Part shown: positions 1 to 64,000 of the stretch, piece by piece | Position numbering within the stretch: position 1 is the stretch's first letter | Layout: the number at the start of each line of letters is the position of its first letter | Source of the DNA: an uncultured bacterium | GTDB lineage: Bacteria; UBP14; UBA6098 | Assembly: GCA_964459995.1 (NCBI GenBank) | Contig: CAYWOR010000001.1 | Span: 145,328 to 209,327, forward strand | Direction of reading: 5' to 3' | DNA length: 64,000 bases | Notes under the pieces: model-generated | The model's database searches: none | Told to the model about the DNA's origin: nothing | Seen by the model: the letters and a program-made list of their open reading frames with translations, nothing else | Program-made: the position numbers and the translations under genes

Positions 1-3000
1 CCGGCGGTGTCGGTGGTTCTGGTATTAACTGGCGCGATTTCGAGATCACCTTCGCCATCGAGCACTGCGATCTCACTTGGGACACCATCCGCGTCAATCA
101 GAACGATCTCAACCGCGGTATCTATGTTGACGAAGAGAACAACGGCTACAACGCCAGGATGTGGATCAATTTCGAGGAATTGGTTCTTTGGCATCCCAGC
201 TGGGCCGGCTTGGTTCCCTTCCGTTCGGGCGATTTCGTCTATGTCCTCCTTACGAGGCTTCTCGACGACCCGGACTACGGTCAGCATTGGGGCGTTGATG
301 AGTGCATGCTCGGCGATTGGACGACAACCCCGCCATACTGGAATCAGATTTACTGGGTTATCGATACGATACCTTCTTATTCCGGCACTTGGGGCATCGC
401 GAACGGTGCCGATGGTAACTACGGAACCCGCAACACTCAGGACAACCATATTCCTGTGATGTGGGAAGTCGTCGGCGTGTGTCCTTACTACACGGAATAC
501 GCGTTCGACACTCTCGGTATCCTCCGTATCGACCTCGAAGGCCCGACCGCTCCGGATACTTTCTACTATCCGCCTCATCAGTGGGTTACTTCCGATAGCT
601 TCCAGATCATTACGTTGAACATCTACGACCAGATCGGTTGTTCGAACTACGATCTCGACGTTCAGGATCTTCTTCGTAACCGCGTTTCCGGCGTTTACTC
701 CGCTAGTGTCGATCAGGAAGCCCGCATCTGCGTTAACCTCAAGGTTCGCGGTTGCGACGGTAGCTGGCATCCCTACTATCACAGCGGCGCGGGATCAATT
801 CCCGACGGTCGTAACTTCTGCGTTGGCGAGCCCGATGCTGTCGGTCTCAACCTGACCAAGAAGTATAACGAGTGGGGCGTCAGAGTAACCTGGGATCCGT
901 ATCGCACGAATACCGATCAGGCGCACTTCCGCCCGGGCGACAAGGTCTGCGTTACCGTTTACGCTTGGGATAATGCTATCACCGACTGTCAGTACGAGCC
1001 CGGCACCGCCGGTCCGGTCAGCGGTTGGGATGATGACAATGATCCTTGGACCTCGCACCGCGATTCTGTCAACTACTCGATTTACTGCTCCGACGGTTCT
1101 CTCGCCCACTTCGTGGACGCCACCGTTCCGAGCCGTAACAGCGGTTATGACAGACTCGACCCGGATTATCTCTACTACGAAGTTTCGCATATCGCCCGTT
1201 GGACTTTCTTCGTTGATTGCCATGCGCCCATCTTCACTGGCGCCGATATGTCGCAGGTTTGTAACGATACCATGTATCTCTACTTCCGCGATGTGTCCGC
1301 CAATGTTCATGGAATGTATTGCGACAACTGGATCGCCAACATCGGCGTTCAGCACACCGAGCTAGTAGAAGGTGCCGACCTGCTTCTCATCTTCACGGAT
1401 ACGATGACCACCCCCGGCGTTACCTACGTCGATACGATCATCTTCCAGAATATGAAGCTCAGCGGCGGCGCTTATCCGCTGAACATTCACGTCGCTTATC
1501 ACGACATTCCGGGCAGAGAGTATCAGTATTACTATGCTGAACTCATCAAAGATCCGGCTGACGATCGCGGCGCTTATGTCCAGCTCTATGGCGACGGTTC
1601 CGAGGCGACCTGCCACTTCTTCCAGCCCTACGACCAAATTCGTTGGGAGCTTTATGCCGGCGACAGCCCGGATGTTCCTTGGTATCCCGCGACTCAGCGC
1701 ACCGTCTCTGGCGGACGCACCTATCGTTGGCACCATGGATTCGATTCCTGGAGCAACCCCGGCACATGGTTCATGAGCTGGCGCTATGGCAGGCATGACT
1801 ACACCGGTATTAATGTCGATACCCTCGACGGCCCGACCTTCTGGGAAGACACCTTCTATAACAACTTTGAGAACCCGAATTGGGCGCTTATCAAGGTTGA
1901 TAGTCTCCAGATCTTCTCTGAGACTTGGTTGTCCAAGGTTGGCTGGTTCAACGATGAGGCTTATCATGCGTTCATGTATCCGCCTCACGTTTACAACTAC
2001 CCGCCGGATCTCAAGGGTGACTACACCAATATCTGGCACGCTTGGATGGGCCGCTACCGCAACACCACCCCGGGTGGAATGACCCCGGTTCTGTTGTGGG
2101 AAGAAGGAAGCCCGAGCCGTATCTCTCCGATGCAGAGCCGCGACCCGTATGTCAACTTCTGGGTTAACGACCTTAACTTCATCGTCGCTGACATCTACAC
2201 CTGCACCGACTCGATCATTTGGGAATGCCTCGTCGGAACACATCCGGACGAAGACACTCTTCCGTTCCGCGTTCCTCGCGTAACGATTGATCTTTACAAT
2301 GCCGGACGTTCGCATGTGTGGACTATCGACGAATTCTACGATTGCCACTGCACGCCTTGCTTCATCAGCTACTATCCTTCGCGCACCGCTTGTGTCGATT
2401 GGGGTAGAATGCATGTCGGTCCGATCGATCAGACCGAACAGTGGCTCTACACGATTCGTAGAATCGATACTCTCGAAACTGACCCCGTCCTCGTTACCGA
2501 TACTATCGTCGGATGGCAGCATCTCGATAGCATTTCGGTCAGGTTGGAGTTCAATGTTCGCGAGCCGAACTACTTCACCGATGCCACCCATTTCACGAAG
2601 TATGTTTTCCGTTGGGATTATGTAGTCGATATGCAGCCGCCGACCGCGATATTCCGCGACCCGGCCGCTACCACCGGCTACGACGAGGTCAACTGTAACC
2701 TCATTCACGACTCGAACCATACTCTCAGGCTGAGACTCGAAAGCATCGTCGACGCTCATGTCGGTTGTGCTCCGGGCACTCTTATGGCCGATGGTTGGTC
2801 TTCCAAGTGGCCGATTCCCGCCGTTGCTCCGTCTTCCGATTGGGTCAAGTTCAAGTATGAAACGACTCCTCCGGTTGCCGCGAACATGGTTTGGAATCCT
2901 GCTACCCACTATCTCTGGTCGAATGAGTCCTTCGTCATCACCAACTGCGCTCTCGAGCTTAATGTTGCTGATACGATGACCATCGGAACCCCGGGTATCC

Positions 3001-6000
3001 AGATTTACCACGGCCTCAATCGCAGTGGCCCCGGATTCCCAGTTCCGTTGCAGACCACTCTCACGAGAGACACGATCTTCGTCGCCGATAGCGTTTTTGC
3101 CGAAGCTATCATTCAGGACCGTTTGGGCAACTGGACTCTCAAGACCAGCCGCAAAATGGCTCTGGACAATGGTCTTCCCGAGGTTAAGGGCTTCGCGCTC
3201 GCTACTCTCGGAATCGATACCGTCGGTTACGACTCTCTCGGAACCCCGATTCTCGGCGATGTGTACATGAACGATTGGGACGGCGCAGTCTTCAAACTGC
3301 CTTGGCTTGTTCCTGATCAGGACAGTCTCGTCGGAATCTACAACTTCGCTCCGGTTTGCACCGTTTATGTGAGGTTGTGGTTCAACGATAATATGGACAT
3401 GCGTGAAGCCGATCACCTTTACGGCCACATCGTTAGGTTCAAGCCGCACGGATGGACCCACTGGTTCCCCGTTCTTCCGCTTGAAACCGTCGGCGGTGGC
3501 CCCACCGGTCTTCGTTTCCCGCTTGCTCAGCAGTATGTCGATTACAAGAATATCGCTGGTGTTATGCCGAGTGCACGCCCGGATGCTTCCAGTGAAACTG
3601 ACCTTTCGCCCGTTATCCCCGGTGATGTCGAGGCTCTCGATGCCGGTTGGAACAGCGACCGCGAATGGGTTGGCTACATGGTTATCGCCGGCGGCGGCGC
3701 CATGGACGGTATCGGAACTCTCCGTGTTCAGGGATTCGATGACAACGCTGGAAACTATATGCTTCCGATCGAATACCCGCTTCGTATAGTAACCGGCGAA
3801 CCGAGATTCAAGATGGTTTACTGGCCGAGAATCGACACTCTGAATAATGCTCATGTCGATCCTTGGAGCGGTTTGCCGGATGACGTTCTCGTTCTCTCCG
3901 GTTGGAGCACTTCGGATCCGGTCCTCGGCGACTCGACCCGTTGCACCTTCTATCAGGATAACGATAGAATGAATCCGATCACCGCTTATTGGGACAACTA
4001 CCTTGCGGAGACCGATTCGGTTCGTTTCAGAGTATTCTGGCACGACACCGCTTGGGTTCCCGGCGCTCCTCTCACCGGTCATACTTTCCACTGGTCTGAG
4101 GACGATATGTGGTCGAGCAACATCTCTGTTTACAGAGACACAGCTTGGGTAGTTATGCCCGTTAGCGAACTCGATCTCTTGCACGAGTATTACACAACTC
4201 TTGGCGGCGCTCCTGTTGCCTACTCGAACAACGAGCTTTATGCAACAATCGTGTTCGAGGCCTTCAGCAGGTTCCGTCCGAGCAACCCCTACATCGCCGA
4301 TACGCTACTCAACGTTCGTATCGACAACCGTAGGCCGGATCCGCAGTTGACGACCCTCACCGGTGGTCAGATGATTCATGGTCAGCACACGATGCTTCCG
4401 TTCGGTTCGACCGATCTGAAGGTTTGCTGGCAGAATAATCAGGTCGAGCAGATCGATAAGATGTCCATCTGGCTCCATAGCCTCATAGATGGCGCTGATT
4501 ACATGCTCTTCCCGGCTGGCGGAACACCCGGACAGAGTTTCGGCGCTGTCGGAACATCTACTCCGCTTTACTACGATCCTGTCAATGGCGTTATCTGCCT
4601 CGACTACAGGAACCCGGCTGGTCTTCCGGCTGGTATGTGGACTCTGAGCTGGAAAGCCTTCGACGGTATTCAGGTCGTCGATACAGCGAGAGGTGGAACA
4701 ATACTGAGATACTGGCAGTATTACCACACCGATTGCGAATTCGACTTCTTCACCGACGATACGCTGACCATTCTTAGGCCTCCGTTCCTCGCTCGCGGCG
4801 ATAATCTCTACGACGCTCTAAGGAGTGTTGCGGACAATTATCCTGCAGTCATTGGCTCGGACGACATCTATCCGTGGTGGAATGTTGGTATGGAAGATAT
4901 CTGGCCGGATTGGCCGACCTTTGGTTGGATCGATACGGCGGCTATCAGAGCGGCTGGCCTGCCCGACCTCTGGAGAGTCGATGCTCTTCACAGAGTCCCG
5001 CAGATGGTTCCGGTTGTTCAGATTACCACCTATAATAACCCGGACTACAGCTCTGGTGTTCCGGATCCGCTCATGCATCCGTATGTCGAATCCGGCGGTT
5101 ACCCGGGCGACAGCCTCTACGTCCTGTTGGAAATGCTCGAGACCGATGTCAACGTTAGATACATCGACCTGAACATCAAGGATTACTGGGGTGGCAACAT
5201 CTCCGGTTCTAACCTCCAGATCAATGTCAGGCTCGATAGCACTCACGTTGTTCACTACGGCGATCGTTCCTTCTGGGTGTATAAGTGGACGGTCGATGAT
5301 CAGGACAACCGTTACGACGGTCTTGTTACGATCACCGCTTCCGAATACACTTACAGCCCGTCCACCAGCACGTGGAACTATTGGGATCACATTGCCTATG
5401 TCTTACTGGATACGGACGATCCGACCTACGAGGTTTCTATGATTAGAACCTCCGACTCTTCGGTTCCGAATATCGCCATCAACCCGATCGACTTCCCGGA
5501 TGAATCAAGAATCTGGGTGGTTAATGCGGACGAGTTCCTCATCAACCTCGATTGGGATCAGACGATATACGATCCGGCGGCTCCGGGTCACCCCGTCTCC
5601 TACCATAACTATGGCAGATACATCTACACTCGTCAGTGGGATCATTGGAGAATTTCCATCGACGGTGCTCCGAATTACGGCACCTACAGCGATGCGAACG
5701 ACCATCTCGAAGCCAGGCTCTGGGACAACGACCTCGATCCGTGGGACATTCATCATCCGTTCTGGCGTCAGCCGGACTACATGAATACCGCGATCACGCC
5801 GTCGTCTTACGATAACGCTTCGCCGATGTGGACCTTCAATGACAAGATCAGATTCTTTGCCGACAACGTCTATGCCTATGCTTGGGATGTTGCTGGAATA
5901 CCTGAAGGCCTCACGGCTCAGGGTGTTGCCTACATCCTCGGTAAGTCTCGCGACGCCGCCGGTAACGTCCTCGACTACGAAGAGGCGAGGATCAGCAAAT

Positions 6001-7445
6001 CGAAGGGCAAGATTGCTCTTATCGACATCGAACGCCCGACCATCGACACCGATCTCGTTATCGCCACCGGCGACAACCTGACCGCCTATGTCGGTGCTAT
6101 CTGGGACAACTTCATTGGCGACAACTTCACCAACGAGCTGGGTGACGGCTACGTTTACGTGATGGTTACCATCGAAGACACGATCCTCGTGGGTCCCTAC
6201 TGGGTGGATCCGAGCGGAGCTATTGCTACCTCCGGTTGGGGCGCTTACGGCCCGACTCCGGGTGACTTCATTGACCTCTGTGTCTATGACCTCGCAGGCA
6301 ACTATGTTTGCGTCGAAGTCGAAGTCGTTCCCGAAGTTCATTGCTGCACCTACAGTCTTTGCACCGATTGGAACCTCATCTCCATCAGCGTCAACCCCGA
6401 AACGCTTACTACGGCTGTCTTCGGTGGCGCTCCGGTTTACAAACTGGTCGGAGGCACCTATGTGCCCTACACCGGTATTCTTGAGCCGGGTGCTGGCTAT
6501 GCGGTTTACCCGCCGAGTGCAATGGAAGTTACTATCTGCGGCGCTCCTGTGACGTCTTTCGACGTTACCCTCAGTGCCGGTTGGAACCTGATTGGCGCTA
6601 CGTGGATGGATGTTCCGTTCACCGCTCCGGAGACCACTCCGGCTGGCGCGATCGACCCGACCGAAACTCGTTGGTATGAGTGCGGAGTTAACTATCACTA
6701 CACTAACGTTCTCGAACACTGCAGAGGCCACCTGGTCATGGTTACCAACCCGGCCGGTTGTGAGCTGAGTGTTCCGGGATCCCGTGGCGGCAAGGTCGTT
6801 TACACCGTCAAAGACGGTCAGTTCGACCCGCTGTTCACCGGCAAATTGGTTAGTGATAACCGCACCCTGACCTTCGGCGTTGCCGACATCGCCACCGCCA
6901 ACTTCGACCGCGGCATCGATCGCTACGCGATTCCGGCGCACGTTGGTCAGAGCGAGCTCGTTCTCGACGGCGGCATGGATGTCGATTACCGCACAACCGA
7001 TAGCAGGATCGAGTGGACCGTTAAGGCCACCGGTAACTACACTGCGACCTTCGAGAAGGAAGGCGACTGGGTCGTCTCTCTCGACGGAGTCCAGCTCGTT
7101 GACGGCGATGTCGTCACGATCACTTCGGGTTCGCACAAGCTGGTTGCCGACCGTGTCTCGGTTCCCGCGAACTTCGCTCTCGGTCAGAACCTTCCGAACC
7201 CGTTCAACGCAGTAACGGCGATCAAGTATGAGCTCCCGACGGACGCTACTGTAACCCTCGAGGTTTACACCGTCCTCGGTCAGAAAGTCGCTACGCTGGT
7301 TAACGGCGATCAGGAAGCCGGTTATCGCACCGTCGTTTGGGACGGAAACGATGACGAGGGTAGAGCTGTTCCGAGCGGAATCTATTTCTACAAGATTTCC
7401 GCCGGCGACTTCTCGGCGACTCGCAAGATGACCCTGATGAAGTAA
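1..7445 (+). CDS. Giant T9SS cargo protein, Trp/Tyr/Asp-rich, unknown function; 5' end lies outside the window (more than 2,450 aa in window)
   Basis: Frame 3 is open from nt 3, so the listed M at 159 is internal and there is no signal peptide at this N-terminus. The C-terminus carries a canonical type-A T9SS sorting domain (LGQNLPNPFNAVTAIKYELP...GIYFYKISAGDFSATRKMTLMK), then a stop and a stem-loop. No recognisable catalytic motifs. The long antisense ORFs (1362..4184, 5505..7460) are treated as shadows. Confidence 0.85.
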   Translation, partial: GGVGGSGINWRDFEITFAIEHCDLTWDTIRVNQNDLNRGIYVDEENNGYNARMWINFEELVLWHPSWAGLVPFRSGDFVYVLLTRLLDDPDYGQHWGVDECMLGDWTTTPPYWNQIYWVIDTIPSYSGTWGIANGADGNYGTRNTQDNHIPVMWEVVGVCPYYTEYAFDTLGILRIDLEGPTAPDTFYYPPHQWVTSDSFQIITLNIYDQIGCSNYDLDVQDLLRNRVSGVYSASVDQEARICVNLKVRGCDGSWHPYYHSGAGSIPDGRNFCVGEPDAVGLNLTKKYNEWGVRVTWDPYRTNTDQAHFRPGDKVCVTVYAWDNAITDCQYEPGTAGPVSGWDDDNDPWTSHRDSVNYSIYCSDGSLAHFVDATVPSRNSGYDRLDPDYLYYEVSHIARWTFFVDCHAPIFTGADMSQVCNDTMYLYFRDVSANVHGMYCDNWIANIGVQHTELVEGADLLLIFTDTMTTPGVTYVDTIIFQNMKLSGGAYPLNIHVAYHDIPGREYQYYYAELIKDPADDRGAYVQLYGDGSEATCHFFQPYDQIRWELYAGDSPDVPWYPATQRTVSGGRTYRWHHGFDSWSNPGTWFMSWRYGRHDYTGINVDTLDGPTFWEDTFYNNFENPNWALIKVDSLQIFSETWLSKVGWFNDEAYHAFMYPPHVYNYPPDLKGDYTNIWHAWMGRYRNTTPGGMTPVLLWEEGSPSRISPMQSRDPYVNFWVNDLNFIVADIYTCTDSIIWECLVGTHPDEDTLPFRVPRVTIDLYNAGRSHVWTIDEFYDCHCTPCFISYYPSRTACVDWGRMHVGPIDQTEQWLYTIRRIDTLETDPVLVTDTIVGWQHLDSISVRLEFNVREPNYFTDATHFTKYVFRWDYVVDMQPPTAIFRDPAATTGYDEVNCNLIHDSNHTLRLRLESIVDAHVGCAPGTLMADGWSSKWPIPAVAPSSDWVKFKYETTPPVAANMVWNPATHYLWSNESFVITNCALELNVADTMTIGTPGIQIYHGLNRSGPGFPVPLQTTLTRDTIFVADSVFAEAIIQDRLGNWTLKTSRKMALDNGLPEVKGFALATLGIDTVGYDSLGTPILGDVYMNDWDGAVFKLPWLVPDQDSLVGIYNFAPVCTVYVRLWFNDNMDMREADHLYGHIVRFKPHGWTHWFPVLPLETVGGGPTGLRFPLAQQYVDYKNIAGVMPSARPDASSETDLSPVIPGDVEALDAGWNSDREWVGYMVIAGGGAMDGIGTLRVQGFDDNAGNYMLPIEYPLRIVTGEPRFKMVYWPRIDTLNNAHVDPWSGLPDDVLVLSGWSTSDPVLGDSTRCTFYQDNDRMNPITAYWDNYLAETDSVRFRVFWHDTAWVPGAPLTGHTFHWSEDDMWSSNISVYRDTAWVVMPVSELDLLHEYYTTLGGAPVAYSNNELYATIVFEAFSRFRPSNPYIADTLLNVRIDNRRPDPQLTTLTGGQMIHGQHTMLPFGSTDLKVCWQNNQVEQIDKMSIWLHSLIDGADYMLFPAGGTPGQSFGAVGTSTPLYYDPVNGVICLDYRNPAGLPAGMWTLSWKAFDGIQVVDTARGGTILRYWQYYHTDCEFDFFTDDTLTILRPPFLARGDNLYDALRSVADNYPAVIGSDDIYPWWNVGMEDIWPDWPTFGWIDTAAIRAAGLPDLWRVDALHRVPQMVPVVQITTYNNPDYSSGVPDPLMHPYVESGGYPGDSLYVLLEMLETDVNVRYIDLNIKDYWGGNISGSNLQINVRLDSTHVVHYGDRSFWVYKWTVDDQDNRYDGLVTITASEYTYSPSTSTWNYWDHIAYVLLDTDDPTYEVSMIRTSDSSVPNIAINPIDFPDESRIWVVNADEFLINLDWDQTIYDPAAPGHPVSYHNYGRYIYTRQWDHWRISIDGAPNYGTYSDANDHLEARLWDNDLDPWDIHHPFWRQPDYMNTAITPSSYDNASPMWTFNDKIRFFADNVYAYAWDVAGIPEGLTAQGVAYILGKSRDAAGNVLDYEEARISKSKGKIALIDIERPTIDTDLVIATGDNLTAYVGAIWDNFIGDNFTNELGDGYVYVMVTIEDTILVGPYWVDPSGAIATSGWGAYGPTPGDFIDLCVYDLAGNYVCVEVEVVPEVHCCTYSLCTDWNLISISVNPETLTTAVFGGAPVYKLVGGTYVPYTGILEPGAGYAVYPPSAMEVTICGAPVTSFDVTLSAGWNLIGATWMDVPFTAPETTPAGAIDPTETRWYECGVNYHYTNVLEHCRGHLVMVTNPAGCELSVPGSRGGKVVYTVKDGQFDPLFTGKLVSDNRTLTFGVADIATANFDRGIDRYAIPAHVGQSELVLDGGMDVDYRTTDSRIEWTVKATGNYTATFEKEGDWVVSLDGVQLVDGDVVTITSGSHKLVADRVSVPANFALGQNLPNPFNAVTAIKYELPTDATVTLEVYTVLGQKVATLVNGDQEAGYRTVVWDGNDDEGRAVPSGIYFYKISAGDFSATRKMTLMK

Positions 7446-7463
7446 ACAGCCCAACTTCACAAG

Positions 7464-7490
7464 GCGGCGGGGCTACAAAGCCCCGCCGCC
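7464..7490 (+). terminator. GC-rich stem-loop (GGCGGCGGGGCT-acaa-AGCCCCGCCGCC) directly after the giant gene; no U-tract
   Basis: Perfect 12-bp inverted repeat 19 nt after the stop codon. It lacks the T-run of a classical intrinsic terminator. Confidence 0.45.
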
Positions 7491-7597
7491 GAATATAAAG
7501 CACCTTCCTTTTGGGGATGTTTGATTTTTTTAGGAATACATATTTTGAAACTCTATCGTTTATCTGAAACTTATTTTCAAAGAAAGGGGTAAGCCAT

Positions 7598-10500
7598 ATG
7601 TCCAGAGGCAAAATTACCTTAGTAGTAGCTCTTGCGCTTGCAAGTATGGTTCTTGCACAGAGTTGGAGTTTTACTTTTCAGGTCGAGCCCGTTCCGGGGC
7701 AGACACACGACCTTGAAATAGCGATGACTGCGGGAGCAACCGCAGGATATGACGCGTTCTTAGACGTCCCTTATTTTACGCCCCCCGATGGAAGGGGTGT
7801 TTTCTTCCCTCTTAACGATCCATTAAATCCCGCTTATACCAAACTCCAGAAGGATGTCCGCGGTATCGCACTCGGATCATATACCTATTGGATCGCAATG
7901 GACGAGGGATATTGGGGTCTCGATGACCGTATGGTTCGTTGGGATATCGACAATCTTCCCGATCCTGATATCTCCGGCAATCTTTGGATTGCTCCTATAG
8001 TTTATGGGACTGACCCTGCGACTCTCGATGAAGCTCTTTGGATTCCCATGAATACGGTCGAAGAATTCGGTTTCGGACCCACTCAGGAAGCCGCATTCAG
8101 GTTTATGCCTTCTGCAATGGTTGATACCATTGCTCCTTATGTTACCGGTTTCGATCCGGTTCCGGGAGAGGCTGGCGTATCCACAGCTAAGAATGTAAGA
8201 TTCGATGTCAAAGACGCCAACAGAGGCGTTGACCCCGCCACAATCGATGTTTGGGTTACCGTTGGCGGCGGAACTCCGGCTCATCTCGGACCTTCCGACA
8301 TGATTCTCGATCCCATCGTTGGCGGATATCGTGTAACGATTCCCCCGGTTGGCGGTGCTTGGCCTGAATCCACGATTATTAACTACACAGTTAATGCCTG
8401 CGATTTGGCGAGTCCTGCTAATTGCATGGATGTCGATACCTCAGTATCGTTCTTCACCCGTGTGATTCCGCCGGACATGTTCCCGCCCTATTTCGAAACC
8501 GCCTATCCGGCCAATGGTGCTACCGATGTCGATGTTACTTCCTGCGTAAGAATCGTCATTAAAGATTCTGAGAGCGGTGTCGATAGTAGCACAATAATCT
8601 TCCAGCTCAATGGAACAGCGATCCCGCATTCCGACCTTAACATCACTGAGCTTGGAGTCGGTTCGGATTGGTATCGCGTCGAATATTGCCCAACTTCCGA
8701 CCTCAACTATGGCGCTATCTATAATGTTAATGTTTACGCCGAGGATTTCTGGGGCAACGATGCTTCGATTACTTGGTCTTTCGTTACTGAAGAGGCGGAT
8801 TCGCTTCCCGAATTCGTTTATAATCTTCAAGCAATTTCGATTAGTGGAACCGATACCGCGAGAACCAATCTCTACATCGGCCTCGATAATCTTGGAACAG
8901 ACGGCTACGACGTCGGTCTCGATGTCCCGCAGTTCTTGTTCCCGGGTGCGCCGAGAGGTTATTTCCCGCTCATGGATCCGAGCCATCCCAGCGTTCCGGC
9001 CCTTTCGAGGGACATTCGCTCGACTTCCCATGGAATCAAAACATGGACAGTCGATATGTATAGCCCTGTTGGAACTTTGAAACTTACATGGGATAGACTC
9101 CTTCTTCCGCCGATCGGCATGTTCAGCTTCGCTGTTGTCGATAGCGGTTCCACACCGAGCGCTTGGACCTCGATGTCCACCTATGGTGAGGTAAGCTTTA
9201 CCTCCTCCCAGCAGGTTCTCATTCGCTTCCTCCCGACCTTGGTCGATCCTAATCCTCCTGTCGTAACAAATGTTTCGATGGAAGGATCCGGCCCGGGCGG
9301 AGTTGGCTATGATCCAGCAACACCGCTTTGCTTCAGCGTTGTGGATTATGAGTCCGGCGTCGATATAAGCTCTGTGGCAATTTCTATCGATTATGTCGAT
9401 ATCGACCTTGCGGAATTCGCGACCACTCCTCTGTCGAATGGTTACCGTTTCTGCTATACCCCGTCTCCGATGTGGTCGCCGAACACGACCTACAGAGTCG
9501 AGGTTCAGGCCGCGGACAATGCCATTCCGGCTAACGAAATCGACCCGCCCTATGTTTGGAACTTCTCGACCGGCCCGGCTGGTTGCGCTCCGTTGTTCGA
9601 GCTTCCCCTTACTTTCACATGGGGTGCTGGCGCGGATGAAAACGAGACGATCATTTTCGGAACCCACGAGGGTGCTTCCCCGGGTTATGATGCCGGTCTG
9701 GATCAGATTCAGCCTCCGCCCATCACCGCCGCCGGCTTCTTCTTCACTTGCGGCGATGCGGCTCCGGCAGACAAACTGATCAAGGACCTTCGCAATCCAT
9801 GCGACCGTCCGAACATCTGGCAGGCTTCCAAGAGAAATCTGCTTACCTCGCCGAATGTTACTGTTACATGGCCGACTTCTCCGGTTTTCGCGGATACTTC
9901 GTGGCATATCTACTACAAAGTTCTCGGATTGGGTGTTACCCCGCCGACCGCTGTTGACAGCACTTGGACCCGCATGAATGTTGGCGATGAAATCGTTTAC
10001 AATGCCAACTCGAATTATCTCTATGTCGGTCTCGGCTATATCGGAACCACAATCGAAGTCTTCAATATCGAAGGCGATGTTGCGATTGCCGGCGCTCCCG
10101 ATAACAGCGGAATCCGTGTTTACCTCAACGGCGGCACTTTCCGCACGACCAATGCGGCTGGCGAATACTCCTTCGCGAACATCCCGCTTGGAACTTATAA
10201 CTTAACATTCTGGGACCCGGCTGGCGAATACTGCGCGCATCCTGATATGGATTCGATCGTTGTGGTTACCGGCACTGTTCCCGATGCCACTATCGATGTT
10301 CCTACCTATCATATGCTCCCCTGCGGAAGCAGAAGAGTTTATGGTGTCGGTTCGGTTGCTGGAACGCCTACTCAGTGGATCAACGTGAAACTCACGAATC
10401 TCGGCGATCTTTCCGAATCCACAATTCCGACCAACGCTTCGGGAGCTTACCAGTTCCTCGGCGTTGTTCCGGGTGATTACATGCTGACCGCTTCCTATTC

Positions 10501-12364
10501 TGGATATCGCACTTGGGACACGACCTTCACGGTCGGTCTTACCGATGTCAACATAAACTTCAACCTGACCGAAACGACGGTTTTGGTTACAGGAATGGCA
10601 AGACTTAACAGCGTTCCTTCGCCTGGTATTACCATTAACGGATCAGCGGTTGCAACGCCGACGACGTCAATCGCCGACGGTTCTTACTCTGTGACAGCAA
10701 ATATCGGCGGTGGAAACATCTGTGCAAGCTATCCCGGTTACGAGACAGTTTGTCAGTTTGTTACCGTTCCTGAAACAGGTTTGACCGGTGTTGATTTCAA
10801 TCTTCTACCGTTGCCGGTGGATGTTATTGTCTCGGTCGATCTCGGTTGCGAAACCGTCAACATGTCGGGTGCTTCCGTTACGATGTCCGGTGTTGGAACA
10901 GAAATTACCCCCGCCAGCGGCAATGTCAGATTCGATGATGTCGCCCACGGATGGTATAATTTCACCGTTTCCGCTCCGTATCATGCAACGGTTGTTGTCG
11001 AAAGCGTCTATGTCAGCGCTGACACCACGATTAACGTTGCTCTCTGCTGTCTCGACGCCGTCGAAGATTTCGACGCTGATCCGGACAGTGTTGCACGCCC
11101 GACTGCCGATCCGCTGACCATTGCGCTCAGCTGGACCGAAGCCGGAACTTCCTGCTGTGATCCGGATTCTTATCTGGTTTACAGGTCGTTGGCACCGTTC
11201 ATTAGCACCACTGCCCCCGGCGTTACGAGAGTCGCTTCGGTTCCCTTCGGAACCACGACCTATGTCGATGCGACAGTTGCCGATGGCGTTCGTTACTACT
11301 ACGATATCGTCGTAGTCTATGGTTGCCCGAGCAATTATTCGAGACTTGCCGGCAATGTTAACGCGGCAAGCGCTTATACACCCGACCCGGCCGATTATCT
11401 GGTTATCGACTGGGACAACGGTGCGACCCCAACCAACGGCGGCACGATGGGTGTCGGCGAATGGTGGGTTAATATGCTCGGTTCCAGTGCGCTCGGTCTT
11501 TCGGCTGTTGTCAGAACAACCGACGATTCGCATAGCGATCCGCTTGCGGGCTATAACCTCAATGACTATGACTTGGTCGTTCTCGCGCTCGGTATCAACG
11601 ATGCGGACAACACCGTTCTTCCTACTGCGGCTGTTGCCAAGCTCGAAGCTTACAGAGCGATTAGCGGCAAAAAGATGATCATCGAAGGTCCCGATTTCGG
11701 TGCCGATTACAACGCAACCACTTTCTTCGGCAACCTCGGCCTTGCCTTCGTTCATGACGGCGCGGCTGACTTCAACGTCGATTGGTTCTATGCCACTCCG
11801 ACTTTGACGAATGCATCCTTCCCGATCATCTTCGATTACAACGACAGTAGTTCTGCTGACCATTTCGTCGATATCCTTAATTCTCCGGGTGTCTTGACAA
11901 CGAATGTCGCCTGGGATCAGGATTCGGTCTATAGGACATTCTTCTACAATGGCCCTTGCCAGACCATCATCTCGACGATTTATCTCGGCGGTATCGTTAA
12001 TTCGAGCTATCCGTATGTGCAGTCGCGTGCGGCTTCCGGTTATCTCTGGAAGCTCGGAATCGCCAACACCGGCATTTATCAGGTCGAAACGAAGCTCCCG
12101 AGCGATTTCGCGCTCGCGGGCAACTATCCGAACCCCTTCAACCCGGTTACCACGATCGAATTCCAGCTCCCGAGAGATTCTCATGTGGACGTTTCGATCT
12201 ATGACATCACCGGCAAGAGGGTTGAGACTCTGGTCGATGAAAGGCTCGAAGGCGGCGTTTACAAGGTCGCTTGGAACGCCAACAACATGCCCAGCGGTGT
12301 TTACTTCGCTCGCATGACCGCAGGTGAGTTCTCCGCAACTCACAAGGTTATGCTCGTCAAGTAA
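7598..12364 (+). CDS. Giant secreted T9SS cargo protein (1588 aa): N-terminal repeated GYD/GLD modules, 4 carboxypeptidase-regulatory-like beta-sandwich domains, Fn3, alpha/beta pre-CTD module, T9SS CTD
   Basis: SD AAAGGGG 7 nt upstream of the ATG. Signal peptide MSRGKITLVVALALASMVLAQS. CarbopepD_reg-like repeats (e.g. ...GEYSFANIPLGTYNLTF...). C-terminal LAGNYPNPFNPVTTIEFQLP...GVYFARMTAGEFSATHKVMLVK. A strong terminator follows. Confidence 0.9.
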   Translation: MSRGKITLVVALALASMVLAQSWSFTFQVEPVPGQTHDLEIAMTAGATAGYDAFLDVPYFTPPDGRGVFFPLNDPLNPAYTKLQKDVRGIALGSYTYWIAMDEGYWGLDDRMVRWDIDNLPDPDISGNLWIAPIVYGTDPATLDEALWIPMNTVEEFGFGPTQEAAFRFMPSAMVDTIAPYVTGFDPVPGEAGVSTAKNVRFDVKDANRGVDPATIDVWVTVGGGTPAHLGPSDMILDPIVGGYRVTIPPVGGAWPESTIINYTVNACDLASPANCMDVDTSVSFFTRVIPPDMFPPYFETAYPANGATDVDVTSCVRIVIKDSESGVDSSTIIFQLNGTAIPHSDLNITELGVGSDWYRVEYCPTSDLNYGAIYNVNVYAEDFWGNDASITWSFVTEEADSLPEFVYNLQAISISGTDTARTNLYIGLDNLGTDGYDVGLDVPQFLFPGAPRGYFPLMDPSHPSVPALSRDIRSTSHGIKTWTVDMYSPVGTLKLTWDRLLLPPIGMFSFAVVDSGSTPSAWTSMSTYGEVSFTSSQQVLIRFLPTLVDPNPPVVTNVSMEGSGPGGVGYDPATPLCFSVVDYESGVDISSVAISIDYVDIDLAEFATTPLSNGYRFCYTPSPMWSPNTTYRVEVQAADNAIPANEIDPPYVWNFSTGPAGCAPLFELPLTFTWGAGADENETIIFGTHEGASPGYDAGLDQIQPPPITAAGFFFTCGDAAPADKLIKDLRNPCDRPNIWQASKRNLLTSPNVTVTWPTSPVFADTSWHIYYKVLGLGVTPPTAVDSTWTRMNVGDEIVYNANSNYLYVGLGYIGTTIEVFNIEGDVAIAGAPDNSGIRVYLNGGTFRTTNAAGEYSFANIPLGTYNLTFWDPAGEYCAHPDMDSIVVVTGTVPDATIDVPTYHMLPCGSRRVYGVGSVAGTPTQWINVKLTNLGDLSESTIPTNASGAYQFLGVVPGDYMLTASYSGYRTWDTTFTVGLTDVNINFNLTETTVLVTGMARLNSVPSPGITINGSAVATPTTSIADGSYSVTANIGGGNICASYPGYETVCQFVTVPETGLTGVDFNLLPLPVDVIVSVDLGCETVNMSGASVTMSGVGTEITPASGNVRFDDVAHGWYNFTVSAPYHATVVVESVYVSADTTINVALCCLDAVEDFDADPDSVARPTADPLTIALSWTEAGTSCCDPDSYLVYRSLAPFISTTAPGVTRVASVPFGTTTYVDATVADGVRYYYDIVVVYGCPSNYSRLAGNVNAASAYTPDPADYLVIDWDNGATPTNGGTMGVGEWWVNMLGSSALGLSAVVRTTDDSHSDPLAGYNLNDYDLVVLALGINDADNTVLPTAAVAKLEAYRAISGKKMIIEGPDFGADYNATTFFGNLGLAFVHDGAADFNVDWFYATPTLTNASFPIIFDYNDSSSADHFVDILNSPGVLTTNVAWDQDSVYRTFFYNGPCQTIISTIYLGGIVNSSYPYVQSRAASGYLWKLGIANTGIYQVETKLPSDFALAGNYPNPFNPVTTIEFQLPRDSHVDVSIYDITGKRVETLVDERLEGGVYKVAWNANNMPSGVYFARMTAGEFSATHKVMLVK

Positions 12365-12382
12365 GCCTGCAGTAATCTAATC

Positions 12383-12420
12383 AAAAAAACCCTCCGTTTT
12401 ACGGAGGGTTTTTTGTTTTG
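12383..12420 (+). terminator. Rho-independent terminator (AAAAAAACCCTCCGTtttaCGGAGGGTTTTTTGTTTTG)
   Basis: 8-bp GC-rich stem, 4-nt loop and a T-tract, directly after the stop of 7598..12364. Confidence 0.9.
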
Positions 12421-12492
12421 CTCGAAAATGAGCTTGCGGAATTTATTATCGTATTGTATTTTATTCTTCAACCTAATCATAGGCAGGTTCAA

Positions 12493-13659
12493 ATGGGATT
12501 TCAAGGGAATTTGGATAGCGTTAGTTTTGCGGATATTCTGCAGTTGCTCGCGATGGGCAAAAAAACCGGCACGCTCCATCTTGAGAAAAACGAAATCCGC
12601 AAAGAAGTCAGTTTCAAAAGCGGCTCTGTGATTTGGGCCTCGTCCAACGAAGAAAACGACCTTCTCGAAAATCAGCTACTCAAACAGGGACGAATCAGCA
12701 AAGAAGACCTCGCGAAGGCGAAGGAAATCATGCGCCTTACCGGTCGAGATTTTCCGAGCACCCTCGTTTTTTTAGGGATATTCAACAAAGAAGACGTTTC
12801 GGATATTGTGCTGAACCACGTCGAGTCGATAATATTTTCGATTTTCGCATGGAATGAGGGGCGCTTCGTTTTCAAAGACAACGAGCTGGCGGACTCTCTT
12901 CACATAATCAACGCGCTCAATACGATGAACATCCTCATGGAAGGCACGCGGCGTATCGACGAGTGGAGCAAAATCCGCGGTGCTTTGCCGACTGATAATA
13001 CTGTGATGCAAATAGTCCCTTCGGGGATGAAAGAAAAAGAGGAGATACGCCTCACACCGCTCGAAGTGCAGATTCTCAGCCTCGTTGACGGCGAAAGGTC
13101 TATCGAGGAGATTATGGAAAAATCCCCCCACGGCGAACTTGACACATCGCGGGGGCTTTATAGCCTCAAAATGGCCGGTATTATACGTAAAATCGGAGTG
13201 AAGGAAAGCCGAAAGGCAAGCATTTCAGAGAAGAAAGAGGTTCTTCAGATTCTCGTGAAAACCTACGCCGCTGTTCTCGATGTTATCCGCGAGGTTCTTA
13301 CGCAAAAATTGGGGAATGCGGGCGTAAAACGTGTCAGGAAAAGTTTCGAGGACATACAGAAAGACTATGATGTTCTTAAACACATAAACATATCGGCGGA
13401 GGGGACGCTCGATTTCGTCAACTTCCTAACCATGATTGATAAATTGCCCGAATCAAGCCGAATTAACGAGGTTTCCAGCGGCTTATCGGCATTTTTAGAA
13501 TTGATGCTCGATGCTGTGCAGTCGATTGTCGGGACGCGTCAGAAAAAGCAGGTTATCTCGCGCGCAATGGCAAAAACCGAAGATATAATGGCCGGCAAAA
13601 TCGAGCTTCTGAAAAAATATGGAGTCTATACCGATTTACATCGGGCTTTGAGAGAATAA
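12493..13659 (+). CDS. DUF4388 domain-containing protein (389 aa)
   Basis: The track ORF 12418..13659 is trimmed to an internal ATG: the listed start would sit inside the upstream terminator, and AGGCAGG lies 5 nt before 12493. The N-terminus MGFQGNLDSVSFADILQLLAMGKKTGTLHLE...GSVIWA matches the DUF4388 signature (L.D.LQLL....TG.L). The C-terminal ~250 aa are alpha-helical with no known motif. Confidence 0.75.
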   Translation: MGFQGNLDSVSFADILQLLAMGKKTGTLHLEKNEIRKEVSFKSGSVIWASSNEENDLLENQLLKQGRISKEDLAKAKEIMRLTGRDFPSTLVFLGIFNKEDVSDIVLNHVESIIFSIFAWNEGRFVFKDNELADSLHIINALNTMNILMEGTRRIDEWSKIRGALPTDNTVMQIVPSGMKEKEEIRLTPLEVQILSLVDGERSIEEIMEKSPHGELDTSRGLYSLKMAGIIRKIGVKESRKASISEKKEVLQILVKTYAAVLDVIREVLTQKLGNAGVKRVRKSFEDIQKDYDVLKHINISAEGTLDFVNFLTMIDKLPESSRINEVSSGLSAFLELMLDAVQSIVGTRQKKQVISRAMAKTEDIMAGKIELLKKYGVYTDLHRALRE

Positions 13660-13673
13660 ATCGAGGAGGATAT

Positions 13674-14045
13674 ATGAGAAACTGGTTCAAAGGGATTGCT
13701 TTCGCTGTTTTTGTTCTATCGGGGTCATGTTTTGCGCAAATCGAGGCCTCAGCCGGCAGAGGAGAGAGTTTTCAGATAGTCGTAGATATTGTGGCAGTAT
13801 TATTCCTTCTGCTTGGGGTCTATCTCGCGCTGGATCTAAATAAAATTATGAAGGGCGGCGAGCTCGCGATGAGCTGGGGATGGCTGTCCGGCGCGGTTAT
13901 TGTTTTCGCGTTGATAAAAGTAATCGAGGTCGGCGCTATGGCGGAATTCTGGATTGTGCCCCAATTGCTTCTTTCTTTGGGACATCTATTCACCGCTCTG
14001 TTCCTGCTATTGGGCTATTTCCGACAGAAAAAGATACTCAGCTAA
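13674..14045 (+). CDS. Small membrane protein (123 aa; signal peptide plus 3 TM helices), unknown function
   Basis: SD GAGGAGG precedes the ATG. Signal peptide MRNWFKGIAFAVFVLSGSCFAQ followed by hydrophobic helices. It is 14 nt downstream of the DUF4388 gene and is followed by a bidirectional terminator. Confidence 0.65.
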   Translation: MRNWFKGIAFAVFVLSGSCFAQIEASAGRGESFQIVVDIVAVLFLLLGVYLALDLNKIMKGGELAMSWGWLSGAVIVFALIKVIEVGAMAEFWIVPQLLLSLGHLFTALFLLLGYFRQKKILS

Positions 14046-14065
14046 CACGATTGTTGTCAGAATTA

Positions 14066-14104
14066 AAAAAAGAAAGGCGGCTCGAATCGAACCGCCTTTT
14101 TCAT
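14066..14104. terminator. Bidirectional rho-independent terminator (AAAAAAAGAAAGGCGGCTCGAAtCGAACCGCCTTTTTCATTT) between convergent genes
   Basis: Hairpin flanked by an A-run on one side and a T-run on the other. It sits between the end of 13674..14045 (+) and the end of 14105..15997 (-). Confidence 0.85.
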
Positions 14105-15997
14105 TTATATCTGTGCGACGACTGCTGTAGGGGGCGACACATCCTTAATAAAGGACGTGATTATCGCGATTAGATGATGCGAGGGATAGGTGCCGCGAAT
14201 CGCCAAATCGACGCCCCGAACCTCCTCCTTGATTTTTTCCTGCGGGTCGAGAAGGATAAACTTCGCGTCGCCTTTGACATTCGAGAGCATCCGAAGGCCG
14301 GCTACATCCATATATTCAAGTCCGGCCTGAACGATGATAATTTGTGGTGTTATGCGTTTTGCGGCATGGATAAAATCGCTGATGTTGTCATAGGGCACAA
14401 CCGCAAAACCATGCTGGGTGAGCATCGATTGGAGAAAGCCGAGGCTCTTTTTCGGTGCGACAAGCATGACATCCGGGTTCTCCGAGTTTTCGATGAGGTT
14501 TTTGCTCTCGCGGATTCTCGGCAAGGTTATTTTCACTAATGTGCCCTTCGCGTTGGGTTCGATATCGATCTTGCCGCCGTGCGTTTCGATGATACCCTTT
14601 GCGACAGTAAGGCCAAGACCTTTATGCGTCGATTTTTTTGTGGTGAAAAATGGTTTAGTAATAAAAGGTATAACCTCGGGCGGAATTCCTGTGCCATTGT
14701 CGAGGATTTCGATGTAGTTCCATTGTGTATCGAAACTTGTTGTAATCTCGATTTTGCCGGTTTCCTCAATCGCTTCGTATGAGTTGACACAAATATTGAC
14801 CACCGCCTCGACCATTTGGTCTTTCGAGGCTATAGTGGTGCCGATTTGATTAGTGTTCAACACCCATTCGATTTCTTTTCGCCTTCGATTAGTTTTTATC
14901 AAACCAACGGCGTCCGAGAGAAGTTTGCGTATTGGCAAAGGCTCCGGGGCACTCGAAGAACGATACCAATCCACGGTTGTCAGAGCATCGAGAATTTCCT
15001 GTCCCTGAGCGAGTTTTTTGTTGATCTCGAACAGTTCCTCCTCGAGTTCCGGCGTTTCGAGGGTCTCGATTAATATTCGGCAACTGTCGAGCGCTTTCGA
15101 AAGACAGATGAAGAACTCGTCGATAAGCCCCATAGTGCGTGCATTGAGAATGTTGAATTCCTCGGCGCGGGTTTCTTCTATTTGCTTTTTTGTCGCCTTC
15201 AAAAGAAGGTCGATGAGCCGATTGGTCATCCTTCCGGACTGAGCGCTTTCTTTGTGGGCTATCTGCACAGTGGCGTCGCGAAGAATCTCGCGTTCGCCCT
15301 CGATGATAACGTCTTGGATTGTGTTAGAAATCGCCTCCGGGCTTAATCCTGCGGTTACCAAGGTTAGCATCGGTTCAAGCTTAACCGGCCCTATCGAGCT
15401 TCCCAATCCTCCGGGGACATTTACCATAATCGGAATCGGCGGCCCTATCTCGTTGCGTTCCATAAGACCCTGCGCGAGACTTAGATCGACGAAAATAAGC
15501 GCAATCTCGTCGCGATTATAGTGCAGATGCTCTTCGAGACGCGTCCTATCGAGCGCTCTTTTTACCTCATAACCTTTGTCGATGAGTCGCGAGGCGACTT
15601 GCGATGTCATACGGTCATCAGAGGTTGCGAGGATGATTAGCCGCTGTTTGTCGCCCTCGAGGATTGGAATCATCTTCTCAGTGATGCTTCGCACCGATGG
15701 CGGCGATTGCAGAACCTGCACCGGCAGAGTATATTCCCAAGCAGAGGGCGGCTTGCCGATGGGTGCCCAAACAAATATCGGCAGACGTTTGATCTTTATC
15801 AGATCGATTGCTGATGTGGCGAGTGTTTCGTCGATTTCCGGATCGACGACGATGCAAGCCGCGTGCTCATGCTCCTCCGGCAAACTCTCTGGCTTGTTGA
15901 CGATGAGGATTTCATATCTTTCGCCGAGAGCTTCTGTGAGCCTTTTGATTCGCGTTTTGTCTTTGTCGAAAACATAGATGATCTCTGTATGCTTCAT
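14105..15997 (-). CDS. Histidine-kinase-like GHKL ATPase with one canonical and two degenerate receiver (REC) domains (630 aa)
   Basis: HATPase_c N/G boxes (AVVNICVNSYEAI ... ILDNGTGIPPEV ... GLGLTVAKGIIETHGGKIDIE). A REC domain with an acidic pocket (LIILATSDD ... IALIFVDLS). The N- and C-terminal REC-like segments lack the phospho-Asp (IIIVQAGL). No clear H-box is visible. Confidence 0.75.
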   Translation of the reverse strand: MKHTEIIYVFDKDKTRIKRLTEALGERYEILIVNKPESLPEEHEHAACIVVDPEIDETLATSAIDLIKIKRLPIFVWAPIGKPPSAWEYTLPVQVLQSPPSVRSITEKMIPILEGDKQRLIILATSDDRMTSQVASRLIDKGYEVKRALDRTRLEEHLHYNRDEIALIFVDLSLAQGLMERNEIGPPIPIMVNVPGGLGSSIGPVKLEPMLTLVTAGLSPEAISNTIQDVIIEGEREILRDATVQIAHKESAQSGRMTNRLIDLLLKATKKQIEETRAEEFNILNARTMGLIDEFFICLSKALDSCRILIETLETPELEEELFEINKKLAQGQEILDALTTVDWYRSSSAPEPLPIRKLLSDAVGLIKTNRRRKEIEWVLNTNQIGTTIASKDQMVEAVVNICVNSYEAIEETGKIEITTSFDTQWNYIEILDNGTGIPPEVIPFITKPFFTTKKSTHKGLGLTVAKGIIETHGGKIDIEPNAKGTLVKITLPRIRESKNLIENSENPDVMLVAPKKSLGFLQSMLTQHGFAVVPYDNISDFIHAAKRITPQIIIVQAGLEYMDVAGLRMLSNVKGDAKFILLDPQEKIKEEVRGVDLAIRGTYPSHHLIAIITSFIKDVSPPTAVVAQI

Positions 15998-16033
15998 TAT
16001 AAATGCCCCTAAGCATTTGCGGTTTTCCGCGAA

Positions 16034-16486
16034 TTACTTTACTATGATGACCGGAACTTGTGCCTCACGAACCACCTTATCCGAGGTCGATCCCAGAAGA
16101 ACCTCCGCCAGAAGCCCCTTGCCGGTCGATCCCATAACGATAGCATCGACCTTCTCCTTTTCGGCGATTCTAAGTATCTCTTTGAACGGAATTCCGTTTA
16201 CTAAGCGCTCCTCGACCCTAAAACCGAGATCGCTGAGTTCCTTCGTAATGGCTTCGAGTTTCTCCTCGGCTTTTTTACGAAGCTCCGCGTTGATTTCTTC
16301 GAGAATGCTCGTGTATTGAATCGAAGAGAATCCCTCCATCTCGGCCATAGTGTTAACCTCGCGGATATCGATGCAATGGACGAGATAGACGATACTCGCC
16401 CCTGCCTCGCGAAGTTTTTTTACCATTCCGAGCGCGTGGCTGGATTTCTTCGAAAAGTCTGTCGGATAAAGGATTTTTGTGAACAT
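16034..16486 (-). CDS. uspA: Universal stress protein UspA family (150 aa)
   Basis: MFTKILYPTDFSKKS ... AIVMGSTGKGLLAEVLLGSTSDKVVREAQVPVIIVK is the typical Usp ATP-binding C-terminus. AGAGGT RBS. Confidence 0.85.
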   Translation of the reverse strand: MFTKILYPTDFSKKSSHALGMVKKLREAGASIVYLVHCIDIREVNTMAEMEGFSSIQYTSILEEINAELRKKAEEKLEAITKELSDLGFRVEERLVNGIPFKEILRIAEKEKVDAIVMGSTGKGLLAEVLLGSTSDKVVREAQVPVIIVK

Positions 16487-16494
16487 GATAACCT

Positions 16495-17463
16495 CTATTT
16501 CATATAAACGACATTTTGAGTCTTTACGATTCCGCCGCTGACTGCCTTTACCAGATATGTTCCGGTCGGAAGGTCGTTCGATGGTGTGAACCGGACGAGA
16601 TGATAGCCCGTGAAAGCCGCCGTTTCCGCGATTTTCTCGATCATTCTGCCATTGACATCATAGATCGCTATCTCGATGGGGTTTCCATCGCCGGCAATGA
16701 GTATCGACATAGCCGAATTGAAAGGGTTCGGGAAACATCTCAGGCCGAAATCGCTCGGAACAACGACTCTCTCGGCAACATTTCCGGCATCGAGGTTGAA
16801 ATTGATAACCATATTTGCGCCACCGCCAACCACGAAAATCCCGTCGAGTTCATTGACATAGTGTGCATAAGGCTCTTGAAGGAAGCCGGTTGTATCGCAC
16901 ATGTTATTGCCGTTGAGATCGGACCAAACCAAAGCCGATTTCGCTCCCGAGGGGACGCTGTCAAGCTCGAAATCGAGCTCCTCAATTATCCAAGTGCCAT
17001 CGAGAACTGGGCCGCCGCCGAGTAACATGGGATATTGATCGAATATCCTCATCTTCAGGGAATCCGGGCTACCGCTATATATGATTGTGCCCTCCACGCC
17101 GCCATAGCGCGCGAGTTCGACATCGATACCGGAGATTGTTCCGCCGGAAATGCGGAAGGGGTTTCCGGGATACTGACCCGCAGGATCGCCGCTGGCAGGC
17201 GGAAGTCCCGAAGGGATGAGCGCCATAACATTGTAATCGTAGCCATCGAGGATGAACGGATCATCGAAGATGTAGTTGTAGTCCGGCGGAAATGCAAGCG
17301 TGTAGAAGAACGAGGTATCCATTAATGTCGTGAAATCGTGGAAAACGAAGACATAAGCCGTGTCCGTCGGTGTTCCGGGGACATTTAAAGTCCCCATTAT
17401 CATCCCCGCGAAAAGCCCGCTGGTCATAAGTGCGAGGATGATGATGATGTTGATTGTTCTCAT
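16495..17463 (-). CDS. Secreted T9SS cargo protein, 323 aa, unknown function
   Basis: The track ORF (to 17709) is trimmed to an ATG with an AAGGAG RBS that gives the signal peptide MRTINIIIILALMTSGLFAG. The longer form would overlap the upstream gene. C-terminal T9SS CTD (LRCFPNPFNSAMSILIAG...YLVKAVSGGIVKTQNVVYMK). Confidence 0.8.
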   Translation of the reverse strand: MRTINIIIILALMTSGLFAGMIMGTLNVPGTPTDTAYVFVFHDFTTLMDTSFFYTLAFPPDYNYIFDDPFILDGYDYNVMALIPSGLPPASGDPAGQYPGNPFRISGGTISGIDVELARYGGVEGTIIYSGSPDSLKMRIFDQYPMLLGGGPVLDGTWIIEELDFELDSVPSGAKSALVWSDLNGNNMCDTTGFLQEPYAHYVNELDGIFVVGGGANMVINFNLDAGNVAERVVVPSDFGLRCFPNPFNSAMSILIAGDGNPIEIAIYDVNGRMIEKIAETAAFTGYHLVRFTPSNDLPTGTYLVKAVSGGIVKTQNVVYMK

Positions 17464-17479
17464 ATTTTTTCTCCTTTCG

Positions 17480-19345
17480 TTATTCTCTAAGTTGGAAAAG
17501 CCCCTCTTCATCGAAGAGAAGCCAATAAGCCTCTCCGGGGAAGAATCTATCGCGAATTCTATAGCTTCCTGATGTTGTGGAACCTGCACGATCGTAATAA
17601 TAGAAAATTCTTCTTCCGATTGCGGTTTCGGGGATTTCGGAGATTGCAGTCGTGTCCGCACCGCCGTATTTTGAAAGCCCGCCGACGAATTCCCATCCGG
17701 GGCCGGCATTCATAAGTGTATACATATGAATCGGAATTCCTGTAACGGAATAGCTCCGTTCGTTGAGGACGAAAACGAAATAGCCCTTGCCCGGGGTCAG
17801 AATATCGGGGGCTATATAGTTGAGTAGGTCGGAATCCCACTCATAAACATACTCGGCACCCGGAAATGCGACATGCGGCGAAAGGCCGTCGTGGGGGATA
17901 ACCGGAAGACTGACAGCATTCCAGCCGGAATAAAGATGATAATATGCCGAGCTGTCGGCATGTTGAACGAGTGCGCGAATGTAATAATTCGTATCGGGCA
18001 CTTCGGTCCACGAGCCGCCGGGGGGAAGGTCCCAACCGTGGCCATACATCGACTGCCTTAGCGAGATTCCAAGCGAATGGTCAAGCTCGATTCCGAGATA
18101 AAAATCGCCGTCGAGAATAATCCGCTCCATTGCGACATTTATGCGCGCCCAGCCGGTGGAATTCAGCAGATAATCCCCGTAGCCGAGGATTTCGTCGCCA
18201 GGTTGACCGCGGTCGTCCAAGTAAATCTTCGGCGAACCGAACCCTGGATTGCTGATGTGGTAATCTATTGCGATGAGCCTACAACGTGTATCGACACGGA
18301 ATTTATTCGCGATAACCGCGCCGGGGTAAGACACCGCGGCCGACGGTGGAATTCCGTCGTCATAAAGCAACGTGTCGTAGATTAGAGTTCCGACGGCGTT
18401 ATATGCTGTTCCTGCGGCTGTATCCGATGGCGGACTGAGGAATGCACCGCTGTCGTATTCCGCGCGGACAGTGTAATAATAAGTGTTTCCAGGGGTAACG
18501 GCATAATCGTCGTAGGTAGTTTCGCTTGCGGGAACAATCGCGAGGGGCGAGAAAATCCCATGGTAGGTGCTGGCGCGATAGATTCTATAGGAATCCGGAC
18601 GTATCATCGAGGTCGCTTCGGTGGGACGCATACTCGGTTCCGGCGATGGATGATAGGAGCGCGAGAAGATTTCCGAAAAACCCGGCTCGTGAGGGATTTC
18701 ATAAACAGTTTTACCCGGTGAAATATACACAGTAGCTCGAGTGCGAGATTCCAAATACAGAACCTCCAGTCGGACGAGAAGATCGCCGGAAAGCTGACGC
18801 CAGCCATACATATAGTGATATTGATAAGACCTCGGCGAGCCGGGCGTTATCGAAGAATCCATTAGAATATACATCTGCGGAAGCGCATCGCCCTTGGAAA
18901 TTCGGACAAACAGCTCGTCATAAACGACGAGACCGGCGTCGCTAACATCGACATTGTTCCAGCCGACTGTAACGGGGGTGTATCTTGTCGGCAGAAGCAC
19001 ATTGCTGTAATCCGGCAGGCCGACATGGTTCACGCCATACATATTGATATTGACCGCACGTGAACCGAGCATAAGGAAAAGGTTGAACTGCACCGAAAGG
19101 ATGCTACACGGCTCGGCGGGGGAGAATTTCACGGCGCACATTCCGCTGTCGAGGTCTATCTCGCGCGAGCCTATGCCGTTATCGTATTTGATTGTGTCCG
19201 AGATGATTATCGGCGGGGGAGGCGTCCATTCGAGTCCGATATGGTCGGTGAAGAACGAATAGGCGACAAGCCCTGAAGGCGCCGGCCATTGTGCCATAAG
19301 GCCAACTGCCGCTAAAAGCATTACGGCGAGACAAATTCTTTTCAT
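17480..19345 (-). CDS. Secreted protein with an Fn3-like domain, 621 aa, unknown function (no T9SS CTD)
   Basis: Signal peptide MKRICLAVMLLAAVGLMAQ and an AGGAG RBS. An Fn3-like segment (YRIYRASTYHGIFSPLAIVPASETTYDDYAVTPGNTYYYTVRA). It starts 7 nt after the dapB stop. Confidence 0.75.
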   Translation of the reverse strand: MKRICLAVMLLAAVGLMAQWPAPSGLVAYSFFTDHIGLEWTPPPPIIISDTIKYDNGIGSREIDLDSGMCAVKFSPAEPCSILSVQFNLFLMLGSRAVNINMYGVNHVGLPDYSNVLLPTRYTPVTVGWNNVDVSDAGLVVYDELFVRISKGDALPQMYILMDSSITPGSPRSYQYHYMYGWRQLSGDLLVRLEVLYLESRTRATVYISPGKTVYEIPHEPGFSEIFSRSYHPSPEPSMRPTEATSMIRPDSYRIYRASTYHGIFSPLAIVPASETTYDDYAVTPGNTYYYTVRAEYDSGAFLSPPSDTAAGTAYNAVGTLIYDTLLYDDGIPPSAAVSYPGAVIANKFRVDTRCRLIAIDYHISNPGFGSPKIYLDDRGQPGDEILGYGDYLLNSTGWARINVAMERIILDGDFYLGIELDHSLGISLRQSMYGHGWDLPPGGSWTEVPDTNYYIRALVQHADSSAYYHLYSGWNAVSLPVIPHDGLSPHVAFPGAEYVYEWDSDLLNYIAPDILTPGKGYFVFVLNERSYSVTGIPIHMYTLMNAGPGWEFVGGLSKYGGADTTAISEIPETAIGRRIFYYYDRAGSTTSGSYRIRDRFFPGEAYWLLFDEEGLFQLRE

Positions 19346-19352
19346 ATTGCTC

Positions 19353-20141
19353 CTACTTTTGGTTAAGTAAATCTTTCATTTGATAAAATCCGATTTTGCC
19401 AAAAATAAATTCCGAGGCATCGAGTGCACCCGCGGCGAAAACCTCGCGCGAAATCGCGCTGTGCTCGATAGTAAGCGTCTCGAAGGGCATCGCGAAAATT
19501 ATCCGATGCTCCCCAACAATACCGCCGCCGCGAACCGCATTTATCCCAATCCGATCCTTTGGTCGGACTCCGGTATGCCCCTCGCGGCAATAAATAATAT
19601 CCCTTCCGAAATCCAGTCCTCTGGTTTCGCAAAGTCCGCGAGCCAAATCCAGAGCGGTTCCGCTGGGTGCGTCCGCCTTGTTCCGGTGATGCGATTCGAT
19701 TATCTCGATATCGGCCTCCGGAATTGCCCGCGCCATTTGTTTAGCAATTTCCGTGCAAAGGGCGATTCCGCGAGAGAAATTTTTCGCGAAGAAAACGCCT
19801 ATCTGTGCGGAGGCGTCGTTTAATTTTCTCAAAAGAGCGTCGTCGAGACCGGTTGTTCCACAGACAATCGAAGCCTTCGTGTCGAGAGCGAGGTCGATCG
19901 CCATTTCTGTTCCGTAAGGACTGCTAAAATCGATTATGACATCGAATTCGGTGCTTGTCTGCGTGACTGGAACCCCAATCTCGCCAATTCCGGCAATAAC
20001 TCCAACATCTGTGCCGATAAGTCCGCATTCCGGTCTGTCGAGTGCCGCCGCAACCGCGAATCTGCTGTCATTGGCGGCCAACGCGACGAGCATTCTGCCC
20101 ATTCGGCCGCAAGCGCCGTTTATGGCGAGACGTATGCTCAA
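19353..20141 (-). CDS. dapB: 4-hydroxy-tetrahydrodipicolinate reductase DapB (TTG start overlapping the dapA stop as TTGA)
   Basis: The track ORF runs in frame back to 20483, inside dapA. The TTG at 20139-20141 gives the consensus N-terminus (M)SIRLAINGACGRMGRMLV and has AAGGAA upstream. The diagnostic motif EIIESHHRNKADAPSGTA is present. Confidence 0.85.
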   Translation of the reverse strand: MSIRLAINGACGRMGRMLVALAANDSRFAVAAALDRPECGLIGTDVGVIAGIGEIGVPVTQTSTEFDVIIDFSSPYGTEMAIDLALDTKASIVCGTTGLDDALLRKLNDASAQIGVFFAKNFSRGIALCTEIAKQMARAIPEADIEIIESHHRNKADAPSGTALDLARGLCETRGLDFGRDIIYCREGHTGVRPKDRIGINAVRGGGIVGEHRIIFAMPFETLTIEHSAISREVFAAGALDASEFIFGKIGFYQMKDLLNQK

Positions 20142-21007
20142 AGGAGGCCGTATTCCTTGAGCGCGATTTCGAGTTTGCCCAAATTCGCAGAGGTCATTGC
20201 GCAGAGCGGTTGGCGGAAGGAGGGCGCGGGAATCATTCCGCAGAGCGACATTGCAGTTTTGAGCGGCACAGGGTTTCCCTCGATAAATAGCGCTTTCATC
20301 AGAGGGAACATCCGAATATGGAGCTTTGCCGCAGAAGAGAAATCCCCATCGAGTGCAAAATTGACCATTTCGGCAAAATCCGCGGGGACGAGATTGGCCG
20401 CTGTGGAAATGACACCCTTCGCGCCGATTGAAATCATCGGTACGGTGAGCGAATCGTCGCCGGAAAGCAAAGTGATTCCGCATCCAGAGATGATCTCGCT
20501 AACTGTATCCAGCGAGCCGGAAGCCTCTTTTATCGCCACAATATTTTTGTGTTCCGAAAGCGCGATAGTCGTGCTCGGTGCGATATTCGAGCCGGTTCTT
20601 CCGGGGACATTGTAAAGAATCGTCGGCAATCCGACATCGGCGATTTCGCGGAAATAGCTAACCATCGCGTGCTGGCTCGGTTTGTTGCCATAGGGCGTGA
20701 TTGCAAGAACACCATCGGCGCCGGCGGTTTTGGCCGCGAGGGTCATTTCGACCGCGGCCTTTGTGGATGGTGCACCTGTGCCGAGAAGAATCGGGTATGA
20801 AAAACCGGTTTCTTCGCGCACGGTATTCAGCATTTCGATTCTTTCGGCATTATCGAGTGTGAAACTCTCGCCGGTGCATCCCGAAAGAAGAATTGCGTCG
20901 GTGCCGGAATCTTTGTGAAGGCGTGCCAAGGACCGCAAAGCCCCGAAATCTACCCGCCCCTTATCATCGAAGGGGGTGATTATCGCTACGGTGGTTCCTT
21001 CGAACAT
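20138..21007 (-). CDS. dapA: 4-hydroxy-tetrahydrodipicolinate synthase DapA (289 aa)
   Basis: TIM-barrel DapA family. The Schiff-base lysine lies in the IVAIKEASG context. GTGESFTL and YNVPGRTG motifs. GGAG RBS. Confidence 0.9.
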   Translation of the reverse strand: MFEGTTVAIITPFDDKGRVDFGALRSLARLHKDSGTDAILLSGCTGESFTLDNAERIEMLNTVREETGFSYPILLGTGAPSTKAAVEMTLAAKTAGADGVLAITPYGNKPSQHAMVSYFREIADVGLPTILYNVPGRTGSNIAPSTTIALSEHKNIVAIKEASGSLDTVSEIISGCGITLLSGDDSLTVPMISIGAKGVISTAANLVPADFAEMVNFALDGDFSSAAKLHIRMFPLMKALFIEGNPVPLKTAMSLCGMIPAPSFRQPLCAMTSANLGKLEIALKEYGLL

Positions 21008-21034
21008 ATCAGCTCCATTTGTTCATATACATTC

Positions 21035-21068
21035 ATATAATAAAGCTATTTGCAACGCATTTGTCAAG
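21035..21068 (-). promoter_or_regulatory. Sigma70-like promoter for dapA-dapB (minus strand: TTGACA-18-TTATTAT)
   Basis: On the minus strand: TTGACAaatgcgttgcaaatagctTTATTAT, about 30 nt upstream of the dapA RBS. Confidence 0.5.
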
Positions 21069-21194
21069 CGCTATCGGGCATGTTATTGTCGGAATAGGCC
21101 ATTACAAAACGAAATATTTAAGAGCACAAGACAAGCGAAAGCATCGCCCGCCATTTTTTTAATCCCGGCATATTTAAAGTTAGACAAAAAAACG

Positions 21195-21223
21195 TTGACT
21201 CGAATTGCTCAGAGGCATATATT
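21195..21223 (+). promoter_or_regulatory. Sigma70-like promoter (TTGACT-17-TATATT) for the BNR-repeat lipoprotein gene
   Basis: TTGACTcgaattgctcagaggcaTATATT. The ATG at 21268 follows with an AAGGAG RBS. It is divergent from the dapA promoter. Confidence 0.6.
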
Positions 21224-21267
21224 GCCTTGTTGATTAGTGTAAAACATGCTCTTAATAAGGAGATGAC

Positions 21268-23283
21268 ATGATTCTAAGCAAAATAAGCCTCAGATTCGCT
21301 TTGATAGGGCTTTTGATGGCGACAATGCTCCTTTTCGTTGGATGCTCCGAAAGCACCGATGAGGATGCCGTAAAAGATAATACCTATTGGACTTTGGTTC
21401 AAGTCGAAGAAATCCAAATGCCCGGTGCTGTGTGGCCTTTGGCTCATGAGCAGGCAATTGTCGGGGCGAACAATGAGCATGTTTATCTTACCAACGACGG
21501 CGGTCTAAGCTGGAGTGTCGTCACAATCAATCCCTCCACCGGCAGAATGGCTTCGGATATATATTTCGCCGGAACCCGTGGAATTATGATTGGTCTTCGG
21601 GGCATGCTTTATACGACCACAAATAACGGTCAGTCTTGGACGAACGCATTCCCGACGGGAGTTCCTGCAGGAGACCTGACGAGAATTATCGCCCCTGCTA
21701 CCGGCGGAAACAACCCTCTATATATCTGCGGAGACGAAGGTATCCTTCTCAAATCTATCGATGGCGGTGCGAACTGGCAGTATATCGATCTTCAAATCGG
21801 TAAGTTCTTCGAGGATTTCCCAATAATCGACTCGGAAACCGGCGAAACGCTTCGCACAGTCGATACAACTCTCTATGTTACGCAGGAAAAACTAAGCTTC
21901 ACAAGCGGATGGGCGCCGAATTCTAATCTCATATATCTTCTCGCCGATACGCTTCAGACAGACAGCGAATTCTATATTCTGCGTTCGGCTTCCGGCGGCG
22001 CGCCCGGAACATGGGACATGCTCGTTATGAATACTCCGGTTAAATGGTTCGATATTTATACCTTCAATGATACGAGCGGAATCATGATAACCAACGGCGA
22101 GGTCGATTATGTTACGATTCGCGACACGATGGTTTCGAGATCGCTCAATGAATACATCCCCGGCGGCGCCGCGCTGAAAAAGATGGTTTTCACAAATAGC
22201 GATATCGGATGGATTATCGGCGCTGGCGGAACTGTTACGAAGAGCACCAACAGCGGCCACGACTGGAGAAAGATCGATGTCGATGTTACAGGTATCATCA
22301 ACGATATCAGTTTCCTGAACACCAATGAAGGTTGGCTTGTCGGCAATGACGTTTCCAGAAATTCTGGTGCGATTAAGCTTACAACCGACGGCGGAGCGAC
22401 ATGGAATTTCAGAAGCTACGGTATCGGCGGGGTTAATCTCAACGCCGTCCATTTCATCTCCTCCCAGCAGGGATGGATTACCGGCAAATCCGGACGTATC
22501 GCCCGCACTACCGACGGCGGAAATACTTGGCTTCATCAGGATGCCAATACTTCGAGATCGTTGCAGGATGTGTATTTCACGAATGCCAACACCGGTTGGG
22601 CGGTGGGATTCTCGGCTTCCTCTGATGTCGATACTTTCGCGACCATTCTTCATACCTCAAATGGCGGCATCACTTGGAATTCGGTCGATAGCCTTTTCGG
22701 ATATAGGCTAAATAATGTTAAAGCCTTGAACCCGACCACTGCAATCGCTGTGGGCAATAACGGCCTAATTCTCAAATCGACCGACTGGAGTGTTCCGAAG
22801 AATTCCGGAGTGGCTTTCGAACTGTTCGGTCTCGATGTTGTCGATGCGAATCTCATATTTGCCTGCGGCCAGGGCGGCACAATTCTCAAATCCACCGATG
22901 GCGGCGAGACATGGAATCAGCTTAATTCTGGAACGAATCAATCGCTATTGTCGATCGATATGGTCGATGCGAATGTTGGTTATGCCTGCGGAAATCTCGG
23001 CACCGTGCTCAAAACCACTAATGGCGGCGTAAATTGGACACTGCTCGAATTGCCGCGGCACAGCTCGAGCGTTTACAAATCCGTCGCTTTCTCCGATTCC
23101 CAGACCGGTTGGATTATCGGGTTCTTCGGCTATATTCTTCACACTGCCGACGGCGGCGAGACATGGTATCGCCAACTCGAAGGTTTCAGCGAGGAAACTT
23201 TGAACGATGTCTTCATACTCGATTCCAACAATGCTTGGATAGTCGGCAACGGCGGAATTCTGCTGGAGCTTGGTAGAAATTAG
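21268..23283 (+). CDS. BNR/Asp-box repeat beta-propeller lipoprotein (Ycf48/sialidase-like), 671 aa
   Basis: Lipoprotein signal MILSKISLRFALIGLLMATMLLFVGCSES. At least 10 Asp-box repeats (TNDGGLSWS, TTNNGQSWT, SIDGGANWQ, KSTNSGHDWR, TTDGGATWN, TTDGGNTWL, TSNGGITWN, STDGGETWN, TTNGGVNWT, TADGGETWY). Confidence 0.85.
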   Translation: MILSKISLRFALIGLLMATMLLFVGCSESTDEDAVKDNTYWTLVQVEEIQMPGAVWPLAHEQAIVGANNEHVYLTNDGGLSWSVVTINPSTGRMASDIYFAGTRGIMIGLRGMLYTTTNNGQSWTNAFPTGVPAGDLTRIIAPATGGNNPLYICGDEGILLKSIDGGANWQYIDLQIGKFFEDFPIIDSETGETLRTVDTTLYVTQEKLSFTSGWAPNSNLIYLLADTLQTDSEFYILRSASGGAPGTWDMLVMNTPVKWFDIYTFNDTSGIMITNGEVDYVTIRDTMVSRSLNEYIPGGAALKKMVFTNSDIGWIIGAGGTVTKSTNSGHDWRKIDVDVTGIINDISFLNTNEGWLVGNDVSRNSGAIKLTTDGGATWNFRSYGIGGVNLNAVHFISSQQGWITGKSGRIARTTDGGNTWLHQDANTSRSLQDVYFTNANTGWAVGFSASSDVDTFATILHTSNGGITWNSVDSLFGYRLNNVKALNPTTAIAVGNNGLILKSTDWSVPKNSGVAFELFGLDVVDANLIFACGQGGTILKSTDGGETWNQLNSGTNQSLLSIDMVDANVGYACGNLGTVLKTTNGGVNWTLLELPRHSSSVYKSVAFSDSQTGWIIGFFGYILHTADGGETWYRQLEGFSEETLNDVFILDSNNAWIVGNGGILLELGRN

Positions 23284-23304
23284 GTTTCACTCAGATAGGT
23301 TTTC

Positions 23305-23336
23305 GAAGCCCCCTTCATTGGGGGCTTTTTTTGTGT
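23305..23336 (+). terminator. Rho-independent terminator (GAAGCCCCCttcattGGGGGCTTTTTTTGTG)
   Basis: 8-bp GC stem, 6-nt loop and a T-tract, 20 nt after the stop of 21268..23283. Confidence 0.9.
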
Positions 23337-23416
23337 TCTATCGCAATTGTTGGGATTGATGAAGCTGGACTGGAAGACTTGAAATGGCTATAGGATGAAA
23401 TTCACTTCGGAGAGAT

Positions 23417-24679
23417 TCATCGTTTCGCCGGTGTTTTCAGCGGCAGAAGGACGAAATAGCCGGAAGCAATCAGTAAAAGTAATGATACGACTGCGCCTCG
23501 ATAGGCGATATTCTCCCCGAGCGGTTCGAGGACAAGAACCACAATTCCCCAGATAAGCGGCCCGACGATTGCGGCGGCCTTGCCGGACAGCGAAAAAAGG
23601 CCGAAAAATCTTCCGACTGCCTCCGGAGGGGCAAGCTCGACCAAAAGCGGACGCGCCGCGGTTGGAACTCCTCCAAGCAATGCGCCAATGAACACGCCGA
23701 GAATATAGAAGGGCAATTCACTCGTAACCGGCAACAGCAGAACAAGGCTAATTATCCATCCCACAAGCACATACGACAAAATACGTTTCGCCGAATATGT
23801 GTCTGTGAGCCTTCCGAAAATCCACGACCCTATCGCCGCACCGATTGTCGAAATGATAAAAAACGGCACCTTCGAGGAATCGGGCATCCCCATCGCCTTC
23901 TGAGAATAAACCGCCATGAAAACGATAGCGGTCTGAATGCCCTCTTGGAATAGAAAATTCGCAAGGAGAAAACGGCGTATTCCGGGATATTTTTTGGAAT
24001 CGCGAAGGGTCTCGATAATCTTCTCGAAGGGGTTTTCCTTTGCGGCCATCGGCTGGGGTTTCGATTTTTCGCGCACCCATATAAAGGTCGGCAACGAAAA
24101 TAAGAAAAAAAGTATCGCGGATGGAACAAAGGTAGCAGATCTTCCACCAGCCGCTATGAAAGGCACATCCCACCCCAGAAGAGTGCCCTCGTTGAAGGGC
24201 ATAACGATGAGCATCCCGAAAATCGCGCCGACATATCCCAGCGCGACTCCGACCCCGCTAACCCATCCCATTTTCCCCGCCGGCGCGATGTCCGGCAGAA
24301 GCGAGTTATAGAACACGAGGCCAAGATGATAGCTGGTATTTGCGACAACGAAAAGTGCGAGCAATAGAAATGCGCTTTGCCCGTGCCCCGCGGCGATGCC
24401 TATCAACGCGGTTGTCGCGCAACAGAGAAAGGTCGCGAAGAATAAAGAGGGTTTCCTTCGCCCGACGATGTCGGTTCGTTGTCCTAGAAGGGGCGAAAGA
24501 AGGACGACCAGAATCATCGATATGCTTGTCGCGAGGCTGTAGTGGAGAGGCTTTTTGCCGAGAGTGTCGATGATGTAAACCGCAAAATAAAGCGAGACGA
24601 CATTCATGGAAAAAATCGTGTCGGCGAAATCGAACATCGCCCACGCGAAAATTCTTCCCTTGGATGTCGGCTGGGTCAT
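23417..24679 (-). CDS. MFS-type transporter (420 aa, about 12 TM)
   Basis: Hydrophobicity pattern of a 12-TM permease. A DxxGRR-like loop (GQRTDIVGRRKP) after TM2. It starts 3 nt after the HD-protein stop, so the two are co-transcribed. Confidence 0.7.
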   Translation of the reverse strand: MTQPTSKGRIFAWAMFDFADTIFSMNVVSLYFAVYIIDTLGKKPLHYSLATSISMILVVLLSPLLGQRTDIVGRRKPSLFFATFLCCATTALIGIAAGHGQSAFLLLALFVVANTSYHLGLVFYNSLLPDIAPAGKMGWVSGVGVALGYVGAIFGMLIVMPFNEGTLLGWDVPFIAAGGRSATFVPSAILFFLFSLPTFIWVREKSKPQPMAAKENPFEKIIETLRDSKKYPGIRRFLLANFLFQEGIQTAIVFMAVYSQKAMGMPDSSKVPFFIISTIGAAIGSWIFGRLTDTYSAKRILSYVLVGWIISLVLLLPVTSELPFYILGVFIGALLGGVPTAARPLLVELAPPEAVGRFFGLFSLSGKAAAIVGPLIWGIVVLVLEPLGENIAYRGAVVSLLLLIASGYFVLLPLKTPAKR

Positions 24680-24682
24680 CGG

Positions 24683-25234
24683 TTAAAGCCCCAGTTCCGA
24701 ATCGATTGACTGCATCGCTTTGAGCGTGATTTCCACGAACTCTTCCAGGTCGATGCCGATTTTGGCGCATTTGCGAATCTGGTCGCGATCGACATTAGCG
24801 GAGAAGCGCTTTTCATCGAAACGGCGCATCAGAAAATCCATGTCGAGCGATTTGAGCTTGCGATCGGGGTGCATCAGCGTTGCCGAGATGACGAGTCCGG
24901 TAAGCCCATCGACCGCGTGAAGCGCCCAATCCATGGGACTTTCCGGCGGACAGGATTCGTGGGCGGGGTGTGCTTTGACCGCGTGGACGATGTCCGGGTC
25001 CACGCCCTCTGCCTCGAGCATTTCTGCGGAAAGATTCCCGTGGCGGGCGAAATCGTGCTCGGTTCGGTCATAATCGAGGTCGTGGAGAAGTCCTGCAAGC
25101 GCCCATTTTTCGGGGTCTTCGTCGAGTCTTAGCGCGAGGGCTTTCATTGCGGCCTCCGCGGCAAGCATATGCTTGATAAGGTTCTTTTTTGCGACATTTT
25201 TCTCGACGAGTGCGAGGGCTTCTTCGCGGGTCAT
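24683..25234 (-). CDS. HD-domain phosphohydrolase (184 aa)
   Basis: Trimmed from the track start at 25276: GGGAGG lies 5 nt before the ATG at 25234, giving an MTREEAL start. HD motif H...HD (KHMLAAEAAMKALA ... AGLLHDLDYDRT). Confidence 0.75.
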   Translation of the reverse strand: MTREEALALVEKNVAKKNLIKHMLAAEAAMKALALRLDEDPEKWALAGLLHDLDYDRTEHDFARHGNLSAEMLEAEGVDPDIVHAVKAHPAHESCPPESPMDWALHAVDGLTGLVISATLMHPDRKLKSLDMDFLMRRFDEKRFSANVDRDQIRKCAKIGIDLEEFVEITLKAMQSIDSELGL

Positions 25235-25330
25235 TTTGCCTCCCGTTTTTCGGATAAGATAGTTGCGCAAGACCACTTTGGCAAGTCAAACTCCCGTTTT
25301 TTGACGGACGAACCATTGGAGTTGCGAAAA

Positions 25331-25410
25331 GGTTGCATCAAATGTATTCAAATAGTGTAAAATTGCATACATTTGCATGCAATTGTATGCAAATAGAATA
25401 CAATTGCATC
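25331..25410. promoter_or_regulatory. Array of five TTGCAT/ATGCAA half-sites including a 24-nt near-perfect palindrome ATTTGCATGCAATTGTATGCAAAT (candidate operator in a divergent intergenic region)
   Basis: TTGCAT at about 25333, 25363, 25373 and 25403, and inverted (ATGCAA) at 25387. Dyad 25371-25394 with 22/24 symmetric positions. It is centred about 137 bp upstream of the HD gene (-) and about 200 bp upstream of the BamB-like gene (+). Confidence 0.5.
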
Positions 25411-25591
25411 AGATAGAATCAAATCTAACAAAAAAAAATGGCGACACTCAAATTCTGCGTCCGCTAATTTCGATTTTCCAACGCCCACTTCAATTTCCCA
25501 TTTCGTTGTGCGGAAAATCGGCGTTCACAAACTGTGGTTTTGAATATATATAGGTTGCGATTCTGGGCAAATAAATTTATTTTAATAAATT

Positions 25592-26710
25592 ATGAAAAAA
25601 CTCATCGCAATATTATTACCGTTGGTTTTCATGGGTTGCGCCGGTGTGATTCGAGTTCCCGAGCCCGATGTCCAAACCGTTCCATGGCCGGTTCCGCGCG
25701 GAGACTGCATGAACTGGGCCTCTGCCGGAAGGGATGAGGGCGGTCTTGTCGAACTATGGCGTATCAAGCTGAAAGTGCCGATTATCGCGACACCGGTAGC
25801 CGGCGACGGCGCTGTGTTCATAGGCACAGGCACGCGCCGTGTGATCGCGGTGAACGCAAACACCGGCAAGCGAATCGGCAAGATGTGGACGGATGTTGCA
25901 GTCGAGGACGGCATGGCCTATTCGGACGGCAGGCTGGTTATCGGTGGCAGAAGCATTTACAACAAGCTGAGATGCTACGATGTTTTTCGAAGCGAGTTTG
26001 TTTGGACGAAGAAGAGCGACAGAGCGGCTTCAGCGCCGGTTGTTTGCGGCGGACGAGTTTTCTATTCGACCGCAAAGGGCGCTCTTTTCGCTCTCGAACT
26101 CGAAACCGGCGAAAGAATATGGCGCAAAGAGCTTAAGGACGCGGTTATCGAGCACGAACCGGCATTTCGTGACAGCTTGCTTTTTGTCGTCGATCAAAAT
26201 GGGATGTTCTATTGCATCGACGCCGATTCGGGCGATGAGGTTTGGTCACTGAAAGTCCCTACGAGCGCTTCAGGGCCGCCTGTGGTAATCCCCGACCATG
26301 TGATTTTGCCGACCCACTCCGGCAGAATTCTCGTTATAACGCTCGACGGCAGAGTTCGAGTCGAGATAGATGCCCCCGGTGAGCTTATCGCGCCGATTTC
26401 CTGTGGAGGCCCTACAGTTTTCGGTGTAACTCGTCGCGGAGTGGCTTTTGCAGGGGATTTGGGCGAGGGCGGAATTTTGTGGCAATCGAATATCGAAGAG
26501 CCATCCCTTTGCGGAACGGTGATTTGGGGCACGGACATTGTAACGATAGGCGCTTCGGGGCGGATTTCGCTCATCGATTACGGCAATGGCGAGATAACAT
26601 CGCAAATCGAAACGAAAGCCTTCATCACCGCAGGGCCGATAATCTACGACTCGAAGCTTTTTGTGGCGACCTCGGAGGGCGAGCTTATCGCCATCGGCAG
26701 AAAAAATTAG
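25592..26710 (+). CDS. PQQ-like beta-propeller repeat lipoprotein (BamB-like), 372 aa
   Basis: Lipoprotein signal MKKLIAILLPLVFMGCAG. Repeated PQQ/BamB-type blades (VFIGTGTRRVIAVNANTGKRIGKMW; VFYSTAKGALFALELETGERIWR; MFYCIDADSGDEVWS; ...). Confidence 0.75.
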   Translation: MKKLIAILLPLVFMGCAGVIRVPEPDVQTVPWPVPRGDCMNWASAGRDEGGLVELWRIKLKVPIIATPVAGDGAVFIGTGTRRVIAVNANTGKRIGKMWTDVAVEDGMAYSDGRLVIGGRSIYNKLRCYDVFRSEFVWTKKSDRAASAPVVCGGRVFYSTAKGALFALELETGERIWRKELKDAVIEHEPAFRDSLLFVVDQNGMFYCIDADSGDEVWSLKVPTSASGPPVVIPDHVILPTHSGRILVITLDGRVRVEIDAPGELIAPISCGGPTVFGVTRRGVAFAGDLGEGGILWQSNIEEPSLCGTVIWGTDIVTIGASGRISLIDYGNGEITSQIETKAFITAGPIIYDSKLFVATSEGELIAIGRKN

Positions 26711-26724
26711 AACGGAGTTATAAA

Positions 26725-28329
26725 ATGAACGATAACTATCTTGAAAACATCGACCCGACCGACCATCGCGCGGTTCGTCTCGCGAAGGCCGACTATCTTC
26801 GCAAATCCGGCATCGACCCATATCCGGCGAGAACTCCGGATGGGCGCGTTACAATCGAATCGATTCGTAATGATTGGAAGAATGCTGTTCAGCAAACCGA
26901 CGAGAACCACCAAGTTTCGCGCCATGGTGCGATTAGACGCCTTGCGGGACGCATAACCGCAGTTCGGTCGCACGGCAAATCCTCATTTGTGGCTATTCAG
27001 GACGGCACCGGTAGCTTTCAGTTGTATTTCAAAAAGAACACGGTCGAGGAAAAAATGGCTGACGAATCGGCCTATGACCGCATCAAAGAGCTTGATATCG
27101 GCGATTTTGTAACAGCAGAGGGCGAGCTTTTCACCACGCGCACCGGCGAGGCGACTCTCGCTGTGCATAACTGGCAGATGCTCTCGAAATCGCTCCTGCC
27201 GATGCCGGAAAAATACCACGGCCTCACGGACCCGGATTTGCGCCTGCGACAGCGCTATCTCGACCTTCTTGCGAACCCTGAAGTCAAGCGAAACCTGACA
27301 ATCCGCGCGCTTGTAATCCGCACGATTCGGGAGTTTCTCGAGGCAGAGGGTTATATCGAACTGGAAACCCCTGCGTTGACACCTCTCTACGGCGGTGCGG
27401 CGGCAAGACCGTTTATGACGCACCATAACGCGCTGGATATCGGGCTGTATCTGCGCATCGCGACGGAGCTTTACCTTAAGAGGCTTATCGTTGGCGGATT
27501 TGAGCGAGTTTACGAGATGGGGAAAGTCTTTCGCAATGAGGGGGTCGATCGCGACCATAATCCTGAGTTCACACTTCTCGAACTGTATGAGGCGTATGCC
27601 GACTACAACCGGATGATGGAGCTTGCAGAGGGCTTGGTTATAGCTTCTGCGCGGGTGGTGGCGGAGTTTCAGAGCATAAATCCGCTTGTCGATAAAGAGG
27701 GTGCGGAGTTGCCGAATTGCCTCAAAGTGTCTGATGATAAGGTTTTCATGTGTTTGGATGGCGCGGATGTGCCGATCGAGAGACCGTTTCCGCGTAAATC
27801 CTTTGTTGAGGCCATTCTTAACGCGACCGAAATCGATGTCCTTTGCGCCGAAAAGGGCGACCTTGTGGCATATTTCAAAAAGCACGACATCGATTTCAAC
27901 CCGAATCTGCCCTACTGGCCGCTTGTCGATAAGCTTTTCTCGGAGACCGTGGAGCCAAAGCTTGTCGAGCCGATATTCCTAATCGATTATCCTGTGGGGC
28001 TTTCGCCGCTGGCAAAGCGCAAAAGCGACAATTCCGAATTGACAGAACGATTTGAACTATTCATCATGGGCAAAGAAATCGCGAACGCTTTCAGCGAGCT
28101 TAACGACCCTATAGATCAGCGCGCGCGAATGGAATATCAGGTTGAACAGGCCAAACATGGCGACGAGGACGCGCCAAATGTTGTTGACGAGGATTTTCTT
28201 ACCGCGCTCGAGCATGGAATGCCGCCCACGGGCGGAATGGGGGTCGGGATAGGCCGTCTGGTGGCGATTTTGGCGGGTGCTCATGCAATAAAAGATGTAA
28301 TCCCCTTCCCGCTGGTCAAGCCGAGATAA
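26725..28329 (+). CDS. lysS: Lysine--tRNA ligase (class II), 534 aa
   Basis: Trimmed from the track ORF 26479 to the ATG at 26725 with a GGAG RBS. An N-terminal OB anticodon-binding fold. Class II motifs (FRNEG ... ELFIMGKEIANAFSELNDPIDQ ... GGMGVGIGRLVAIL). Confidence 0.9.
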   Translation: MNDNYLENIDPTDHRAVRLAKADYLRKSGIDPYPARTPDGRVTIESIRNDWKNAVQQTDENHQVSRHGAIRRLAGRITAVRSHGKSSFVAIQDGTGSFQLYFKKNTVEEKMADESAYDRIKELDIGDFVTAEGELFTTRTGEATLAVHNWQMLSKSLLPMPEKYHGLTDPDLRLRQRYLDLLANPEVKRNLTIRALVIRTIREFLEAEGYIELETPALTPLYGGAAARPFMTHHNALDIGLYLRIATELYLKRLIVGGFERVYEMGKVFRNEGVDRDHNPEFTLLELYEAYADYNRMMELAEGLVIASARVVAEFQSINPLVDKEGAELPNCLKVSDDKVFMCLDGADVPIERPFPRKSFVEAILNATEIDVLCAEKGDLVAYFKKHDIDFNPNLPYWPLVDKLFSETVEPKLVEPIFLIDYPVGLSPLAKRKSDNSELTERFELFIMGKEIANAFSELNDPIDQRARMEYQVEQAKHGDEDAPNVVDEDFLTALEHGMPPTGGMGVGIGRLVAILAGAHAIKDVIPFPLVKPR

Positions 28330-28375
28330 GTCGATAACTAATTGTCAAATAAATACTTATGTGGAAGGCAATAAT

Positions 28376-30511
28376 ATGCAATCCAAGAAAGCTATCTTCG
28401 CATTAACATTGGTGATCGCGGTTTTTTCGTCGCTTGGCGGAACAATATCCGGCAAAGTTACCGATGCTGAGACCGGCAAACCCCTTATGGGAGCCACTTT
28501 GCGGATTGATTCGATTAAAAGATCGACCGGCACAAATTCGGAAGGGCGATATTTTCTCAATAATATACCCACCGGAAGATACGCCCTGAAAGCCTCGCAT
28601 GTGGGATTTGCGATACAAGTAATCGAAGAAGTCGAGGTTGAGACAGGAATGGAAACTAAGGTCGATGTTCGGCTTGTCAGTTCGCCAATTATTGGGAAAA
28701 CGGTCGAGGTTTCCACGCCGACACGTAGGGTTCAGCTCCTTGAAGACACGCCTGAGATCACTATGGTTGTGCGCGATGTCGATTTTAGGAAGTTCTCTCC
28801 GAGAGATATTTCGACAGCTGTTGCTTATCTTCCCGGAGTTAGTATCGAGGGCGGCACCGGCTCCGGCCAACCTGACGACAAAATTGTCTCGATAAACGGC
28901 CTTCCCGCGCATTACAGCCTTGTTTTGATGGACGGCACGAGGGTGGTCAGCTCGCATTGGCACACTGGCGCGAATGTCAATATTATTCCACCGGAAGCAA
29001 TCGAGCAAATAGAGGTGGTAAAGGGCGCGGCATCGGCTCAATACGGGAGCGACGGAATGGGCGGAGTTTTAAATATTATCACAAAACGAGGTGATAGTAA
29101 TCGAAATATGGAGCTTGTTGCTTCCGGCGGAAGCCGCAATTCTCAGTATTATGCCCTCGCGAACTACGGAATAATCACGGATGACATTAAATACGGAACA
29201 TTTGTCGGATGGCAGAAAACGGACGGCGATTCGATTCTCAAACCTGCGCATCGGCTTGGCCAGCTTGGATTCGATAGATTCACACTGTTTCAAAATGTCG
29301 ATGCCAATTTCTGCGAGAAATTTTCGTCACGGGCGCAGATGTTTTATATGTCCTCGCACAGCGAATTTCGGGGCGAGGAGTATGAATCGTGGCTGATTAC
29401 GCCGAAGATCGATTTGGAGTATTCAGCCGGAGATGATCTCGATTTCGCACTTTCCGGGTATTACACGCAATGGAACGGCGAGATCAACGCCGAAAAAAAC
29501 GAGATTGCCGAACCGAAGCTAACCGTTGGATATGGCGGATTTGCGGAGAATTATTTGCTTGCTGGCGCCGAGTGGACATATCGCAATTTCACGCGGACTT
29601 CGGTGCCGGAGAAAAGCCAAACAGCAGTCGGGATTTTCCTTCAGGATGAATTGACGCCGACCGCCAAACTGTCTTTGTTGGGGGCTTTGCGGTTCGATAA
29701 GGTCGAGAAAATCAGCGGTGTGCTTACGCCGAAACTTACGGCTGTGTTCAAACCGAATAGCCTTGTCGATGCTCGTCTTTCGGTCGGACGCGGTTTTCGT
29801 GCGCCCACGGTTCAGGACTTATACGAGGAATCTTACGGCCACGGCACTTACAGACGCGAGGGAAATCCCGATCTCAAACCGGAATACTCGACCGGCATAA
29901 CCGGCGGGTTCGAGATTCACCCCATTCCACGACTCACAGTTCTAATCGACGGCTATTATACAACGCTGACAGACATGATAACACCGGCTTATAGCCACAC
30001 GGAGCTTGTTGTGAACCCCACTTCCGGCGACACTTCAGAGTTAGCGATTTATGTTCGGCAGAATATTTACAGCGCGAAAGTTATGGGCGGGGAAGTCAGG
30101 CTAAATTACAATCTATTCCGCGATTTCGCCCTAGAAACGGCTTTTAATTATACCCATAACGAAAACGAAGAAACGGGAACCTGTCTTCCATATTATCCCG
30201 GTATTACGGCATCTGCGAAGATTACAGGTTTTGAGGCTATCGGGTCGAAAGTTGGAATAGGCGGGTTTGTCGGGGTGAATTTTGCTGGAAACCGCAAAGT
30301 GTGGAACTGGAATAATATTGCGGCGGAGACCGAACTCGAGGACTACTACAAACTCGATGCCGGAATGAATCTTCGTTTACTCGACCGGTTCGAGCTTTTC
30401 GGCACGGCTGAAAACCTTCTCGGACACGAAATTATGATGTTCGAGGATGCCGAGATGATTATCGCGGGTGTTCCCCATTTCACCTTCGGGCTGAGAATCC
30501 GCTCAAATTAA
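28376..30511 (+). CDS. TonB-dependent outer-membrane receptor with an N-terminal carboxypeptidase-regulatory-like domain (711 aa)
   Basis: GGAAGG RBS before the ATG at 28376. Signal peptide MQSKKAIFALTLVIAVFSS. CarbopepD_reg domain (ISGKVTDAETGKPLMGATLRI...GRYALKASHVGF). Plug motifs (AVAYLPGVSIEGG ... IEVVKGAASAQYGSDGMGGVLNIITK), then a beta-barrel. Confidence 0.85.
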   Translation: MQSKKAIFALTLVIAVFSSLGGTISGKVTDAETGKPLMGATLRIDSIKRSTGTNSEGRYFLNNIPTGRYALKASHVGFAIQVIEEVEVETGMETKVDVRLVSSPIIGKTVEVSTPTRRVQLLEDTPEITMVVRDVDFRKFSPRDISTAVAYLPGVSIEGGTGSGQPDDKIVSINGLPAHYSLVLMDGTRVVSSHWHTGANVNIIPPEAIEQIEVVKGAASAQYGSDGMGGVLNIITKRGDSNRNMELVASGGSRNSQYYALANYGIITDDIKYGTFVGWQKTDGDSILKPAHRLGQLGFDRFTLFQNVDANFCEKFSSRAQMFYMSSHSEFRGEEYESWLITPKIDLEYSAGDDLDFALSGYYTQWNGEINAEKNEIAEPKLTVGYGGFAENYLLAGAEWTYRNFTRTSVPEKSQTAVGIFLQDELTPTAKLSLLGALRFDKVEKISGVLTPKLTAVFKPNSLVDARLSVGRGFRAPTVQDLYEESYGHGTYRREGNPDLKPEYSTGITGGFEIHPIPRLTVLIDGYYTTLTDMITPAYSHTELVVNPTSGDTSELAIYVRQNIYSAKVMGGEVRLNYNLFRDFALETAFNYTHNENEETGTCLPYYPGITASAKITGFEAIGSKVGIGGFVGVNFAGNRKVWNWNNIAAETELEDYYKLDAGMNLRLLDRFELFGTAENLLGHEIMMFEDAEMIIAGVPHFTFGLRIRSN

Positions 30512-30541
30512 GGCGTTAACGCGCCAAAATACCAACGCCAA

Positions 30542-30570
30542 CCCCGCCTTTGCGCGGGGTTTTCTTTTGT
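30542..30570 (+). terminator. Rho-independent terminator (CCCCGCctttgcGCGGGGTTTTCTTTTG)
   Basis: 6-bp GC stem and a T-tract, 30 nt after the TonB-receptor stop. Confidence 0.8.
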
Positions 30571-30608
30571 CTTGCTTGCGGAAAGAATTTTTACGATATT
30601 ATAAAGTT

Positions 30609-31832
30609 ATGCGGCTCGAACCCTACATAGCATTTCGTTTTCTCCGTGCGAGACAGAAAAATAAATTTGTGTCGTTGGTGGCGATTTTTGCGGTAGGGGG
30701 AATCATGATCGGCGTCGCGGCGCTTATTGTAAGCCTTTCCGCGATGAACGGTTTCGAGAACGAGGTGCGAAGCAGAATTATCGGGACGACGAGCCATATC
30801 AATGTGCACTCCCTTCGCGCGGAATATATCAAGGAATGGGAGCCGCTTGTTCAGCGGCTTAGCGTGCGAAACGACATCCTTGCCGCCGCGCCTTTTATCT
30901 ACACGAAAATGCCGATCGGTCATAAGGGTAATTTTGACGGCATGATTCTTCGTGGCGTTTTGCCACAATTGCAAAGTTCACTTGGGAATCCCGGAAGCAC
31001 GCTTATCGACGGCATTTGGCTTTCAAATGAGTTTGATACCACGAAAATCCCACCGATAGTCCTCGGAAGATACCTCGCAGAGGGCCTTGGCGCGCATGTC
31101 GGCGACACAGTCCTTATTTACGGAATTCAGGGGCAGAGCGCCGCAAGAATGACCCCGAAAATCAATCGCTTTTTGGTCGATGGTATCTTCGAAACCGGCA
31201 TGTTCGATTTCGACGCCATCCTCGCATACACCCATCTTAAGGCCGCGCAGAGACTACTCGAGCTTGGCGATGCTGTTACTGGTATCGAACTGCGAATCGA
31301 AAACTTTTATGAGGCCGATAAAATCGCGGATAGAATCGAAGATGACCTCGGATTCCCTTATTATGCCCTTTCGTGGGTCGATATGAACAAAAATCTTTTT
31401 GCGTGGATGACCCTCGAAAAGTGGGGGCTTTTTCTTTTGCTGACACTTATTATCGCGGTGGCGGCGTTTAACATCGCGAGCACACTTATAATGGTCGTAA
31501 TGGAGAAAACCTCTCAGATAGGGATTTTGCGGGCGATGGGTGCGACTGCGAAACGAATTCGGCGCATTTTCTTTCTGCAGGGGCTTTTTGTGGGCGTTCT
31601 CGGCACAACTCTTGGCTACATCGTCGGATTCACGCTGGCCTTTATTCAGAATAAATGGGAGGTTATCTCTCTGCCCGCAGATGTCTATTCCATCTCGTCG
31701 TTGCCAATAGAGATGCATGCGGCGGATTTTGTGGTAATCGGGATTATGGCGATGGCGATAACGGTTTTGTCGAGTATTTATCCGGCGTGGAGAGCCTCGC
31801 GCGAGACTCCAATCGACGCTATTAGGCGATGA
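30609..31832 (+). CDS. lolC: Lipoprotein-releasing system permease LolC/E family (FtsX-like, MacB periplasmic domain), 407 aa
   Basis: N-terminus MRLEPYIAFRFLRARQKNKFVSLVAIFAVGGIMIGVAALIVSLSAMNGFE is the typical LolC/E start. 4 TM with a large periplasmic loop. Confidence 0.85.
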   Translation: MRLEPYIAFRFLRARQKNKFVSLVAIFAVGGIMIGVAALIVSLSAMNGFENEVRSRIIGTTSHINVHSLRAEYIKEWEPLVQRLSVRNDILAAAPFIYTKMPIGHKGNFDGMILRGVLPQLQSSLGNPGSTLIDGIWLSNEFDTTKIPPIVLGRYLAEGLGAHVGDTVLIYGIQGQSAARMTPKINRFLVDGIFETGMFDFDAILAYTHLKAAQRLLELGDAVTGIELRIENFYEADKIADRIEDDLGFPYYALSWVDMNKNLFAWMTLEKWGLFLLLTLIIAVAAFNIASTLIMVVMEKTSQIGILRAMGATAKRIRRIFFLQGLFVGVLGTTLGYIVGFTLAFIQNKWEVISLPADVYSISSLPIEMHAADFVVIGIMAMAITVLSSIYPAWRASRETPIDAIRR

Positions 31833-33370
31833 TTATGCGAAAGATTCTCAGCATATTATTGACGAGCTTTGCACTTGCCCTCACATTAATATCGCAGAAT
31901 AATATTACCTTCGCTTTCACATCAAAATTCCAAAGTCAGATTCAGGCGATAGAAGAAAACGGCGTTCAATATGCCGGTGCGGCACGTTTGAGCACTGCGA
32001 TCAGAAATCTTCGGCTTACTTCCGATCGTTTCATTATGCTTGACACTGGCGATCATTTTGCTGGGCGGTTTTATCGCGAAAGGCGTGGCGAACCGGATGT
32101 CGAGCTGATGAACAATTTCCGCTACGACGCCATGCTGGTAGGCTCTTCGGAGCTTTCGATGGGCGAGGATATTTTCGACAACTGGGCGAAATTCGCACGG
32201 TTTCCGCTTTTAATATCGAACCTTATCGCACCGCCGCAGTGCAAAACCTGTCGGCATATAGCGTCTTATACAACCATCGAAAGGGTAGGCCTCACAGTCG
32301 GCGTTTTTGGATTGTTGCCGCGTGAACTCGAGTCTTTCGGGCGGCTTCCGGACAGAATCGGAATCGACGAGGACTATGTCGCGGTCGCGCGCGATATGGT
32401 CGAAATTCTCGAGGAAAAATGTGATATTATAATTTTGCTGTCGCAACTCAACATAGAAAGCAATGTGAAGCTCGCAGAGGAGGTTTGCGAGATCGACCTA
32501 ATCATTGTGAACGATTGGGCGGGCTACGAGGACGAGCCGATTGTCATCGAAAACGAGGCGGGATGCATCACGATTCTCGGGCATGCCGGCGAACGTGGCC
32601 AAAAATTAGGTGTAATCCAGACTACCTGGGACGGTGCCGGCAAACTGGAGGATTATTTCTGGAAACCGATTCTTCTCAGTGATTCGATTCCTCTCGATCC
32701 TGAGGTGCACGAATTCGCGGAGGGCTTTATTCGCCCCGAGGAGCGGCTTTCTGTGGGCGTTTCGACCGTGGAACTCGATGGTAGAAAGGCGATTTTGCTC
32801 GGTGCCGAATCGAACCTCGGTAATTTCGTCGCGGATGCTTGCAAAGCGGCTTTCCCTAACGCGGAAATTGCCGTAATCCCCGGAGGCTCGATTTATGGGG
32901 ATGAGATTATCGAGCCGGGAAACATAACTGCTCAGCAGATTCGCGAGATTTTGCCCTTTGGCGAGAAGGCGGTTTTGCTCGAAATCCCCGGACAGTTGTT
33001 AAAAACCATTCTCGAAAGAGCGGCGTGCAATATCGAGAACAACTATGGCGGATTTATGCAGATTTCAGGGGCATCGGTTCGGATTGACACCTCGAAAAGC
33101 GCGCAGTGTATCGACTTGGCAACTGGCAATATGGAGCGCGAAGGTTCGAGAGTTCGCGAGATTAAAATCGACGGAGCTAAATTTGAAAAGGACAAGACCT
33201 ACAAAGTCGTAACCACAGATTTCGCGGCCGTGGGTGGATTCGGTTACGAGTGGCTCGTGGAGATTCCCAGAATAGCAGGCCGCGAGCTTTCGGAAATTCT
33301 AATCGAATATATCGAGGCAAGCTCGCCTATCTCGCCGAAATATGAGGGGCGAATTATTATCGAACCATGA
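31829..33370 (+). CDS. Bifunctional metallophosphatase / 5'-nucleotidase family protein (513 aa)
   Basis: Its ATGA start overlaps the lolC stop. Signal peptide. Calcineurin-like metallophosphatase motifs (LDTGDHFAGR ... GNHE-like), then a 5'-nucleotidase C-terminal domain. Confidence 0.7.
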   Translation: MIMRKILSILLTSFALALTLISQNNITFAFTSKFQSQIQAIEENGVQYAGAARLSTAIRNLRLTSDRFIMLDTGDHFAGRFYRERRGEPDVELMNNFRYDAMLVGSSELSMGEDIFDNWAKFARFPLLISNLIAPPQCKTCRHIASYTTIERVGLTVGVFGLLPRELESFGRLPDRIGIDEDYVAVARDMVEILEEKCDIIILLSQLNIESNVKLAEEVCEIDLIIVNDWAGYEDEPIVIENEAGCITILGHAGERGQKLGVIQTTWDGAGKLEDYFWKPILLSDSIPLDPEVHEFAEGFIRPEERLSVGVSTVELDGRKAILLGAESNLGNFVADACKAAFPNAEIAVIPGGSIYGDEIIEPGNITAQQIREILPFGEKAVLLEIPGQLLKTILERAACNIENNYGGFMQISGASVRIDTSKSAQCIDLATGNMEREGSRVREIKIDGAKFEKDKTYKVVTTDFAAVGGFGYEWLVEIPRIAGRELSEILIEYIEASSPISPKYEGRIIIEP

Positions 33371-33432
33371 TAGCTCTGAAAATCACAGATTCCAGTGCTC
33401 GATTTTGGGCGAGCGCTTTCAAATCGCCGCGA

Positions 33433-33795
33433 ATGATTATGCTGACTCTCGCGGCGTTGGTTTTATTATTTTTCGGATGTTCGGAGCCTGAGCGTTTCGG
33501 CGACGCAGAAATCGAGGCGCGGAAGGCATCATTGTGCGAACTCGTCGCGAGTTATGAACTTTTCGTCGATGAAACTGTCAAAGTCGCCGGGATAATCGAG
33601 CGCGAAAAATTGTTATCGCGAGATTTGAAATGCTCGATAGAGGTGTTTCCGGTCGGATTCGCTTTTCCGGACAGCATTATCGGTGGAAAAGCGGAATGCA
33701 TCGGGATCGTTTTTTATCAGGAAGAAACCGACAACCCCGGATTTGCGGTTTTTGGAATTAGGGTTCGTCCACCCCGACGACGCGGAAGCCGCTAA
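33433..33795 (+). CDS. Small lipoprotein, unknown function (about 120 aa)
   Basis: The ORF runs 33367..33795. The internal start MIMLTLAALVLLFFGCSE gives a canonical lipobox signal. Its 3' end overlaps a convergent minus-strand gene by about 38 nt. Confidence 0.5.
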   Translation: MIMLTLAALVLLFFGCSEPERFGDAEIEARKASLCELVASYELFVDETVKVAGIIEREKLLSRDLKCSIEVFPVGFAFPDSIIGGKAECIGIVFYQEETDNPGFAVFGIRVRPPRRRGSR

Positions 33796-34393
33796 GCTCT
33801 CGGCTCGCGACTATATTCACCACCTCGCCGCCCCACTCGAATTCCACTGTTCGAACAACTTTGCAGGGCAAATCCTTACCTTTGCGCACCTCGATGAACT
33901 CCCATACATCGTCGGATTTAGATTTTCCTCGGCCAGTGCGCTCCATGCGCATCACGCGGAAAAAGCCGTCGCCGGACATATAGCAGAACAGTGTCTCTTC
34001 GCCGAGAAAGAGGCGGAATTTCCAGCACATTAAGCCATCGACGCGGGTTCGTGTTTTGTTGACCGCTATCGAGTCGAATTCTGCGCGGGCGAGTTCGAGC
34101 GGGAAGGCGATGAGAGCGAGTTCAGGGGCGAAGGGGGAGATTTTGTTGGCGAAATCGCATCGTTGCTCGGAGATATCGAGTGTGTCGATCCCCTCGGCGA
34201 TTGTTGTATCGTCTGCCGAAATTACGATGCATCGCGAATCGGCGATCCAGATTGAATCCGACGAAAGTCTATCTCGGAAAAAGCGCAGAAGAATCTCCGA
34301 CGAGGGCGGTTCGATAGCTATCGCCGTCAGGGAGAAAATCGAGCAGATGAAAATCGCGAAGAAAAAGTTTCTCATAATAAAAAGGGCGGACAT
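33758..34393 (-). CDS. Secreted protein, unknown function (about 205-211 aa)
   Basis: Signal peptide (MSALFIMRNFFFAIFICSIFSLTAIA). The alternative start M7 at 34375 lies just after a terminator hairpin. It converges on and overlaps the small lipoprotein gene. Confidence 0.55.
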   Translation of the reverse strand: MSALFIMRNFFFAIFICSIFSLTAIAIEPPSSEILLRFFRDRLSSDSIWIADSRCIVISADDTTIAEGIDTLDISEQRCDFANKISPFAPELALIAFPLELARAEFDSIAVNKTRTRVDGLMCWKFRLFLGEETLFCYMSGDGFFRVMRMERTGRGKSKSDDVWEFIEVRKGKDLPCKVVRTVEFEWGGEVVNIVASRELSGFRVVGVDEP

Positions 34394-34407
34394 AAGCGTC
34401 CGCCCCG
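34384..34407 (-). terminator. Rho-independent terminator on the minus strand (GGGGCGGACgcttatGTCCGCCCTTTTTATT), closing the GlmL-like/membrane operon
   Basis: 8-bp GC stem, 6-nt loop and a T-run, read on the minus strand about 30 nt after the stop of 34436..35065. Confidence 0.8.
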
Positions 34408-34435
34408 GTTCGATGTTCGAATCTGCGCTTCGGAA

Positions 34436-35065
34436 TTAACCGGCAAGTCCGATGCCGAGGAAATCGCGAAGCACGAAAAGAACGCGTCCGATGAAAAGGG
34501 ACAGACGCGCCATCACGGTATATCCGAAGGTTGCGCCGAAGCCTATCATCAGGAACCAAATGCCAACCTTGGCCGCGCCGCCGAAAACGCCTTTATGCTC
34601 CTTCGAGAAGAAGAAATAAATGAGCACAGTCAGCACGCCGACGAAGATTATGATGTTGTTGATGCCCTCGCCGCTTGTGAAGCTTAGGTTGAGCATCGTG
34701 GCTTCGAGCTGGCGAAGCACGCTTGCCTGCATACTTCTCGGAATGGCCATACCCGAACCCGCGCCGACCGTGAAACAAATGGCGTAACGCGACAACCAGC
34801 TGTATTTCGGCACGATACGAAGAATCATCATCAAACCGAGAATAGCCGGGATGATAAGCTCGATGCGGCCATCCTGGAAGACCGGTTGATAGAATCTCGG
34901 AATGAAGCTGTTGAAATAGATAATCACAGCGCCGTAACCGATGGAAACGCCCACTGTAACGTGTTCGGCCAGCTTGTAAAAGGGGTTGTCTTTATACAGA
35001 AAGCTGAGCACCGAGAAGGTGAAGAAAACACCTATCCAGACCCATGGATTCATTGATATCTGCAT
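34436..35065 (-). CDS. Polytopic membrane protein (about 6 TM), unknown function (209 aa)
   Basis: Trimmed from the track start at 35224 (a GTG inside the upstream gene) to the ATG at 35065 with an AAGGAG RBS, giving MQISMNPWVWIGVFF... It is the last gene of the operon. Confidence 0.65.
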   Translation of the reverse strand: MQISMNPWVWIGVFFTFSVLSFLYKDNPFYKLAEHVTVGVSIGYGAVIIYFNSFIPRFYQPVFQDGRIELIIPAILGLMMILRIVPKYSWLSRYAICFTVGAGSGMAIPRSMQASVLRQLEATMLNLSFTSGEGINNIIIFVGVLTVLIYFFFSKEHKGVFGGAAKVGIWFLMIGFGATFGYTVMARLSLFIGRVLFVLRDFLGIGLAG

Positions 35066-35069
35066 TATC

Positions 35070-35921
35070 TCAGCTCCTTGCCTTTTTTTGTCTGCTGATT
35101 GCGATATGACCGATGTTGCCGATGATGATGAACAGGATGATGATGACGTGCGCCCAGTTCTGCGCCTCCATGCCCATAGTGGCCATGCGCTTCTCATCGA
35201 TAAGGGTCTCATATTCGGCCGCACCCTTCAGCCCGCCGAGCATTCCAAGGAATTGCCCCGACTGAATATATGGATACAAATCCGCCGCTGAAACCGCTGT
35301 AACACCGGTTGCAAGGGTAACTCCGTAAGGCTCGTGGCCGAAGGTAAGCCATAGTCCGTAGGCGGATGAACCGGTAAAGCTCACTATCAGGTCGTAGTCC
35401 TCGAAGTTCTTGATATTCTGGAAAATGGGAAGCTCGGAGATAGCGGTGCCGTAATAATCGGTCGGGAAGGCACGGTTGATGTTCTCCATCATGTTCATAA
35501 CGACGATGGAATATCCGATAACCCAAGGCATGAATGCGTAATCGACTCCGTTAACCTTTTTGTAATCTGTCGCGGCTTCCTGAATCATCGGAGCGATAAG
35601 ACCGGGACCTTCGATATAGAGGCTCATCGCAATGACCTTGATGTCGTTCTTCAAACAATGCCTGAAGAGCGCATCGAACATCGGCGAAAGCTCCGGTTCG
35701 ACCGAGGGAGAGTAGTCGGCGGATAATATTACAACGTCATCGGGTGTAAGCGTCTCGATGTAATCGTAAATATCCTTGACCTCTTTTGTGATGGGGATTG
35801 GTAAACCCATTTGGAAGAAGAACGGTAGAATCATAGCCAGAGCGATAATCAAATAGATAATACGCCTGTCTATCTGAATCATCCGTTCCCAGAATGTAAT
35901 TTGTCTTTCGTCTGCCATCAT
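35070..35921 (-). CDS. Membrane-anchored protein (N- and C-terminal TM helices, large central domain), unknown function (283 aa)
   Basis: The listed start at 35972 is a TTG inside the upstream gene. Trimmed to the ATGATG at 35921 with a GGAG/AAGGGG RBS (MMADERQITFWERM...). The C-terminus HVIIILFIIIGNIGHIAI is a TM helix. Confidence 0.6.
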   Translation of the reverse strand: MMADERQITFWERMIQIDRRIIYLIIALAMILPFFFQMGLPIPITKEVKDIYDYIETLTPDDVVILSADYSPSVEPELSPMFDALFRHCLKNDIKVIAMSLYIEGPGLIAPMIQEAATDYKKVNGVDYAFMPWVIGYSIVVMNMMENINRAFPTDYYGTAISELPIFQNIKNFEDYDLIVSFTGSSAYGLWLTFGHEPYGVTLATGVTAVSAADLYPYIQSGQFLGMLGGLKGAAEYETLIDEKRMATMGMEAQNWAHVIIILFIIIGNIGHIAISRQKKARS

Positions 35922-35928
35922 ATTCCCC

Positions 35929-36585
35929 TTAATCTCCACTGCCCATATACGACCGCTCGATGCCGAGGACAATTTTCAGACTGAGCATCATAATGCCAAG
36001 CCCGATTCCGAGTCCCATGCCTCTTTTTGCGGCCATGTTCGGCACGTTGAGGATCCAGTTAGCAATATCGGTGAAAGTCGGCAATGTAGGCCATATTTTA
36101 TGCCAGAAGCTAATCGATTCGCCCAATGGCACACGTCCGAGCATAACGATAACAGCGGCGATGAGCAATGCGGTAGCTTGGGCGCTTCTTGCTCTAAATG
36201 CCCTATATGCCGCCGAGGCGATATAGAAGGCTAACAGGCTGAACATCGTCGATTCGATGGGCACGAGTATGTATGAATACATATTCATGAAAACCATGCC
36301 CTCGGAGCGTCCCTGAATGAAGCCGAACAGCGCAATTGCCAAAGACATCGCGATTGCCACGAAAGAATAGGGCCATGCCGGAGCCTTTCTTTTGATACGC
36401 ATTCCATGTGCGCGATAGAAGCTGAAATAGGCGATCAGAGACCCGAAAATGCCTATAACGACACTCCAATCGAGGAACGCCTGGAAGAATTGCTCGCTGA
36501 CTCTATGGGGCACGAAATATTGAATTCCGAAGACAAGCCCCATAATGAAGGTAATAGCGAGTGGTATTTGTTTTTTCCAAAGCAT
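35929..36585 (-). CDS. Polytopic membrane protein (about 6 TM), unknown function (218 aa)
   Basis: AGGAGG RBS. Hydrophobic helices throughout (MLWKKQIPLAITFIMGLVFGIQYF...). It lies 9 nt after the stop of the 931-aa gene. Confidence 0.7.
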   Translation of the reverse strand: MLWKKQIPLAITFIMGLVFGIQYFVPHRVSEQFFQAFLDWSVVIGIFGSLIAYFSFYRAHGMRIKRKAPAWPYSFVAIAMSLAIALFGFIQGRSEGMVFMNMYSYILVPIESTMFSLLAFYIASAAYRAFRARSAQATALLIAAVIVMLGRVPLGESISFWHKIWPTLPTFTDIANWILNVPNMAAKRGMGLGIGLGIMMLSLKIVLGIERSYMGSGD

Positions 36586-36594
36586 CGTGGCCTC

Positions 36595-39390
36595 CTAATC
36601 CCCTAAGCGGATTTTGAAAAGGTTGACGAACCATAGGAATCCGCTTGTCATCGAGATTGTTCCTAACACGATAACAACCATATAGATAGCCTTCAACCAG
36701 TCCTGCGCTTTGAGGGAACCCACCTGAAGCGGGTCCTGAGAGAGATATGCCGAAGCGGCGTAGATTTCCTCGCCAATCAGCGTGTAGTCGCAAGTCGTGA
36801 TGAAGAAGGGAATCTGTGTAACGGCGTCTGTTCCGGCAATCTGAATAGAGCCTGACATCGAGCCGGTCTCGGTTAGGATTAGCGATTCCGCGAAGAACAT
36901 ACCCATATAGAAGTTCGCCGCAGTGCGGAATCTCACCATAAGACCCGCCACCGCCGCGGCATAGGAGAACTGGCTACCGGAGGCGTAGAAAATGTCGTCT
37001 TCGTTGAAGGCATCCGGTCTGCCAGCATCCATGTAGGCCGTTTTGACTGTCTCCTGAGCGATGATGAGCACCAGCGGATCATAGCACGGGACGAGGAGTC
37101 GTGTTTGGAACTCCGCGGTTTTTTTGGCGACTCTGCCCAAAATTGTTAATCCTGCGAGTGTGGCGATATCGGAGATGCTCGAAAGTCCGAGAACGTAGAG
37201 AATAGGTCTTCCCATTTCCGTAGCACGTCCCAGCGCTTCGTCGAGATGCGCGATACCGGCAATCGGGCGAAGATAGAAGTCCTTGCCTTTTCTCGCCGCG
37301 GCCAGGAAATAGTTCACAAATATGATAAAGAGGATGACGAGAACGAGAACGATTGTCTTCTCTTTATGATAGAACTCCGATTTCGGCGTCATTGGGCCGA
37401 AAATCTCGCTGTCGGTGTAGGAGCCGTCCGGAGCGACGACTCTCGCGAAATAGCGATATTCGCCCATATCGCGAAGGCTGTCCGGCCAGTTGTCCTGATG
37501 CTGATTTTCGCGGAGATCCCTTTTGCCGACTCTCTGATAGGTAAGTTTGTTGTTTGGGTCGAAATTCGGCGTTCCTTTGAGGAAGATCTCGCTCTTTTTT
37601 TCTATGGCTGGGTTTCCGCGCCAGACTTCGAGATAATCATCCGGCCCCGGATCGGGGATCATTCCGGTTTGATTAATGTCGTATGTCCGAACGACATGGG
37701 CTTCCGGATTGGTAAGCTCGCGGCCGTTTTTATCGAGGAGAATCACCTCGAAAACATGTTCGCCGGCGGGAAAATCCGGAAGATTCATGAAGCCGAGTTC
37801 CTGATGATCGACAACCCATTTGCCCTCATCGACGCGCATTTTCGCGAAAAATATCTTGTTGTTGTCGTTGAAATATGCGTCGTAGCGGAAGGTAACATTG
37901 AATTTTTTCGCAGGGACGGACTGTTTCGCAGAATGCACTGGGAGAGCGTTTGTGGGGATTTCATCGCCCTCGGCGAAGGACACGAGCTGGTCGCCGACCA
38001 GATAATAGCCCTTCGGCATTTCTATCGGGGTGTAATCAGGAGCGAAGTCCTGAACATTCAGTGTGATGCCCGCCATCGGCAGGCCCCAGCGAAGAGCGAG
38101 GGACTGGCCGTCGTCGTTATCGACGTCATGTAAGTCGAGATCGGTAACCATCGCGGGCTGTTCGAACTTGCCTTCGACCACACCGAAAGGTTCTCCCGTG
38201 GTTCTTTGTCCGGCTTCGTCGATTGTGGCGATATAGAAAAGATCATCGGTCGTGAAATTGCCCTCGAAGATGTTACGCTCGAAATCGGCGTTAAGTTTTG
38301 CGAGGAGTTCTCCGGATTCTCTGAGTGTATCTTCCGGCGAGAATCTGCGGATCTCGTAATGATCGACATCGCGGAAATAGGACAACGCGGGCATTGCTCG
38401 ATTGGAACCGACCCAGGTTATGAGAAGTTTTCCCTGTTCGGGATCGAAAACCGCAGACATCCCAACTGCGGCCATCGGTGGCTCGTCCACAGGTATGAAG
38501 CTCCCTGTGACGGGTTCCGATTCTCTGCCTCTGCTATCTTGCGCGATTATCTTGTAATGATACTCTTCGCCGGCCTTTAGTTTGCGAATTATGAAAGATT
38601 GCAGAACATCCGAGGCTATGCTGTATCTGGCTTTTTCTGTCAGAATTGCAGTAACCTCGTGGCCGTATTTGAAAAGGAATTTGCTTTCCTGTTCGTCGAA
38701 GGGGAGAATCCTCTCGCCTGCATGGACAAAGTCGATTTCCTTTTGAGATGGTCCGACTTCGAGAACCAGCCCGCCGGTGCCTTCCGCAATTGATAATCCG
38801 GCACTGTCCGCTTGAAGACTGGATTTTTGCAAGGTTCTTTGAATATTCGCCAAGGCTTCTTCCGAGGGACTAACCCGGAAATACTTGCCATTGGCGAATT
38901 TCAGCTCGCGCTCATCTTGGCCTTCGGGACAATAGGCGCCTTCTGTGCCGATGATAAGCTCGCCGATATTTTTCAGGGAGTCTCTGTTTTCCGGCGTCGC
39001 AAGAACCACGTGCGCGAAGGGAACGCCGTCCTCGACCTCTTCGAGAACGAGATAGTATTCGCGCTCTAAAATCTTGCAAGCCATCGTGTCTTCGATAGTG
39101 AAAGTGGTGGCCTGAAGGCTTCGCGATAGCGGTTCCAGTTTGTCTAAGTGCTTATCGAGGGATTCCGGATCGGTCGTGTAATAAATGTCGTAGCGACGAG
39201 CAGACGACACGTCGAAATGTCTCCAGCTGACAATCGCGTTCGAACCGTTATCGAACGGGATGTCTGTTATCGACACCTCGACAGGTGGGGAAGGGGCTTC
39301 CCTATCACCTGCACAACCGAGCAATCCGAGACCAAAGCCGATAATGATAAGCAATAATATCGGCAGTGCTCTTACCCGTGGAAGGTGCAT
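36595..39390 (-). CDS. Large lipoprotein (931 aa): Ig/Fn3-like ectodomains plus a C-terminal polytopic membrane region; unknown function
   Basis: AAGGAG RBS. Lipoprotein signal MHLPRVRALPILLLIIIGFGLGLLGCAG. The ~650-aa extracytoplasmic region is beta-rich. The C-terminal ~280 aa hold 5-6 TM helices (IVLVLVILFIIFVNYFLAAA...IYMVVIVLGTISMTSGFLWFVNLF). Confidence 0.75.
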   Translation of the reverse strand: MHLPRVRALPILLLIIIGFGLGLLGCAGDREAPSPPVEVSITDIPFDNGSNAIVSWRHFDVSSARRYDIYYTTDPESLDKHLDKLEPLSRSLQATTFTIEDTMACKILEREYYLVLEEVEDGVPFAHVVLATPENRDSLKNIGELIIGTEGAYCPEGQDERELKFANGKYFRVSPSEEALANIQRTLQKSSLQADSAGLSIAEGTGGLVLEVGPSQKEIDFVHAGERILPFDEQESKFLFKYGHEVTAILTEKARYSIASDVLQSFIIRKLKAGEEYHYKIIAQDSRGRESEPVTGSFIPVDEPPMAAVGMSAVFDPEQGKLLITWVGSNRAMPALSYFRDVDHYEIRRFSPEDTLRESGELLAKLNADFERNIFEGNFTTDDLFYIATIDEAGQRTTGEPFGVVEGKFEQPAMVTDLDLHDVDNDDGQSLALRWGLPMAGITLNVQDFAPDYTPIEMPKGYYLVGDQLVSFAEGDEIPTNALPVHSAKQSVPAKKFNVTFRYDAYFNDNNKIFFAKMRVDEGKWVVDHQELGFMNLPDFPAGEHVFEVILLDKNGRELTNPEAHVVRTYDINQTGMIPDPGPDDYLEVWRGNPAIEKKSEIFLKGTPNFDPNNKLTYQRVGKRDLRENQHQDNWPDSLRDMGEYRYFARVVAPDGSYTDSEIFGPMTPKSEFYHKEKTIVLVLVILFIIFVNYFLAAARKGKDFYLRPIAGIAHLDEALGRATEMGRPILYVLGLSSISDIATLAGLTILGRVAKKTAEFQTRLLVPCYDPLVLIIAQETVKTAYMDAGRPDAFNEDDIFYASGSQFSYAAAVAGLMVRFRTAANFYMGMFFAESLILTETGSMSGSIQIAGTDAVTQIPFFITTCDYTLIGEEIYAASAYLSQDPLQVGSLKAQDWLKAIYMVVIVLGTISMTSGFLWFVNLFKIRLGD

Positions 39391-39454
39391 CCTCGCTCCT
39401 TTTCTGAGTATCTAATTTATCAATTTAACTTCGATCATTTAACCAACAAGAATA

Positions 39455-39489
39455 AATCGAAAAATTCAGAAACGCAAGTGATTCTTGCG
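39455..39489 (-). terminator. Intra-operon stem-loop/attenuator on the minus strand (CGCAAGaatcaCTTGCGTTTCTGAATTTTTCG) between the 378-aa and 931-aa genes
   Basis: 6-bp stem followed by a U-rich tract in the 100-nt gap, and a possible internal promoter (TTGTTG...TAAATT) before the RBS of the 931-aa gene. Confidence 0.45.
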
Positions 39490-39491
39490 GT

Positions 39492-40628
39492 TTAGAAATT
39501 TTCGATTGTTTCGACATTTGCGCGAGGGACGATTGCCCTTGCGCCTTCGTCGAATTCGACCTCGAGCACTCTGGCTTTCGATTCGCTCTCGAGGACTCGA
39601 AGCTCCGGCGGCAGAGCTGTAACTTTGCCTATTTTGCCGAAATAGGGGTATCTAATTACCCTAACTTGGCTTCCGATGCTGAGGCCGATTGTCTCTTCCG
39701 TGCCCTCTGGAGTAAACCCTGCGGGAGGTTCGGATTGGGCTATCACAATTTCCGGGCGGATAACACCGGCTCGTATTTGAGTTGCGCCGTTGACGCTTGC
39801 GCCTTTGCCCTCGAATTTTTTTAGTATCTCGAAAGTTCTCTGCGCCATAGGTATTTCGCCGAAACCTTCGGTTGTAACTATTGCCGTGTAAACGTCTTCG
39901 GAGCCGGTGATTGCGACGCCGATGTCATAGCCGAGAATCTGGCGAAGGTCGCGGTCATCGACGCCTCCGGCGACGATGGCCTTCACGCCTATGCTGATGG
40001 CTTTTCTATATGCGCCGGAGGTGATTTTTCTGCCGCAGACGATTACTTTTCCGCGGTGTTCTTCTTTTACCATTTCCTCGGTGAGATCGCCGGTGTTGTC
40101 TTTGGTCAGCACGATAATTTCGCCGAATCTTTCGCCGCCGATTCCGAAAATTCCCTGAATGAATGTCGCATGAGTTGTAATAATGGCGCCCTCATCGGGG
40201 ATAATTTCGGTAACTTCGCCCTCGACATAGGCGGTGGCTTCGATTGGGATAGGCAAAGCGCGGAAAAGAACGTTGCCCGTAACAGGGCTGATAGATTCGA
40301 TTGAACCCTCGAAGGGGGCTTTTACACTTGTTTTGAAGAGTCCCGTGCTGAAAATCCCCTTATTTCTCGCGACAATTTGCCCATCGGTGATTTTGTCGCC
40401 CTCTTTGACCAACATGAAGTATTTTAGGTCTTCGGCATCGCAACCGAGGAGGTTGGCGATGTTCATTTGTTCGACATTTCCCGGAAGATCGGTTTTCGCG
40501 ACAACATCGGTCGGTTTGACCTTGTCGCCGACTTTGGCAACAATCTCGCCCTTCAACGGGAGAATGCGTTTCTTCATAATTTTAGTATATTCCGTGACTT
40601 TAAGACCCGGTGTATATATGTGTCCCAT
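39492..40628 (-). CDS. Conserved soluble protein partnered with the GlmL-like ATPase, unknown function (378 aa)
   Basis: GGAGAG RBS. It starts 9 nt after the GlmL-like stop. Gly-rich motifs (GIFGIGGERFGEIIV; GVKAIVAGGVDDRDL; TEGFGEIPMA; NGATQIRAGVIRP). No signal peptide and no TM. Confidence 0.7.
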   Translation of the reverse strand: MGHIYTPGLKVTEYTKIMKKRILPLKGEIVAKVGDKVKPTDVVAKTDLPGNVEQMNIANLLGCDAEDLKYFMLVKEGDKITDGQIVARNKGIFSTGLFKTSVKAPFEGSIESISPVTGNVLFRALPIPIEATAYVEGEVTEIIPDEGAIITTHATFIQGIFGIGGERFGEIIVLTKDNTGDLTEEMVKEEHRGKVIVCGRKITSGAYRKAISIGVKAIVAGGVDDRDLRQILGYDIGVAITGSEDVYTAIVTTEGFGEIPMAQRTFEILKKFEGKGASVNGATQIRAGVIRPEIVIAQSEPPAGFTPEGTEETIGLSIGSQVRVIRYPYFGKIGKVTALPPELRVLESESKARVLEVEFDEGARAIVPRANVETIENF

Positions 40629-40637
40629 TTCGCTCTC

Positions 40638-42509
40638 CTATTCCTTTATCAAAGCGCTTTCGGGGTAAACATTCAGCGCGAGAAGCCATTTTGTGAGCGC
40701 TTCGACCCTTTCCTGTTTATCCATCGGGATTTCAATCGGCCTTCCGCGGCCGTCGAGAATAATGCCCACAACGCCGCCATAGACCTCTTTTTCGACCTTT
40801 TTTCCTCCGCCGGCGCCGATATCGAAAGAGCGCGAAGGGGAGAAGCTGATGGTCGCTTTTTTGCCGACAGCGAGATCGAACTTTTTCATCTCTCCGAATT
40901 TAAGCTCGCCCTCGTGGACTTCGCCGTCTTCGGTTTGGATGTGATAATGCCCGACCGAGCCGCCCGGTTTGGTGGTTCCGGCGGGGGATACCGAAGTGCC
41001 GAGATAGATAAGGCAGTCTTTGTGGAAAACCTCGGTTGCGGCCTTTGGGTGTATCGTCGAAAGGACTCCGAGTTGGGGCATCATGAAGATGGAGTCCACT
41101 GCGAGAGTGGTAAAACCCTGCGGTTGGAAAGCGTCGAGAAGCATCATAGCTCCCTGACTGCGTCGTGGCGCGTGCGAGAGAACGCCGCCGGACCCGATGA
41201 GAATATCCAGCCCCATCAGATCGACGATTGTGTCGCTATCGACCTGCTCGAAAGCCTCCGAGATTGTTCTTTGTTTTTGAACACCCTTCAGCGTAGTCGC
41301 GAAATTGCAGTGTTGAATGAAAGCCAGTCTAAGAGCTTCTCGCGCTAAGGCTTGCTCGAAAATGAGTGTTGACATTGCCTGCGGGATGGTTGTGGGGCGC
41401 ACCATTTTGTTCTTCACCTGATTGCGAAGCTCGACCTCGTCGAGATCGTAGGGCACCCATCTCATAATGTTTGCAAGCCCCGCCTCTTTGAAAACATTGC
41501 TAATCGAGTAGCTCATTCCGAGGTTAGCCGATACGGTGCGGTTGAAAATCGTCCGTGGGTTCTCTGATTCGTGCTCGGGTTTGAGGTCGTTATATGAGGG
41601 ATTTTTAAATACGCTGAAAACGTCGGTTGTCGCGCCGCCGATATCGACACCGAGCACCTGAATGTCCTCCTCGTCGGCGACACGTTTCATAATTGCGCCC
41701 ACAGCGCCGGGGGTCGGCATAATCGGGGCGTCGGCCCAGCTCATGAGCTTTTTGTAACCGGGGGCCTGCGCCATCACGTGCTCCATGAAGAGGTTGTGAA
41801 TCATCTCGCGCGCTGGTTTGAGATTTTCCTCTTCGAGCACCGGCCGGATGTTATCCACGATACGGAGATCGACCTTTTCGTCGAGTATTTCTTTGACATT
41901 CTCTCTAGCGCCGACATTTCCGGCATAGATAACCGGAAGCTGATAACCTATTCCGAGCCTCGGTTTTGGGTCAGCGGCGGATATAAGCTCTGCCAGTTCG
42001 ACTACATGGGAGACGGTTCCGCCGTCGATTCCACCGGAGAGCAGGATCATATCCGGTCTCAGCTGGCGAATGCGCTCGATTTGCTCGTGGGGAAGGCGCT
42101 TGTCGTTCGATGCGATTGCGTCCATTACAATCGCGCCCGCACCGAGAGCGGCATGTTCGGCGGATTTTGCGGTCATCGATTTGACAACCCCTGCAACCAT
42201 CATCTGAAGACCGCCGCCGGCGCTGGATGTCGAGATATAGATATCACAGCCCTTTTCGCCTTCACAAGGTCTCATTATTTGATCATTTGCGCCGACGAAC
42301 TTGCGTCTCGCAAGCTCCTCGACCTCTGTAACCGCGTTCAAAACACCCATAGTAACGTCCTCGAAAGGCGCTTCTACAGTGGTTGGCGCCTCGCCACGCA
42401 CTATCAGGCGATATTCCCCGTCCACATACATAATCAAGATAGCCTTAGTGGTGGTGGAGCCGCAGTCCGTTGCGAGGATTACCTTGATATCCTCGGGGTT
42501 CTTACTCAT
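40638..42509 (-). CDS. GlmL/MutL-family (glutamate mutase L-like) double ASKHA-fold ATPase, 623 aa; orphan, with no B12-mutase subunits nearby
   Basis: AAGGAG RBS. N-terminal phosphate-1 motif VILATDCGSTTTKAIL and a second ASKHA motif VLGVDIGGATTDVFSV, which is the characteristic GlmL/MutL pair. It is larger than canonical GlmL (about 460 aa). Confidence 0.75.
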   Translation of the reverse strand: MSKNPEDIKVILATDCGSTTTKAILIMYVDGEYRLIVRGEAPTTVEAPFEDVTMGVLNAVTEVEELARRKFVGANDQIMRPCEGEKGCDIYISTSSAGGGLQMMVAGVVKSMTAKSAEHAALGAGAIVMDAIASNDKRLPHEQIERIRQLRPDMILLSGGIDGGTVSHVVELAELISAADPKPRLGIGYQLPVIYAGNVGARENVKEILDEKVDLRIVDNIRPVLEEENLKPAREMIHNLFMEHVMAQAPGYKKLMSWADAPIMPTPGAVGAIMKRVADEEDIQVLGVDIGGATTDVFSVFKNPSYNDLKPEHESENPRTIFNRTVSANLGMSYSISNVFKEAGLANIMRWVPYDLDEVELRNQVKNKMVRPTTIPQAMSTLIFEQALAREALRLAFIQHCNFATTLKGVQKQRTISEAFEQVDSDTIVDLMGLDILIGSGGVLSHAPRRSQGAMMLLDAFQPQGFTTLAVDSIFMMPQLGVLSTIHPKAATEVFHKDCLIYLGTSVSPAGTTKPGGSVGHYHIQTEDGEVHEGELKFGEMKKFDLAVGKKATISFSPSRSFDIGAGGGKKVEKEVYGGVVGIILDGRGRPIEIPMDKQERVEALTKWLLALNVYPESALIKE

Positions 42510-42846
42510 CTGAACTCCTTTTCTTCTTCTTTGGGCCGTAGAGAGAATCGGCCGCCTCTATTTTTTTCGCAAAAAGCTCCATTGCATCGCGCTTTTGAAA
42601 GGCGCGGCGCAATATTTGAAGCTCTTTGATATTGAACAAATAAACCGTAATCGGTTCGACTAATAGCATCAGCTGACTGCTGACCCAATTTAAGGGTTTG
42701 AAACTTTCGACAAGCATAAGTGCCGGCACAGTTAATCTGCGCTCCACTATCTCTTTTGCAAGTTTCTCAAAAAGCGCGATTTCATCTTCCTGAATCTCAT
42801 CGGAGAATTCTTTGTCCCAATCGACATGCCAGAAATCCTCGCGCAT
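42502..42846 (-). CDS. Small acidic protein, unknown function (114 aa)
   Basis: Trimmed to the ATG at 42846 (MREDFWHVDWDKEF...), 1 nt after the upstream stop. Its 3' end overlaps the GlmL-like start by 8 nt. Confidence 0.5.
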   Translation of the reverse strand: MREDFWHVDWDKEFSDEIQEDEIALFEKLAKEIVERRLTVPALMLVESFKPLNWVSSQLMLLVEPITVYLFNIKELQILRRAFQKRDAMELFAKKIEAADSLYGPKKKKRSSDE

Positions 42847-42847
42847 A

Positions 42848-43264
42848 TTAGCTTTCCGCCTTTGTATTCGCCTTTTCGACCATTCCGACGATGAAGGATT
42901 TTGCCTCGTCACAAATCACAGGCACCATCCACCCGCGGTAGTTGTCGAGTCTGCGAGGTTTCTCGAAGGGCGACAAGAAAACCGCCCTCTCGCCGATTTC
43001 GACGCGTTTGAACTCGTGCCATTTACGCACGCGCTGAAATCCGAGGAATTTCTCGCCGATGCCGATTTCGTCGGCGTAGTAATAGGTTTTGAAAAAGAAC
43101 TTCGACGACGCGAAGGTCATCATAATCACCGCGGCGAAACCCATTGCATAGTTGCCGTCGGATGCCCATGTCAAAACGATTCCGGAAAGAACGATTATTA
43201 TGACGGCGAACCAGGTTTTGGCTTTGAACTCCTCGGCGGGCCATATTGACCAGGAGTATTTCAT
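42848..43264 (-). CDS. Small membrane protein (2 TM plus a bacterial PH-like C-terminal domain), 138 aa
   Basis: MKYSWSIWPAEEFKAKTWFAVIIIVLSGIVLTW...AAVIMMTFASSKFFF, then a soluble ~70-aa domain. ATGA overlap with the upstream small gene. Confidence 0.55.
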   Translation of the reverse strand: MKYSWSIWPAEEFKAKTWFAVIIIVLSGIVLTWASDGNYAMGFAAVIMMTFASSKFFFKTYYYADEIGIGEKFLGFQRVRKWHEFKRVEIGERAVFLSPFEKPRRLDNYRGWMVPVICDEAKSFIVGMVEKANTKAES

Positions 43265-43467
43265 TTCGCTTCGATTCGCCCCTTATGGATTCTGTTGACT
43301 TCTTGAAGTAAATCCTCGCCGTCGATGATGCCCTTTTTAATCAAAAGGGTAACGAGCGCTTGATATGTTACATTATTCGACAGTGCAAGTTGTTCGACGG
43401 TAACTTCTTGGACAGTTCCATCCGGTTGCGTTAATTTCAAAATAGCGTTGCTTTTATTTTCTGTCAT
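43261..43467 (-). CDS. Small protein (68 aa), unknown function
   Basis: MTENKSNAILKLTQPDGTVQEVTVEQLAL... It starts 1 nt after the stop of the LpoA-like gene and has ATGA coupling to the next gene. Confidence 0.45.
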   Translation of the reverse strand: MTENKSNAILKLTQPDGTVQEVTVEQLALSNNVTYQALVTLLIKKGIIDGEDLLQEVNRIHKGRIEAK

Positions 43468-43468
43468 G

Positions 43469-45289
43469 TCAATCGATTCGCCTTGGAGTTTTTCTATCGA
43501 AAATTACTAATGTTGATTTTAGATTTGCCCCGGAGGCATCGAAATCGACCATTCCGCTTGGGCCGGCATAATCGGAAATACCCGAGATGTAGTCCCTTAG
43601 CTGATCCGGAGTGATAGCCCCGCTCGCAAAGCCTTTGCATATAATATTCGCGGCGTCATAGCCATAGGCGGCTATCTGGTCTGGTTCGTAGCCATATGTT
43701 CTGCGGTATTCGCGGGCGAAGCTCTCCCAGCGGGGATTATCCTTGTCCGACCAGAAATTATCCGCGACGACTATCGAGCTGTCGATATATGCGGCGTCCA
43801 TCGTGCGGACATCCTCGATAATCCAGCCGTTAGAGCCGAGAAGTCTTGTTCGAATATAATGGAAAGGGACCTGCGGCAAAATATTAACGAGGTCCTCGAA
43901 ATATGCGGGCACGAAAAGCGCTGGAATATTGACAATCCATTCATCTTCTTTTCGCATCGAGCCGTCGGGTTTGTAAAAGCGTGTATCCGAGGTGTCCGAG
44001 CGGGCAACGAGGCGTTGCATGCGTTTGTAATAGGGTTCTTTTATTGTCTTGAGCTGTTGCGAAAAATCGACTGTGCCATCGGTGTAATATGCCACACTAA
44101 CCAATTCGCCGCCTATCTCGTCGATTTTGCGTGCGAAATTCGCAGTCGCTTTTCTTCCGATTGGGTCGTCTGGCGCGAGAGCCGAGAACTCTGTTATGCC
44201 GAGATTAGTGTGCACCCATTCGACAAGCTTCACCGCTCCGACCGAGGGTGGAGTTGCAATCTGGAAAACATATGGCGAAAGCCCCGCGAGACCGTCCTTG
44301 CTGGCTGTGGGGGTTATCACCGGAATTCTATATTGATCGCAGAACGCGCCGATACCTACCGCGACATCGGATGTAAGCGGGCCGATTGCCGCCACGGGAT
44401 TCCGGCGATTGAAAACACTTCTTGCGGCATATGAGCCGACGAGAACATCCGCGCCGGTATCCTCGATAACGAGATCGATCTTTTTCCGCGATTGGGTTTC
44501 ATACTGCGCGAATGCTAACTTAATGCCGTTTACCATGCTCCGGCCCAAATCGCCGTATTGTCCGGTGGTGGGCGCGAAAACCGCAACAGTGAGGTTATCG
44601 GAAATCTGTTTTGAAATTCGCTCGGAGAGCTTTTTCAGGCTGTCGGCATATTCGCCGTCGGGACGGCGGTTGAGGCTTCGATTGCTTATTTCGAGCGCTC
44701 TCGAGGATTCGCCGGAAAGCTCGTGACGTTTCGCGCGGATATAATCGACAAGCTGAGATGATGAGCCTTCGGCGTAATCGTTCACGATCAGAAGCTGGTC
44801 TTTCGAGAGATACCCCCAAAGCAGATATTCTACTGATTTGCGGGCTATCTGCCGAGTTTGTGCATCGGTGGAGGGGGAGTCGAGAGCGTTGAGAAAGGCT
44901 TTGGCGGCTTCGAGAGTCTGGGCTGATTGATATAGCGCATTGCCGGCATATGTCCACGCGCGTCCCGAGGCTTGATTATCCGGGAATCTACCGGCAAAAT
45001 CGGCGAATTCACGCGAGGCGATATCGTAATCGCCTGCCTTATAAGAACTTAACGCCAGCATATAATAGGTCATCGGATAATAGCGGCTACCGCGGGAATC
45101 GATAAGCAAATCTGAAAAACCGAGATGCGCTTTGGTATAATTTCCCGACCTGAACTCCGCCACCGCCGCGAAAAATCGGCTGTCCAGATACTCCGGGTTG
45201 ACCCATGCCATCGCGGTGAGCGCCGCGAGGAGGATAATGAGGCTAAATTTTCTTATGTCTATGCGCATATTTAACATAGGCCTCGGCAT
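43469..45289 (-). CDS. Secreted TPR plus type-I periplasmic-binding-protein (Leu/Ile/Val-binding-like) protein with LpoA-like architecture
   Basis: The track ORF runs to 45523. Plausible starts are 45289, 45277 and 45268 (MPRPMLNMRIDIRKFSLIILLAALTAMA signal). N-terminal TPR-like helices (YYMLALSSYKAGDYDIASREFADFAG...). The C-terminal PBP1 domain (AAIGPLTSDVAVGIGAFCDQYRIPVITP...) mirrors the TPR+PBP1 layout of LpoA. Confidence 0.6.
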   Translation of the reverse strand: MPRPMLNMRIDIRKFSLIILLAALTAMAWVNPEYLDSRFFAAVAEFRSGNYTKAHLGFSDLLIDSRGSRYYPMTYYMLALSSYKAGDYDIASREFADFAGRFPDNQASGRAWTYAGNALYQSAQTLEAAKAFLNALDSPSTDAQTRQIARKSVEYLLWGYLSKDQLLIVNDYAEGSSSQLVDYIRAKRHELSGESSRALEISNRSLNRRPDGEYADSLKKLSERISKQISDNLTVAVFAPTTGQYGDLGRSMVNGIKLAFAQYETQSRKKIDLVIEDTGADVLVGSYAARSVFNRRNPVAAIGPLTSDVAVGIGAFCDQYRIPVITPTASKDGLAGLSPYVFQIATPPSVGAVKLVEWVHTNLGITEFSALAPDDPIGRKATANFARKIDEIGGELVSVAYYTDGTVDFSQQLKTIKEPYYKRMQRLVARSDTSDTRFYKPDGSMRKEDEWIVNIPALFVPAYFEDLVNILPQVPFHYIRTRLLGSNGWIIEDVRTMDAAYIDSSIVVADNFWSDKDNPRWESFAREYRRTYGYEPDQIAAYGYDAANIICKGFASGAITPDQLRDYISGISDYAGPSGMVDFDASGANLKSTLVIFDRKTPRRID

Positions 45290-45749
45290 GATGTTTAAGC
45301 ATTTCGTAATCCTCGTCGGAAAGGTCTCTAAGCTTCTGTGCTGGGACTCCGGCGACGAGAGTGTGCGGCTTGATCTTTTTTCCGGGCGGAATAAGCGCTC
45401 CCGCGCCGACAACCGCTCCGGTTCCGATAACCGCGCCGTCGAGAACAATGGCACCCATTCCGATAAGACAGCGGTCTTCGATTGTGCATGCGTGCAAAAC
45501 CGCGCCGTGTCCCACTGTAACATCCTCGCCGATTATCACAGGGGTGTTAGAATCGACATGGACTGCGCAGAGGTCTTGAATGTTGGATCTCGCGCCGATT
45601 TCGATGTAATTAATATCGCCGCGAAGAACCGAACCATACCATACAGAAGCGTCCTCTGCGATTCTGACATCGCCGATAATCTCCGCACTTTCCGCGACAA
45701 AAGCGGAGCTGTGAACCGATGGGGCTTTGTCTTCAAAATGCATTTCCAT
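45243..45749 (-). CDS. Gamma-carbonic anhydrase / hexapeptide-repeat (LbH) family protein (168 aa)
   Basis: AGGAG RBS. Left-handed beta-helix hexapeptide repeats and a conserved His triad context (VWYGSVLRGD ... IGEDVTVGHGAVLHACTI ... GMGAIVLDGAVIG). Confidence 0.85.
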   Translation of the reverse strand: MEMHFEDKAPSVHSSAFVAESAEIIGDVRIAEDASVWYGSVLRGDINYIEIGARSNIQDLCAVHVDSNTPVIIGEDVTVGHGAVLHACTIEDRCLIGMGAIVLDGAVIGTGAVVGAGALIPPGKKIKPHTLVAGVPAQKLRDLSDEDYEMLKHHAEAYVKYAHRHKKI

Positions 45750-46211
45750 TTATTCTCCTAAGAAACCTTCCGGTTCGATGCGTCTAAGCCTTTCGTCGAG
45801 ACGGCGTCTTTGCTCGTTGGATTCATCCGCGCTGATAAGCGGGATTTCCTCCGATGCGAAAATAGGTGCGTCCATGCGAAGAGCGAGGGCTATGGAATCG
45901 GAGGGGCGGGCATCGATGACGATAAGCTCGTCCCCTTTCTGCAGATAAAGAAGCGCGTAGTAAATGCTATCGACGAGAGATGTAATAACGACGCGGGTTA
46001 GTTTAGTATTAAGGCCGAGAAGCATGGTTGCGGTGAGGTCGTGGGTCATCGGTCTGCGAGAGGTTCTGTTCGACAGTTTCATTGCAATGGCGAGGGCCTC
46101 CATATTGCCGATCCATATAGGAAGGACCTCGTGCTCGACCGTTTCAAGAAGAATAACAATATCGTTTGTCTTCGTGTCGATAGCGAGTGTGTCGATTGTC
46201 AGAAGATTCAT
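45750..46211 (-). CDS. Bifunctional nuclease (BFN/DUF151 DNase-RNase) family protein (153 aa)
   Basis: NDIVILLETVEHEVLPIWIGNMEALAIAMKL...RPMTHDL matches the BFN-domain core. Its ATGA start overlaps the upstream gene. Confidence 0.7.
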   Translation of the reverse strand: MNLLTIDTLAIDTKTNDIVILLETVEHEVLPIWIGNMEALAIAMKLSNRTSRRPMTHDLTATMLLGLNTKLTRVVITSLVDSIYYALLYLQKGDELIVIDARPSDSIALALRMDAPIFASEEIPLISADESNEQRRRLDERLRRIEPEGFLGE

Positions 46212-46882
46212 CTCATAGTCACCGATGCTATTAATCCAAGTCCGAGCGCTAATGCCCAGTTAATGGGAGTATGCCCCGGCTTGTTGCCTTTTGCCCAAAA
46301 GACTATTCTTGGGACTATCATCAATCCGGCCAATAAGAACCATCCCTGGGCGACTCCAGCCACGAAAAGTCCGAGTCTCTCGAGCATCCCAAGTTTGTTT
46401 TTTGACGCGCCCATTCCGGTATTTGGCAGAACATCGACGCCAGTGAACTCGGCGTGGCCTAAGTTAACAAATATCGGCACCGCCCAAACCGCCAGAACGC
46501 CGAGCGCGATGGGCAGATTCGCCGGTTCGTAAATCATCGGGCGAAAACGAAGAAGATAGGCGGCGAATATCAAACTCGAGATATGCAACATCTGATCAGC
46601 CAGAAAAAGTGAGAGCGTATCTCTGCCTATCTTCCTCGTCAACGCGGACTTTCCCCAGTCGAGAAGACCATGGAATACAGTCAGCCCCGCTAAGACCATA
46701 GGAAGCTCGTAAAACCGCCCGATATATTGGCGGCACATCACTGTCGCCGTCAATCCAAAGAGGACGGCGTGAATTATAAGCCCGCCCGCCTTGCGTTTTG
46801 CCGCGATAAGATAATCGGGCTGAAGCGGAAAATCCGCTATCACATGTGCGAGCAGAAGCCTCCATAGAAGCGAGGCGTTCAC
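46208..46882 (-). CDS. DUF3307-like membrane protein (224 aa; GTG start)
   Basis: N-terminus LLWRLLLAHVIADFPLQPDYL, then a hydrophobic C-terminal half. GTG at 46880-46882 (the upstream in-frame ATG hits a stop). Confidence 0.55.
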   Translation of the reverse strand: MNASLLWRLLLAHVIADFPLQPDYLIAAKRKAGGLIIHAVLFGLTATVMCRQYIGRFYELPMVLAGLTVFHGLLDWGKSALTRKIGRDTLSLFLADQMLHISSLIFAAYLLRFRPMIYEPANLPIALGVLAVWAVPIFVNLGHAEFTGVDVLPNTGMGASKNKLGMLERLGLFVAGVAQGWFLLAGLMIVPRIVFWAKGNKPGHTPINWALALGLGLIASVTMR

Positions 46883-46889
46883 GAATTCA

Positions 46890-47333
46890 TCAGGCGCCGA
46901 CTACCCAGACTCTAATCTGCGGCTTGACTTCGGCGTGTAGTTTTATTTCGACATTATAGACGCCCAGCTGTTTGATAGGCTCTTCCAGCTGAATCGTCTT
47001 TCTCTCGATATTAAACCCTTTGGCTCGAAGGGCATCCAGTATCATATGCTGAGTAACAGCGCCGTAGATTTTGTCGTCTTCGCCAACCTGAACTGGGATA
47101 TCGATGCTGAGGCCTTCGAGGCTCTCGGCGAGAGTTGCAAGATTTCTCTTGCGACGTTCTTCGCGGTTGGCTTTGGCGGATTTTATCTGTTCCACACGCG
47201 CCATATTTTCACGTGTTGCGGCAACGGCGAGTTTTTTTGGGATTAGAAAATTTCGTGCGTATCCGTCTTTCACCTCGACAATTTCGCCGGCAGGACCCAG
47301 ATTAACGATGTCTTCGGTAAGAATGATTTTCAT
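46890..47333 (-). CDS. rplI: 50S ribosomal protein L9
   Basis: MKIILTEDIVNLGPAGEIVEVKDGYARNFLIPKKLA is the canonical L9 N-domain. GGAGGG RBS. Confidence 0.95.
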   Translation of the reverse strand: MKIILTEDIVNLGPAGEIVEVKDGYARNFLIPKKLAVAATRENMARVEQIKSAKANREERRKRNLATLAESLEGLSIDIPVQVGEDDKIYGAVTQHMILDALRAKGFNIERKTIQLEEPIKQLGVYNVEIKLHAEVKPQIRVWVVGA

Positions 47334-47345
47334 CGTAATACCCTC

Positions 47346-47606
47346 CTACCTGTAAATTTCGACGGTGAAAGGAACCAGAGCGATGAAACGTGCCCGTTTG
47401 ATTTCTTTCGCGATGCGTCTTTGGTGTTTGTTGCAGGTTCCGCTGATTCTTTTGGCTACGATTTTTCCGCGATCCGATAAATACTTTTTCATCAGCTCGA
47501 CATTTTTGTAGTCGATAGGGACCTGAGGATTATCGCAGAAGTAGCAGAACCTCTTCTTACCGAAGCGGTGGAATCTCCGCTTACTAACCTTCCGTTGTTG
47601 TGCCAC
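47346..47606 (-). CDS. rpsR: 30S ribosomal protein S18 (GTG start)
   Basis: The track ORF extends to 47651. The GTG at 47604-47606 is preceded by AAGGAGGTG and gives (M)AQQRKVSKRRFHRFGKKRFCYFCD... S18 signature. Confidence 0.9.
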   Translation of the reverse strand: MAQQRKVSKRRFHRFGKKRFCYFCDNPQVPIDYKNVELMKKYLSDRGKIVAKRISGTCNKHQRRIAKEIKRARFIALVPFTVEIYR

Positions 47607-47934
47607 TTTGCACCTCCTTGCCTTTGCGTTCCGGCATGTATTCATTAACAAGGATCATATGCCGGATGACATCTTCGCGTAGCCGAATAGCGTCGCGGAG
47701 TTTGTGTGGGGTTTCGCGGGGGGCGTCGAAATAGTAGAAGACGTAATACCCGCTCTTTTTTTTCTTGATTGGATAAGCGAAATCGCGCATTCCCCAAACA
47801 TCGGTGAGGACGATCTCGCCGCCGTGTGTAGCGACAAGCTTCTCGACATCTGCGACATGATTACGAATATCCGAATCCGCAATGTCGGCCGAGAAGATGG
47901 TCGCCATCTCGTAGGTCCTTTTTGGTTTTTCCAT
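47584..47934 (-). CDS. rpsF: 30S ribosomal protein S6
   Basis: MEKPKRTYEMATIFSADIADSD... is the S6 fold signature. GGAGG RBS. Its 3' end overlaps the rpsR start by 23 nt. No ssb/priB lies between. Confidence 0.9.
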   Translation of the reverse strand: MEKPKRTYEMATIFSADIADSDIRNHVADVEKLVATHGGEIVLTDVWGMRDFAYPIKKKKSGYYVFYYFDAPRETPHKLRDAIRLREDVIRHMILVNEYMPERKGKEVQSGTTTEG

Positions 47935-48012
47935 AGTTCCTCCTTTTGAACTTGGACCGCATTATGCGGGGCATGGGGAGGTCCATGCCGTTCTTTGTGT
48001 TGAATTTACAAA
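47935..48012 (-). ncRNA. Candidate structured rpsF 5'-leader (possible S6:S18 autoregulatory element)
   Basis: The minus-strand leader ...GGCAUGGaccuccCCAUGCC CCGCAUaaUGCGG UCC... forms nested hairpins (GGACC...GGUCC enclosing GGCAUGG/CCAUGCC and CCGCAU/AUGCGG with a CCG element) just before the RBS. Confidence 0.35.
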
Positions 48013-48018
48013 CTTCAC

Positions 48019-48046
48019 AATATAATATAGAGTTCCAATTTTGCAA
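48019..48046 (-). promoter_or_regulatory. Sigma70-like promoter for rpsF-rpsR-rplI (minus strand: TTGCAA-16/17-TATATT)
   Basis: Minus strand: TTGCAAaattggaactctatatTATATTgtgaag, about 90 nt upstream of the rpsF ATG. Confidence 0.55.
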
Positions 48047-48307
48047 CCTTTTTCCCCGAAAAAAATAGCCCTACAGAAAATTTTTCTTAATAGAGCTACA
48101 TACAGGCTATTTTGCGTCGATTCTGTTTTGAAAAAGATCAGGAGCGAACACAACATATTGGGAGCTATTTTTTGTTTTTTTACGAAAAGTTTCGCGGTCG
48201 ATGCAAATGTTTAGTGCGTTACCAAGTGCTCGAATCGAAACGCAGTTCGGTTTTATGGGAAATCCACGCTAAAGTTGTCGATCCGGAAATAGCTGAATCG
48301 CTAAATC

Positions 48308-50350
48308 TTATTTAATCAGCAAAGGCGCGAGCACGAGGCTGACTACGCTCATGAGTTTTATGAGGATGTTCAGCGAAGGCCCCGATGTGTCTTTGAAGGG
48401 GTCACCGATAGTATCTCCCACGATTGCGGCGTTGTGTGCTTCTGAGCCTTTTCCTCCGCAATGTCCCTGTTCGACATATTTTTTTGCGTTATCCCATGCT
48501 CCACCGGCATTTGCCATGAAAAGCGCTAGCATAACCCCGGAACTTGTCGCGCCCGCCAACATTCCACCGAGAGCTTCTTTGCCAAGCACAAAACCCATTA
48601 CCACCGGCGCCATCACCGCGATAATACCCGGAAGAATCATCTCGCGAAGAGCGGCTCGTGTGGAGATGTCGATACAGCTTCGAATATCGGGATTAGCTGT
48701 TCCTTCTCGAAGACCAGCGATTTCGCGGAATTGCCTGCGAACCTCTTTGACCATTTGGAAAGCCGCGCGCCCGACAGAGCGAAGAGTTAGGCTTGAGATG
48801 AAAAATGGAATCGCGCCGCCGATAAGCACGCCGATAACCACAATCGGCTTTGTGAGGTCGATGGATGTAAGCCCCGCCGATACCGAATAGGCGGAGAACA
48901 GCGCAAGCGCTGTCAGTGCGGCGCTTCCGATTGCAAAACCTTTGCCCATGGCGGCGGTTGTGTTTCCGAGGGCGTCGAGGCTGTCGGTAATTTTGCGAAC
49001 ATCCTCGCCAAGCCCCGCCATTTCAGTGATTCCGCCGGCATTATCCGCGATTGGACCGTAGGCGTCAACACTCATGGTGATGCCCACCGTGGCAAGCATG
49101 CCCACAGCCGCGATGCCTATGCCATAAAGACCTGACAGGAAATAGCTGACATAAATTGCAATTGCGATAGCAATTATCGGAAGTGCTGTCGATTCCATGC
49201 CGACCGCGAGCCCAGTGATGACATTTGTTGCGGGGCCGGTTTCGCTGGATTTAGCTATCTGTCTGATTGGGGCTTTGCTCGTATAATACTCGGCGATAAT
49301 TCCAATCGCCATGCCCGCAACAGTTCCCACCAGCATCGACCAGAAAACATTTGGGTGAAGCCCGAAGGAGCGGACGGCAATAAAAGCGCCGACGAAAAGC
49401 AGAAGATTAGCGAGATAGTTGCTCCATCGCAAAGCTCCTGCCGGCGAGGTTTTCTCGATCACTCGCAGGAAAATTATACCAATAAGACTTCCGATAAGCC
49501 CGATTGCCGCGACAGTGATTGGGAAAGCCATATACGCAAGACGGTCGAGGCCGATAAGGCTCATAACAACGTTGCTTCCGCTTAATCCAGAGATTATCGG
49601 CATCGAGGCGGTCGCCGCAATGGAGATTGTCGCGATTATCGCTCCGACATAGCTCTCGAAAATATCCGCGCCCATTCCTGCGACATCACCGACATTATCG
49701 CCGACATTATCCGCGATAGTCGCAGGGTTACGATGGTCGTCTTCGGGAATGTTTTCTTCGAGTTTTCCGACGAGGTCAGCGCCAACATCGGCGGTTTTCG
49801 TGTATATCCCACCGCCGACCCTTGCGAATAGCGCTATCGAGCTTGCCCCCATCGCGAAGCCGTTGATTATGACGGATGTAGTCGGATTTTTACCGAAGAA
49901 CATAAACAGAATTCCGACTCCCAGAAGTCCCAGTGCCGCTACTGAAAGCCCCATTACACTTCCGCCGAAGAAGGCGATTCTCAGCGCCATGCCCTGGCCT
50001 TTGGTTTTGGCCGCCCAGCTTGTGCGGACATTGGCTCGTGTTGCCGAGGTCATGCCGAACCAACCGGCGAGGATACTGCATATCGCCCCTGCGAGGAATG
50101 AAATGGCGGTGTAAATCCCCAATTTCGGCACAGATGAACTTTTTAGTAGGAAGGCAAGCAAAAGGAAGATTATGACAACAAAAATCGCGAGCACGGAATA
50201 CTCGCGTTTGAGGAATACAATCGCGCCTTCATAAATCTGGTCTGAGATAATGTTCATCCGCTCGTTGCCGTTGGGTTGTTTCTTTACGTAGATATAAATT
50301 AGTGCGGCAACGATTAACCCGATAATTCCAATTATTGGTGCATGCAACAT
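48308..50350 (-). CDS. hppA: Membrane-bound proton/sodium-translocating pyrophosphatase (680 aa)
   Basis: GGAGG RBS. About 16 TM. Diagnostic V-PPase motifs ([25 protein letters not shown]). Confidence 0.95.
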
Positions 50351-50970
50351 TATTCCTCCGTAGTAGGGCCATAGCCCTTTGATCCATTAGCTTCTTCGTC
50401 TTTTTTTCGATTGTGGACATTCATAGCACGGTCGATGCCATCTCGGACGGCGATTTCGACAGCGCTCATGCAGTCCGCGAGAACATTTGGAAGGTCTTTT
50501 CTTTCCTCCGGCGAGAATCGAGAGAGCACAAAATCCGCCGGGTCGATACCTGCGGGTGGTTCTCCGATTCCGACTCGAAGGCGCGGGATGTCCTTTGTCC
50601 CGAGGCGGTCGATGATGTCGGTTAGGCCGTTGTGGCTCCCTGCGGAACCGGATTTTCGGATTCTCAGCCAGCCAAAGGGCAGGTCGAAATCATCCAGCAC
50701 AACGAGAATCTCCTCCGGACGAAGCCCTTCCTGTTCGACAATTCGCCTTACCGCGATTCCAGAACGGTTCATATAGGTCGTGGGCACTGCCAGCAGGACA
50801 ACATCGCCCTTTATGTTCGCTTTTCCAAGATAAAAAGACCCTTTACCGAGCTTGAGTTTTGCCCGATACCTTTCGCCCAACCCCTCTATCACCATGAATC
50901 CAATATTATGGCGGGTTTCGGCGTATTCACTCCCCGGATTGCCGAGGCCGATTACACATCGAATAGGCAC
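50350..50970 (-). CDS. pth: Peptidyl-tRNA hydrolase (GTG start)
   Basis: (M)[24 protein letters not shown] ... [16 protein letters not shown]... Pth signature. Its stop overlaps the hppA start by 1 nt. Confidence 0.9.
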
Positions 50971-51086
50971 AGCGGTTTTAATAAAAAAATGATGTGTCTT
51001 TTGTCAAGTTAAAACCTAACAGTCGAAAAGTTTAGTCAAAATTAGAGCCGGCCCTAAGACCGGCTCCAAATGAATAGCCCTATACC

Positions 51087-54000
51087 TTATTTTATAAGGA
51101 CGAGTCGTGACTGAGTTTGCCTTCCGCCACATTTGAGCACGGCGAAATAAACGCCGCTCGGCATCTCGACCAAATCGGAGGACATGCCGTCCCAAACAGC
51201 GCTGAATTTCCCCGCCGAAACAATTTCGTCGGCGAGATTCACGATATGTCTGCCGTTGATATCGTAGATATCGAGCTTGATTTTGCCGGGCATATCGATG
51301 TCCAGTGTGAGTTTACAGCTCGAGTTGAAGGGGTTCGGCGACACATGAAGCGCGATTTCGTTTGGAAGCTCAGCGCCTTTTTCCTCTACAATCGGCGGGT
51401 TTGGCGGATTGTAGCTCTCATCGAGAAGGAAATTCACGATTGCGGTAAGCACGTGCATTCTCGTCGAAGGCGAAGAGGGGGAATTCGAATCGATCATCGA
51501 GCCGATATAGACGCTTGACAACACGGTGCGATAGTTGTGCAACCTGCGATAAACCATGCGCAACGGGCTGGAAATCGGCGGCGGGCTGTCCTGAGAGAAC
51601 ATTGCCCAGTTGGTGCCCTCGATGCTCGTGTCGTTGTCCCACTCATCGATTCTGTGATCGGCGGCGCTCATATAGTGGTATTCCATGTCGATAGCGCCGG
51701 TTCTGAAGAAAGAGGTATCCTCGCCGCGAATCCGCGAAACGTTGCCACTCGATGCGGGATAGCCATCCTCCACGAACGCCGCGCCGAAGAGGTTAAATAA
51801 TCTCCTGCGCTGATCCGAGGCCATCACCGAGCCGAAATCGTAGCCGAAATCAGCGCCCTCGCAATAGACCCTTCCGCCGGCGGCGATATAGGTCGCTAAT
51901 CTGTTGACACTCTGGAAGTTCGGCAATGTGTTGTTGGCATCATCGATGCCATTGACCATAAACACAGCGCGGTATTTGAAGAGGTCGTAGGAGTTGATGT
52001 TCTGATCCTGAGTAGTCTTTATTATTCTAAGGTCGCTGAAGGCGTTCAGATAGTCGTAAAGGAATTGGTCTTCAGGGCTATCTCCGCCATTAGCGAGAAG
52101 AGCGCTGTTATCGAAATCCCAAATGAGTATATCGGGATAGGTCGAATCGGGGTTCATCCAAACCAATACCGGCCCGACTTTTTCGCTTTCGCCGAGGTCA
52201 TACACTGCCGAAACAAGATAGTTATATGGCAGGTAATTCGTTCTGCCCCATTCCACGAAGGCCGAATAGGGGTCAACCACGAACCCAACCAAAGTATCGT
52301 CTGAGAAAACTACTCTGCGGTAAACATTGTAACCCATCAGAGTTCCGGAGCCGGGAGTGGGTGAGTCCCAATCGAGAACAGCACGGTTGGGATAGTTGCC
52401 ATGCCCTGTGAGATTGCGTGGAGGATTAAGCTCGCCGCTGATGAGCGAAAGACGAACATCCAAAGTGTCCTCCGGTTGTTCGAGAGCGAATTCGACATCG
52501 AGGGTAACATAGCTAACTCTCGAGAACCTGACTAGATAGGCATCGTAGGGAATCTCGACGAAATTGTAGCGTCCGCCAGCATTTGTGAAAGCGGGGGGGA
52601 TATCCGTGCCGACAAGCTCGACCATAGTTCCGGCGAGCATCGGTGGATCGCCTTCGAGAGTAACGGTTCCGACGAGATTGCCGATGTTGCGAATCAGGGT
52701 GAAATCTTCGGTATGCTCGAAATCTTCGACGAGGATGTTGCGAGTAACCGTTTGATAGAACCTCTTTGAAACCTCGATTATGTATTCGCCGAATGGGACT
52801 ATCTCGAATATGTATTCGCCGTCGATATCCGCGAAGGTTGTATCGTCGCCGAGAACAATCATCGTGCCCTCCGGCAAGCCGCCGTCTTCGCACTCGATCA
52901 CTCCGGAAACGCTTCCGAAGGCCGGCACGAGATAGGGGTCGTAGATGATATCTTCGTTAATTAGGATATAGGCCGTATCGGAGAGATATCCAACTGCGGA
53001 GGTTATAACCATGCGCTCCGATGTTGAATAGGGTATTTCACAAAGGTTATATTCGCCATCCGCGCCGGAGACGGTTTCTCCAACACCGACAACTTCGATA
53101 ACCGCGCCTTCGACGACGCCGTCATCGGTGAGAACCGTGCCGGAAAGGCAGAAATTCGGCGGCACACCGCGTGAGAAATGAATCAGCAGATTTCCGCCGC
53201 TGATGATGTCGATTCTGTCGGTGGTGCGCATATTCTGCCATGTGGTGTCTTCGGAGATAAGCCATGCGATATGGAAACTACCGTCCTCGGGCAACCCTTC
53301 GGGATTCCAGCTTATCCAGTTCACTCTGCCGCCGAGAGCGCTGATTCTGTTCAGCATTGCCGACCAATGAAGGTCGTATTCGAGCGAAGAGCGGATGTCC
53401 CTCGTGAGTTGGTTCCAGAGCGAATCTGGTGTTGTGAAGAAGCCATAGGGGACATCTCCCGGCACGGGCGGGGGCATCTGCTGGTCGAGGCCGTAGTCGA
53501 AATAGTCCGTGCCGTGCGGATCCGCGCCGAAAAATAGCTTGAAATGGCGAAGCGGTTCGCCGGGTTGGGAGGTCCAAACGATAAGAGAATCCATCCATGT
53601 CGGGGTAAGGAAATAGCCGGTAGTGAAATGCCAGTCATATTCTGTAACATTCGCGGGGTCGGCTAAGTCCGCCACCGTAATACTGCAATCGATTCTCGTC
53701 ATCGGCGGGAAATCATCGGGCGGAGTGTAGTTCACGAAGGTCGTTCCACTGGAGGCCGTAACCACGATGTCGTCGGTAACATCCTCGCCTCTGACCGTGA
53801 GGCTAATCGAGGAGATATCGATACCGCTCTCGGCGTCGGTCATGGCGACCTTTAGGCCGGTGGAAACCGCGACTCCGGTTTCGGAGTGTCCCGGAATCGT
53901 ATAAACAATTCTCGGGGCGGCGGTGTCGCCGGAAAGGCTGACGGTTTTTATCCATACCTGTCTGCCCGGGCCGAAACTGACATGATCGATTTCCCTCATG

Positions 54001-55196
54001 TCCTGCCATTCGTCGTCGGTGGGGTAGAAGGGCGGGAAGGTGTAAGCAACGAAGCACCCTTTATCCGAGGGCAGGCGATGCTCCTCCCATTTCACACCAA
54101 TAACCATATCGACATTCCCGAAATGGATATTCCATAAGTCCATAATCACCGACGCATTGTGAATGTCGCGTGTCAGCATATTATAGAAAGGATAACTCGG
54201 ATCGCTAAGCGGGAAATAGGAATAGAAAGCCGATGGCGGAGCGACCGGGAAAACGATGTCCAATCCCAAATCGAAGCCGTTCGATGCGGAAAGGTCAGCG
54301 CCGAGAGAAATCTGTTTGAAGGTCGTGTCGGTGCCGAGGGTGCTCGTTGTAAATGTAACGAGCGGAACTTCCCAAAGAACTGGCATAATTCCGTAACCGG
54401 TGCGAAAAGCTATTACATCGGTCGTTCTGTTCGCGGGGCTTGCGTTGTCCGAAGCACCGGCAATGACCGAAAACCAAGTTTCGCCTTCCAGAAATACCGG
54501 AGGTTCGTAGATTACTCTGTAACCATTGGCGATGGGGGTTAAGGAGAGCATCTCCGAAACATTCACGCCATTGACGGTGAGAGTAATCGAAGCCGGGTTT
54601 ATTCCGCTTCCGATGTCGGTAACATCGAACCGAATATCAGTGGTAACCGGGACGCCGGTGGTGCCATCGACCGGGTTCCAATTCGAGATGACCGGGTCGT
54701 CGCCGGGAAGGTAGCCATGCGGAATATGGACTATGTCCAGCACCTGCGAAGGCCAGAAAGATACCGTGCTTGTGGTCTTCATGTTTACCCACTCGGTAAC
54801 TTCGAGGCCGAGATAATGCGCGCCGAGGAAGAAATCCCCCGGCGGGAGCAGTTCGCTCGACCACACAGCGTGAAGTGGCGAGTAAAGCGAGTTCAGAACG
54901 GCTCTCCACATGACGCTGTCCTCGCTGTCTTCGCGGATATCGGTAGTAAGCTTATCGATGAATGGGTTCAGCGGGTCGCTGAGCGCGAAGTAGGCGTAGG
55001 GCGGCGACGGCGGAGCGATGGGCATTACGACATCCATATCGTCGTAGCCGTCCAGAGCGGCTGGATTCCTGCCGAAGGTGATGCTTAGCGTATCCGTGTT
55101 CGAGATGAGCCGGATATCCGTCTGCCAAGCCTCGGCCAGAGCGGTTCCCATCAGAATGACTGCAATAGAGCAGACAACAAATAATAATCTTCTCAT
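51087..55196 (-). CDS. Giant secreted T9SS cargo protein (1369 aa), paralogue of 7598..12364 and 55291..58947
   Basis: The track ORF (to 55385) is trimmed to the ATG at 55196 with a GGGGGAG RBS, giving the signal peptide MRRLLFVVCSIAVILMGTALAEA. Three GYD/GLD-type N-terminal modules, three CarbopepD_reg-like repeats, Fn3, the alpha/beta pre-CTD module and a T9SS CTD (LHVSPNPFNSSCKLTLDI...SGVYFAVLKCGGRQTQSRLVLIK). Confidence 0.85.
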   Translation of the reverse strand: MRRLLFVVCSIAVILMGTALAEAWQTDIRLISNTDTLSITFGRNPAALDGYDDMDVVMPIAPPSPPYAYFALSDPLNPFIDKLTTDIREDSEDSVMWRAVLNSLYSPLHAVWSSELLPPGDFFLGAHYLGLEVTEWVNMKTTSTVSFWPSQVLDIVHIPHGYLPGDDPVISNWNPVDGTTGVPVTTDIRFDVTDIGSGINPASITLTVNGVNVSEMLSLTPIANGYRVIYEPPVFLEGETWFSVIAGASDNASPANRTTDVIAFRTGYGIMPVLWEVPLVTFTTSTLGTDTTFKQISLGADLSASNGFDLGLDIVFPVAPPSAFYSYFPLSDPSYPFYNMLTRDIHNASVIMDLWNIHFGNVDMVIGVKWEEHRLPSDKGCFVAYTFPPFYPTDDEWQDMREIDHVSFGPGRQVWIKTVSLSGDTAAPRIVYTIPGHSETGVAVSTGLKVAMTDAESGIDISSISLTVRGEDVTDDIVVTASSGTTFVNYTPPDDFPPMTRIDCSITVADLADPANVTEYDWHFTTGYFLTPTWMDSLIVWTSQPGEPLRHFKLFFGADPHGTDYFDYGLDQQMPPPVPGDVPYGFFTTPDSLWNQLTRDIRSSLEYDLHWSAMLNRISALGGRVNWISWNPEGLPEDGSFHIAWLISEDTTWQNMRTTDRIDIISGGNLLIHFSRGVPPNFCLSGTVLTDDGVVEGAVIEVVGVGETVSGADGEYNLCEIPYSTSERMVITSAVGYLSDTAYILINEDIIYDPYLVPAFGSVSGVIECEDGGLPEGTMIVLGDDTTFADIDGEYIFEIVPFGEYIIEVSKRFYQTVTRNILVEDFEHTEDFTLIRNIGNLVGTVTLEGDPPMLAGTMVELVGTDIPPAFTNAGGRYNFVEIPYDAYLVRFSRVSYVTLDVEFALEQPEDTLDVRLSLISGELNPPRNLTGHGNYPNRAVLDWDSPTPGSGTLMGYNVYRRVVFSDDTLVGFVVDPYSAFVEWGRTNYLPYNYLVSAVYDLGESEKVGPVLVWMNPDSTYPDILIWDFDNSALLANGGDSPEDQFLYDYLNAFSDLRIIKTTQDQNINSYDLFKYRAVFMVNGIDDANNTLPNFQSVNRLATYIAAGGRVYCEGADFGYDFGSVMASDQRRRLFNLFGAAFVEDGYPASSGNVSRIRGEDTSFFRTGAIDMEYHYMSAADHRIDEWDNDTSIEGTNWAMFSQDSPPPISSPLRMVYRRLHNYRTVLSSVYIGSMIDSNSPSSPSTRMHVLTAIVNFLLDESYNPPNPPIVEEKGAELPNEIALHVSPNPFNSSCKLTLDIDMPGKIKLDIYDINGRHIVNLADEIVSAGKFSAVWDGMSSDLVEMPSGVYFAVLKCGGRQTQSRLVLIK

Positions 55197-55245
55197 ATCT
55201 CCCCCTTGAATAGGGCCAAATGAGTGAATGATGAACAACAAAACA

Positions 55246-55282
55246 TTCAAAAAAGGGAGCCTTCGTTGGCAAAGGCTCCCTG
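55246..55282 (-). terminator. Rho-independent terminator on the minus strand (GGGAGCCTTtgccaacgAAGGCTCCCTTTTTTGAATG) after 55291..58947
   Basis: 9-bp stem and a T-tract, read on the minus strand, between the two tandem giant genes. Confidence 0.85.
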
Positions 55283-55290
55283 AAGAAAGA

Positions 55291-58200
55291 CTACTTGAGG
55301 AGAACCATTCTCCTGGTTGTCGAACCTGTGTTGGTCGTGAGTTTGTAGAAATAAATTCCACTCTCGACCGAACGGCCCTCGGCATTGGTGCCGTCCCAGA
55401 TTATCTTTTGGACGCCGGGCTTGAAGCTCTCATCGACGAGGGTGTTCACCTTTTTGCCGAGCATATCGTAAATCGACAGTTCGACATTGGTGTATTCCTC
55501 GACCTTGAACTCGATAGCGGTCGCGGCGTTGAAGGGGTTGGGAACATTGCCGAACAGGCTTATTTCCTGCGGCAACTCGAAGGGCTTCTCATCGATATTA
55601 TCGACGATTCCGAAGGCGTCGAAAATCTGAATTGCGATGCCGGCGGTTGTTCCGACCGGAATATCGATTATCGACGCGAGATATGTGCTTGTGCACAGAG
55701 TCTTGCAATCGTAACCGGTATGCTCGCGCCATACACCTCTGCCATTGCTGGCATTTGGCATCGGAGCGGTAAGCTGGGAGGTAAGCACGGTGAATGCGCC
55801 TGTTCCAAGCCTATGCTCGAATTCATCGACACCGTAGTCGGAGATATGACCCATCGAATAATCCTTGGTGAATCCGGGCGAGAACAATGGCGTAGTTCCT
55901 GTCAGCTGGCGGACATTGCCCTCCAGTGATCCGATTCCCATATCGTAGAAATGCACTCCGAAAATGGTGAACAGCGAATCGTAGGAGTTGTTCGCCGCAG
56001 TTGCACCGTTGCTGGAGAGAATCTGCATCGCGTCGGCTCCCTCGATGAACATTTGGCCGCCATTGTAGAGATAATCGCGGAGAATGTGCCATTCGGCTAC
56101 TCTCGGACGCGGCCCGAGCCATCCGGAATAGGAAAGCGGGTTCCATTCGATTATGATGAGATCGAATAGCGGGTTATCCGAAGCGTCGAGAAGCTCGGTA
56201 ACATAGAGTCTGTCATGTTCGCCGGTAACCGTGATATCAGAAGCCGGAACACCGAGGTCGAGAAGGAGGTTATAAAGCGAATCGGTCGGATCCCATGCCC
56301 AGCCGAGACCTTCCTCTATTGTTTCTCCGCCGGCCCAATCGATGATGAGTATTCTGTTGGGTGCCGGGCTGACATTGGTGTAGCCAACTGCGATGTTCGA
56401 GAGCGGGCTTGCTCCGCTGGCGTAATTAGCGACCATACCGTAGTAGTAGTTGGTTCCCGGTGTAATCGCGGTATCGATATAACCGACGATTGTGTCGGGA
56501 AGAACAGCGATAAGAGTTGCAACTGCGGTGTCCGAGAAAGCGGAGGTGTGCCTGTAGAGTCTGAAGGAGACTGGGTCTTCCATCGGGCGCATTCTCGGGG
56601 TGCTTCTTTCGATTTCCTCGATGCCCAGAGGCTCTCTCTCGACAAAGTTATGATAGCTCTGAAGATCGCGAGTGCTACGGACTTTCGTGTGCTGAAGAGC
56701 TTCATTAAGAGGCATTGTGATTTCCGACGACCTCGATCCGGAGGTAGTTGTAACATAGGCCTCCACAACGAAGTCGATATCGGCGTTGTTGACAGAATTG
56801 CCATACCAATCCCAAACACTGTCTCTGGCATAATAAATCCATGTGAGTGTATCGGGAGTTGTGTAATCCTGCCGAACGAAGATACAGTTCGGATACTCGC
56901 CGACATCGATCCATCCGACATAGAAAACATCGGTGCCAACATGTAACGGCGGATCGATAACAAATTCGCGTGTTTCGAAATCGACAGTAGTCGGGAATGT
57001 AATCGTCAACGGAGTAATCATATCCGCGCCTGGCCCGCCGGAGTCGTGCTCAGCCCAGATATGAATTCTGGTCTGCGTTCCCGGAGTAAGTGTGGCGAGG
57101 TCGATGCTGACCTTTGTAAGCATCGCGTCCACGGTGGGAGCGACGAAGGGCATCGCATAACCGCCACCCGGATAACCATAGGGAGAATACCAAATAAAAG
57201 GATCATTCTCGCCGCAGGATATGCCTCTGCCGGCATGCGAAAGAAGAAGCGTGTCGCCCAAAGTCGGTTCGCGCCAGTTTACATAAATAAACTCCGGGTA
57301 GCAGGGACGGTTGGTCGCCTGAACATTGGCCGGAGGATTGAGGCTGACAACGGGGATATCCAGCGTGTCGAGAGTCGGGGTAAGCACCAAGTCGCTTGTA
57401 ACGTTAAGGCTGGGGTTATTATACGTCACATATCCCGCATGGGAAGCCGTGAAAGTATATGTCCCAGCTTCGACATCGAATGAGAAGCTACCGGTTGAGG
57501 CGGTAACAATCGAGTCGGCGAAGCCCACACCGATCATCTTAACCTTTGTGCCCGAAAAATCGGAAGTGCCTTCGAGAGAAACCACACCGGAAACGTTATA
57601 AGTCGATGCAATCTCGAAAAGGTAGAAATCCACACCGGTTGTGTCGCCGTGAAGCGTGAACGAGGTGCTTGCTGGTGTGTATCCGGGGTATGTAACATGG
57701 AGATCGATCGGTCCGAGCGGAACTGCGTCGAGGGTGTAGTTGCCCAAAGCATCGGTGGTCGTTTCGATATCGTTCACCCAATCGGAAACAACAGCACCGG
57801 AGTGATCGGACATGCCATCGAGGCTGACCGTGCCGGAAATGCTTCCGGTGAGAAGAGCGAGGTTGAAATTAAGAGTAGTGTCGTTCGCGATTGTTACATA
57901 AAGCGTTTCGGCCATATAACCTTCGTGCCAAGCGATAACGGTGTAAATTCCGCCCGGAACGCCGCAAACACTGTATGCACCGACAGCGTCAGTGGAATCG
58001 TGGTATGCGCCGACGAAAACGACCGAGTTGGAATAAACCGATGTGCCTTCGAGAGTAACAGTTCCGGATACGCAGAAAACGGTGTCTTCACATTCGGTTG
58101 TGAAAGAGGCGTTTCCGATTCCGAGATTTCCGGCCATATCCTCGGCGGTAACCTGCCATGCGAGAGTGGAGCATGCCGGAAGATCGACACCGAGTGCGGC

Positions 58201-58947
58201 TGTGTTCACGAGTGCTCTTGTTCCGCCAGTAATCGGAGTTTTGGTGATGAACATACTGGGGATTGTTATTCCGAAGGCGGTAATTCCGATGGAAGATTCA
58301 TCGATGCCACTGGGGTCGAGGATATCGACCGAGAAAATCGTGGTTGAGATGGGGACATCGACAGCGCCGTTGGCCGGCACCCAATTTGTGAATGTCGGCG
58401 GTGTAATGTCAGTGGTGTCTTCGAGGACGAAGCGGATTTTAATCCATTCCATCCAGCTTGCGGCTTTGATCCTCGTAACCGATGACATATCTACCGCTGT
58501 GCTCCAGTCCGGTTCAGAACCTACGAAAGCAACAGCGGCTTTGAAAGAACCATGTGCGGGCAGAGGCTCGCCGGTCCAATCGACCGTTACGCTATCGGGA
58601 TACATTGTTCCGCCCCAGAAGACTGTCCAGATTATTGTATCCTGCGTGCTACTTCTGGCATCGACAGTAAGGGCGGTAATCGGCCACCCCGGATCGGTAA
58701 TCGGGAAAAAGGCATAAAAACCGCTTGGTGGTGCCGGTGGAGCGGCGACATCGACAACGATTGTGTCGGTTCCAATTATGACGGAAGGATCGTATAGATC
58801 CGAACCGTAGATACTTGTTTTGATGGTGAGAGTTTTGACTGTATCCGGATTTCTATAAACGTCCAGATCGATATTCCACTCCTGGGCGAGTCCGGTTGCG
58901 ATCAGTCCGAGAACCGCAATAATAGCTAAGATATTGCACCTTCTCAT
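55291..58947 (-). CDS. Giant secreted T9SS cargo protein (1218 aa) with 3 carboxypeptidase-regulatory-like domains, the alpha/beta pre-CTD module and a T9SS CTD
   Basis: GGAGG RBS. Signal peptide MRRCNILAIIAVLGLIATGLAQE. CarbopepD_reg repeats (VSGTVTLEGTS...; ISGTVSLDGMS...; VSGVVSLEGTS...). CTD LFGNVPNPFNAATAIEFKVE...GIYFYKLTTNTGSTTRRMVLLK. Confidence 0.9.
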   Translation of the reverse strand: MRRCNILAIIAVLGLIATGLAQEWNIDLDVYRNPDTVKTLTIKTSIYGSDLYDPSVIIGTDTIVVDVAAPPAPPSGFYAFFPITDPGWPITALTVDARSSTQDTIIWTVFWGGTMYPDSVTVDWTGEPLPAHGSFKAAVAFVGSEPDWSTAVDMSSVTRIKAASWMEWIKIRFVLEDTTDITPPTFTNWVPANGAVDVPISTTIFSVDILDPSGIDESSIGITAFGITIPSMFITKTPITGGTRALVNTAALGVDLPACSTLAWQVTAEDMAGNLGIGNASFTTECEDTVFCVSGTVTLEGTSVYSNSVVFVGAYHDSTDAVGAYSVCGVPGGIYTVIAWHEGYMAETLYVTIANDTTLNFNLALLTGSISGTVSLDGMSDHSGAVVSDWVNDIETTTDALGNYTLDAVPLGPIDLHVTYPGYTPASTSFTLHGDTTGVDFYLFEIASTYNVSGVVSLEGTSDFSGTKVKMIGVGFADSIVTASTGSFSFDVEAGTYTFTASHAGYVTYNNPSLNVTSDLVLTPTLDTLDIPVVSLNPPANVQATNRPCYPEFIYVNWREPTLGDTLLLSHAGRGISCGENDPFIWYSPYGYPGGGYAMPFVAPTVDAMLTKVSIDLATLTPGTQTRIHIWAEHDSGGPGADMITPLTITFPTTVDFETREFVIDPPLHVGTDVFYVGWIDVGEYPNCIFVRQDYTTPDTLTWIYYARDSVWDWYGNSVNNADIDFVVEAYVTTTSGSRSSEITMPLNEALQHTKVRSTRDLQSYHNFVEREPLGIEEIERSTPRMRPMEDPVSFRLYRHTSAFSDTAVATLIAVLPDTIVGYIDTAITPGTNYYYGMVANYASGASPLSNIAVGYTNVSPAPNRILIIDWAGGETIEEGLGWAWDPTDSLYNLLLDLGVPASDITVTGEHDRLYVTELLDASDNPLFDLIIIEWNPLSYSGWLGPRPRVAEWHILRDYLYNGGQMFIEGADAMQILSSNGATAANNSYDSLFTIFGVHFYDMGIGSLEGNVRQLTGTTPLFSPGFTKDYSMGHISDYGVDEFEHRLGTGAFTVLTSQLTAPMPNASNGRGVWREHTGYDCKTLCTSTYLASIIDIPVGTTAGIAIQIFDAFGIVDNIDEKPFELPQEISLFGNVPNPFNAATAIEFKVEEYTNVELSIYDMLGKKVNTLVDESFKPGVQKIIWDGTNAEGRSVESGIYFYKLTTNTGSTTRRMVLLK

Positions 58948-59177
58948 TAAATCCTCCTTCTTTGAGTTATTTTTTAATCGATTAATACAACTTGTATATT
59001 GTTATGAATTTAATCCTTAATAAATGAATGTCAAGCCATAATTGTGTTATATTATTTCCGATGTAATACCCAGATGCATAGGGGATGAAGCTTTCGGCAA
59101 AAAAATCGCACTCTTGCCCTTCCGCTTGACTTATGCCGTTAATGCGTATATTTTGGTTAACGAACGAAAGGAAACTC

Positions 59178-59843
59178 ATGACCGAAGTTACAGCAGACAC
59201 CATCAGACACGACCCGGAAATAATCGATCTCGTCGAGATTGCAAATAGGAACCTCGAAGCCGCAGGCTATACTGACCACGGTTTCGGACATACAACAGTA
59301 GTCGCGAATCGGGCGAAACAGCTTCTTATTAAACTCGGAAAAGAACCGCGCACTGCGGAATTAGCCGCAATCGCCGCGCTTATGCACGATGTCGGCAACG
59401 CGGTCAACCGCCGAGGGCATGCGATGTTGGGTGCTATCCTCGCAAAGCCAATACTTATGCGCCTCGGCATGCCCATCCACGAGGTTCACGAGGTTATCGC
59501 CGCAATCGGAAACCACCACGAGGGCGAGGGTGATATGGTCTCGGATATTGCCGCGGGGCTTGTTCTCGCGGATAAATCGGATGTTCGGGAATCGCGTGTG
59601 CGTGCATCCGGAGACATTATCGGCGATATTCACGATAGGGTGAATTTTGCCGCGAAAAAAAGCGAACTATACGTCGCCGAGGAGGGCGGAATTATCGGCA
59701 TCGAGATCATTGTCGATCCGCAGGTGGCCACGGTGATGGAATATTTCGAGATTTTTCTTGCCAGAATGAATGCCTGCCAGCTTGCGGCTGTTCATTTCGG
59801 TGCAAAATTCGAACTTATCATCAATGGAGTAAAATTAGCATGA
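59178..59843 (+). CDS. HD-domain phosphohydrolase (221 aa)
   Basis: Trimmed to the ATG at 59178 with an AAAGGAAA RBS (MTEVTADTIRHDP...). H..HD...H...D motif set (GHTTVVANRAKQL ... ALMHDVGN ... GNHHEGEGD). Confidence 0.75.
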   Translation: MTEVTADTIRHDPEIIDLVEIANRNLEAAGYTDHGFGHTTVVANRAKQLLIKLGKEPRTAELAAIAALMHDVGNAVNRRGHAMLGAILAKPILMRLGMPIHEVHEVIAAIGNHHEGEGDMVSDIAAGLVLADKSDVRESRVRASGDIIGDIHDRVNFAAKKSELYVAEEGGIIGIEIIVDPQVATVMEYFEIFLARMNACQLAAVHFGAKFELIINGVKLA

Positions 59844-60880
59844 CGGGCGAGAATTATAAATCCGCAGGCGTTGATTTGGACGCCGCAGTTGTCGCCACCA
59901 AAAAAATCGCCGCGCTTGCCAAATCGACATTCTCGGCAGATGTCGCGAGCGAGATAGGCGCTTTCGGCGGGATTTACCGGTTTCCATCCGGTTCGGGAAG
60001 CCTCCTTTTGGCCTCCGCGGATGGTGTCGGCACGAAGCTTAAGGTTGCCTCCGCCGCTGGAATTTTTAACACTGTAGGCCAGGATTTGGTCAATCATTGT
60101 ATCAACGACATCCTCACTCTCGGTGCAAAACCGCTTTTTTTCCTCGATTATATCGGCTACTCAGACCTCGGCCCGGAGGAAATTGCCTCGGTTGTCGAGG
60201 GGCTTAGCAAAGCCTGCGGTGAGAACGGGGTTTCCCTTATCGGCGGCGAAACCGCGCAGATGCCCGGAATATACGGCTCCGGGGAATTCGATCTGGTCGG
60301 GTTCATAGTCGGAACTGCCGTTGAAGAAAGGCTGATTACAGGCTCTGCAATCTCCGCCGGAGACAAGCTAATCGCACTTGTCAGCAATGGCCTTCAGACA
60401 AACGGTTTTTCTCTCGCTCGCAAAGTTCTTCTCGATTCCGACGCATTTGCAATCGACGATAGGCCGGAGGAACTTCACGGAACGAGTGTCGGCGAAGCGC
60501 TTCTTGCGATTCACCCATGCTATCTAAAACCTGTCGAAAGATTGATGGAATCTGTCCAAATCACCGGAATGGCGCATATAACCGGCGGCGGGCTTGCCGG
60601 CAATTTTTCGCGGATTCTTCCCGAAGACTGCGACGCTGTTTTCGATGTTTCTAAAATCCCCTCGCCGCCTATATTCGAGCTGATTAGAAAACATGGCGAT
60701 ATACCATCACAGGAGATGTTCGACGTCTTCAACATGGGCGCGGGTTATGTTATCGCGGTGAAAGCTTCCGACGCGGAGCCTGCGATGGAGATTTTGCGCG
60801 AGATTCAGCAGAACGCCGTTGTGTTTGGCGGAATTACACATGGAAACCACAAGGTGATTTTGAAGGGGCTGGCCGATTGA
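59840..60880 (+). CDS. purM: Phosphoribosylformylglycinamidine cyclo-ligase (AIR synthetase)
   Basis: MTGENYKSAGVDLDAA...AFGGIY...GVSLIGGETAQMPGIY... PurM signatures. ATGA overlap with the upstream HD gene. Confidence 0.9.
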   Translation: MTGENYKSAGVDLDAAVVATKKIAALAKSTFSADVASEIGAFGGIYRFPSGSGSLLLASADGVGTKLKVASAAGIFNTVGQDLVNHCINDILTLGAKPLFFLDYIGYSDLGPEEIASVVEGLSKACGENGVSLIGGETAQMPGIYGSGEFDLVGFIVGTAVEERLITGSAISAGDKLIALVSNGLQTNGFSLARKVLLDSDAFAIDDRPEELHGTSVGEALLAIHPCYLKPVERLMESVQITGMAHITGGGLAGNFSRILPEDCDAVFDVSKIPSPPIFELIRKHGDIPSQEMFDVFNMGAGYVIAVKASDAEPAMEILREIQQNAVVFGGITHGNHKVILKGLAD

Positions 60881-62358
60881 GAGCGCCGCGAGAGAGCATC
60901 GGCAGAAAAGACATAATCTACGCGATTATCGGCGGAGTTTTCTTTTCCGCATCGCAACCACCGCACCAAACGGCATTTTTAGCGTGGTTCTGCCTCGTTC
61001 CGCTTTTTCTTGCGATGAGCGGGAAATCCTATCGTGGAGCCTTTGCGCTTGGCTATCTTTGGGGGGTCACATCGAATCTCATCTCGCTCTATTGGATAGC
61101 GGTTCCGACGCTTCCGGGGATGATTGCGGCGATTATTATCGCATCGCTATATACGGCCCTTTTCGCGATGGCTTTTTCCTTCGTCGAGCGGCGGAACTAC
61201 ACTGTCGCGCTCGCCGTATCACCGGTTTTATGGGTTGGAATGGAGTTCCTTCGCGGGTTCGGCCAGCTCGGATTTCCATGGATGGACCTCGGATATTCTC
61301 AGGGCATCTATCGTGTGATAATCCAAATTGCGGATTTGGTCGGGCATAGGGGGATAAGTTTTTGGCTCGTCTCGATCAATGCCCTTTTTGTGGCTTTTAT
61401 TATAGCAAAAAAGCGCAGATGGATTTATCCGGTTTCTATTGCGGTGCTTTTCGCAATAGTCTTGATTTACGGGCTTTGGCGGCTTTCGCAACCACCTCCG
61501 CCCGAGACGATTAGAATCGCGCTTGTGCAAAGCAATATCACCGCAGAAGACAAGTGGGAAAAGGATTTCCGCCGGAAAAGCATCGACTATTACATCGAAA
61601 TGGCGCGCGAAATCGACGAACCGATCGATCTCCTCGTCCTTTCGGAGACCGCCACCGCGCATTATCATCGCGATAATCCCCATATTGTTGACAAACTCGC
61701 GGAACTTTCTATGCTTGTGAATGCGCCCATCCTCTCAGGCACGCTCGATTACGACCCCGCTGATCGCAGGCGGCTTTATTATAACTCCTCCGGGCTTTTC
61801 ACAGCGGACGGTGTTCGGGGGGTTTACAACAAAATAAATCTTGTGCCGGGAAGCGAGCATGTCCCATTTCAGAACTATTTTCCCGCACTTCGCAAACTCG
61901 ATTTGGGCGGAAGCCATTTCGCGATGGGGGATTCTATCGTTGTTTTCGAGGTTGACGGCATGCGTTTTTCCGCGCCGATTTGTTATGAGATACTTTTTGG
62001 ATGCACTGTTCGCCGATATGCCGCCGGTGGCGCGGATTTCATAACAAATATCACCAACGACGGCTGGTTTGGTGCAACTCCCGGGCCATATCAGCATGCC
62101 AATTTCACCCGTTTTCGCGCGGTCGAGAACCGGTTCGGGGTTGGAAGATCGGCGCAGACTGGAATCTCGCTTATCTGCGACGAAACCGGAAGAATTACAA
62201 AACAGCTCGCACTTAACAGCAAAGGCATTCTTATCGGCGATGTGCCGGTTCGAACCCGCAAAACGCTTTTCACAAAACTCGGCGATTGGATTGGATATGG
62301 CAGCTTTTTTGCTTCACCGCTGATTCTTATACTAACCGGACTATTATTGAAAAAGTGA
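60877..62358 (+). CDS. lnt: Apolipoprotein N-acyltransferase (TTG start)
   Basis: Polytopic N-terminal domain, then a C-N hydrolase domain with catalytic Cys in ICYEILFG. TTGA overlap with the purM stop. Confidence 0.8.
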   Translation: MRAPRESIGRKDIIYAIIGGVFFSASQPPHQTAFLAWFCLVPLFLAMSGKSYRGAFALGYLWGVTSNLISLYWIAVPTLPGMIAAIIIASLYTALFAMAFSFVERRNYTVALAVSPVLWVGMEFLRGFGQLGFPWMDLGYSQGIYRVIIQIADLVGHRGISFWLVSINALFVAFIIAKKRRWIYPVSIAVLFAIVLIYGLWRLSQPPPPETIRIALVQSNITAEDKWEKDFRRKSIDYYIEMAREIDEPIDLLVLSETATAHYHRDNPHIVDKLAELSMLVNAPILSGTLDYDPADRRRLYYNSSGLFTADGVRGVYNKINLVPGSEHVPFQNYFPALRKLDLGGSHFAMGDSIVVFEVDGMRFSAPICYEILFGCTVRRYAAGGADFITNITNDGWFGATPGPYQHANFTRFRAVENRFGVGRSAQTGISLICDETGRITKQLALNSKGILIGDVPVRTRKTLFTKLGDWIGYGSFFASPLILILTGLLLKK

Positions 62359-64000
62359 AATACAAGCTTCTAATCCTACTTTTTGCCGCAATCCTTTTCG
62401 CACAAGTCCCCGGAACATGGGAGACCTTCGGCGACGCCAACTTCGCGAACTGCATAGCAACGCACAACGGCGTGCTCTATGTCGGAAGTAAAGGCGGCAT
62501 AATCGAATACCTCCCCGGAACGCCTGTCGAGGATTTGAAGGTGATGACAAATATTCACGGCCTCGGCGGACTGAATATCGTCGGGCTTCAGGAGCACGGC
62601 GAAAAGCTTTTCTATGCCGCTTCTAATGGCGCTATGGGCCGGCTCGACGGCGGGAAATGGTCGGTTTTTACCGATCTTCTTCGCGATAATGTTGGAATAA
62701 ACGACATTGCCGTTAGCGAAGAACATTTCTATGTGGCTACCTCGAAAGGAGTTAGCCAGATTAAGCCCCTTTCGGGAAATCTTGTCCTCGAGGTTTCACA
62801 GAATTACAATAAAATCAGCAGTTGGGACAGAAATTATCCCATTAACTCGATTACCGCCGACGATACTCTTCTTTGGGTCGGAAGTAACCTTGGGATCGCC
62901 CGTGGACGGCTTGGCGGCAATCTTTTCGTTCCGGAGGCATGGACGATTTTTTCCACCAATCGGCCGGTTTTGGATGTTTTCGCGGACTCCGGCGGGATAT
63001 GGTATATCCTCGAATATGAGCTTGGCTCTCTGAGCATCTTTTTCTTTGACGGCGAACGTGTAGATACACTCGAAGATTCTTTTATGCTCGGCAGGCGTTT
63101 GAACGGCTTTTTCTATTATAATGGAGAGCTTTACGCACACGGCCACGACGGCCTTTTCCGAAGAAGGGATACCGGAAGATTCACGCGGGTTCCTTTGGAT
63201 GCCCATTGGGCGGTCCATGGCGGCGCGGCTTTGGGCGATTCGCTCTATGTTCCGCTCGAAATCGGTTTCGGCGTTTTGCGGCAGGACACGATTCGGCATA
63301 TGAGCATAAACAGCCCATCCGGCGATGCTTTCAGAGGTGTCGCCTTCGCACCGAACGGCGATGTTGCTATTGTCAGCGGTGGGAGCGGCGTTTGCATATA
63401 CAGCAATGGCACATGGGGAAACATCACGGCGAAGTATATGCCCACGATACCCTCAGATTCTGTCTATACGCAGGTTCGGAACAATTTGCATCATATAAAT
63501 AAATGCGCCTACGACGCCAATGGCAATCTTTGGCTCGGAATGACCGGCGATGGTGTTTTCAGATACTCTCCCGACGGCGTTTGGAAGATTTTCGACAAGA
63601 CAAACAGCATTCTTGACGGCTATTCCGCCGGGCCGAATGCGCCACTTTGCTGGGGTCTCGATTACGACGAGGTCCGTGGTCTAATGTGGATTTCGAATTA
63701 CGACAATCTTAGCGGGCTTGCAGTGGCGGCTTTCGAGCCTGAGGGCGATTTGACTTCGCCGATTGTGTCATATTTCACCGGAACCGCGGCGATTCCAAAC
63801 AATTATGTTATGTCGCTGACGGCACAGGGTGGCGATGTTTGGCTCGTTCTCCGTGATCAGGGTGTAACGCTCATCGATCCGGGATACAACATATCCAGCC
63901 ACTCGGACGACTATGTCCGCAATTATTCCGATGTGCTTCCCGGGGCTTCGGCGAATCAGGTAGCGGTTGATTCGGAGGGAATCGCATGGGTGGCGGTTTC
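62355..64000 (+). CDS. Secreted beta-propeller repeat protein (two-component-regulator-propeller-like), 5' portion only (continues beyond the window)
   Basis: Not in the ORF track because it has no stop within the window. A GTG at 62355 overlaps the lnt stop (GTGA). Signal peptide VKYKLLILLFAAILFAQV. Repeated blades (GVLYVGSKGGIIEY; LWVGSNLGIARG; GIWYILEY; LWLGMTGDGVFRY; GDVWLVLRDQGVTLID). The frame is open to nt 64000. Confidence 0.7.
   Translation, partial: MKYKLLILLFAAILFAQVPGTWETFGDANFANCIATHNGVLYVGSKGGIIEYLPGTPVEDLKVMTNIHGLGGLNIVGLQEHGEKLFYAASNGAMGRLDGGKWSVFTDLLRDNVGINDIAVSEEHFYVATSKGVSQIKPLSGNLVLEVSQNYNKISSWDRNYPINSITADDTLLWVGSNLGIARGRLGGNLFVPEAWTIFSTNRPVLDVFADSGGIWYILEYELGSLSIFFFDGERVDTLEDSFMLGRRLNGFFYYNGELYAHGHDGLFRRRDTGRFTRVPLDAHWAVHGGAALGDSLYVPLEIGFGVLRQDTIRHMSINSPSGDAFRGVAFAPNGDVAIVSGGSGVCIYSNGTWGNITAKYMPTIPSDSVYTQVRNNLHHINKCAYDANGNLWLGMTGDGVFRYSPDGVWKIFDKTNSILDGYSAGPNAPLCWGLDYDEVRGLMWISNYDNLSGLAVAAFEPEGDLTSPIVSYFTGTAAIPNNYVMSLTAQGGDVWLVLRDQGVTLIDPGYNISSHSDDYVRNYSDVLPGASANQVAVDSEGIAWVAV

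Follow-up and report, generated by a model that had tools for sequence, protein, structure and literature searches.

Four very large acidic proteins, the products of genes D, A, C and B, form a gene set that is conserved across the Zixibacteria/UBP14-like lineage. Three of them (A, B and C) are true paralogs built from the same succession of domains, and all four end in a type-A T9SS CTD. Judged from their sequences, the likeliest role of A, B and C together with D is to form part of the outer coat of the cell.

The genes and their conservation

The open reading frames of A, B and C were found where the original prediction had placed them in the window (the whole 64-kb stretch of DNA analysed here), with C and B arranged as a tandem pair. 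The genes and the hairpins associated with them are as follows.

3..7445, + strand: gene D, 3' part (open frame runs to window base 3; 5' end cut by the window start)
7598..12364, + strand: gene A (1588 aa, 171 kDa, pI 4.1)
12384..12414, + strand: intrinsic-terminator-like hairpin 3' of gene A (14-bp stem, then a T run)
51042..51069, - strand: intrinsic-terminator-like hairpin 3' of gene B (12-bp stem)
51087..55196, - strand: gene B (1369 aa, 152 kDa, pI 4.3)
55254..55281, - strand: intrinsic-terminator-like hairpin between C and B (12-bp stem, 7 GC pairs, then a T run)
55291..58947, - strand: gene C (1218 aa, 132 kDa, pI 4.3)

The longest mechanical ORF for gene B reaches 55385. We preferred the start at 55196, since it is accompanied by a Shine-Dalgarno-like site (AAGGGGGAGAT) and a signal peptide, and since the terminator of C (55281-55254, 12-bp stem) falls within the longer version of the ORF. 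The strong terminators at which A and C each end suggest separate transcription units, and the operon structure at this place thus does not imply co-assembly. The effective number of codons of A, B, C and D is the lowest in the window (41.9-47.8; 47.3-61 for the 20 other genes), and the pI of the four proteins lies between 4.1 and 4.5. ORFs as long as 940 aa run antisense to the giant genes; they were rejected as genes and are regarded as codon-aligned shadow frames, which arise because TTA, CTA and TCA codons are nearly absent. Scans of the 64-kb window for rRNA, tRNA and Rfam families gave no matches.

Orthologs of A, B and C were retrieved from Zixibacteria/UBP14-like MAGs at 44-55% identity. 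The best-paired orthologs share 44% (A with P0006), 54% (B with P0004) and 52% (C with P0005), and the paralogs of the window only about 27% with one another. In a tree of the alpha/beta module (described below), proteins of many metagenomes fall into separate A, B and C types. The family had been taken for a lineage-specific expansion; instead, each paralog has orthologs of its own and the tree resolves three orthologous subfamilies, from which it follows that the duplications took place before the Zixibacteria/UBP14-like MAGs in which they are found diverged.

Related loci were retrieved with an alignment of full-length A-type orthologs; public assemblies, for example JGI 3300033169 and SRR10872663, contain contigs of up to 430-510 kb with these genes. 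In 7/7 loci with sufficient upstream flank, the gene that immediately precedes the A-type gene on its strand is of D type; the D orthologs in L006-L009 and L011-L013, each the direct upstream neighbour of an A-type gene, are 33-68% identical. At two loci (L009 and L013) the genes form one contiguous block in the order D, A, C-like, B, and at another (L018) the C-B-Pth-PPase synteny is retained.

The full gene D can be read at L001 (450..9848), where it encodes 3132 aa with a signal peptide after M26. Searches of D against Pfam, NCBIfam and PDB sequences matched nothing outside the CTD. The description of D as a fourth, unrelated giant cargo is thus right as to sequence kinship, of which there is none beyond the CTD, but D is no bystander: it is a conserved syntenic partner of A. 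A possible N-module copy before the CTD of D was set aside as a hint, the match being partial (28 residues, 9.9 bits).

Domain anatomy and export signals

Pfam, NCBIfam and HMM searches bore out the common architecture claimed for A, B and C, which runs from a signal peptide through N-terminal modules (N-modules), CarboxypepD_reg-like repeats and an alpha/beta module to a type-A T9SS CTD. The segments are listed here by position in the window.

7655..8119, + strand: A, N-module copy 1 (aa 20-174; HMM 2.7e-34; uncurated beta-sandwich)
8123..8797, + strand: A, pair of Ig-like Big_5 domains (about aa 176-400; PF13205 47.1 bits, two stretches)
8804..9247, + strand: A, N-module copy 2, the modelled copy (aa 403-550; HMM 2.4e-44)
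9254..9577, + strand: A, Big_5 (about aa 553-660; PF13205 E 1.1e-4)
9587..10033, + strand: A, N-module copy 3 (aa 664-812; HMM 2.2e-28)
10067..11044, + strand: A, four CarboxypepD_reg-like repeats (aa 824-1149; Pfam and iterated HMM)
11090..11362, + strand: A, Fn3-like segment (about aa 1165-1255; three-paralog profile to PDB 3mpc, E 9.5e-4; no Pfam match in A)
11381..12070, + strand: A, alpha/beta module (aa 1262-1491; AlphaFold2 pLDDT 94.2; predicted GATase1-like fold)
12122..12361, + strand: A, type-A T9SS CTD (aa 1509-1588; TIGR04183 41.2 bits, PF18962 42.2 bits)
51090..51344, - strand: B, type-A T9SS CTD (aa 1285-1369; TIGR04183 28.0 bits)
51417..52145, - strand: B, alpha/beta module (aa 1018-1260; HMM 2.9e-72)
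52449..53147, - strand: B, three CarboxypepD_reg-like repeats (aa 684-916; Pfam and iterated HMM)
53157..55133, - strand: B, N-terminal array with N-modules at aa 22-160, 272-420 and 530-680 (HMM 7.7e-40, 7.7e-44 and 3.9e-36)
55294..55548, - strand: C, type-A T9SS CTD (aa 1134-1218; TIGR04183 39.2 bits)
55603..56370, - strand: C, alpha/beta module (aa 860-1115; HMM 8.8e-56)
57382..58071, - strand: C, three CarboxypepD_reg-like repeats (aa 293-522; Pfam and iterated HMM)
58411..58890, - strand: C, N-module (aa 20-179; HMM 1.8e-32)

All-against-all BLASTP aligned A with B, A with C and B with C over most of their length (24-32% identity, 100-120 bits); D was alike in the CTD only. In a comparison of single modules after SEG filtering, with E-values calculated for a database of 1e9 residues, the alpha/beta modules matched at 2.7e-12 (A-B) and 2.7e-5 (B-C), and the N-modules at 1e-9 to 1e-4. 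Since the module matches stay significant under these conditions, a coincidence of low-complexity blocks is refuted. The aligned regions that had been noticed as shared sequence blocks are homologous, but the literal motifs are not common to all three proteins: IDWD.G is confined to A, and [IC]EG.D[FA]G occurs in A and B but not in C.

What had been called N-terminal modules proved to be a repeated unit composed of a new beta-sandwich and a Big_5 domain, with three copies in A, three in B and one in C. Big_5 succeeds each N-module save the last in A and in B (in B, after N-modules 1 and 2 with E 0.012 and 2.3e-7). Relative to the PF13205 gathering score of 23.6 bits, A (47.1) and B (31.2) are above and C (19.2) is below; the CarboxypepD_reg model (PF13620, gathering score 32.3 bits) is exceeded by all three (79, 51.3 and 82.2 bits in A, B and C, respectively), and the iterated HMM detected 4, 3 and 3 repeats. 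Matches to SdrD_B and SpaA overlap the CarboxypepD_reg and Big_5 regions. For the Fn3 domain originally assigned to all three proteins the support is weak: PF00041 scored 19.1 bits in B against a cut-off of 25 bits and did not match A or C; a profile of the three paralogs retrieved PDB 3mpc (E 9.5e-4) and, less well, neogenin FN3 (0.03-0.3). An extra domain interrupts this Fn3-like segment in gene C.

The AlphaFold2 model of N-module copy 2 of A (pLDDT 95.6) is all-beta, with 10 strands, and had no significant fold match in PDB or BFVD. N-module profiles gave one and two marginal matches only in a word-indexed homology search, and neither they nor those of the alpha/beta module reached anything below E 0.5 among PDB sequences. 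The N-module is thus predicted to be a new beta-sandwich family of about 150 aa, absent from the curated families searched.

Signal peptides were read directly from the sequence: in A, B and C the N-terminus is basic and leads via a hydrophobic core to an A-x-A-like site (LAQSW, LAEAW and LAQEW, respectively). All four proteins exceed the 23-bit cut-off of TIGR04183 (A 41.2, B 28.0, C 39.2, D 36.8); with PF18962 (cut-off 27 bits), A and C are above and B (19.8) and D (18.5) below. None of the T9SS core genes (SprA/Sov, PorV, PorU, GldK/L/M/N) was seen within the 64-kb window. The only machinery candidate in a relative (L017) is a C25 peptidase with a CTD; the idea that it is PorU was set aside, its score with the PorU model being 53 bits against a cut-off of 420. 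A G-I-x-N-T-G linker was likewise dropped as a mark of PorU cleavage, being found in only 9/56 family members. The T9SS is described in reviews as confined to Bacteroidota (PMC10202324), and a literature search retrieved no paper tying Zixibacteria to it. Contrary to the reviews, the present set is further evidence for the use of type-A CTD sorting signals well beyond Bacteroidota.

The alpha/beta module and possible roles of the set

The alpha/beta module comprises about 230-250 aa in A, B and C. A Foldseek search of PDB with the model of the A module gave 78 matches at E <= 1e-3 (best 5.6e-7, probability 1.0), with neighbours at TM 0.5-0.6 that included PabA/ADCS, the ThuA-like protein 4e5v, IFT52 GIFT (TMq 0.60), OST48 and accessory domains of glycoside hydrolases. 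On the strength of the model, the module can confidently be assigned a class-I glutamine-amidotransferase-like fold of the ThuA/GIFT/GH42-accessory type, at 8-16% identity to solved structures. Pfam searches of isolated modules at permissive thresholds assigned no family. Among alpha/beta family members, the sub-threshold matches DUF4159, DUF2194, ThuA and ABC_transp_aux are all of GATase1-like fold type; the best sub-threshold E-values were 0.0022 (ThuA), 0.0035 (IFT52_GIFT), 0.018 (DUF4159) and 0.13 (ABC_transp_aux, PF09822), and IFT52_GIFT (PF23355, 16.7-16.9 bits) and DUF4159 (12.5-15.0 bits) remained below their cut-offs of 27.2 and 25.9.

An alignment of 35 sequences, 21-58% identical to the A module, revealed near-invariant D13, E105, G106, G130, N135, Y156, D163, D167 and R188; the near-invariant signature of the module reads IDxD ... 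EGxD ... DG..GNV ... Y ... AD..VDE ... R. No Cys or His was conserved among the invariant or near-invariant columns of these 35 sequences; the region of the nucleophile elbow reads I-E-G-P-D, and the Cys-His-Glu triad of class-I glutamine amidotransferases is missing. Without a conserved Cys or His, the module is not an amidotransferase. A word-indexed homology search with the A module returned one fragment, 79% identical; an exhaustive profile search of 1.8 billion representatives retrieved 173 homologs. The module directly precedes the CTD in 56 family proteins, with a median linker of 28 aa, and is present in proteins of Cloacimonadota and Acidobacteriota as well. The N-module and the alpha/beta module are two well-folding families without a Pfam or NCBIfam model (for NCBIfam, as searched with whole proteins) and without a solved relative detectable by sequence.

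On balance, we lean towards the view that D, A, B and C belong together as four very large, acidic proteins, conserved as a set and exported by Sec and then by T9SS, that would form an abundant S-layer-like or adhesin-like coat or fibril layer. In this scheme, the signal peptide would bring each protein to the periplasm and the type-A CTD would steer it across the outer membrane. T9SS CTD cargo is tethered via its C-terminus (PMC7468200, PMC10202324), and on the model of cargo proteins of Porphyromonas and Tannerella the CTD would be removed here and the new C-terminus tethered to a surface glycolipid. The alpha/beta module, about 28 residues before the CTD, would thereby come to lie at the base beside the membrane. 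The Fn3-like segment and the CarboxypepD_reg repeats would make up the stalk, and the units of N-module and Big_5 would be placed at the distal, outward end, with the N-modules as likely binding heads. The alpha/beta module itself would be non-catalytic and would probably bind a glycan or cation, or oligomerise, via a conserved acidic pocket (D, E, N, Y, D, D, R). The surface or envelope role foreseen by the original prediction fits the stalk-type Ig-like domains, the pI of 4.1-4.3, the strongest codon bias among the 24 genes of the window and the individual strong terminators. The analysis demonstrates homology, domain anatomy, folds, conservation and synteny; the export route, anchoring, orientation, abundance, ligand binding and co-assembly are inferred, and so are an adhesin or S-layer function and the predicted rank of the set as a major determinant of the cell surface.

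The sequon D[ST][AILVMT] is enriched in D (41/55, p 1e-8), in C (19/20, p 1e-6), in all 7 D orthologs and in C orthologs; in A of the window (9/18) there is no enrichment. Sequon enrichment and codon bias may also reflect beta-strand composition or amino-acid usage, which weakens the case for a coat.

The proteins could instead be surface-bound or secreted enzymes, which we hold to be fairly unlikely. The alpha/beta module would then be a new GATase1-like catalytic domain, such as a hydrolase of glycans or peptides, that works with Glu/Asp carboxylates where the nucleophile elbow used to be, and the N-modules and Ig-like repeats would serve substrate binding and spacing in the breakdown of an insoluble polymer. 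This would account for the nine near-invariant residues (D, E, G, G, N, Y, D, D, R) in such diverged sequences and for the position of E105-G106, which model secondary structure and fold match put at the end of the GATase nucleophile strand. Elsewhere the module stands alone, is accompanied by a dockerin (in Acidobacteriota) or forms part of a protein labelled a subtilisin-family protease by its source, and fusions with dockerins and enzymes are typical for catalytic or carbohydrate-binding modules. Many T9SS cargos, too, are hydrolases (PMC10202324). However, neither Cys nor Ser nor His is conserved in the module, so that all known catalytic solutions of the superfamily are missing; no hydrolase family was found by Pfam, NCBIfam or PDB sequence searches; and the structural neighbours of highest coverage (IFT52 GIFT, OST48, ThuA-like and glycoside-hydrolase accessory domains) are non-catalytic. 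Three conserved paralogs and D in a fixed cluster, with the module strictly basal by the CTD, suit a structural role better. As an observation on the module itself, near-invariant polar residues at the GATase active-site position could equally mean catalysis, contrary to the coat reading.

A true two-dimensional crystalline S-layer like that of TfsA/TfsB, heavily O-glycosylated and with the alpha/beta modules as lattice contacts, appears doubtful, and more so than an enzymatic role. Such a layer would agree with giant acidic CTD proteins encoded in tandem, with the codon bias, with the sequon enrichment in D, C and the D orthologs, and with the Tannerella precedent (PMC4175972). A weak profile hint also points to a GH42M domain. 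In GH42 beta-galactosidases the fold of the alpha/beta module mediates trimerisation. Against a lattice, generic repeats were all that linked the set to TfsA/TfsB or any other S-layer family, A of this window lacks the sequon enrichment, and elongated multi-repeat architectures are commoner in fibrillar proteins than in lattice formers. The last alternative, that the similarity is a low-complexity or generic beta-rich coincidence or that the ORFs are not true genes (the long antisense ORFs, <=940 aa, could cast doubt on the coding strand), is practically negligible given SEG-filtered, database-scaled E-values down to 1e-12, the 173 homologs of the same architecture, the predicted folding of both uncurated modules (pLDDT 94-96) and the codon usage that accounts for the antisense ORFs.

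A bolder version of the coat reading, which we regard as speculative and rather improbable, is that D, A, C and B are subunits of an undescribed, lineage-defining surface apparatus that uses T9SS outside Bacteroidota. The alpha/beta module would then represent a new extracellular GATase1-like class, either a glycan- or cation-dependent anchor or lattice module or a carboxylate enzyme, and the N-module a new beta-sandwich binding fold.

Comparison with known surface systems

To our knowledge, Zixibacteria and their relatives are uncultured and their cell envelope is entirely undescribed. With about 800 kDa of polypeptide in total and the strongest codon bias of the window, the four-protein set offers a concrete candidate for the main surface structure of these bacteria. 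It is a ready target for metaproteomics and cryo-ET of enrichment cultures, and metagenomes from comparable samples could be annotated better with HMMs of its domains.

Beyond generic Ig-like repeats, the set has no sequence likeness to known S-layer or adhesin families. One of the closest parallels is Tannerella forsythia, in which TfsA and TfsB, large T9SS CTD proteins encoded in tandem, form the S-layer (PMC4175972). Both sets consist of very large secreted proteins from adjacent genes that carry Ig-like repeats and a type-A CTD and, once the CTD has been removed, attach to the surface, which for the present set is a prediction (PMC4175972, PMC7468200). The sequon enriched in D and C is the Bacteroidota O-glycosylation sequon D(S/T)(A/I/L/V/M/T). 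In contrast to TfsA/TfsB, there are four proteins and not two, the host is not a member of Bacteroidota, and no sequence homology was detected. As far as our searches go, TfsA/B are not known to contain the two new domain families.

The fibrillar and gliding adhesins exported by the T9SS, for example RemA of Flavobacterium johnsoniae (type-A CTD) and SprB (type-B CTD), are likewise giant, multi-repeat surface proteins in which stalk-type Ig-like domains are combined with a T9SS CTD (PMC10202324). Homology to these adhesins is limited to generic repeats and no gliding genes were seen nearby; unlike them, the present set has a fixed basal alpha/beta module and consists of three conserved paralogs plus D. 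With the Kustd1514-family S-layer glycoprotein of Kuenenia stuttgartiensis (NF052345, S_layer_anammox), the CarboxypepD_reg-like repeats of C aligned in part (E 2.9e-11, 41.5 bits), a score far under the 1400-bit cut-off, and the likeness is restricted to generic beta-sandwich repeats.

For the alpha/beta module, the nearest relatives by fold are the GIFT, ThuA-like and GH42-accessory domains (GldG, IFT52, OST48/Wbp1, 4e5v), which likewise are without the catalytic triad. GIFT domains have been suggested to bind sugars or to serve as scaffolds (PMC7226087). In contrast to all of these, the module described here is predicted to be extracellular, is joined straight to a T9SS CTD and carries a near-invariant signature of its own.

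Four giant genes and the paralogy of A, B and C

The window holds four giant genes whose products end in a type-A T9SS C-terminal sorting domain (CTD):

159..7445, plus strand: gene D (ORF scan of the window), frame open to base 3
7598..12364, plus strand: gene A, 1588 aa
51087..55196, minus strand: gene B, 1369 aa
55291..58947, minus strand: gene C, 1218 aa

Since the frame of D is still open at base 3, the window contains only the 3' part of this gene; on the source contig (locus L001, 450..9848) it encodes 3132 aa (~350 kDa), with a signal peptide after M26. The predicted start of B at 55196 proved right, though the mechanical ORF runs to 55385: a ribosome-binding-like site, AAGGGGGAGAT, precedes the ATG and a typical signal peptide follows it. 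The strong terminator-like hairpin of C (55281-55254) falls within the longer B frame. N-terminal signal peptides end in LAQSW (A), LAEAW (B) and LAQEW (C). Each of the four proteins is acidic (pI 4.1-4.5) and large (132-350 kDa). Strong terminator-like hairpins of the intrinsic type follow A, C and B; none was found in the D-A gap.

BLASTP confirmed that A, B and C are paralogous, with 24-32% identity over most of their length in each of the three pairs and top segments of 100-120 bits, while the similarity of D to them is limited to the last ~95 residues. Low-complexity coincidence does not account for the likeness: with the SEG filter on and E scaled to a 1e9-residue database, the alpha/beta modules (~230-250 aa, directly upstream of the CTD) match at E 2.7e-12 (A-B) and 2.7e-5 (B-C), and pairs of N-modules (~150-aa beta-sandwiches) at E 1e-9 to 1e-4. 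The shared sequence blocks of the original prediction are thus homologous where aligned, but its literal motifs do not occur in all three proteins, IDWD.G being confined to A and [IC]EG.D[FA]G to A and B.

An iterated HMM recovered the predicted three to four CarboxypepD_reg repeats (four in A, three each in B and C), and TIGR04183 the CTD (41.2, 28.0, 39.2 and 36.8 bits in A, B, C and D; cut-off 23). Pfam and NCBIfam scans also identified Big_5 Ig-like domains. The Fn3 call is weak (PF00041 on B, 19.1 bits against a cut-off of 25), and the three-paralog profile matches the Fn3-like PDB chain 3mpc (E 9.5e-4). Two parts, one of them the alpha/beta module, have no Pfam model, and NCBIfam, with whole proteins as query only, gave no covering model either. 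Only C carries an extra beta-rich segment of ~230 aa (aa ~560-790; window ~56578..57270, minus strand), which seemingly interrupts the Fn3-like domain and has no Pfam match. In D, Pfam and PDB sequence searches revealed no recognisable domain besides the CTD, and no internal repeat was detected; its contents of Trp (3.9%) and Tyr (5.8%) are high.

Elsewhere the window has ordinary chromosomal content, including genes for DapB, an H+-pyrophosphatase, peptidyl-tRNA hydrolase, an aminoacyl-tRNA synthetase, a TonB-dependent receptor and Lnt, and tRNA, rRNA and Rfam scans of it gave zero matches. Three further features of its minus strand were recorded:

16495..17709, minus strand: a fifth type-A CTD protein, small (404 aa)
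17480..19345, minus strand: an adjoining 621-aa protein without a family match
36595..42509, minus strand: a 931-aa DUF6754 protein, an RnfC_N/NqrA_N-like barrel-sandwich protein and a PF13941 "MutL protein", unrelated to the giant genes

Downstream of the A ortholog in two relatives (L006, L007) there are ORFs resembling the first two in size and order, one of them (~330 aa) with a CTD; the likeness is one of size, order and CTD only.

Relatives, age of the duplications and gene order

An exhaustive HMMER search of 1.84 billion representatives with the three alpha/beta modules retrieved 173 proteins at E <= 1e-3 (58 at E <= 1e-10). When the homologs were re-annotated with N-module, alpha/beta-module and CTD HMMs, three recurrent architectures emerged, corresponding to A, B and C:

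A-type: about 1540-1590 aa, three N-modules
B-type: about 1360-1510 aa, three N-modules
C-type: about 1140-1270 aa, one N-module

Named family members are all "hypothetical protein" or "carboxypeptidase-like regulatory domain-containing protein". Orthologs are nearer than paralogs of the same genome (A-P0006 44%, B-P0004 54% and C-P0005 52% identity, against ~27% among A, B and C), and the three types fall apart in a neighbour-joining tree of alpha/beta modules. The duplications are therefore old, and the "lineage-specific expansion" originally proposed is neither recent nor private to this genome. In a Zixibacteria MAG (D1M01_7; L008 8491..21233), D is followed by three consecutive A-type genes, so in some relatives the A subfamily has been amplified locally in tandem.

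Among GTDB species representatives, 14 loci were found (26-55% identity to A), in MAGs titled Candidatus Zixiibacteriota, candidate division Zixibacteria, bacterium UBP14_UBA6098 or "bacterium" (Guaymas and other sites). NCBI places the UBA6098 lineage in "unclassified Bacteria candidate phyla". Contigs of JGI metagenome 3300033169 and SRR10872663, the longest of about 510 kb, also carry the window sequence.

D had been described as an unrelated neighbour of A. Yet of the loci found, seven (L006-L009, L011-L013) extend far enough upstream to show what precedes the A-type gene, and in each of them it is a D-type gene (33-68% identity), directly adjacent and in the same orientation. For L006, L007 and L011 both identities are available, and D (59-68%) is more strongly conserved there than A (45-48%). 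The order D, A, C-like, B forms one block in L009 and L013; L012 has D, A, C, and in L015 and L016 C is followed by B. A closer relative (L018) shares the window order C, B, Pth, H+-PPase. In the window genome, then, the four-gene cluster that is a single unit in more distant relatives is divided into two pairs, D-A and C-B, which lie 43 kb apart. At 1..32 of L001, just upstream of D, there is a Wzi-like gene (PF14052, the family of a capsule-anchoring outer-membrane lectin), a possible link to surface-polysaccharide attachment.

Fold and putative pocket of the alpha/beta module

A model built from an alignment of 35 diverse members (pLDDT 94.2) gave 78 Foldseek matches in the PDB at E <= 1e-3, all class-I glutamine-amidotransferase-like at only 8-16% identity, including PabA/ADC synthase, ThuA-like 4e5v, IFT52 GIFT (5fmr, TMq 0.60), OST48 (6s7t_G) and glycoside-hydrolase accessory domains. 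Sub-threshold sequence matches (DUF4159, DUF2194, ThuA, ABC_transp_aux, IFT52_GIFT; GH42M chain, E 0.75) point the same way.

In the 35-member alignment the Cys-His-Glu catalytic triad is absent, the nucleophile-elbow region reading IEGPD, and D13, E105, G106, G130, N135, Y156, D163, D167 and R188 are near-invariant. In the modelled secondary structure D13 ends strand beta-1 and E105 ends beta-4, the usual active-site position of this fold, so that a conserved pocket of acidic character is likely there. Conservation of its polar residues leaves room for a catalytic module, which would make these proteins surface or secreted enzymes. In GH42, the non-catalytic GATase1-like relative is an oligomerisation domain. 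GIFT domains are proposed sugar binders (PMC7226087). Since non-catalytic relatives of this kind are scaffolds, oligomerisers or proposed sugar binders, we favour, by analogy, a ligand-binding or oligomerising module over an enzyme.

The module by itself also occurs outside the A/B/C family, in a 328-aa secreted protein of Acidobacteriota beside a type-I dockerin (P0141). In Cloacimonadota it is N-terminal in T9SS proteins that also bear HYDIN/DUF1573 and NIDO domains (P0061, P0074), and it is present in P0056, which one source names a subtilisin-family protease.

Codon usage, proposed export and possible surface assembly

The effective number of codons is 41.9 in D, 45.5 in A, 47.2 in C and 47.8 in B, against 47.3-61 in the 20 other genes of the 24 compared; as a group the giant genes rank lowest, which suggests translational selection. 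Such bias is compatible with high expression and abundant proteins, but is no proof of it. TTA, CTA and TCA codons number 2.5-7.4 per 1000 in D, A and C and 13.9 in B; the genes for the pyrophosphatase and the TonB-dependent receptor have ~20, and that for the tRNA synthetase has 9.7. Four long ORFs (488-940 aa, codon-aligned frame) lie antisense within D and A:

1362..4184, minus strand
5505..7460, minus strand
8441..9907, minus strand
10805..12343, minus strand

They were rejected as genes, being shadow ORFs that arise because these three codons are nearly absent.

The Bacteroidota O-glycosylation sequon D[ST][AILVMT] accounts for 41 of 55 D[ST] dipeptides in D (background 0.37, p 1e-8) and 19 of 20 in C (p 1e-6). 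Enrichment is weak in B (12/19), absent in A (9/18) and in housekeeping controls from the window (15/33), and found again in 7/7 D orthologs (L006-L009, L011-L013) and several C-type proteins. The excess may reflect glycosylation, as in surface glycoproteins, or merely beta-strand composition.

We infer that the proteins would be exported by Sec and then pass through a T9SS by means of the CTD. If they behave like the cargo of Porphyromonas and Tannerella (PMC10202324, PMC7468200), a PorU-like sortase would cleave off the CTD and attach the resulting C-terminus to a glycolipid of the cell surface. A median of 28 residues separates the alpha/beta module from the CTD in 56 family members, so this module would form the base, next to the membrane; the stalk would consist of the Fn3-like segment and CarboxypepD_reg repeats, and the distal end of the [N-module + Big_5] units. 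No T9SS machinery genes were found within the 64-kb window. The sole candidate seen in a relative (Zod_Metabat.733; L017 8539..12675, minus strand) is a 1379-aa gingipain-like or PorU-like protein with a C25 propeptide, peptidase C25, choice-of-anchor J and type-A CTD, scoring 53 bits against a PorU cut-off of 420. Reviews describe the T9SS as Bacteroidota-restricted (PMC10202324), and the literature searched gave no link between Zixibacteria and T9SS.

The original observation thus holds and its interpretation is borne out in part. The set is useful for annotation and is a target for the envelope biology of Zixibacteria-like bacteria; a specialist would find it unsurprising unless the alpha/beta module or a four-protein assembly shows unexpected activity. 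As putative T9SS-type giant surface proteins they are of a known kind; new are their conserved four-gene arrangement, with its two uncurated domain families, and its occurrence in a lineage that is uncultured and lies outside Bacteroidota. Functionally, the nearest precedent is TfsA/TfsB of Tannerella, two large S-layer glycoproteins that carry a CTD and are encoded side by side; T9SS mutants lose the surface layer (PMC4175972). The giant proteins may similarly co-assemble, as fibrils or, less probably, as a true crystalline S-layer.

Follow-up and report, generated by a model that had tools for sequence, protein, structure and literature searches.

A TTGCAT array in a divergent promoter region as the possible conserved core of a MITE-like intergenic repeat in an uncultured bacterium

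Background

Regulatory sites built from repeated 10–11-bp units include the four decameric tor boxes of E. coli torC, the OmpR sites F1–F3 and the pho boxes, which are bound by tandem winged-helix proteins. Sites of the OmpR/PhoB family abut or overlap the -35 element of the promoter that they regulate and are conserved together with the gene. The Correia elements (CREE) of Neisseria carry 26-bp terminal inverted repeats, a TA target duplication and an IHF site, and are present in hundreds of copies. To our knowledge, small intergenic repeats are nearly unstudied in uncultured phyla.

The BrickBuilt MITE of Porphyromonas gingivalis has an array of tandem repeats inside it, always lies between genes and shows promoter activity in both directions (PMC4596501). 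REP sequences occur in tens to hundreds of copies, most of them with a GTAG or CGTC tag at one end (PMC3733652). HsmR of Clostridioides difficile, a dimeric protein of the MarR family, has a structurally characterised operator, the 22-bp pseudo-palindrome ATTAGTTTGTATGCAAACCATT (PMC12541388).

The subject of this analysis is an array of short palindromes at positions 25331–25410 of a 64-kb stretch of DNA (hereafter the window, meaning the whole stretch that was analysed) from an uncultured bacterium, which a sequence-only reading had taken for the footprint of a dimeric transcription factor bound cooperatively at several operators. We favour a different origin, in which the TTGCAT palindromes would be the selectively conserved core, of about 75–95 bp, of a small, non-coding, lineage-specific, MITE-like intergenic repeat, and we give this reading an even chance of being right.

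Results and discussion

The spacer and its resident promoters

The array lies in an AT-rich gap of 357 bp (25235–25591; 36.7% GC against 51.4% for the window), with HD-domain and MFS genes on the minus strand to one side and a BamB-like lipoprotein gene on the plus strand to the other, as had been described. The genes and core promoters concerned are these.

23417–24679, minus strand: gene for an MFS transporter of 420 aa (Pfam MFS_1, ATG22)
24683–25234, minus strand: gene for an HD-domain (HDIG) phosphohydrolase of 183 aa (Pfam HD, 1.2e-11; TIGR00277; gene call in L081)
25256–25284, minus strand: conserved HD/MFS core promoter, TTGCCA-N17-TATCTT (TTGCGA-N17-TATCTT in L084; 91% identity to L083)
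25555–25583, plus strand: conserved BamB-like/lysS core promoter, TTGCGA-N17-TATTTT (identical hexamers and spacing in L083–L087; 95% identity to L083)
25592–26710, plus strand: gene for a BamB-like PQQ-repeat lipoprotein of 372 aa (Pfam PQQ_2, 4.1e-32)
26725–28329, plus strand: lysS, lysine-tRNA ligase (NF001756, 592 bits against a cut-off of 468)

The BamB-like protein scores under the NCBIfam BamB equivalog cut-off, and lysS begins 14 nt downstream of its gene. Identical copies of the BamB-like protein are encoded on 22 contigs. A genome scan with LysRS gave best matches that are 41–49% identical, with no close relative among them. As to taxon, the nearest labelled homologues belong to Zixibacteria and KSB1, at 38–50% identity. 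Since the ATG stands only 8 nt past the second promoter hexamer, the BamB-like/lysS mRNA is probably leaderless. The array is located about 84–176 bp upstream of the inferred HD start and about 166–258 bp upstream of the inferred BamB start, overlaps neither core promoter and keeps at least 50 bp from either -35 element, which leaves room only for an activator site acting from a distance or for looping.

A phased array of 10-bp units

The 24-nt palindrome at 25371–25394, ATTTGCATGCAATTGTATGCAAAT, is self-complementary at 22 of its 24 positions, and the 10-mer TTGCATGCAA at 25373–25382 is a perfect palindrome; sequence and coordinates are as first described. Five TTGCAT half-sites had been counted, and the clustering holds but the number does not: six TTGCAT/ATGCAA hexamers are packed into 77 bp (25333–25409), with TTGCAT on the plus strand at 25333, 25363, 25373 and 25404 (the last reported as about 25403) and on the minus strand at 25377–25382 and 25387–25392. 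Across the window TTGCAT is not enriched (26 occurrences against 34 expected). Six hexamers were reached in only 1 of 20,000 dinucleotide-preserving shuffles, whether the whole spacer (357 bp) or the array alone (108 bp) was shuffled, and the Poisson probability of such a cluster at the window-wide rate is ~1e-12. The hexamer cluster is real and not a product of chance. Two larger structures overlap it.

25363–25392, no strand assigned: 30-nt palindrome TTGCATACATTTGCATGCAATTGTATGCAA, self-complementary at 28 of 30 positions, better than the 24-mer and centred 5 bp from it
25333–25432, no strand assigned: tandem array of about ten 10-bp units with the consensus TWGMATNMAA (from TRF, self-identity and a unit table)

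TRF recovers a period of 10 (4.8 copies) and one of 41 (1.9 copies, 83% matches), and the array's self-identity reaches 0.58 at lags of both 10 and 41, compared with 0.32 +/- 0.05 in shuffles; the higher-order periods are 20 bp and 41 bp, with two 41-bp repeats. The phasing of the 10-bp units is kept in three diverged versions of the array. The dyads are by-products of these roughly ten head-to-tail units, because the reiterated unit TTGCATGCAA is itself palindromic and so generates several overlapping dyads, the 24-mer included. The longer palindrome, the 10-bp/41-bp tandem array, the position of lysS after the BamB-like gene and the shifting of the dyads between homologues had all been missed by the sequence-only reading. 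The predicted curvature of the array is in the top 0.1–0.2% of the window (end-to-end ratio 0.757 against a mean of 0.958). Folded as a single strand, the array scores better than shuffles (z -3.5 to -3.9), with structures that differ among the window, L083 and the second copy described below (locus 2); an inverted pair with 33-nt arms, 76% complementary and spanning ~80 bp, is able to fold on itself.

Several other identities were considered for this sequence. An RNA gene or riboswitch was rejected, as there is no tRNA, no Rfam family at the gathering score (only miRNA-type matches at E 0.1–0.7) and no conserved fold. A protein-coding origin was rejected as well: the sole ORF across the insert (25377–25553) is frameshifted in L082 by an A9/A8 difference, and a 63-aa ORF predicted at locus 2 begins within the array and seems spurious. 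A sigma-54 promoter was set aside too: TTGCAT looks like its -12 element, but no copy has a GG at the required distance upstream. Of the other known sites considered, namely an IHF site, a DnaA box, dif, parS and an integron attC site, none fits the array.

On the operator interpretation, a dimeric factor encoded elsewhere would bind these sites cooperatively and control HD/MFS and/or BamB-like/lysS, with the motif marking a regulon, which we regard as rather unlikely. Dyad symmetries of 22/24 and 28/30 and sites spaced by one helical turn speak for it, as does the operator of HsmR, in that ATTAGTTTGTATGCAAACCATT contains TTTGTATGCAAA, which L083 has unchanged and the window has with one mismatch (PMC12541388). 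This likeness implies that winged-helix dimers can read such sequences; it is a resemblance rather than membership. The number of TTGCAT/ATGCAA hexamers also remains high in the homologous copies (6, 5, 4 and 4) while individual hexamers are gained and lost, a pattern known from homotypic site clusters. Against it, the dyad axes are not conserved as those of an operator should be: the aligned 24-mer scores 22/24 in the window, 20/24 in L082, 10/25 in L083 and 16/24 at locus 2. Each homologous copy has its best dyad at a position of its own. The distances of 84–258 bp from the inferred starts, clear of both core promoters, count against it too. No regulator gene was found among the larger ORFs of the window other than two long ones at 51087–58947, which bears out the earlier remark that none is adjacent and, equally, counts against the operator view. 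Binding of some protein to the array is nonetheless plausible.

A lineage-specific insert

Comparison with syntenic relatives places the array in a segment of DNA that only part of the clade possesses.

25293–25527, no strand assigned: array-bearing insert of about 235 bp, found in the window and in L081–L083 but not in L084–L086
25287–25292, plus strand: left copy of the direct repeat CAAACT, bordering the insert and found on both sides in L083 as well
25528–25533, plus strand: right copy of CAAACT, bordering the insert and found on both sides in L083 as well
25426–25527, no strand assigned: right part of the insert, with 61.5% identity to L083 (which has a 20-bp deletion there), at or below the neutral level

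Where the array is present, the spacer measures 336 bp (L083, 92% BamB identity) or 357 bp (the window, L081 and L082); in L084, L085 and L086, with the same gene order, 70–75% protein identity and both core promoters, it measures 115–117 bp and the array is missing. In the alignments, the DNA that L084–L086 lack falls between both conserved core promoters. In L087 (61% identity) the spacer holds a different filler and no array, and unrelated fillers recur in spacers of this clade (L087, L110). On this distribution, the insert was gained in the common ancestor of the window species and its 92%-identity sister. The absence of the array from three syntenic species that retain both promoters is a further argument against operators.

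In L084–L086 the junction has one AAA(C/G)T stretch, with which both copies of CAAACT align; the pair resembles a target-site duplication, a 6-bp direct repeat being expected by chance at an estimated rate of roughly 10%. As in a MITE, the insert is short (about 235 bp), non-coding and intergenic, and varies in presence at orthologous sites (357/336 against 115–117 bp here; 238 against 12 bp at locus 2). Its sequence has no clear inverted repeat at the ends; the sole candidate, an 18-nt pair that is 78% complementary (25305–25322/25446–25463), lies internally. The right part contains a run of nine A at 25430–25438, and differs from strain L082 at 4 positions, one of them the change from A9 to A8.

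A second copy at convergent gene ends

A pattern scan located a second copy, at locus 2 (L093, L094, L106–L108, L111, L112), where lptG and a 5'-nucleotidase gene converge, in the gap between their 3' ends.

25339–25411, plus strand: conserved core of the array, held in common with the locus 2 copy

By blastn the core matches locus 2 over 73 bp at 87.7% identity (E 2.7e-20), with flanks that are unrelated or marginally related, and an nhmmer profile of the array gives 80–86 bits on every copy. The extra DNA at locus 2 amounts to about 226 bp (238 bp, compared with 12 bp in a relative), and no target-site duplication is recognisable there. The block is absent at both loci from assembly GCA_964606695.1, with 115 bp at locus 1 (the window's spacer) and 12 bp at locus 2. 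Homology over the whole insert looked strong with mononucleotide shuffles and only marginal with dinucleotide shuffles, and is not relied on: for the right part of the insert against the reverse-complemented locus 2 flank, the observed score was reached in 9 of 1000 dinucleotide shuffles, and in 78 of 1000 without the A run.

Three observations connect locus 2 to the window. L111 (locus 2) and L082 (locus 1) come from one metagenome, JGI 3300045917, as its contigs 26 and 28 (Ga0496409_0000026 and Ga0496409_0000028); strain divergence is alike at the two loci (L094 against L111, 99.3%; window against L082, 99.1%); and the tetranucleotide correlation of the locus 2 contig with the window is 0.93. 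They indicate that locus 2 belongs to the window's lineage. Contigs of this lineage are also in GCA_030153525.1, and the sister species is represented in SRR25293830. At least two loci have the block, and there may be no more; the metagenome scan, of partial coverage, gave only two contigs and overlooked several in which the block is known to be present. No further copy was detected in the window and about 100 kb of related loci by exact or one-mismatch searches with TTGCATGCAA, by blastn-short of the insert or by the nhmmer profile. Eleven matches to a 16-mer among viral contigs show no similarity past the seed and were dismissed as chance, a plasmid collection yielded one insignificant match, and a six-frame peptide search of a protein database for spurious ORFs over other copies gave no matches.

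That related sequence would be met again elsewhere in the lineage had been anticipated correctly, and a second occurrence is what the operator view would want; recurrence upstream of other genes, as in a regulon, is not what was found, as the other copy sits between convergent 3' ends, without a gene to regulate. It is, besides, a whole homologous block and not a recurring motif. The copies share spacer and motif positions, which points to descent by duplication and again away from operators, and other matches to the motif are absent from the 64-kb window and about 100 kb of related loci. Because it was inserted only in this lineage and recurs at a second, unrelated place, the array appears not to be an ancestral operator of the neighbouring operons.

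Conservation of the core

Between the window and L083, identity is 87% over the array and 89% over the core, 77.5% and 61.5% over the rest of the insert, and 67–72% at four-fold degenerate (synonymous) sites. The binomial probability of the array's conservation against 0.70 is about 7e-5, for one species pair and for AT-rich spacer DNA compared with GC-richer codon positions. Within the insert, these alignments indicate, only the core resists divergence. Conservation above the neutral level also suits an operator, and the proposal that the motif would be conserved in orthologous regions is borne out for the sister L083, at 87–89%, but not for the syntenic L084, L085 and L086 or for L087, which have no array.

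The same figures bear on whether the array is functionless repeat DNA: it would be a minisatellite in decay or what is left of an insertion, and its conservation would be only apparent, arising from a small sample, local mutation bias in AT-rich DNA or gene conversion between copies. In favour of this, the array is lineage-restricted and dispensable in relatives, other unrelated fillers do occupy the clade's spacers (L087, L110), the conservation test is supported by one species pair, and single hexamers have been lost and gained. This view would not readily account for the sharp contrast inside one insert (array 87–89%, flanks 62–78%), for paralogues that are 88% identical over the core with unrecognisable flanks, or for unit phasing retained in three diverged versions, and we judge it very unlikely.

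The right end of the core also raises the question of a portable promoter, in which a curved upstream region and a promoter-like sequence would fire rightwards from about 25406.

25372–25399, plus strand: putative promoter-like site TTTGCA-N16-TAGAAT (9/12 in a consensus scan; start near 25406, where core conservation ends)

At locus 1 its product would be a second, long-leader BamB-like/lysS transcript or a small RNA, and at locus 2 an RNA antisense to the 5'-nucleotidase gene. Apart from the score of 9/12, TAGAAT and the next 12 nt are invariant in every copy, the similarity of the paralogues stops about 12 nt past TAGAAT, so that the block would span roughly -67 to +5 of the putative start, the DNA upstream is curved by prediction, and the BrickBuilt MITE offers a precedent for promoter activity (PMC4596501). 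Yet the first hexamer varies (TATGCA in L082, TTCGAA at locus 2), the scan yields 3 sites where 1.5 are expected by chance, the invariance covers an entire 25-nt stretch and not the hexamers alone, the downstream region is neutral, with indels, no conserved fold and no Rfam family, and sense and antisense outputs at the two loci share no logic. A portable promoter is, on balance, quite improbable.

A working model and its significance

Under the MITE-like reading that we prefer, the insert entered the spacer between two older promoters of sigma-70 type, and its core would have been kept by selection as a sequence-specific platform, probably for protein binding. The 10-bp phasing would set the T-G-AT--AA positions of successive units roughly on one face of a helix that is predicted to be strongly curved, which may suit side-by-side binding by several copies of a DNA-binding protein encoded elsewhere. 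The candidates are a regulator, a nucleoid or topology protein, and a transposase by which the element was formerly mobilised. No transposase or RAYT gene was seen in the ORF scan of the available window DNA. With bound or bent DNA at 84–176 bp on the upstream side of the HD/MFS start, the likeliest effect would be to modulate the HD/MFS promoter; the array could also insulate the divergent promoters from each other, and the leaderless BamB/lysS promoter, 166–258 bp away, would be the less likely target.

A more specific proposal, which we consider improbable, is that the array is a portable docking platform, selectively maintained for a lineage-specific protein (a domesticated transposase or a nucleoid/topology protein) and seeded by transposition at high-torsion sites, or alternatively that a mobile cis-element has wired a regulon. 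The high-torsion sites would be the divergent promoters at locus 1 and the convergent lptG/5'-nucleotidase ends at locus 2. If true, a role proposed for enterobacterial REP/BIME elements would have been invented independently in an uncultured lineage of the FCB group.

Of the cooperative dimeric-factor footprint first proposed, the non-random, conserved array stands, while the origin by insertion, the distance from the promoters and the shifting dyads go against it. An operator array for the flanking operons is only partly supported, and a MITE-like repeat with a phased, predicted-curved core is the reading we prefer, with middling confidence. Palindrome arrays in divergent promoter regions, as this case warns, are not necessarily resident operators. 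The sister genomes with or without the block between the same two promoters, together with a second copy in a different context, amount to a natural experiment. Should the block bind protein or drive transcription, it would illustrate how essential operons (lysS, the BamB-like gene, lptG) can be rewired by a mobile cis-element; should it be inert, it would still mark insertion hot spots and be useful for strain typing of MAGs.

Comparison with known systems

The array resembles OmpR/PhoB-family sites in having several 10–11-bp head-to-tail units on one helix face, but unlike them it lies at least 50 bp from either -35 element, is missing in syntenic relatives and recurs outside a promoter context. 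The HsmR operator differs in being single, beside its own regulator gene and from an unrelated phylum, and no MarR gene was found here. With REP/REPIN sequences, which are mobilised by RAYT, the block has in common imperfect palindromes of tens of nucleotides, an inverted pair of ~80 bp (PMC3116915, PMC3337134, PMC3733652) and an extragenic location that includes convergent gene ends; it differs in that its predicted hairpins vary from homologue to homologue, that the search for a RAYT gene gave none and that neither GTAG nor CGTC occurs in 25333–25425. Like Correia elements, which bring protein-binding sites with them, it is a short intergenic insertion with promoter-like sequences, present or absent among related genomes; the clear terminal inverted repeats, TA duplication, IHF site and hundreds of copies of those elements were not observed at the two loci. 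The BrickBuilt element has a unit of 23 nt, 19 copies per genome and small inverted-repeat ends (PMC4596501), unlike the array, which has a partly palindromic unit of 10 nt, two known copies, unconvincing inverted ends and no sequence similarity to it. The two are nevertheless alike in being small, non-coding, intergenic and lineage- or species-restricted in the Bacteroidetes-related (FCB) group, and in their build, with spacerless short tandem repeats inside and a non-repeat "leader" and "tail" around them.

A tandem array in a divergent spacer

The AT-rich 357-bp gap that a sequence-only reading had placed between an HD/MFS operon on the minus strand and a BamB-like gene on the plus strand (25235-25591) is confirmed, with a GC content of 36.7% against 51.4% for the window. 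Its surroundings are as follows.

23417-24679, -, MFS transporter gene, left of the gap
24683-25234, -, HD-domain gene, left of the gap
25256-25284, -, HD/MFS core promoter: TTGCCA or TTGCGA, 17 nt, TATCTT
25555-25583, BamB-like/lysS core promoter: TTGCGA, 17 nt, TATTTT or TATCTT (TATTTT in the window)
25592-26710, +, BamB-like PQQ-repeat lipoprotein gene, right of the gap
26725-28329, lysS, 14 nt after the BamB-like gene

The class II tRNA synthetase gene at 26725-28329 was identified as lysS (592 bits, cut-off 468); its start is the ATG at 26725, preceded by GGAG, the longest ORF (26479-28329) beginning too early, and a TonB-dependent receptor gene comes next. The BamB-like ATG lies 8 nt past the second promoter hexamer without a Shine-Dalgarno sequence (25555-25594), and the BamB-like/lysS mRNA is therefore probably leaderless; this geometry is kept in the relatives' contigs L083-L087, and the divergent HD gene, unlike the BamB-like gene, has a GGGAGG ribosome-binding site. 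Elsewhere in the window, about 970 bp upstream of rplI (47334-48307) lack any ORF of 120 aa or more and probably hold small genes.

The region within the gap is a tandem array, not a set of separate operators. Across 25333-25419, Tandem Repeats Finder reported periods of 10 bp (4.8 copies), 20 bp and 41 bp (1.9 copies, 83% matches), and the self-identity of the array is 0.58 at lags 10 and 41, compared with 0.32 ± 0.05 in shuffles. About ten units can be read in register:

first five: TTGCATCAAA, TGTATTCAAA, TAGTGTAAAA, TTGCATACAT, TTGCATGCAA
last five: TTGTATGCAA(A), TAGAATACAA, TTGCATCAGA, TAGAATCAAA, TCTAACAAAA

Across 27 units from three diverged copies, there is hardly any variation at positions 1, 3, 5, 6 and 9 (T, G, A, T, A). 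Both palindromes of the earlier reading hold up, the 24-mer ATTTGCATGCAATTGTATGCAAAT (25371-25394, self-complementary at 22 of 24 positions) and the perfect 10-mer TTGCATGCAA (25373-25382); a 30-mer at 25363-25392 (28/30) is better than the former, and a 33-nt imperfect inverted repeat covers the whole block. These dyads overlap because the unit TTGCATGCAA, itself palindromic, is reiterated. The TTGCAT cluster is likewise real, although it comprises six copies rather than the five first counted, four on the plus strand (25333, 25363, 25373, 25404) and two on the minus strand (25377-25382, 25387-25392). The hexamer is not over-represented window-wide (26 found, 34 expected), yet 6 of the 26 are packed in 77 bp. 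When the 357-bp spacer, or the 108-bp array alone, was shuffled 20,000 times with dinucleotides preserved, just one shuffle contained six copies, and the Poisson probability at the window-wide rate is ~1e-12. By an approximate wedge model, the predicted curvature of the array ranks within the top 0.1-0.2% for the window (end-to-end ratio 0.757, mean 0.958). The two highest peaks by this model, above the array, are at 12393-12400 and 42563-42569, one of them just upstream of a DUF4388 gene and adjoining a terminator-like hairpin.

A lineage-specific insertion and a second copy of its array block

A LysRS query of the species-representative genome collection returned no close relative (best 41-49% identity); relatives were taken as contigs of BamB-like orthologues from a large protein collection, graded from 92% to 48% identity. 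The nearest labelled homologues, those of Zixibacteria and KSB1, are no more than 38-50% identical. Several very large or secreted proteins have C-terminal type IX secretion sorting domains (Por_Secre_tail, CHU_C; window 159-12364 and 16495-17709; 1871-3730 of contig L094), and these, along with TonB receptors that contain CarboxypepD_reg domains, place the organism in the FCB group. The order of the MFS, HD, BamB-like, lysS and receptor genes is identical in L081-L088.

Table. The HD/BamB-like spacer (locus 1) in the window and related contigs
Source; spacer; array
Window and L081 (same strain); 357 bp; present
L082 (second strain, 99.1% DNA identity); 356 bp; present
L083 (BamB 92%); 336 bp; present
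L084 (BamB 75%); 117 bp; absent
L085 (BamB 73%); 115 bp; absent
L086 (BamB 70%); 117 bp; absent
L087, L088 (BamB 61%); 233 bp, unrelated filler; absent

The comparison of orthologous spacers that the sequence-only reading had proposed gives a divided answer, the array being shared with L083 and missing from L084-L088. Since the short spacers (115-117 bp) are exactly the two ends of the window spacer, with one core promoter each, the extra DNA occupies approximately 25293-25527. CAAACT flanks it (25287-25292 and 25528-25533), in L083 as well, and is a single aligned site in relatives; at only 6 bp, the pair is suggestive, not proof, of a target-site duplication. The homopolymer at 25430-25438 is A9 in the window and A8 in L082 (2840-2847); of the few differences between these strains in 7 kb, 4 fall in the right part of the insert. 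The filler between the core promoters of L087 (2768-3000, 233 bp) is unrelated to the window insert.

A metagenome scan with a 23-mer from the array recovered two contigs from outside locus 1, in which 73 bp are 87.7% identical to 25339-25411 (E 2.7e-20), similarity ending at the array edges. This second copy lies in a 238-bp gap (locus 2) where the 3' end of lptG faces that of a convergent 5'-nucleotidase gene whose product bears a type IX secretion tail. Three observations assign locus 2 to the lineage of the window: a single metagenome supplied both L111 (locus 2, contig 26) and L082 (locus 1, contig 28), the strain pairs at the two loci are equally divergent (99.3% identity at locus 2, 99.1% at locus 1), and the tetranucleotide correlation with the window, 0.93, equals that of the window's own sister strain. 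In assembly GCA_964606695.1, whose locus 1 (L085) is without the array, just 12 bp separate the stop codons of lptG and the 5'-nucleotidase gene (L109), so that at each locus the block sits in similar-sized extra DNA missing from a relative. Outside the array, homology between the two inserts is doubtful: when 25417-25545 is aligned to the locus-2 flank in reverse complement, the score exceeds 300 of 300 mononucleotide shuffles, but 9 of 1000 dinucleotide shuffles reach it, or 78 of 1000 without the A run. No further copy was found in the window, related loci, viral contigs or plasmids; the block is present in at least two copies, a lower bound, as the metagenome scan missed several contigs known to carry it. 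A 63-aa gene of the public annotation (L111 2550-2741, -), which spans the locus-2 insert, starts inside the array and overlaps the lptG end, looks like a spurious call from the repeat's open reading frames. In the relative L110, the gap after lptG is 507 bp (1543-2049) and holds palindromes of G/C runs as well as a motif, GTCATTTCGAAGCGAAG..GAGAAATCTCC, that is repeated twice. Both intergenic sites may be insertion hot spots for other repeat families too.

Conservation and possible function of the core

At four-fold degenerate sites, identity between the window and L083 is 72% in the BamB-like gene and 67% in the MFS gene. Across the spacer, identity to L083 varies:

HD core promoter: 91%
left part of the insert: 77.5%
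array: 87% (core, 25339-25411, 89%)
right part of the insert: 61.5%, plus a 20-bp deletion
BamB-like core promoter: 95%

The array exceeds the 70% neutral expectation (p ~7e-5), the flanks within the insert do not, and the locus-1 and locus-2 paralogues are 88% identical in the core with nothing convincing outside it; these alignments provide evidence for selection on the core. What is conserved is the block and its unit phasing, not individual dyads or hexamers. The aligned 24-mer dyad scores 20/24, 10/25 and 16/24 in other versions, hexamers number 6, 5, 4 and 4, gained and lost at differing positions, and predicted single-strand hairpins exceed shuffles (z ~-3.5 to -3.9) yet differ in every version, a picture that speaks against a single structure conserved in DNA or RNA.

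The block is thus shown to be duplicated, lineage-restricted non-coding DNA, inserted between older promoters, with a conserved phased core. This core would serve as a sequence-specific platform: the 10-bp phasing is predicted to set the conserved positions of successive units on approximately one face of a bent helix, an arrangement that would suit side-by-side binding by several copies of a protein encoded elsewhere. A scan of the window's larger ORFs, all but two long ones at 51087-58947, found neither a regulator nor a transposase gene. Measured from the inferred starts, the array is 84-176 bp upstream for HD/MFS and 166-258 bp upstream for BamB-like/lysS, distances that make distal modulation, or insulation, a likelier effect, if there is one, than repression of the classic kind. 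A serious alternative, or additional role, is that a promoter-like site within the block (TTTGCA, 16 nt, TAGAAT; 25372-25399) may drive transcription, a reading favoured by its invariant TAGAAT and by the similarity between paralogues, which stops ~12 nt past it; however, the first hexamer is variable, and output would be sense at one locus and antisense at the other, with no common logic.

Comparison with known systems

The phased decamers of the array, possibly a binding platform, resemble tor boxes and OmpR sites, which adjoin the -35 region. Among described elements, the nearest is BrickBuilt, a MITE that lies between genes in Porphyromonas gingivalis, combines a tandem-repeat array without spacers with a leader and a tail, and has bidirectional promoter activity (PMC4596501). 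Its unit is 23 nt, the element occurs in 19 copies, and it shows no sequence similarity to the array. REPINs fold as inverted pairs, as the block may do, and likewise occur between convergent genes (PMC3116915, PMC3337134), but the array has no GTAG/CGTC tag, the block was found at two loci, and no RAYT gene was seen among the ORFs scanned. The operator of the MarR-family protein HsmR contains TTTGTATGCAAA (PMC12541388), also found in the array, a likeness that says no more than that winged-helix dimers are able to read DNA of this kind. The proposal that a dimeric factor acting in trans binds cooperative operators here is partly supported, by the non-random array and its conserved core; the block itself is a lineage-specific insert, and rather than an operator array we take it for a new addition to the broad class of small intergenic repeats or MITE-like elements, a membership only partly tested. 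It is not categorically new, and its value lies in a natural comparison of filled and empty sites combined with the evidence of selection on the core.

Follow-up and report, generated by a model that had tools for sequence, protein, structure and literature searches.

A MutL/GlmL-superfamily ATPase gene linked to a soluble partner and membrane protein cassettes across uncultured bacterial phyla

The Pfam family MutL (PF13941) of ASKHA proteins includes two curated families, GlmL (NF040745) and the Or-4 proteins of ornithine degradation (NF040744). An earlier note on the DNA studied here stated that GlmL is known only from glm operons, which overlooks the second of these families. The B12-enzyme reactivases, such as DdrAB and EutA, are also ASKHA ATPases, and their nucleotide-driven movement remodels a partner with a Rossmann-like domain. 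The DdrA subunit of the diol/glycerol dehydratase reactivase contains a swiveling beta/beta/alpha domain.

In this study, we analyzed a window of 64,000 nucleotides, which is the whole stretch of DNA examined, from an uncultured bacterium. All positions refer to this window, and all of the features described lie on its minus strand. The locus was compared with a set of 83 related loci out of at least 564 species-level genomes and with loci of closer relatives. A literature search found no paper on these genes.

The gene unit and its ATPase

The six minus-strand open reading frames that had been reported, here called A to F, were recovered at the same positions with products of 623, 378, 931, 218, 283 and 209 amino acids, and their tight spacing was confirmed (9 nt between A and B, 9 nt between C and D, 7 nt between D and E, and 4 nt between E and F). 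The spacer between B and C is 101 nt, and a ribosome-binding site of the AGGAG/GGAG type precedes each start. However, the ATPase gene is not the first gene of the operon, as had been supposed, because three small conserved genes (U3, U2 and U1) sit directly upstream and are translationally coupled to it.

The first of these, U3 (43261..43467), encodes a soluble protein of 68 aa. The gene before it stops 1 nt ahead of the U3 ATG, and the U3 stop overlaps the U2 start (ATGA). Gene calls of the source metagenome and of close relatives include U3, which has homologues in 8 related loci; searches of Pfam and PADLOC gave no match. U2 (42848..43264) encodes a 138-aa membrane protein with an N-terminal transmembrane (TM) hairpin by hydropathy, of which one segment is above the threshold here and two are in most homologues. 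Provided that the hairpin consists of two TM segments, the C-terminal domain would be cytoplasmic. U2 ends 1 nt before U1 and in 18 loci keeps its place immediately ahead of U1-A, and family searches including Pfam, NCBIfam and PADLOC returned no match. U1 (42502..42846) encodes a 114-aa protein whose middle part is hydrophobic or amphipathic and whose tail is basic; its start is M23 of a longer open reading frame, as is also called in the source record, and U1 shares its last 8 nt with the start of the ATPase gene. It is conserved in 25 loci, including one (L086) in which it stands beside an A::B fusion.

The gene preceding U3 (43469..45268) encodes a protein of LpoA-like architecture, with TPR and a type-I periplasmic-binding fold (Peripla_BP_6, E 1.3e-40; TPR; weak LppC, E 0.018), and is called as 599-604 aa in the source record and relatives. 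It ends 1 nt before U3, may be co-transcribed with U3 onward, and occupies the same position in 5 Zixibacteria loci.

At the other end, the strong terminator said to close the unit was found after F (34383..34406), where a 10-pair stem (7 G-C) with a 4-nt loop is followed by TTTTATT. This hairpin is kept in one close relative (L089); in another (L090), the next gene directly follows F. Just past the terminator lies G (33758..34375), which encodes a 205-aa secreted protein and is possibly a lineage-specific tenth gene of the unit. In L089 and L090, the gene that takes this place behind F is 69% and 46% identical to G, respectively; G was not found among the 83 more distant loci, and no Pfam family matched it. 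A second hairpin, in the B-C spacer (39473..39489), reads CGCAAG-AAUCA-CUUGCG and is followed by a T-rich run. Its description as attenuator-like is questionable: the stem has 6 bp, folding of the spacer gives a z-score of -1.33, the close relatives L089 and L090 conserve the 3′ arm but not the 5′ arm, and the terminator scan did not call it. The significance of this hairpin is doubtful.

The ATPase A (40638..42509) carries both ASKHA phosphate motifs, D15-C-G-S-T-T-T-K22 and V288-D-I-G-G-A-T-T-D296, as the earlier note had read them. In 25 homologues these motifs are invariant, as are many charged residues, and their intactness points to a protein competent as an ATPase. The full Pfam MutL profile (positions 1-450) matches residues 11-499 with 444.9 bits, and the protein falls under every NCBIfam cut-off (GlmL, 249.7 vs 475; Or-4, 242 vs 600; TIGR01319, 180 vs 204). 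A conserved C-terminal extension of approximately 120 aa follows, and no relative was found in the PDB by sequence or by profile. A is a distinct long subfamily of the MutL/GlmL superfamily. Public records name A-type proteins 'glutamate mutase L', 'methylaspartate mutase' or 'GlmL-related ornithine degradation protein'.

These names and the membership in Pfam MutL would be expected if A were a GlmL-type reactivase or chaperone of the ordinary kind, serving a B12-dependent mutase whose gene lies elsewhere, with membrane neighbors unrelated to it. However, A reaches only about half of the GlmL and Or-4 cut-offs, lies below that of TIGR01319 as well, and has the extra C-terminal domain. The earlier observation that A has no B12 mutase partner was also borne out: none is encoded among the large open reading frames of the window or in the 83 related loci, and neither any open reading frame of the window nor the related loci showed a B12-binding signature or gene. 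In addition, the linkage of A to B and CDEF is kept across phyla, and A::B fusions exist. We therefore regard a reactivase of this kind as extremely improbable.

The soluble partner and the membrane proteins

The statement that no motif could be assigned in the five proteins downstream of A was overstated, because B gives barrel-sandwich and KOW-like signals and C contains DUF6754 and FN3-like modules. Domain searches placed none of the proteins in a characterized complex, and PADLOC, Pfam and the PDB yielded no relative of D, E, F or U1-U3.

The soluble partner B (39492..40628) is composed of a barrel-sandwich hybrid, a swiveling beta/beta/alpha domain and a C-terminal KOW/SH3-like barrel, and its AlphaFold model has a pLDDT of 82.5. 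Its N-terminal peptide, MGHxYTPGLKV, is invariant. B has more than 7,900 homologues (90% clustering), with 438 clusters at 50% identity having E <= 1e-30, and its identity to the window protein in relatives is 50-59%. An invariant loop of B, G-A-T-Q-I-R-A-G-V-I-R, resembles the signature of PEP-utilizing enzymes. A PTS-like phosphorelay could be imagined on this basis, in which A would phosphorylate the swiveling domain of B, the phosphate would pass to the cytoplasmic domain of C, and group translocation would take place via D and F. However, the phospho-histidine position is held by an invariant arginine (R286), and the sole conserved histidine of B is H3 in the N-terminal tail. Moreover, C has no invariant histidine and a near-invariant cysteine at one site only, which does not match the phospho-cysteine position of cellobiose-type EIIB proteins. 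Such a relay has hardly any likelihood in our view.

The membrane protein C (36595..39390) was described as having a C-terminus of 5-6 TM segments, which is wrong; two TM segments flank a DUF6754 domain of approximately 200 aa. The protein begins with a lipobox signal peptide (LLGC) and continues with an extracytoplasmic region of approximately 650 aa made of FN3-like modules with insertions (FN3-like pieces at residues 29-75, 265-298, 320-374, 406-439 and 617-670), TM 680-698, DUF6754 and TM 904-922. DUF6754 matches residues 670-924 (E 3e-112; domain DNA 36619-37383), and the family profile of C carries FN3 (titin, E 1.7e-25). Because the signal peptide and the FN3 modules are outside and one TM segment lies between, DUF6754 is placed in the cytoplasm, and it is predicted to be a Rossmann-like domain; its model is of low confidence (pLDDT 57) and displays beta/alpha alternation. 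What the earlier note called an envelope-spanning lipoprotein is a lineage-specific form: the usual C is approximately 400 aa, with one FN3 domain and an ordinary signal peptide, and the extracytoplasmic part ranges from none through one FN3 domain to the approximately 650 aa seen here. L089, L090 and L009 have retained the giant form (71%, 52% and 37% identity), and the identity of the cytoplasmic domain to that of the window protein is 44-58%.

Of the three further proteins that had been called polytopic, D and F deserve the term, but E has two TM segments around a domain of approximately 215 aa. D (35929..36585), with approximately 5-6 TM segments by hydropathy, follows C in 31 loci at 32-47% identity to the window protein, and its alignment contains the invariant motif SAAYRAFRAR. 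When 25 members of D were compared with Pfam, no significant family was found; TMD0_ABC was sub-threshold in 10, and the best sub-threshold matches were to ABC TMD0 (E 0.0015) and an ABC-2 membrane model (E 0.34). In E (35070..35921), hydropathy places TM segments at 21-39 and 259-277 on either side of the alpha/beta-looking domain, which is predicted to be periplasmic because the invariant R19 and R20 and the basic C-tail are on the cytoplasmic side. Its conserved acidic residues are D69, E77, D127, D155, E236 and E238. F (34436..35065) has the conserved motifs LYKDNP and FFFSKEHKG. E and F are each conserved in 28 loci, with identities to the window proteins of 31-40% and 35-60%, respectively. 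D and F have no mutual homology, and neither matches the Rnf-Nqr membrane family.

The sizes and topologies of these proteins loosely parallel those of NqrA, NqrC, NqrD, NqrE and NqrF, and B has weak Pfam matches to RnfC_N and NQRA_N. An ATP-driven ion pump of NQR/RNF-like layout might thus be considered, in which B with its N-terminal barrel-sandwich domain would be the peripheral subunit, D and F the polytopic subunits of approximately 210 aa, E the subunit with a periplasmic domain, and C the subunit with a cytoplasmic nucleotide-fold domain. However, both Pfam matches are below the cut-off (24.8 vs 25.6 and 20.2 vs 25), D and F stand apart from the Rnf-Nqr family and from each other, Fe-S, flavin and NADH motifs were not found, and the likeness is limited to one common domain. 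We consider such a pump very unlikely.

Conserved linkage across phyla

B adjoins A in 53 of the 83 loci, and C, D, E and F keep a constant order and stand beside A-B in approximately 30. Two independent layouts occur, one collinear (U2-U1-A-B-CDEF) and one in which A-M-B is divergent from CDEF. The synteny of the GlmL-like gene, on which the earlier note had made its proposal depend, is therefore conserved across phyla for B and the four membrane genes, and the persistence of the linkage through rearrangement speaks for selection on the association. Loci of Zixibacteria, Calditrichota, Eisenbacteria, Fermentibacteria, Marinimicrobia and Latescibacteria have A-B together with one, two or three C-D-E-F cassettes in tandem; three cassettes follow one A-B in L004, L013 and L058, and two are present in L001, L006, L012, L016, L021, L030, L035 and L045. 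Furthermore, A and B are joined in two natural fusion proteins, P0376 (995 aa) and P0465 (1003 aa), the former encoded in the order U1-A::B-C-D-E, and CdsA adjoins the fusion locus. B is also found alone, in unrelated contexts, in Poribacteria and WOR-3 loci, and one Bacillota-like locus has A-B without CDEF nearby, which may indicate either a role of A-B independent of CDEF or merely dispersed genes.

The conserved neighbors vary by clade and include Tol-Pal, glycine cleavage and ribosomal protein genes, and they do not point to any one function. Downstream of A-M-B, Tol-Pal/YbgF is found in 9-16 loci. With the LpoA-like gene found here and in 5 other loci and CdsA at the fusion locus, these recurrent envelope neighbors would agree with a scaffold for envelope growth or division, comparable to MreB-RodZ-MreCD or the FtsA-divisome, in which an actin-fold A would polymerize or oligomerize under the membrane and position periplasmic partners via B, U1/U2 (or M) and the bitopic C and E. 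The architecture, a cytoplasmic ASKHA protein with bitopic proteins bearing periplasmic domains and small polytopic proteins, points the same way, as does the cross-phylum identity of A to the window protein (62-72%), a level often seen in proteins that make many contacts through their surfaces. However, A belongs to the hydantoinase/GlmL branch and not to the MreB, FtsA or ParM branches, and we know of no polymerizing member of that branch. Multiple tandem cassettes would be unexpected in a scaffold, and the neighbors are clade-dependent, with glycine-cleavage or ribosomal genes elsewhere. A scaffold is, on balance, unlikely.

In Eisenbacteria, Fermentibacteria and relatives, 8-9 loci have gcvT and gcvPA-gcvPB leading directly into U2-U1-A-B-CDEF. 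This arrangement would suit a membrane-anchored metabolic complex in which A would be a hydantoinase/oxoprolinase-like, ATP-dependent enzyme acting on a small molecule (e.g., in amino-acid catabolism), B its carrier or swiveling subunit, and CDEF the supplier or remover of substrate. A weakly matches Hydantoinase_A and Hydant_A_N in Pfam, its MutL-family relatives (the GlmL and Or-4 models) are found in amino-acid fermentation operons, and barrel-sandwich and swiveling domains occur in carrier and phosphotransfer enzymes. Against this, neither a hydantoinase B/oxoprolinase partner nor any other catalytic subunit is conserved nearby, B lacks both a conserved carrier lysine (K90 is conserved in <90% of 74 sequences) and a histidine in its swivel loop, the glycine-cleavage link is confined to one group of loci, and 6-7 of the 9 proteins are associated with the membrane, an unusual make-up for a soluble catabolic step. 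We think it improbable that the system is of this metabolic type.

A proposed membrane system compared with known machineries

The pairing, in a gene set shared by many uncultured bacterial phyla, of an actin-fold ATPase with membrane proteins that match no known family suggests a new kind of ATP-driven membrane machine. The earlier idea of an ATP-driven envelope machine, which was drawn from architecture only, is plausible. Our own reading, which we hold with slightly less than even confidence, is that U3, U2, U1 and A-F belong to a single conserved system of the inner membrane with nine or more proteins, in which a shared A-B energizes interchangeable CDEF modules. A and B would act as a single cytoplasmic ATP-hydrolyzing module, which is one polypeptide in some bacteria, and would dock on the strongly conserved cytoplasmic DUF6754 domain of C. 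The ATP-dependent closure of the A domains could be relayed via the swiveling domain of B and drive conformational work in the C-D-E-F membrane module, which would present the FN3 domains of C and the acidic alpha/beta domain of E to the periplasm. One A-B module would serve one to three paralogous cassettes, and the work done would most likely be transport or assembly across or at the cytoplasmic membrane. The gradient of conservation, with A above B, B above the cytoplasmic domain of C and the latter above the periplasmic E, fits the putative docking. To our knowledge, no transporter or envelope machine is driven by an ASKHA ATPase of this branch, and the analogy to transporters is therefore without precedent. 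Also against this reading are the loci with B alone or with A-B but no CDEF, the clade-dependent neighbors, and the high conservation of A, which would fit a polymer-forming or multi-partner protein as well.

Compared with GlmL and Or-4, A is in the same Pfam family and has both phosphate motifs intact, but it is approximately 160 aa longer, has a conserved C-terminal domain, is far more conserved (approximately 70% identity across phyla), and is linked to B and usually to DUF6754 cassettes instead of a B12 mutase. The parallel with the B12-enzyme reactivases lies in the Rossmann-like domain, which is here in C, and in the swiveling domain, which is here in B and not in the ATPase as in DdrA. 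However, A has no sequence or profile match to any solved reactivase, and the domain that would be its partner is anchored in the membrane and has no DxHxxG cobalamin motif. The MreB-RodZ-MreC-MreD and FtsA machineries likewise combine an actin-fold cytoplasmic protein with bitopic and small polytopic proteins, and envelope genes lie nearby in some clades; the ASKHA branch is different, the partners are not homologous, and the membrane genes here form multi-copy cassettes. Na+-NQR and RNF also have a peripheral subunit that starts with a barrel-sandwich hybrid, several small polytopic subunits, and subunits that place one soluble domain on either side of the membrane. In the present system, however, redox cofactor motifs are absent, D and F are not homologous to NqrD/E or RnfA/E, and an ATPase takes the place of the NADH or ferredoxin entry module. 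Although the fold of A is entirely different (ASKHA and not P-loop) and D, E and F have no significant similarity to transporter families, the putative working logic is that of the ECF transporters and ABC systems with a shared ATPase, since a single copy of A-B stands next to one, two or three paralogous membrane cassettes.

Gene cluster and its surroundings

The six open reading frames described in the earlier note are all present on the minus strand. They run from A (40638-42509, 623 aa), an ASKHA ATPase of the MutL/GlmL family, through its soluble partner B (39492-40628, 378 aa), to four membrane proteins, C (36595-39390, 931 aa), D (35929-36585, 218 aa), E (35070-35921, 283 aa) and F (34436-35065, 209 aa). 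The intergenic gaps from A to F are, in order, 9, 101, 9, 7 and 4 nt, and a GGAG-type ribosome-binding site precedes each of the six starts. The strong terminator reported to close the genes was found at 34406-34383 (minus strand) as a 10-pair, G+C-rich hairpin followed by a T-run. However, the unit is not headed by the ATPase, as had been proposed. Three small minus-strand genes, U3 (43261-43467, 68 aa), U2 (42848-43264, 138 aa) and U1 (42502-42846, 114 aa), lie upstream and are translationally coupled to one another and to A: U3 and U2 share an ATGA overlap, U2 stops 1 nt ahead of U1, and U1 runs 8 nt into A. Their boundaries match those called in the source metagenome record, and U3, U2 and U1 are kept in 8, 18 and 25 related loci, respectively. 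The attenuator-like hairpin suggested for the spacer between B and C proved to be weak, with a 6-bp stem whose 5′ arm close relatives do not share; folding of the spacer is no better than that of shuffled sequences (z -1.33), and an attenuator is unsupported.

Right after the terminator begins gene G (33758-34375, minus strand), which encodes a 205-aa secreted protein without a Pfam family. Two close relatives encode secreted proteins of approximately 200 aa after F, 69% and 46% identical to G, and in one of the two no terminator intervenes; G may be a lineage-specific extra component. Open reading frames antisense to A and B (40234-40668, 40467-41348 and 41778-42629, plus strand) are found again in as many as 80 related loci and were rejected as genes, since they are shadows of a highly conserved coding strand.

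Upstream, a gene for a protein with TPR repeats and a type-I periplasmic-binding fold (43469-45268, minus strand) ends 1 nt ahead of U3 and occupies the same position in five Zixibacteria loci. Its product matches Peripla_BP_6 (E 1e-40) and weakly LppC/LpoA, and might be an LpoA-like activator of peptidoglycan synthase or a membrane-tethered solute-binding protein. The region 45243-47934 (minus strand) holds rpsR, rplI and genes for a DUF3307 protein, a bifunctional-nuclease-domain protein and a hexapeptide (gamma-carbonic-anhydrase-like) protein, and an H+-pyrophosphatase gene lies at 48308-50350 on the same strand. This order is kept in close relatives, which have a further called gene, rpsF, between those for the pyrophosphatase and rpsR. 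The ATPase cluster thus comes last in a long run of housekeeping genes. In the two close relatives, whose A proteins are 91% and 83% identical to that of the window, the full order rpsF-rpsR-rplI-DUF3307-BFN-LbH-TPR/binding-fold-U3-U2-U1-A-B-C-D-E-F is retained, with a C of 935-938 aa.

Elsewhere the window contains very large open reading frames at 159-7445 (plus strand, 2428 aa), 7598-12364 (plus strand, 1588 aa), 51087-55385 (minus strand, 1432 aa) and 55291-58947 (minus strand, 1218 aa). According to Pfam, those of 2428, 1588 and 1432 aa carry Ig-like (Big_5), CarboxypepD_reg or FlgD_ig domains. A type IX secretion C-terminal sorting domain in the 1588-aa protein makes it probable that the organism possesses this secretion system. 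A 621-aa open reading frame at 17480-19345 (minus strand) matched no Pfam family at E <= 1e-5.

ATPase A and its soluble partner B

On its sequence, A is assigned to the Pfam family MutL (PF13941) of the ASKHA superfamily, with 444.9 bits against a cut-off of 27 and coverage of profile positions 1-450. Both ASKHA motifs, DCGSTTTK and VDIGGATTD, are intact as previously noted and invariant in 25 homologues; A thus retains its ATPase motifs. By curated thresholds, gene context and length, however, A is not GlmL, Or-4 (the GlmL-related ornithine degradation protein) or TIGR01319. It scores 249.7 bits with the NCBIfam GlmL model (NF040745; equivalog cut-off 475), 242 bits with Or-4 (NF040744; cut-off 600) and 180.1 bits with the TIGR01319 glmL_fam model (cut-off 204.05), the last from residue 90 onward only. 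Whereas GlmL has approximately 460 aa and no extra domain, A has 623 aa, and its residues 500-623 fall outside every model yet are conserved, with G565, G578, G579, G582, D586, R588, R590 and P591 invariant. GlmL is encoded between or beside GlmS and GlmE, whereas A has no such neighbours in the window or in 83 related loci. The claim that no B12-mutase subunit lies nearby held for the whole window, in which neither a B12-binding motif nor a mutase was found; a B12-mutase family is likewise absent among the conserved neighbours of A in the 83 loci, and a regular-expression search for the B12-binding motif returned 3 of 4,783 open reading frames, none of them credible. An ordinary GlmL reactivase, which fails these tests of GlmL membership, is therefore a scarcely tenable reading of A. 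No solved structure in the PDB was detectable for A by sequence or profile, and no Pfam match was obtained to the MreB, FtsA, ParM or MamK families.

Public records nevertheless name homologues of A "glutamate mutase L", "methylaspartate mutase" or "GlmL-related ornithine degradation protein", and some homologues of B "transcription antitermination factor NusG", the latter because of a KOW-like end. These names are probably misannotations, and the two mutase labels can falsely imply glutamate fermentation through methylaspartate in metabolic reconstructions of the carrier phyla.

B has no transmembrane segment. It combines three domains: a barrel-sandwich hybrid domain of the kind that NqrA and RnfC carry N-terminally and that RNA polymerase beta-prime also contains; a swivelling beta/beta/alpha domain, known from RraA, aconitase X and the phosphohistidine domains of Enzyme I and PEP synthase; and a KOW/SH3-like barrel at the C-terminus. 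A PDB search with B gave marginal domain matches only. A role as a biotinyl or lipoyl carrier was rejected because the key lysine is missing: Biotin_lipoyl scores 16.8 (cut-off 22.1), no modifiable lysine in an MKM or DKA context is conserved, and K90, in an xKG context, is conserved in fewer than 90% of 74 sequences. A role in a phosphorelay was likewise rejected because the key histidine is missing. The loop GATQIRAGVIR is invariant; we take it to be the counterpart of the phospho-histidine loop of PEP-utilising enzymes, with Arg where His would be expected. The swivel loop of B thus has no conserved phosphorylatable histidine of the PEP-utilising or PTS phosphocarrier type, and the sole conserved histidine of B is H3, inside an invariant N-terminal peptide. 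A PTS-like phosphorelay, for which the swivelling domain would be the carrier, fails this residue test and can hardly be entertained. An ion pump of the NQR/RNF type is also very improbable, since its basis is one sub-threshold domain (RnfC_N 24.8, cut-off 25.6; NQRA_N 20.2, cut-off 25), and D, E and F gave no Rnf-Nqr matches.

Membrane cassette and its conserved linkage

C was described as a lipoprotein with five or six transmembrane segments at its C-terminus. The lipobox signal peptide is present, but the C-terminus has two transmembrane segments (680-698 and 904-922) flanking a domain of approximately 200 aa. Residues 670-924 match DUF6754 (PF20539) over its full length (E 3e-112, 374.3 bits, cut-off 27). 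According to the family profile, the usual C has approximately 400 aa and consists of a signal peptide, one FN3 domain (titin-type, E 1.7e-25), a transmembrane segment, DUF6754 and a second transmembrane segment. Because the FN3 domain is outside and a single transmembrane segment follows, DUF6754, the best-conserved domain of C, faces the cytoplasm. The 650-aa ectodomain of C in the window is an expansion of FN3-like pieces with insertions, and such a giant form is common only to the close relatives and one other locus. Of the three polytopic membrane proteins claimed downstream, D and F stood; E has two transmembrane segments around a domain of approximately 215 aa, which is predicted to be periplasmic, so that E turns one domain to that side.

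D, E, F, U1, U2 and U3 gave no significant match in Pfam, NCBIfam, the PDB or PADLOC, the Pfam scan covering 25 members each of D, E and F. The PDB search with C returned FN3 only, and those with D, F and E, by sequence and profile, returned no credible match (the only two for E at E 0.57 and 0.72). All-against-all hhalign among the nine families detected no homology, and it supported neither C and E nor D and F as paralogues, nor M, a protein encoded between A and B in some loci, as a fusion of U1 and U2. An anti-phage defence system was rejected, as none of the nine proteins matches any PADLOC defence-system model.

Homologues of A and of B each form more than 7,900 clusters at 90% identity. 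An exhaustive search with B gave 438 clusters at 50% identity with E <= 1e-30, and a scan of one genome per species gave at least 564 relatives among 600 matching stretches listed. Labels attached to the loci include Zixibacteria, Ignavibacteria, Calditrichota, WOR-3, Poribacteria, Eisenbacteria, Fermentibacteria, Marinimicrobia, Latescibacteria and Hydrothermota, among others. All 80 kept loci come from metagenome-assembled genomes, and no cultured carrier was found among the loci returned.

The conserved linkage sought in the gene neighbourhoods was found: A adjoins B in 53 of 83 loci, and the CDEF cassette lies beside them in approximately 30, with a constant gene order wherever it is adjacent. 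A to F, together with U1 and U2 or with M, are inherited as a unit, in two layouts. The first, which is that of the window, is collinear, U2-U1-A-B-(CDEF)n; in the second, A-M-B diverges from (CDEF)n, M, which the window lacks, being a protein of approximately 260 aa with a signal or transmembrane segment, a periplasmic domain and a C-terminal transmembrane segment. A single A-B accompanies one to three cassettes, three in L004, L013 and L058 and two in eight further loci. A and B can also form one polypeptide, fused in gene order in P0376 (995 aa; L086 2029-5016, in the context U1-A::B-C-D-E) and P0465 (1003 aa), which would be handy single-chain constructs for biochemistry. Identity to the window proteins is 62-72% for A, 50-59% for B, 44-58% for the DUF6754 part of C, 35-60% for F, 32-47% for D and 31-40% for E, and declines from the cytoplasmic parts towards the periplasmic one. 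Departures from the two layouts were also observed. In Poribacteria and WOR-3 loci B stands alone amid unrelated genes. In L087 (4709-7947) and L088, with Bacillota-like surroundings (hisS, rpmE, tdk, prfA and prmC), a divergent A of 631 aa adjoins a 450-aa B variant with a duplicated barrel-sandwich domain, and no DUF6754 cassette is nearby. Of the two A-B pairs in L080, one, of the L087 type, lies beside CDEF.

The wider neighbours differ between clades. In the window's group, ribosomal protein genes and the LpoA-like gene lie upstream. In 9-16 loci of the divergent layout, a Tol-Pal cluster (tolQ, tolR, tolA-like, tolB, pal and ybgF-like; for example, L001 11631-16356 and L002 10724-11753) lies just downstream of A-M-B. 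These envelope genes and the extreme conservation of A would suit an actin-fold scaffold for envelope growth or division, but the ASKHA branch to which A belongs and the multi-copy cassettes speak against it, and we consider such a role improbable. In 8-9 loci of the Eisenbacteria/Fermentibacteria type, gcvT and gcvPA-gcvPB, with a probable gcvH between them, lead directly into U2-U1-A-B-C-D-E-F through overlapping stops and starts (L065 2944-7308, L079 3099-7392 and seven others). This linkage may reflect a superoperon restricted to the clade or may hint at function. Together with the relatives of A's family, it is what a membrane-anchored, hydantoinase-type metabolic enzyme tied to amino-acid catabolism would have in its favour; however, there is no conserved catalytic partner and B lacks the carrier residues, which makes an enzyme of this type just as improbable as the scaffold. 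All of these contexts are housekeeping, and none is universal.

Proposed mechanism and comparison with known systems

We believe that the most likely mechanism, read from the architecture and held with somewhat less than even confidence, is that A-B drives the CDEF cassettes. A-B would be a shared cytoplasmic, ATP-driven module docking on DUF6754, and the swivelling domain of B would transmit its action to the CDEF module as conformational work, which might consist of moving or assembling something at the cytoplasmic membrane, with specificity provided by the variable FN3 ectodomains and the acidic periplasmic domain of E. ECF transporters and shared ABC ATPases likewise serve several membrane modules with one energising module, but the fold of their ATPase is unrelated to that of A.

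DUF6754 is catalogued with no described function, and our literature search found no paper that mentions it; the literature searched also held no description of the A-B/CDEF system. We rate the system as new in kind, its function being taken from architecture alone. If A-B powers the membrane cassettes, this would represent a new energy-coupling principle in bacterial membrane biology and would give a first function to DUF6754 and at least five unnamed protein families. The A and B families are abundant, and knowledge of the phyla that carry them (Zixibacteria, Calditrichota, Eisenbacteria, Marinimicrobia, Latescibacteria, Fermentibacteria, WOR-3 and Poribacteria) comes almost entirely from metagenomes. 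The case also bears on the role of GlmL-type proteins, because it presents a branch whose partner clearly is no B12 mutase.

A bolder and rather doubtful extension is that this is the first primary membrane transporter or envelope-assembly machine to use an actin-fold (ASKHA) ATPase instead of a P-loop, P-type or rotary one, with a shared A-B motor that would dock on the DUF6754 domains of interchangeable CDEF modules; such a machine would be ancestral to much of the assemblage of FCB-related candidate phyla.
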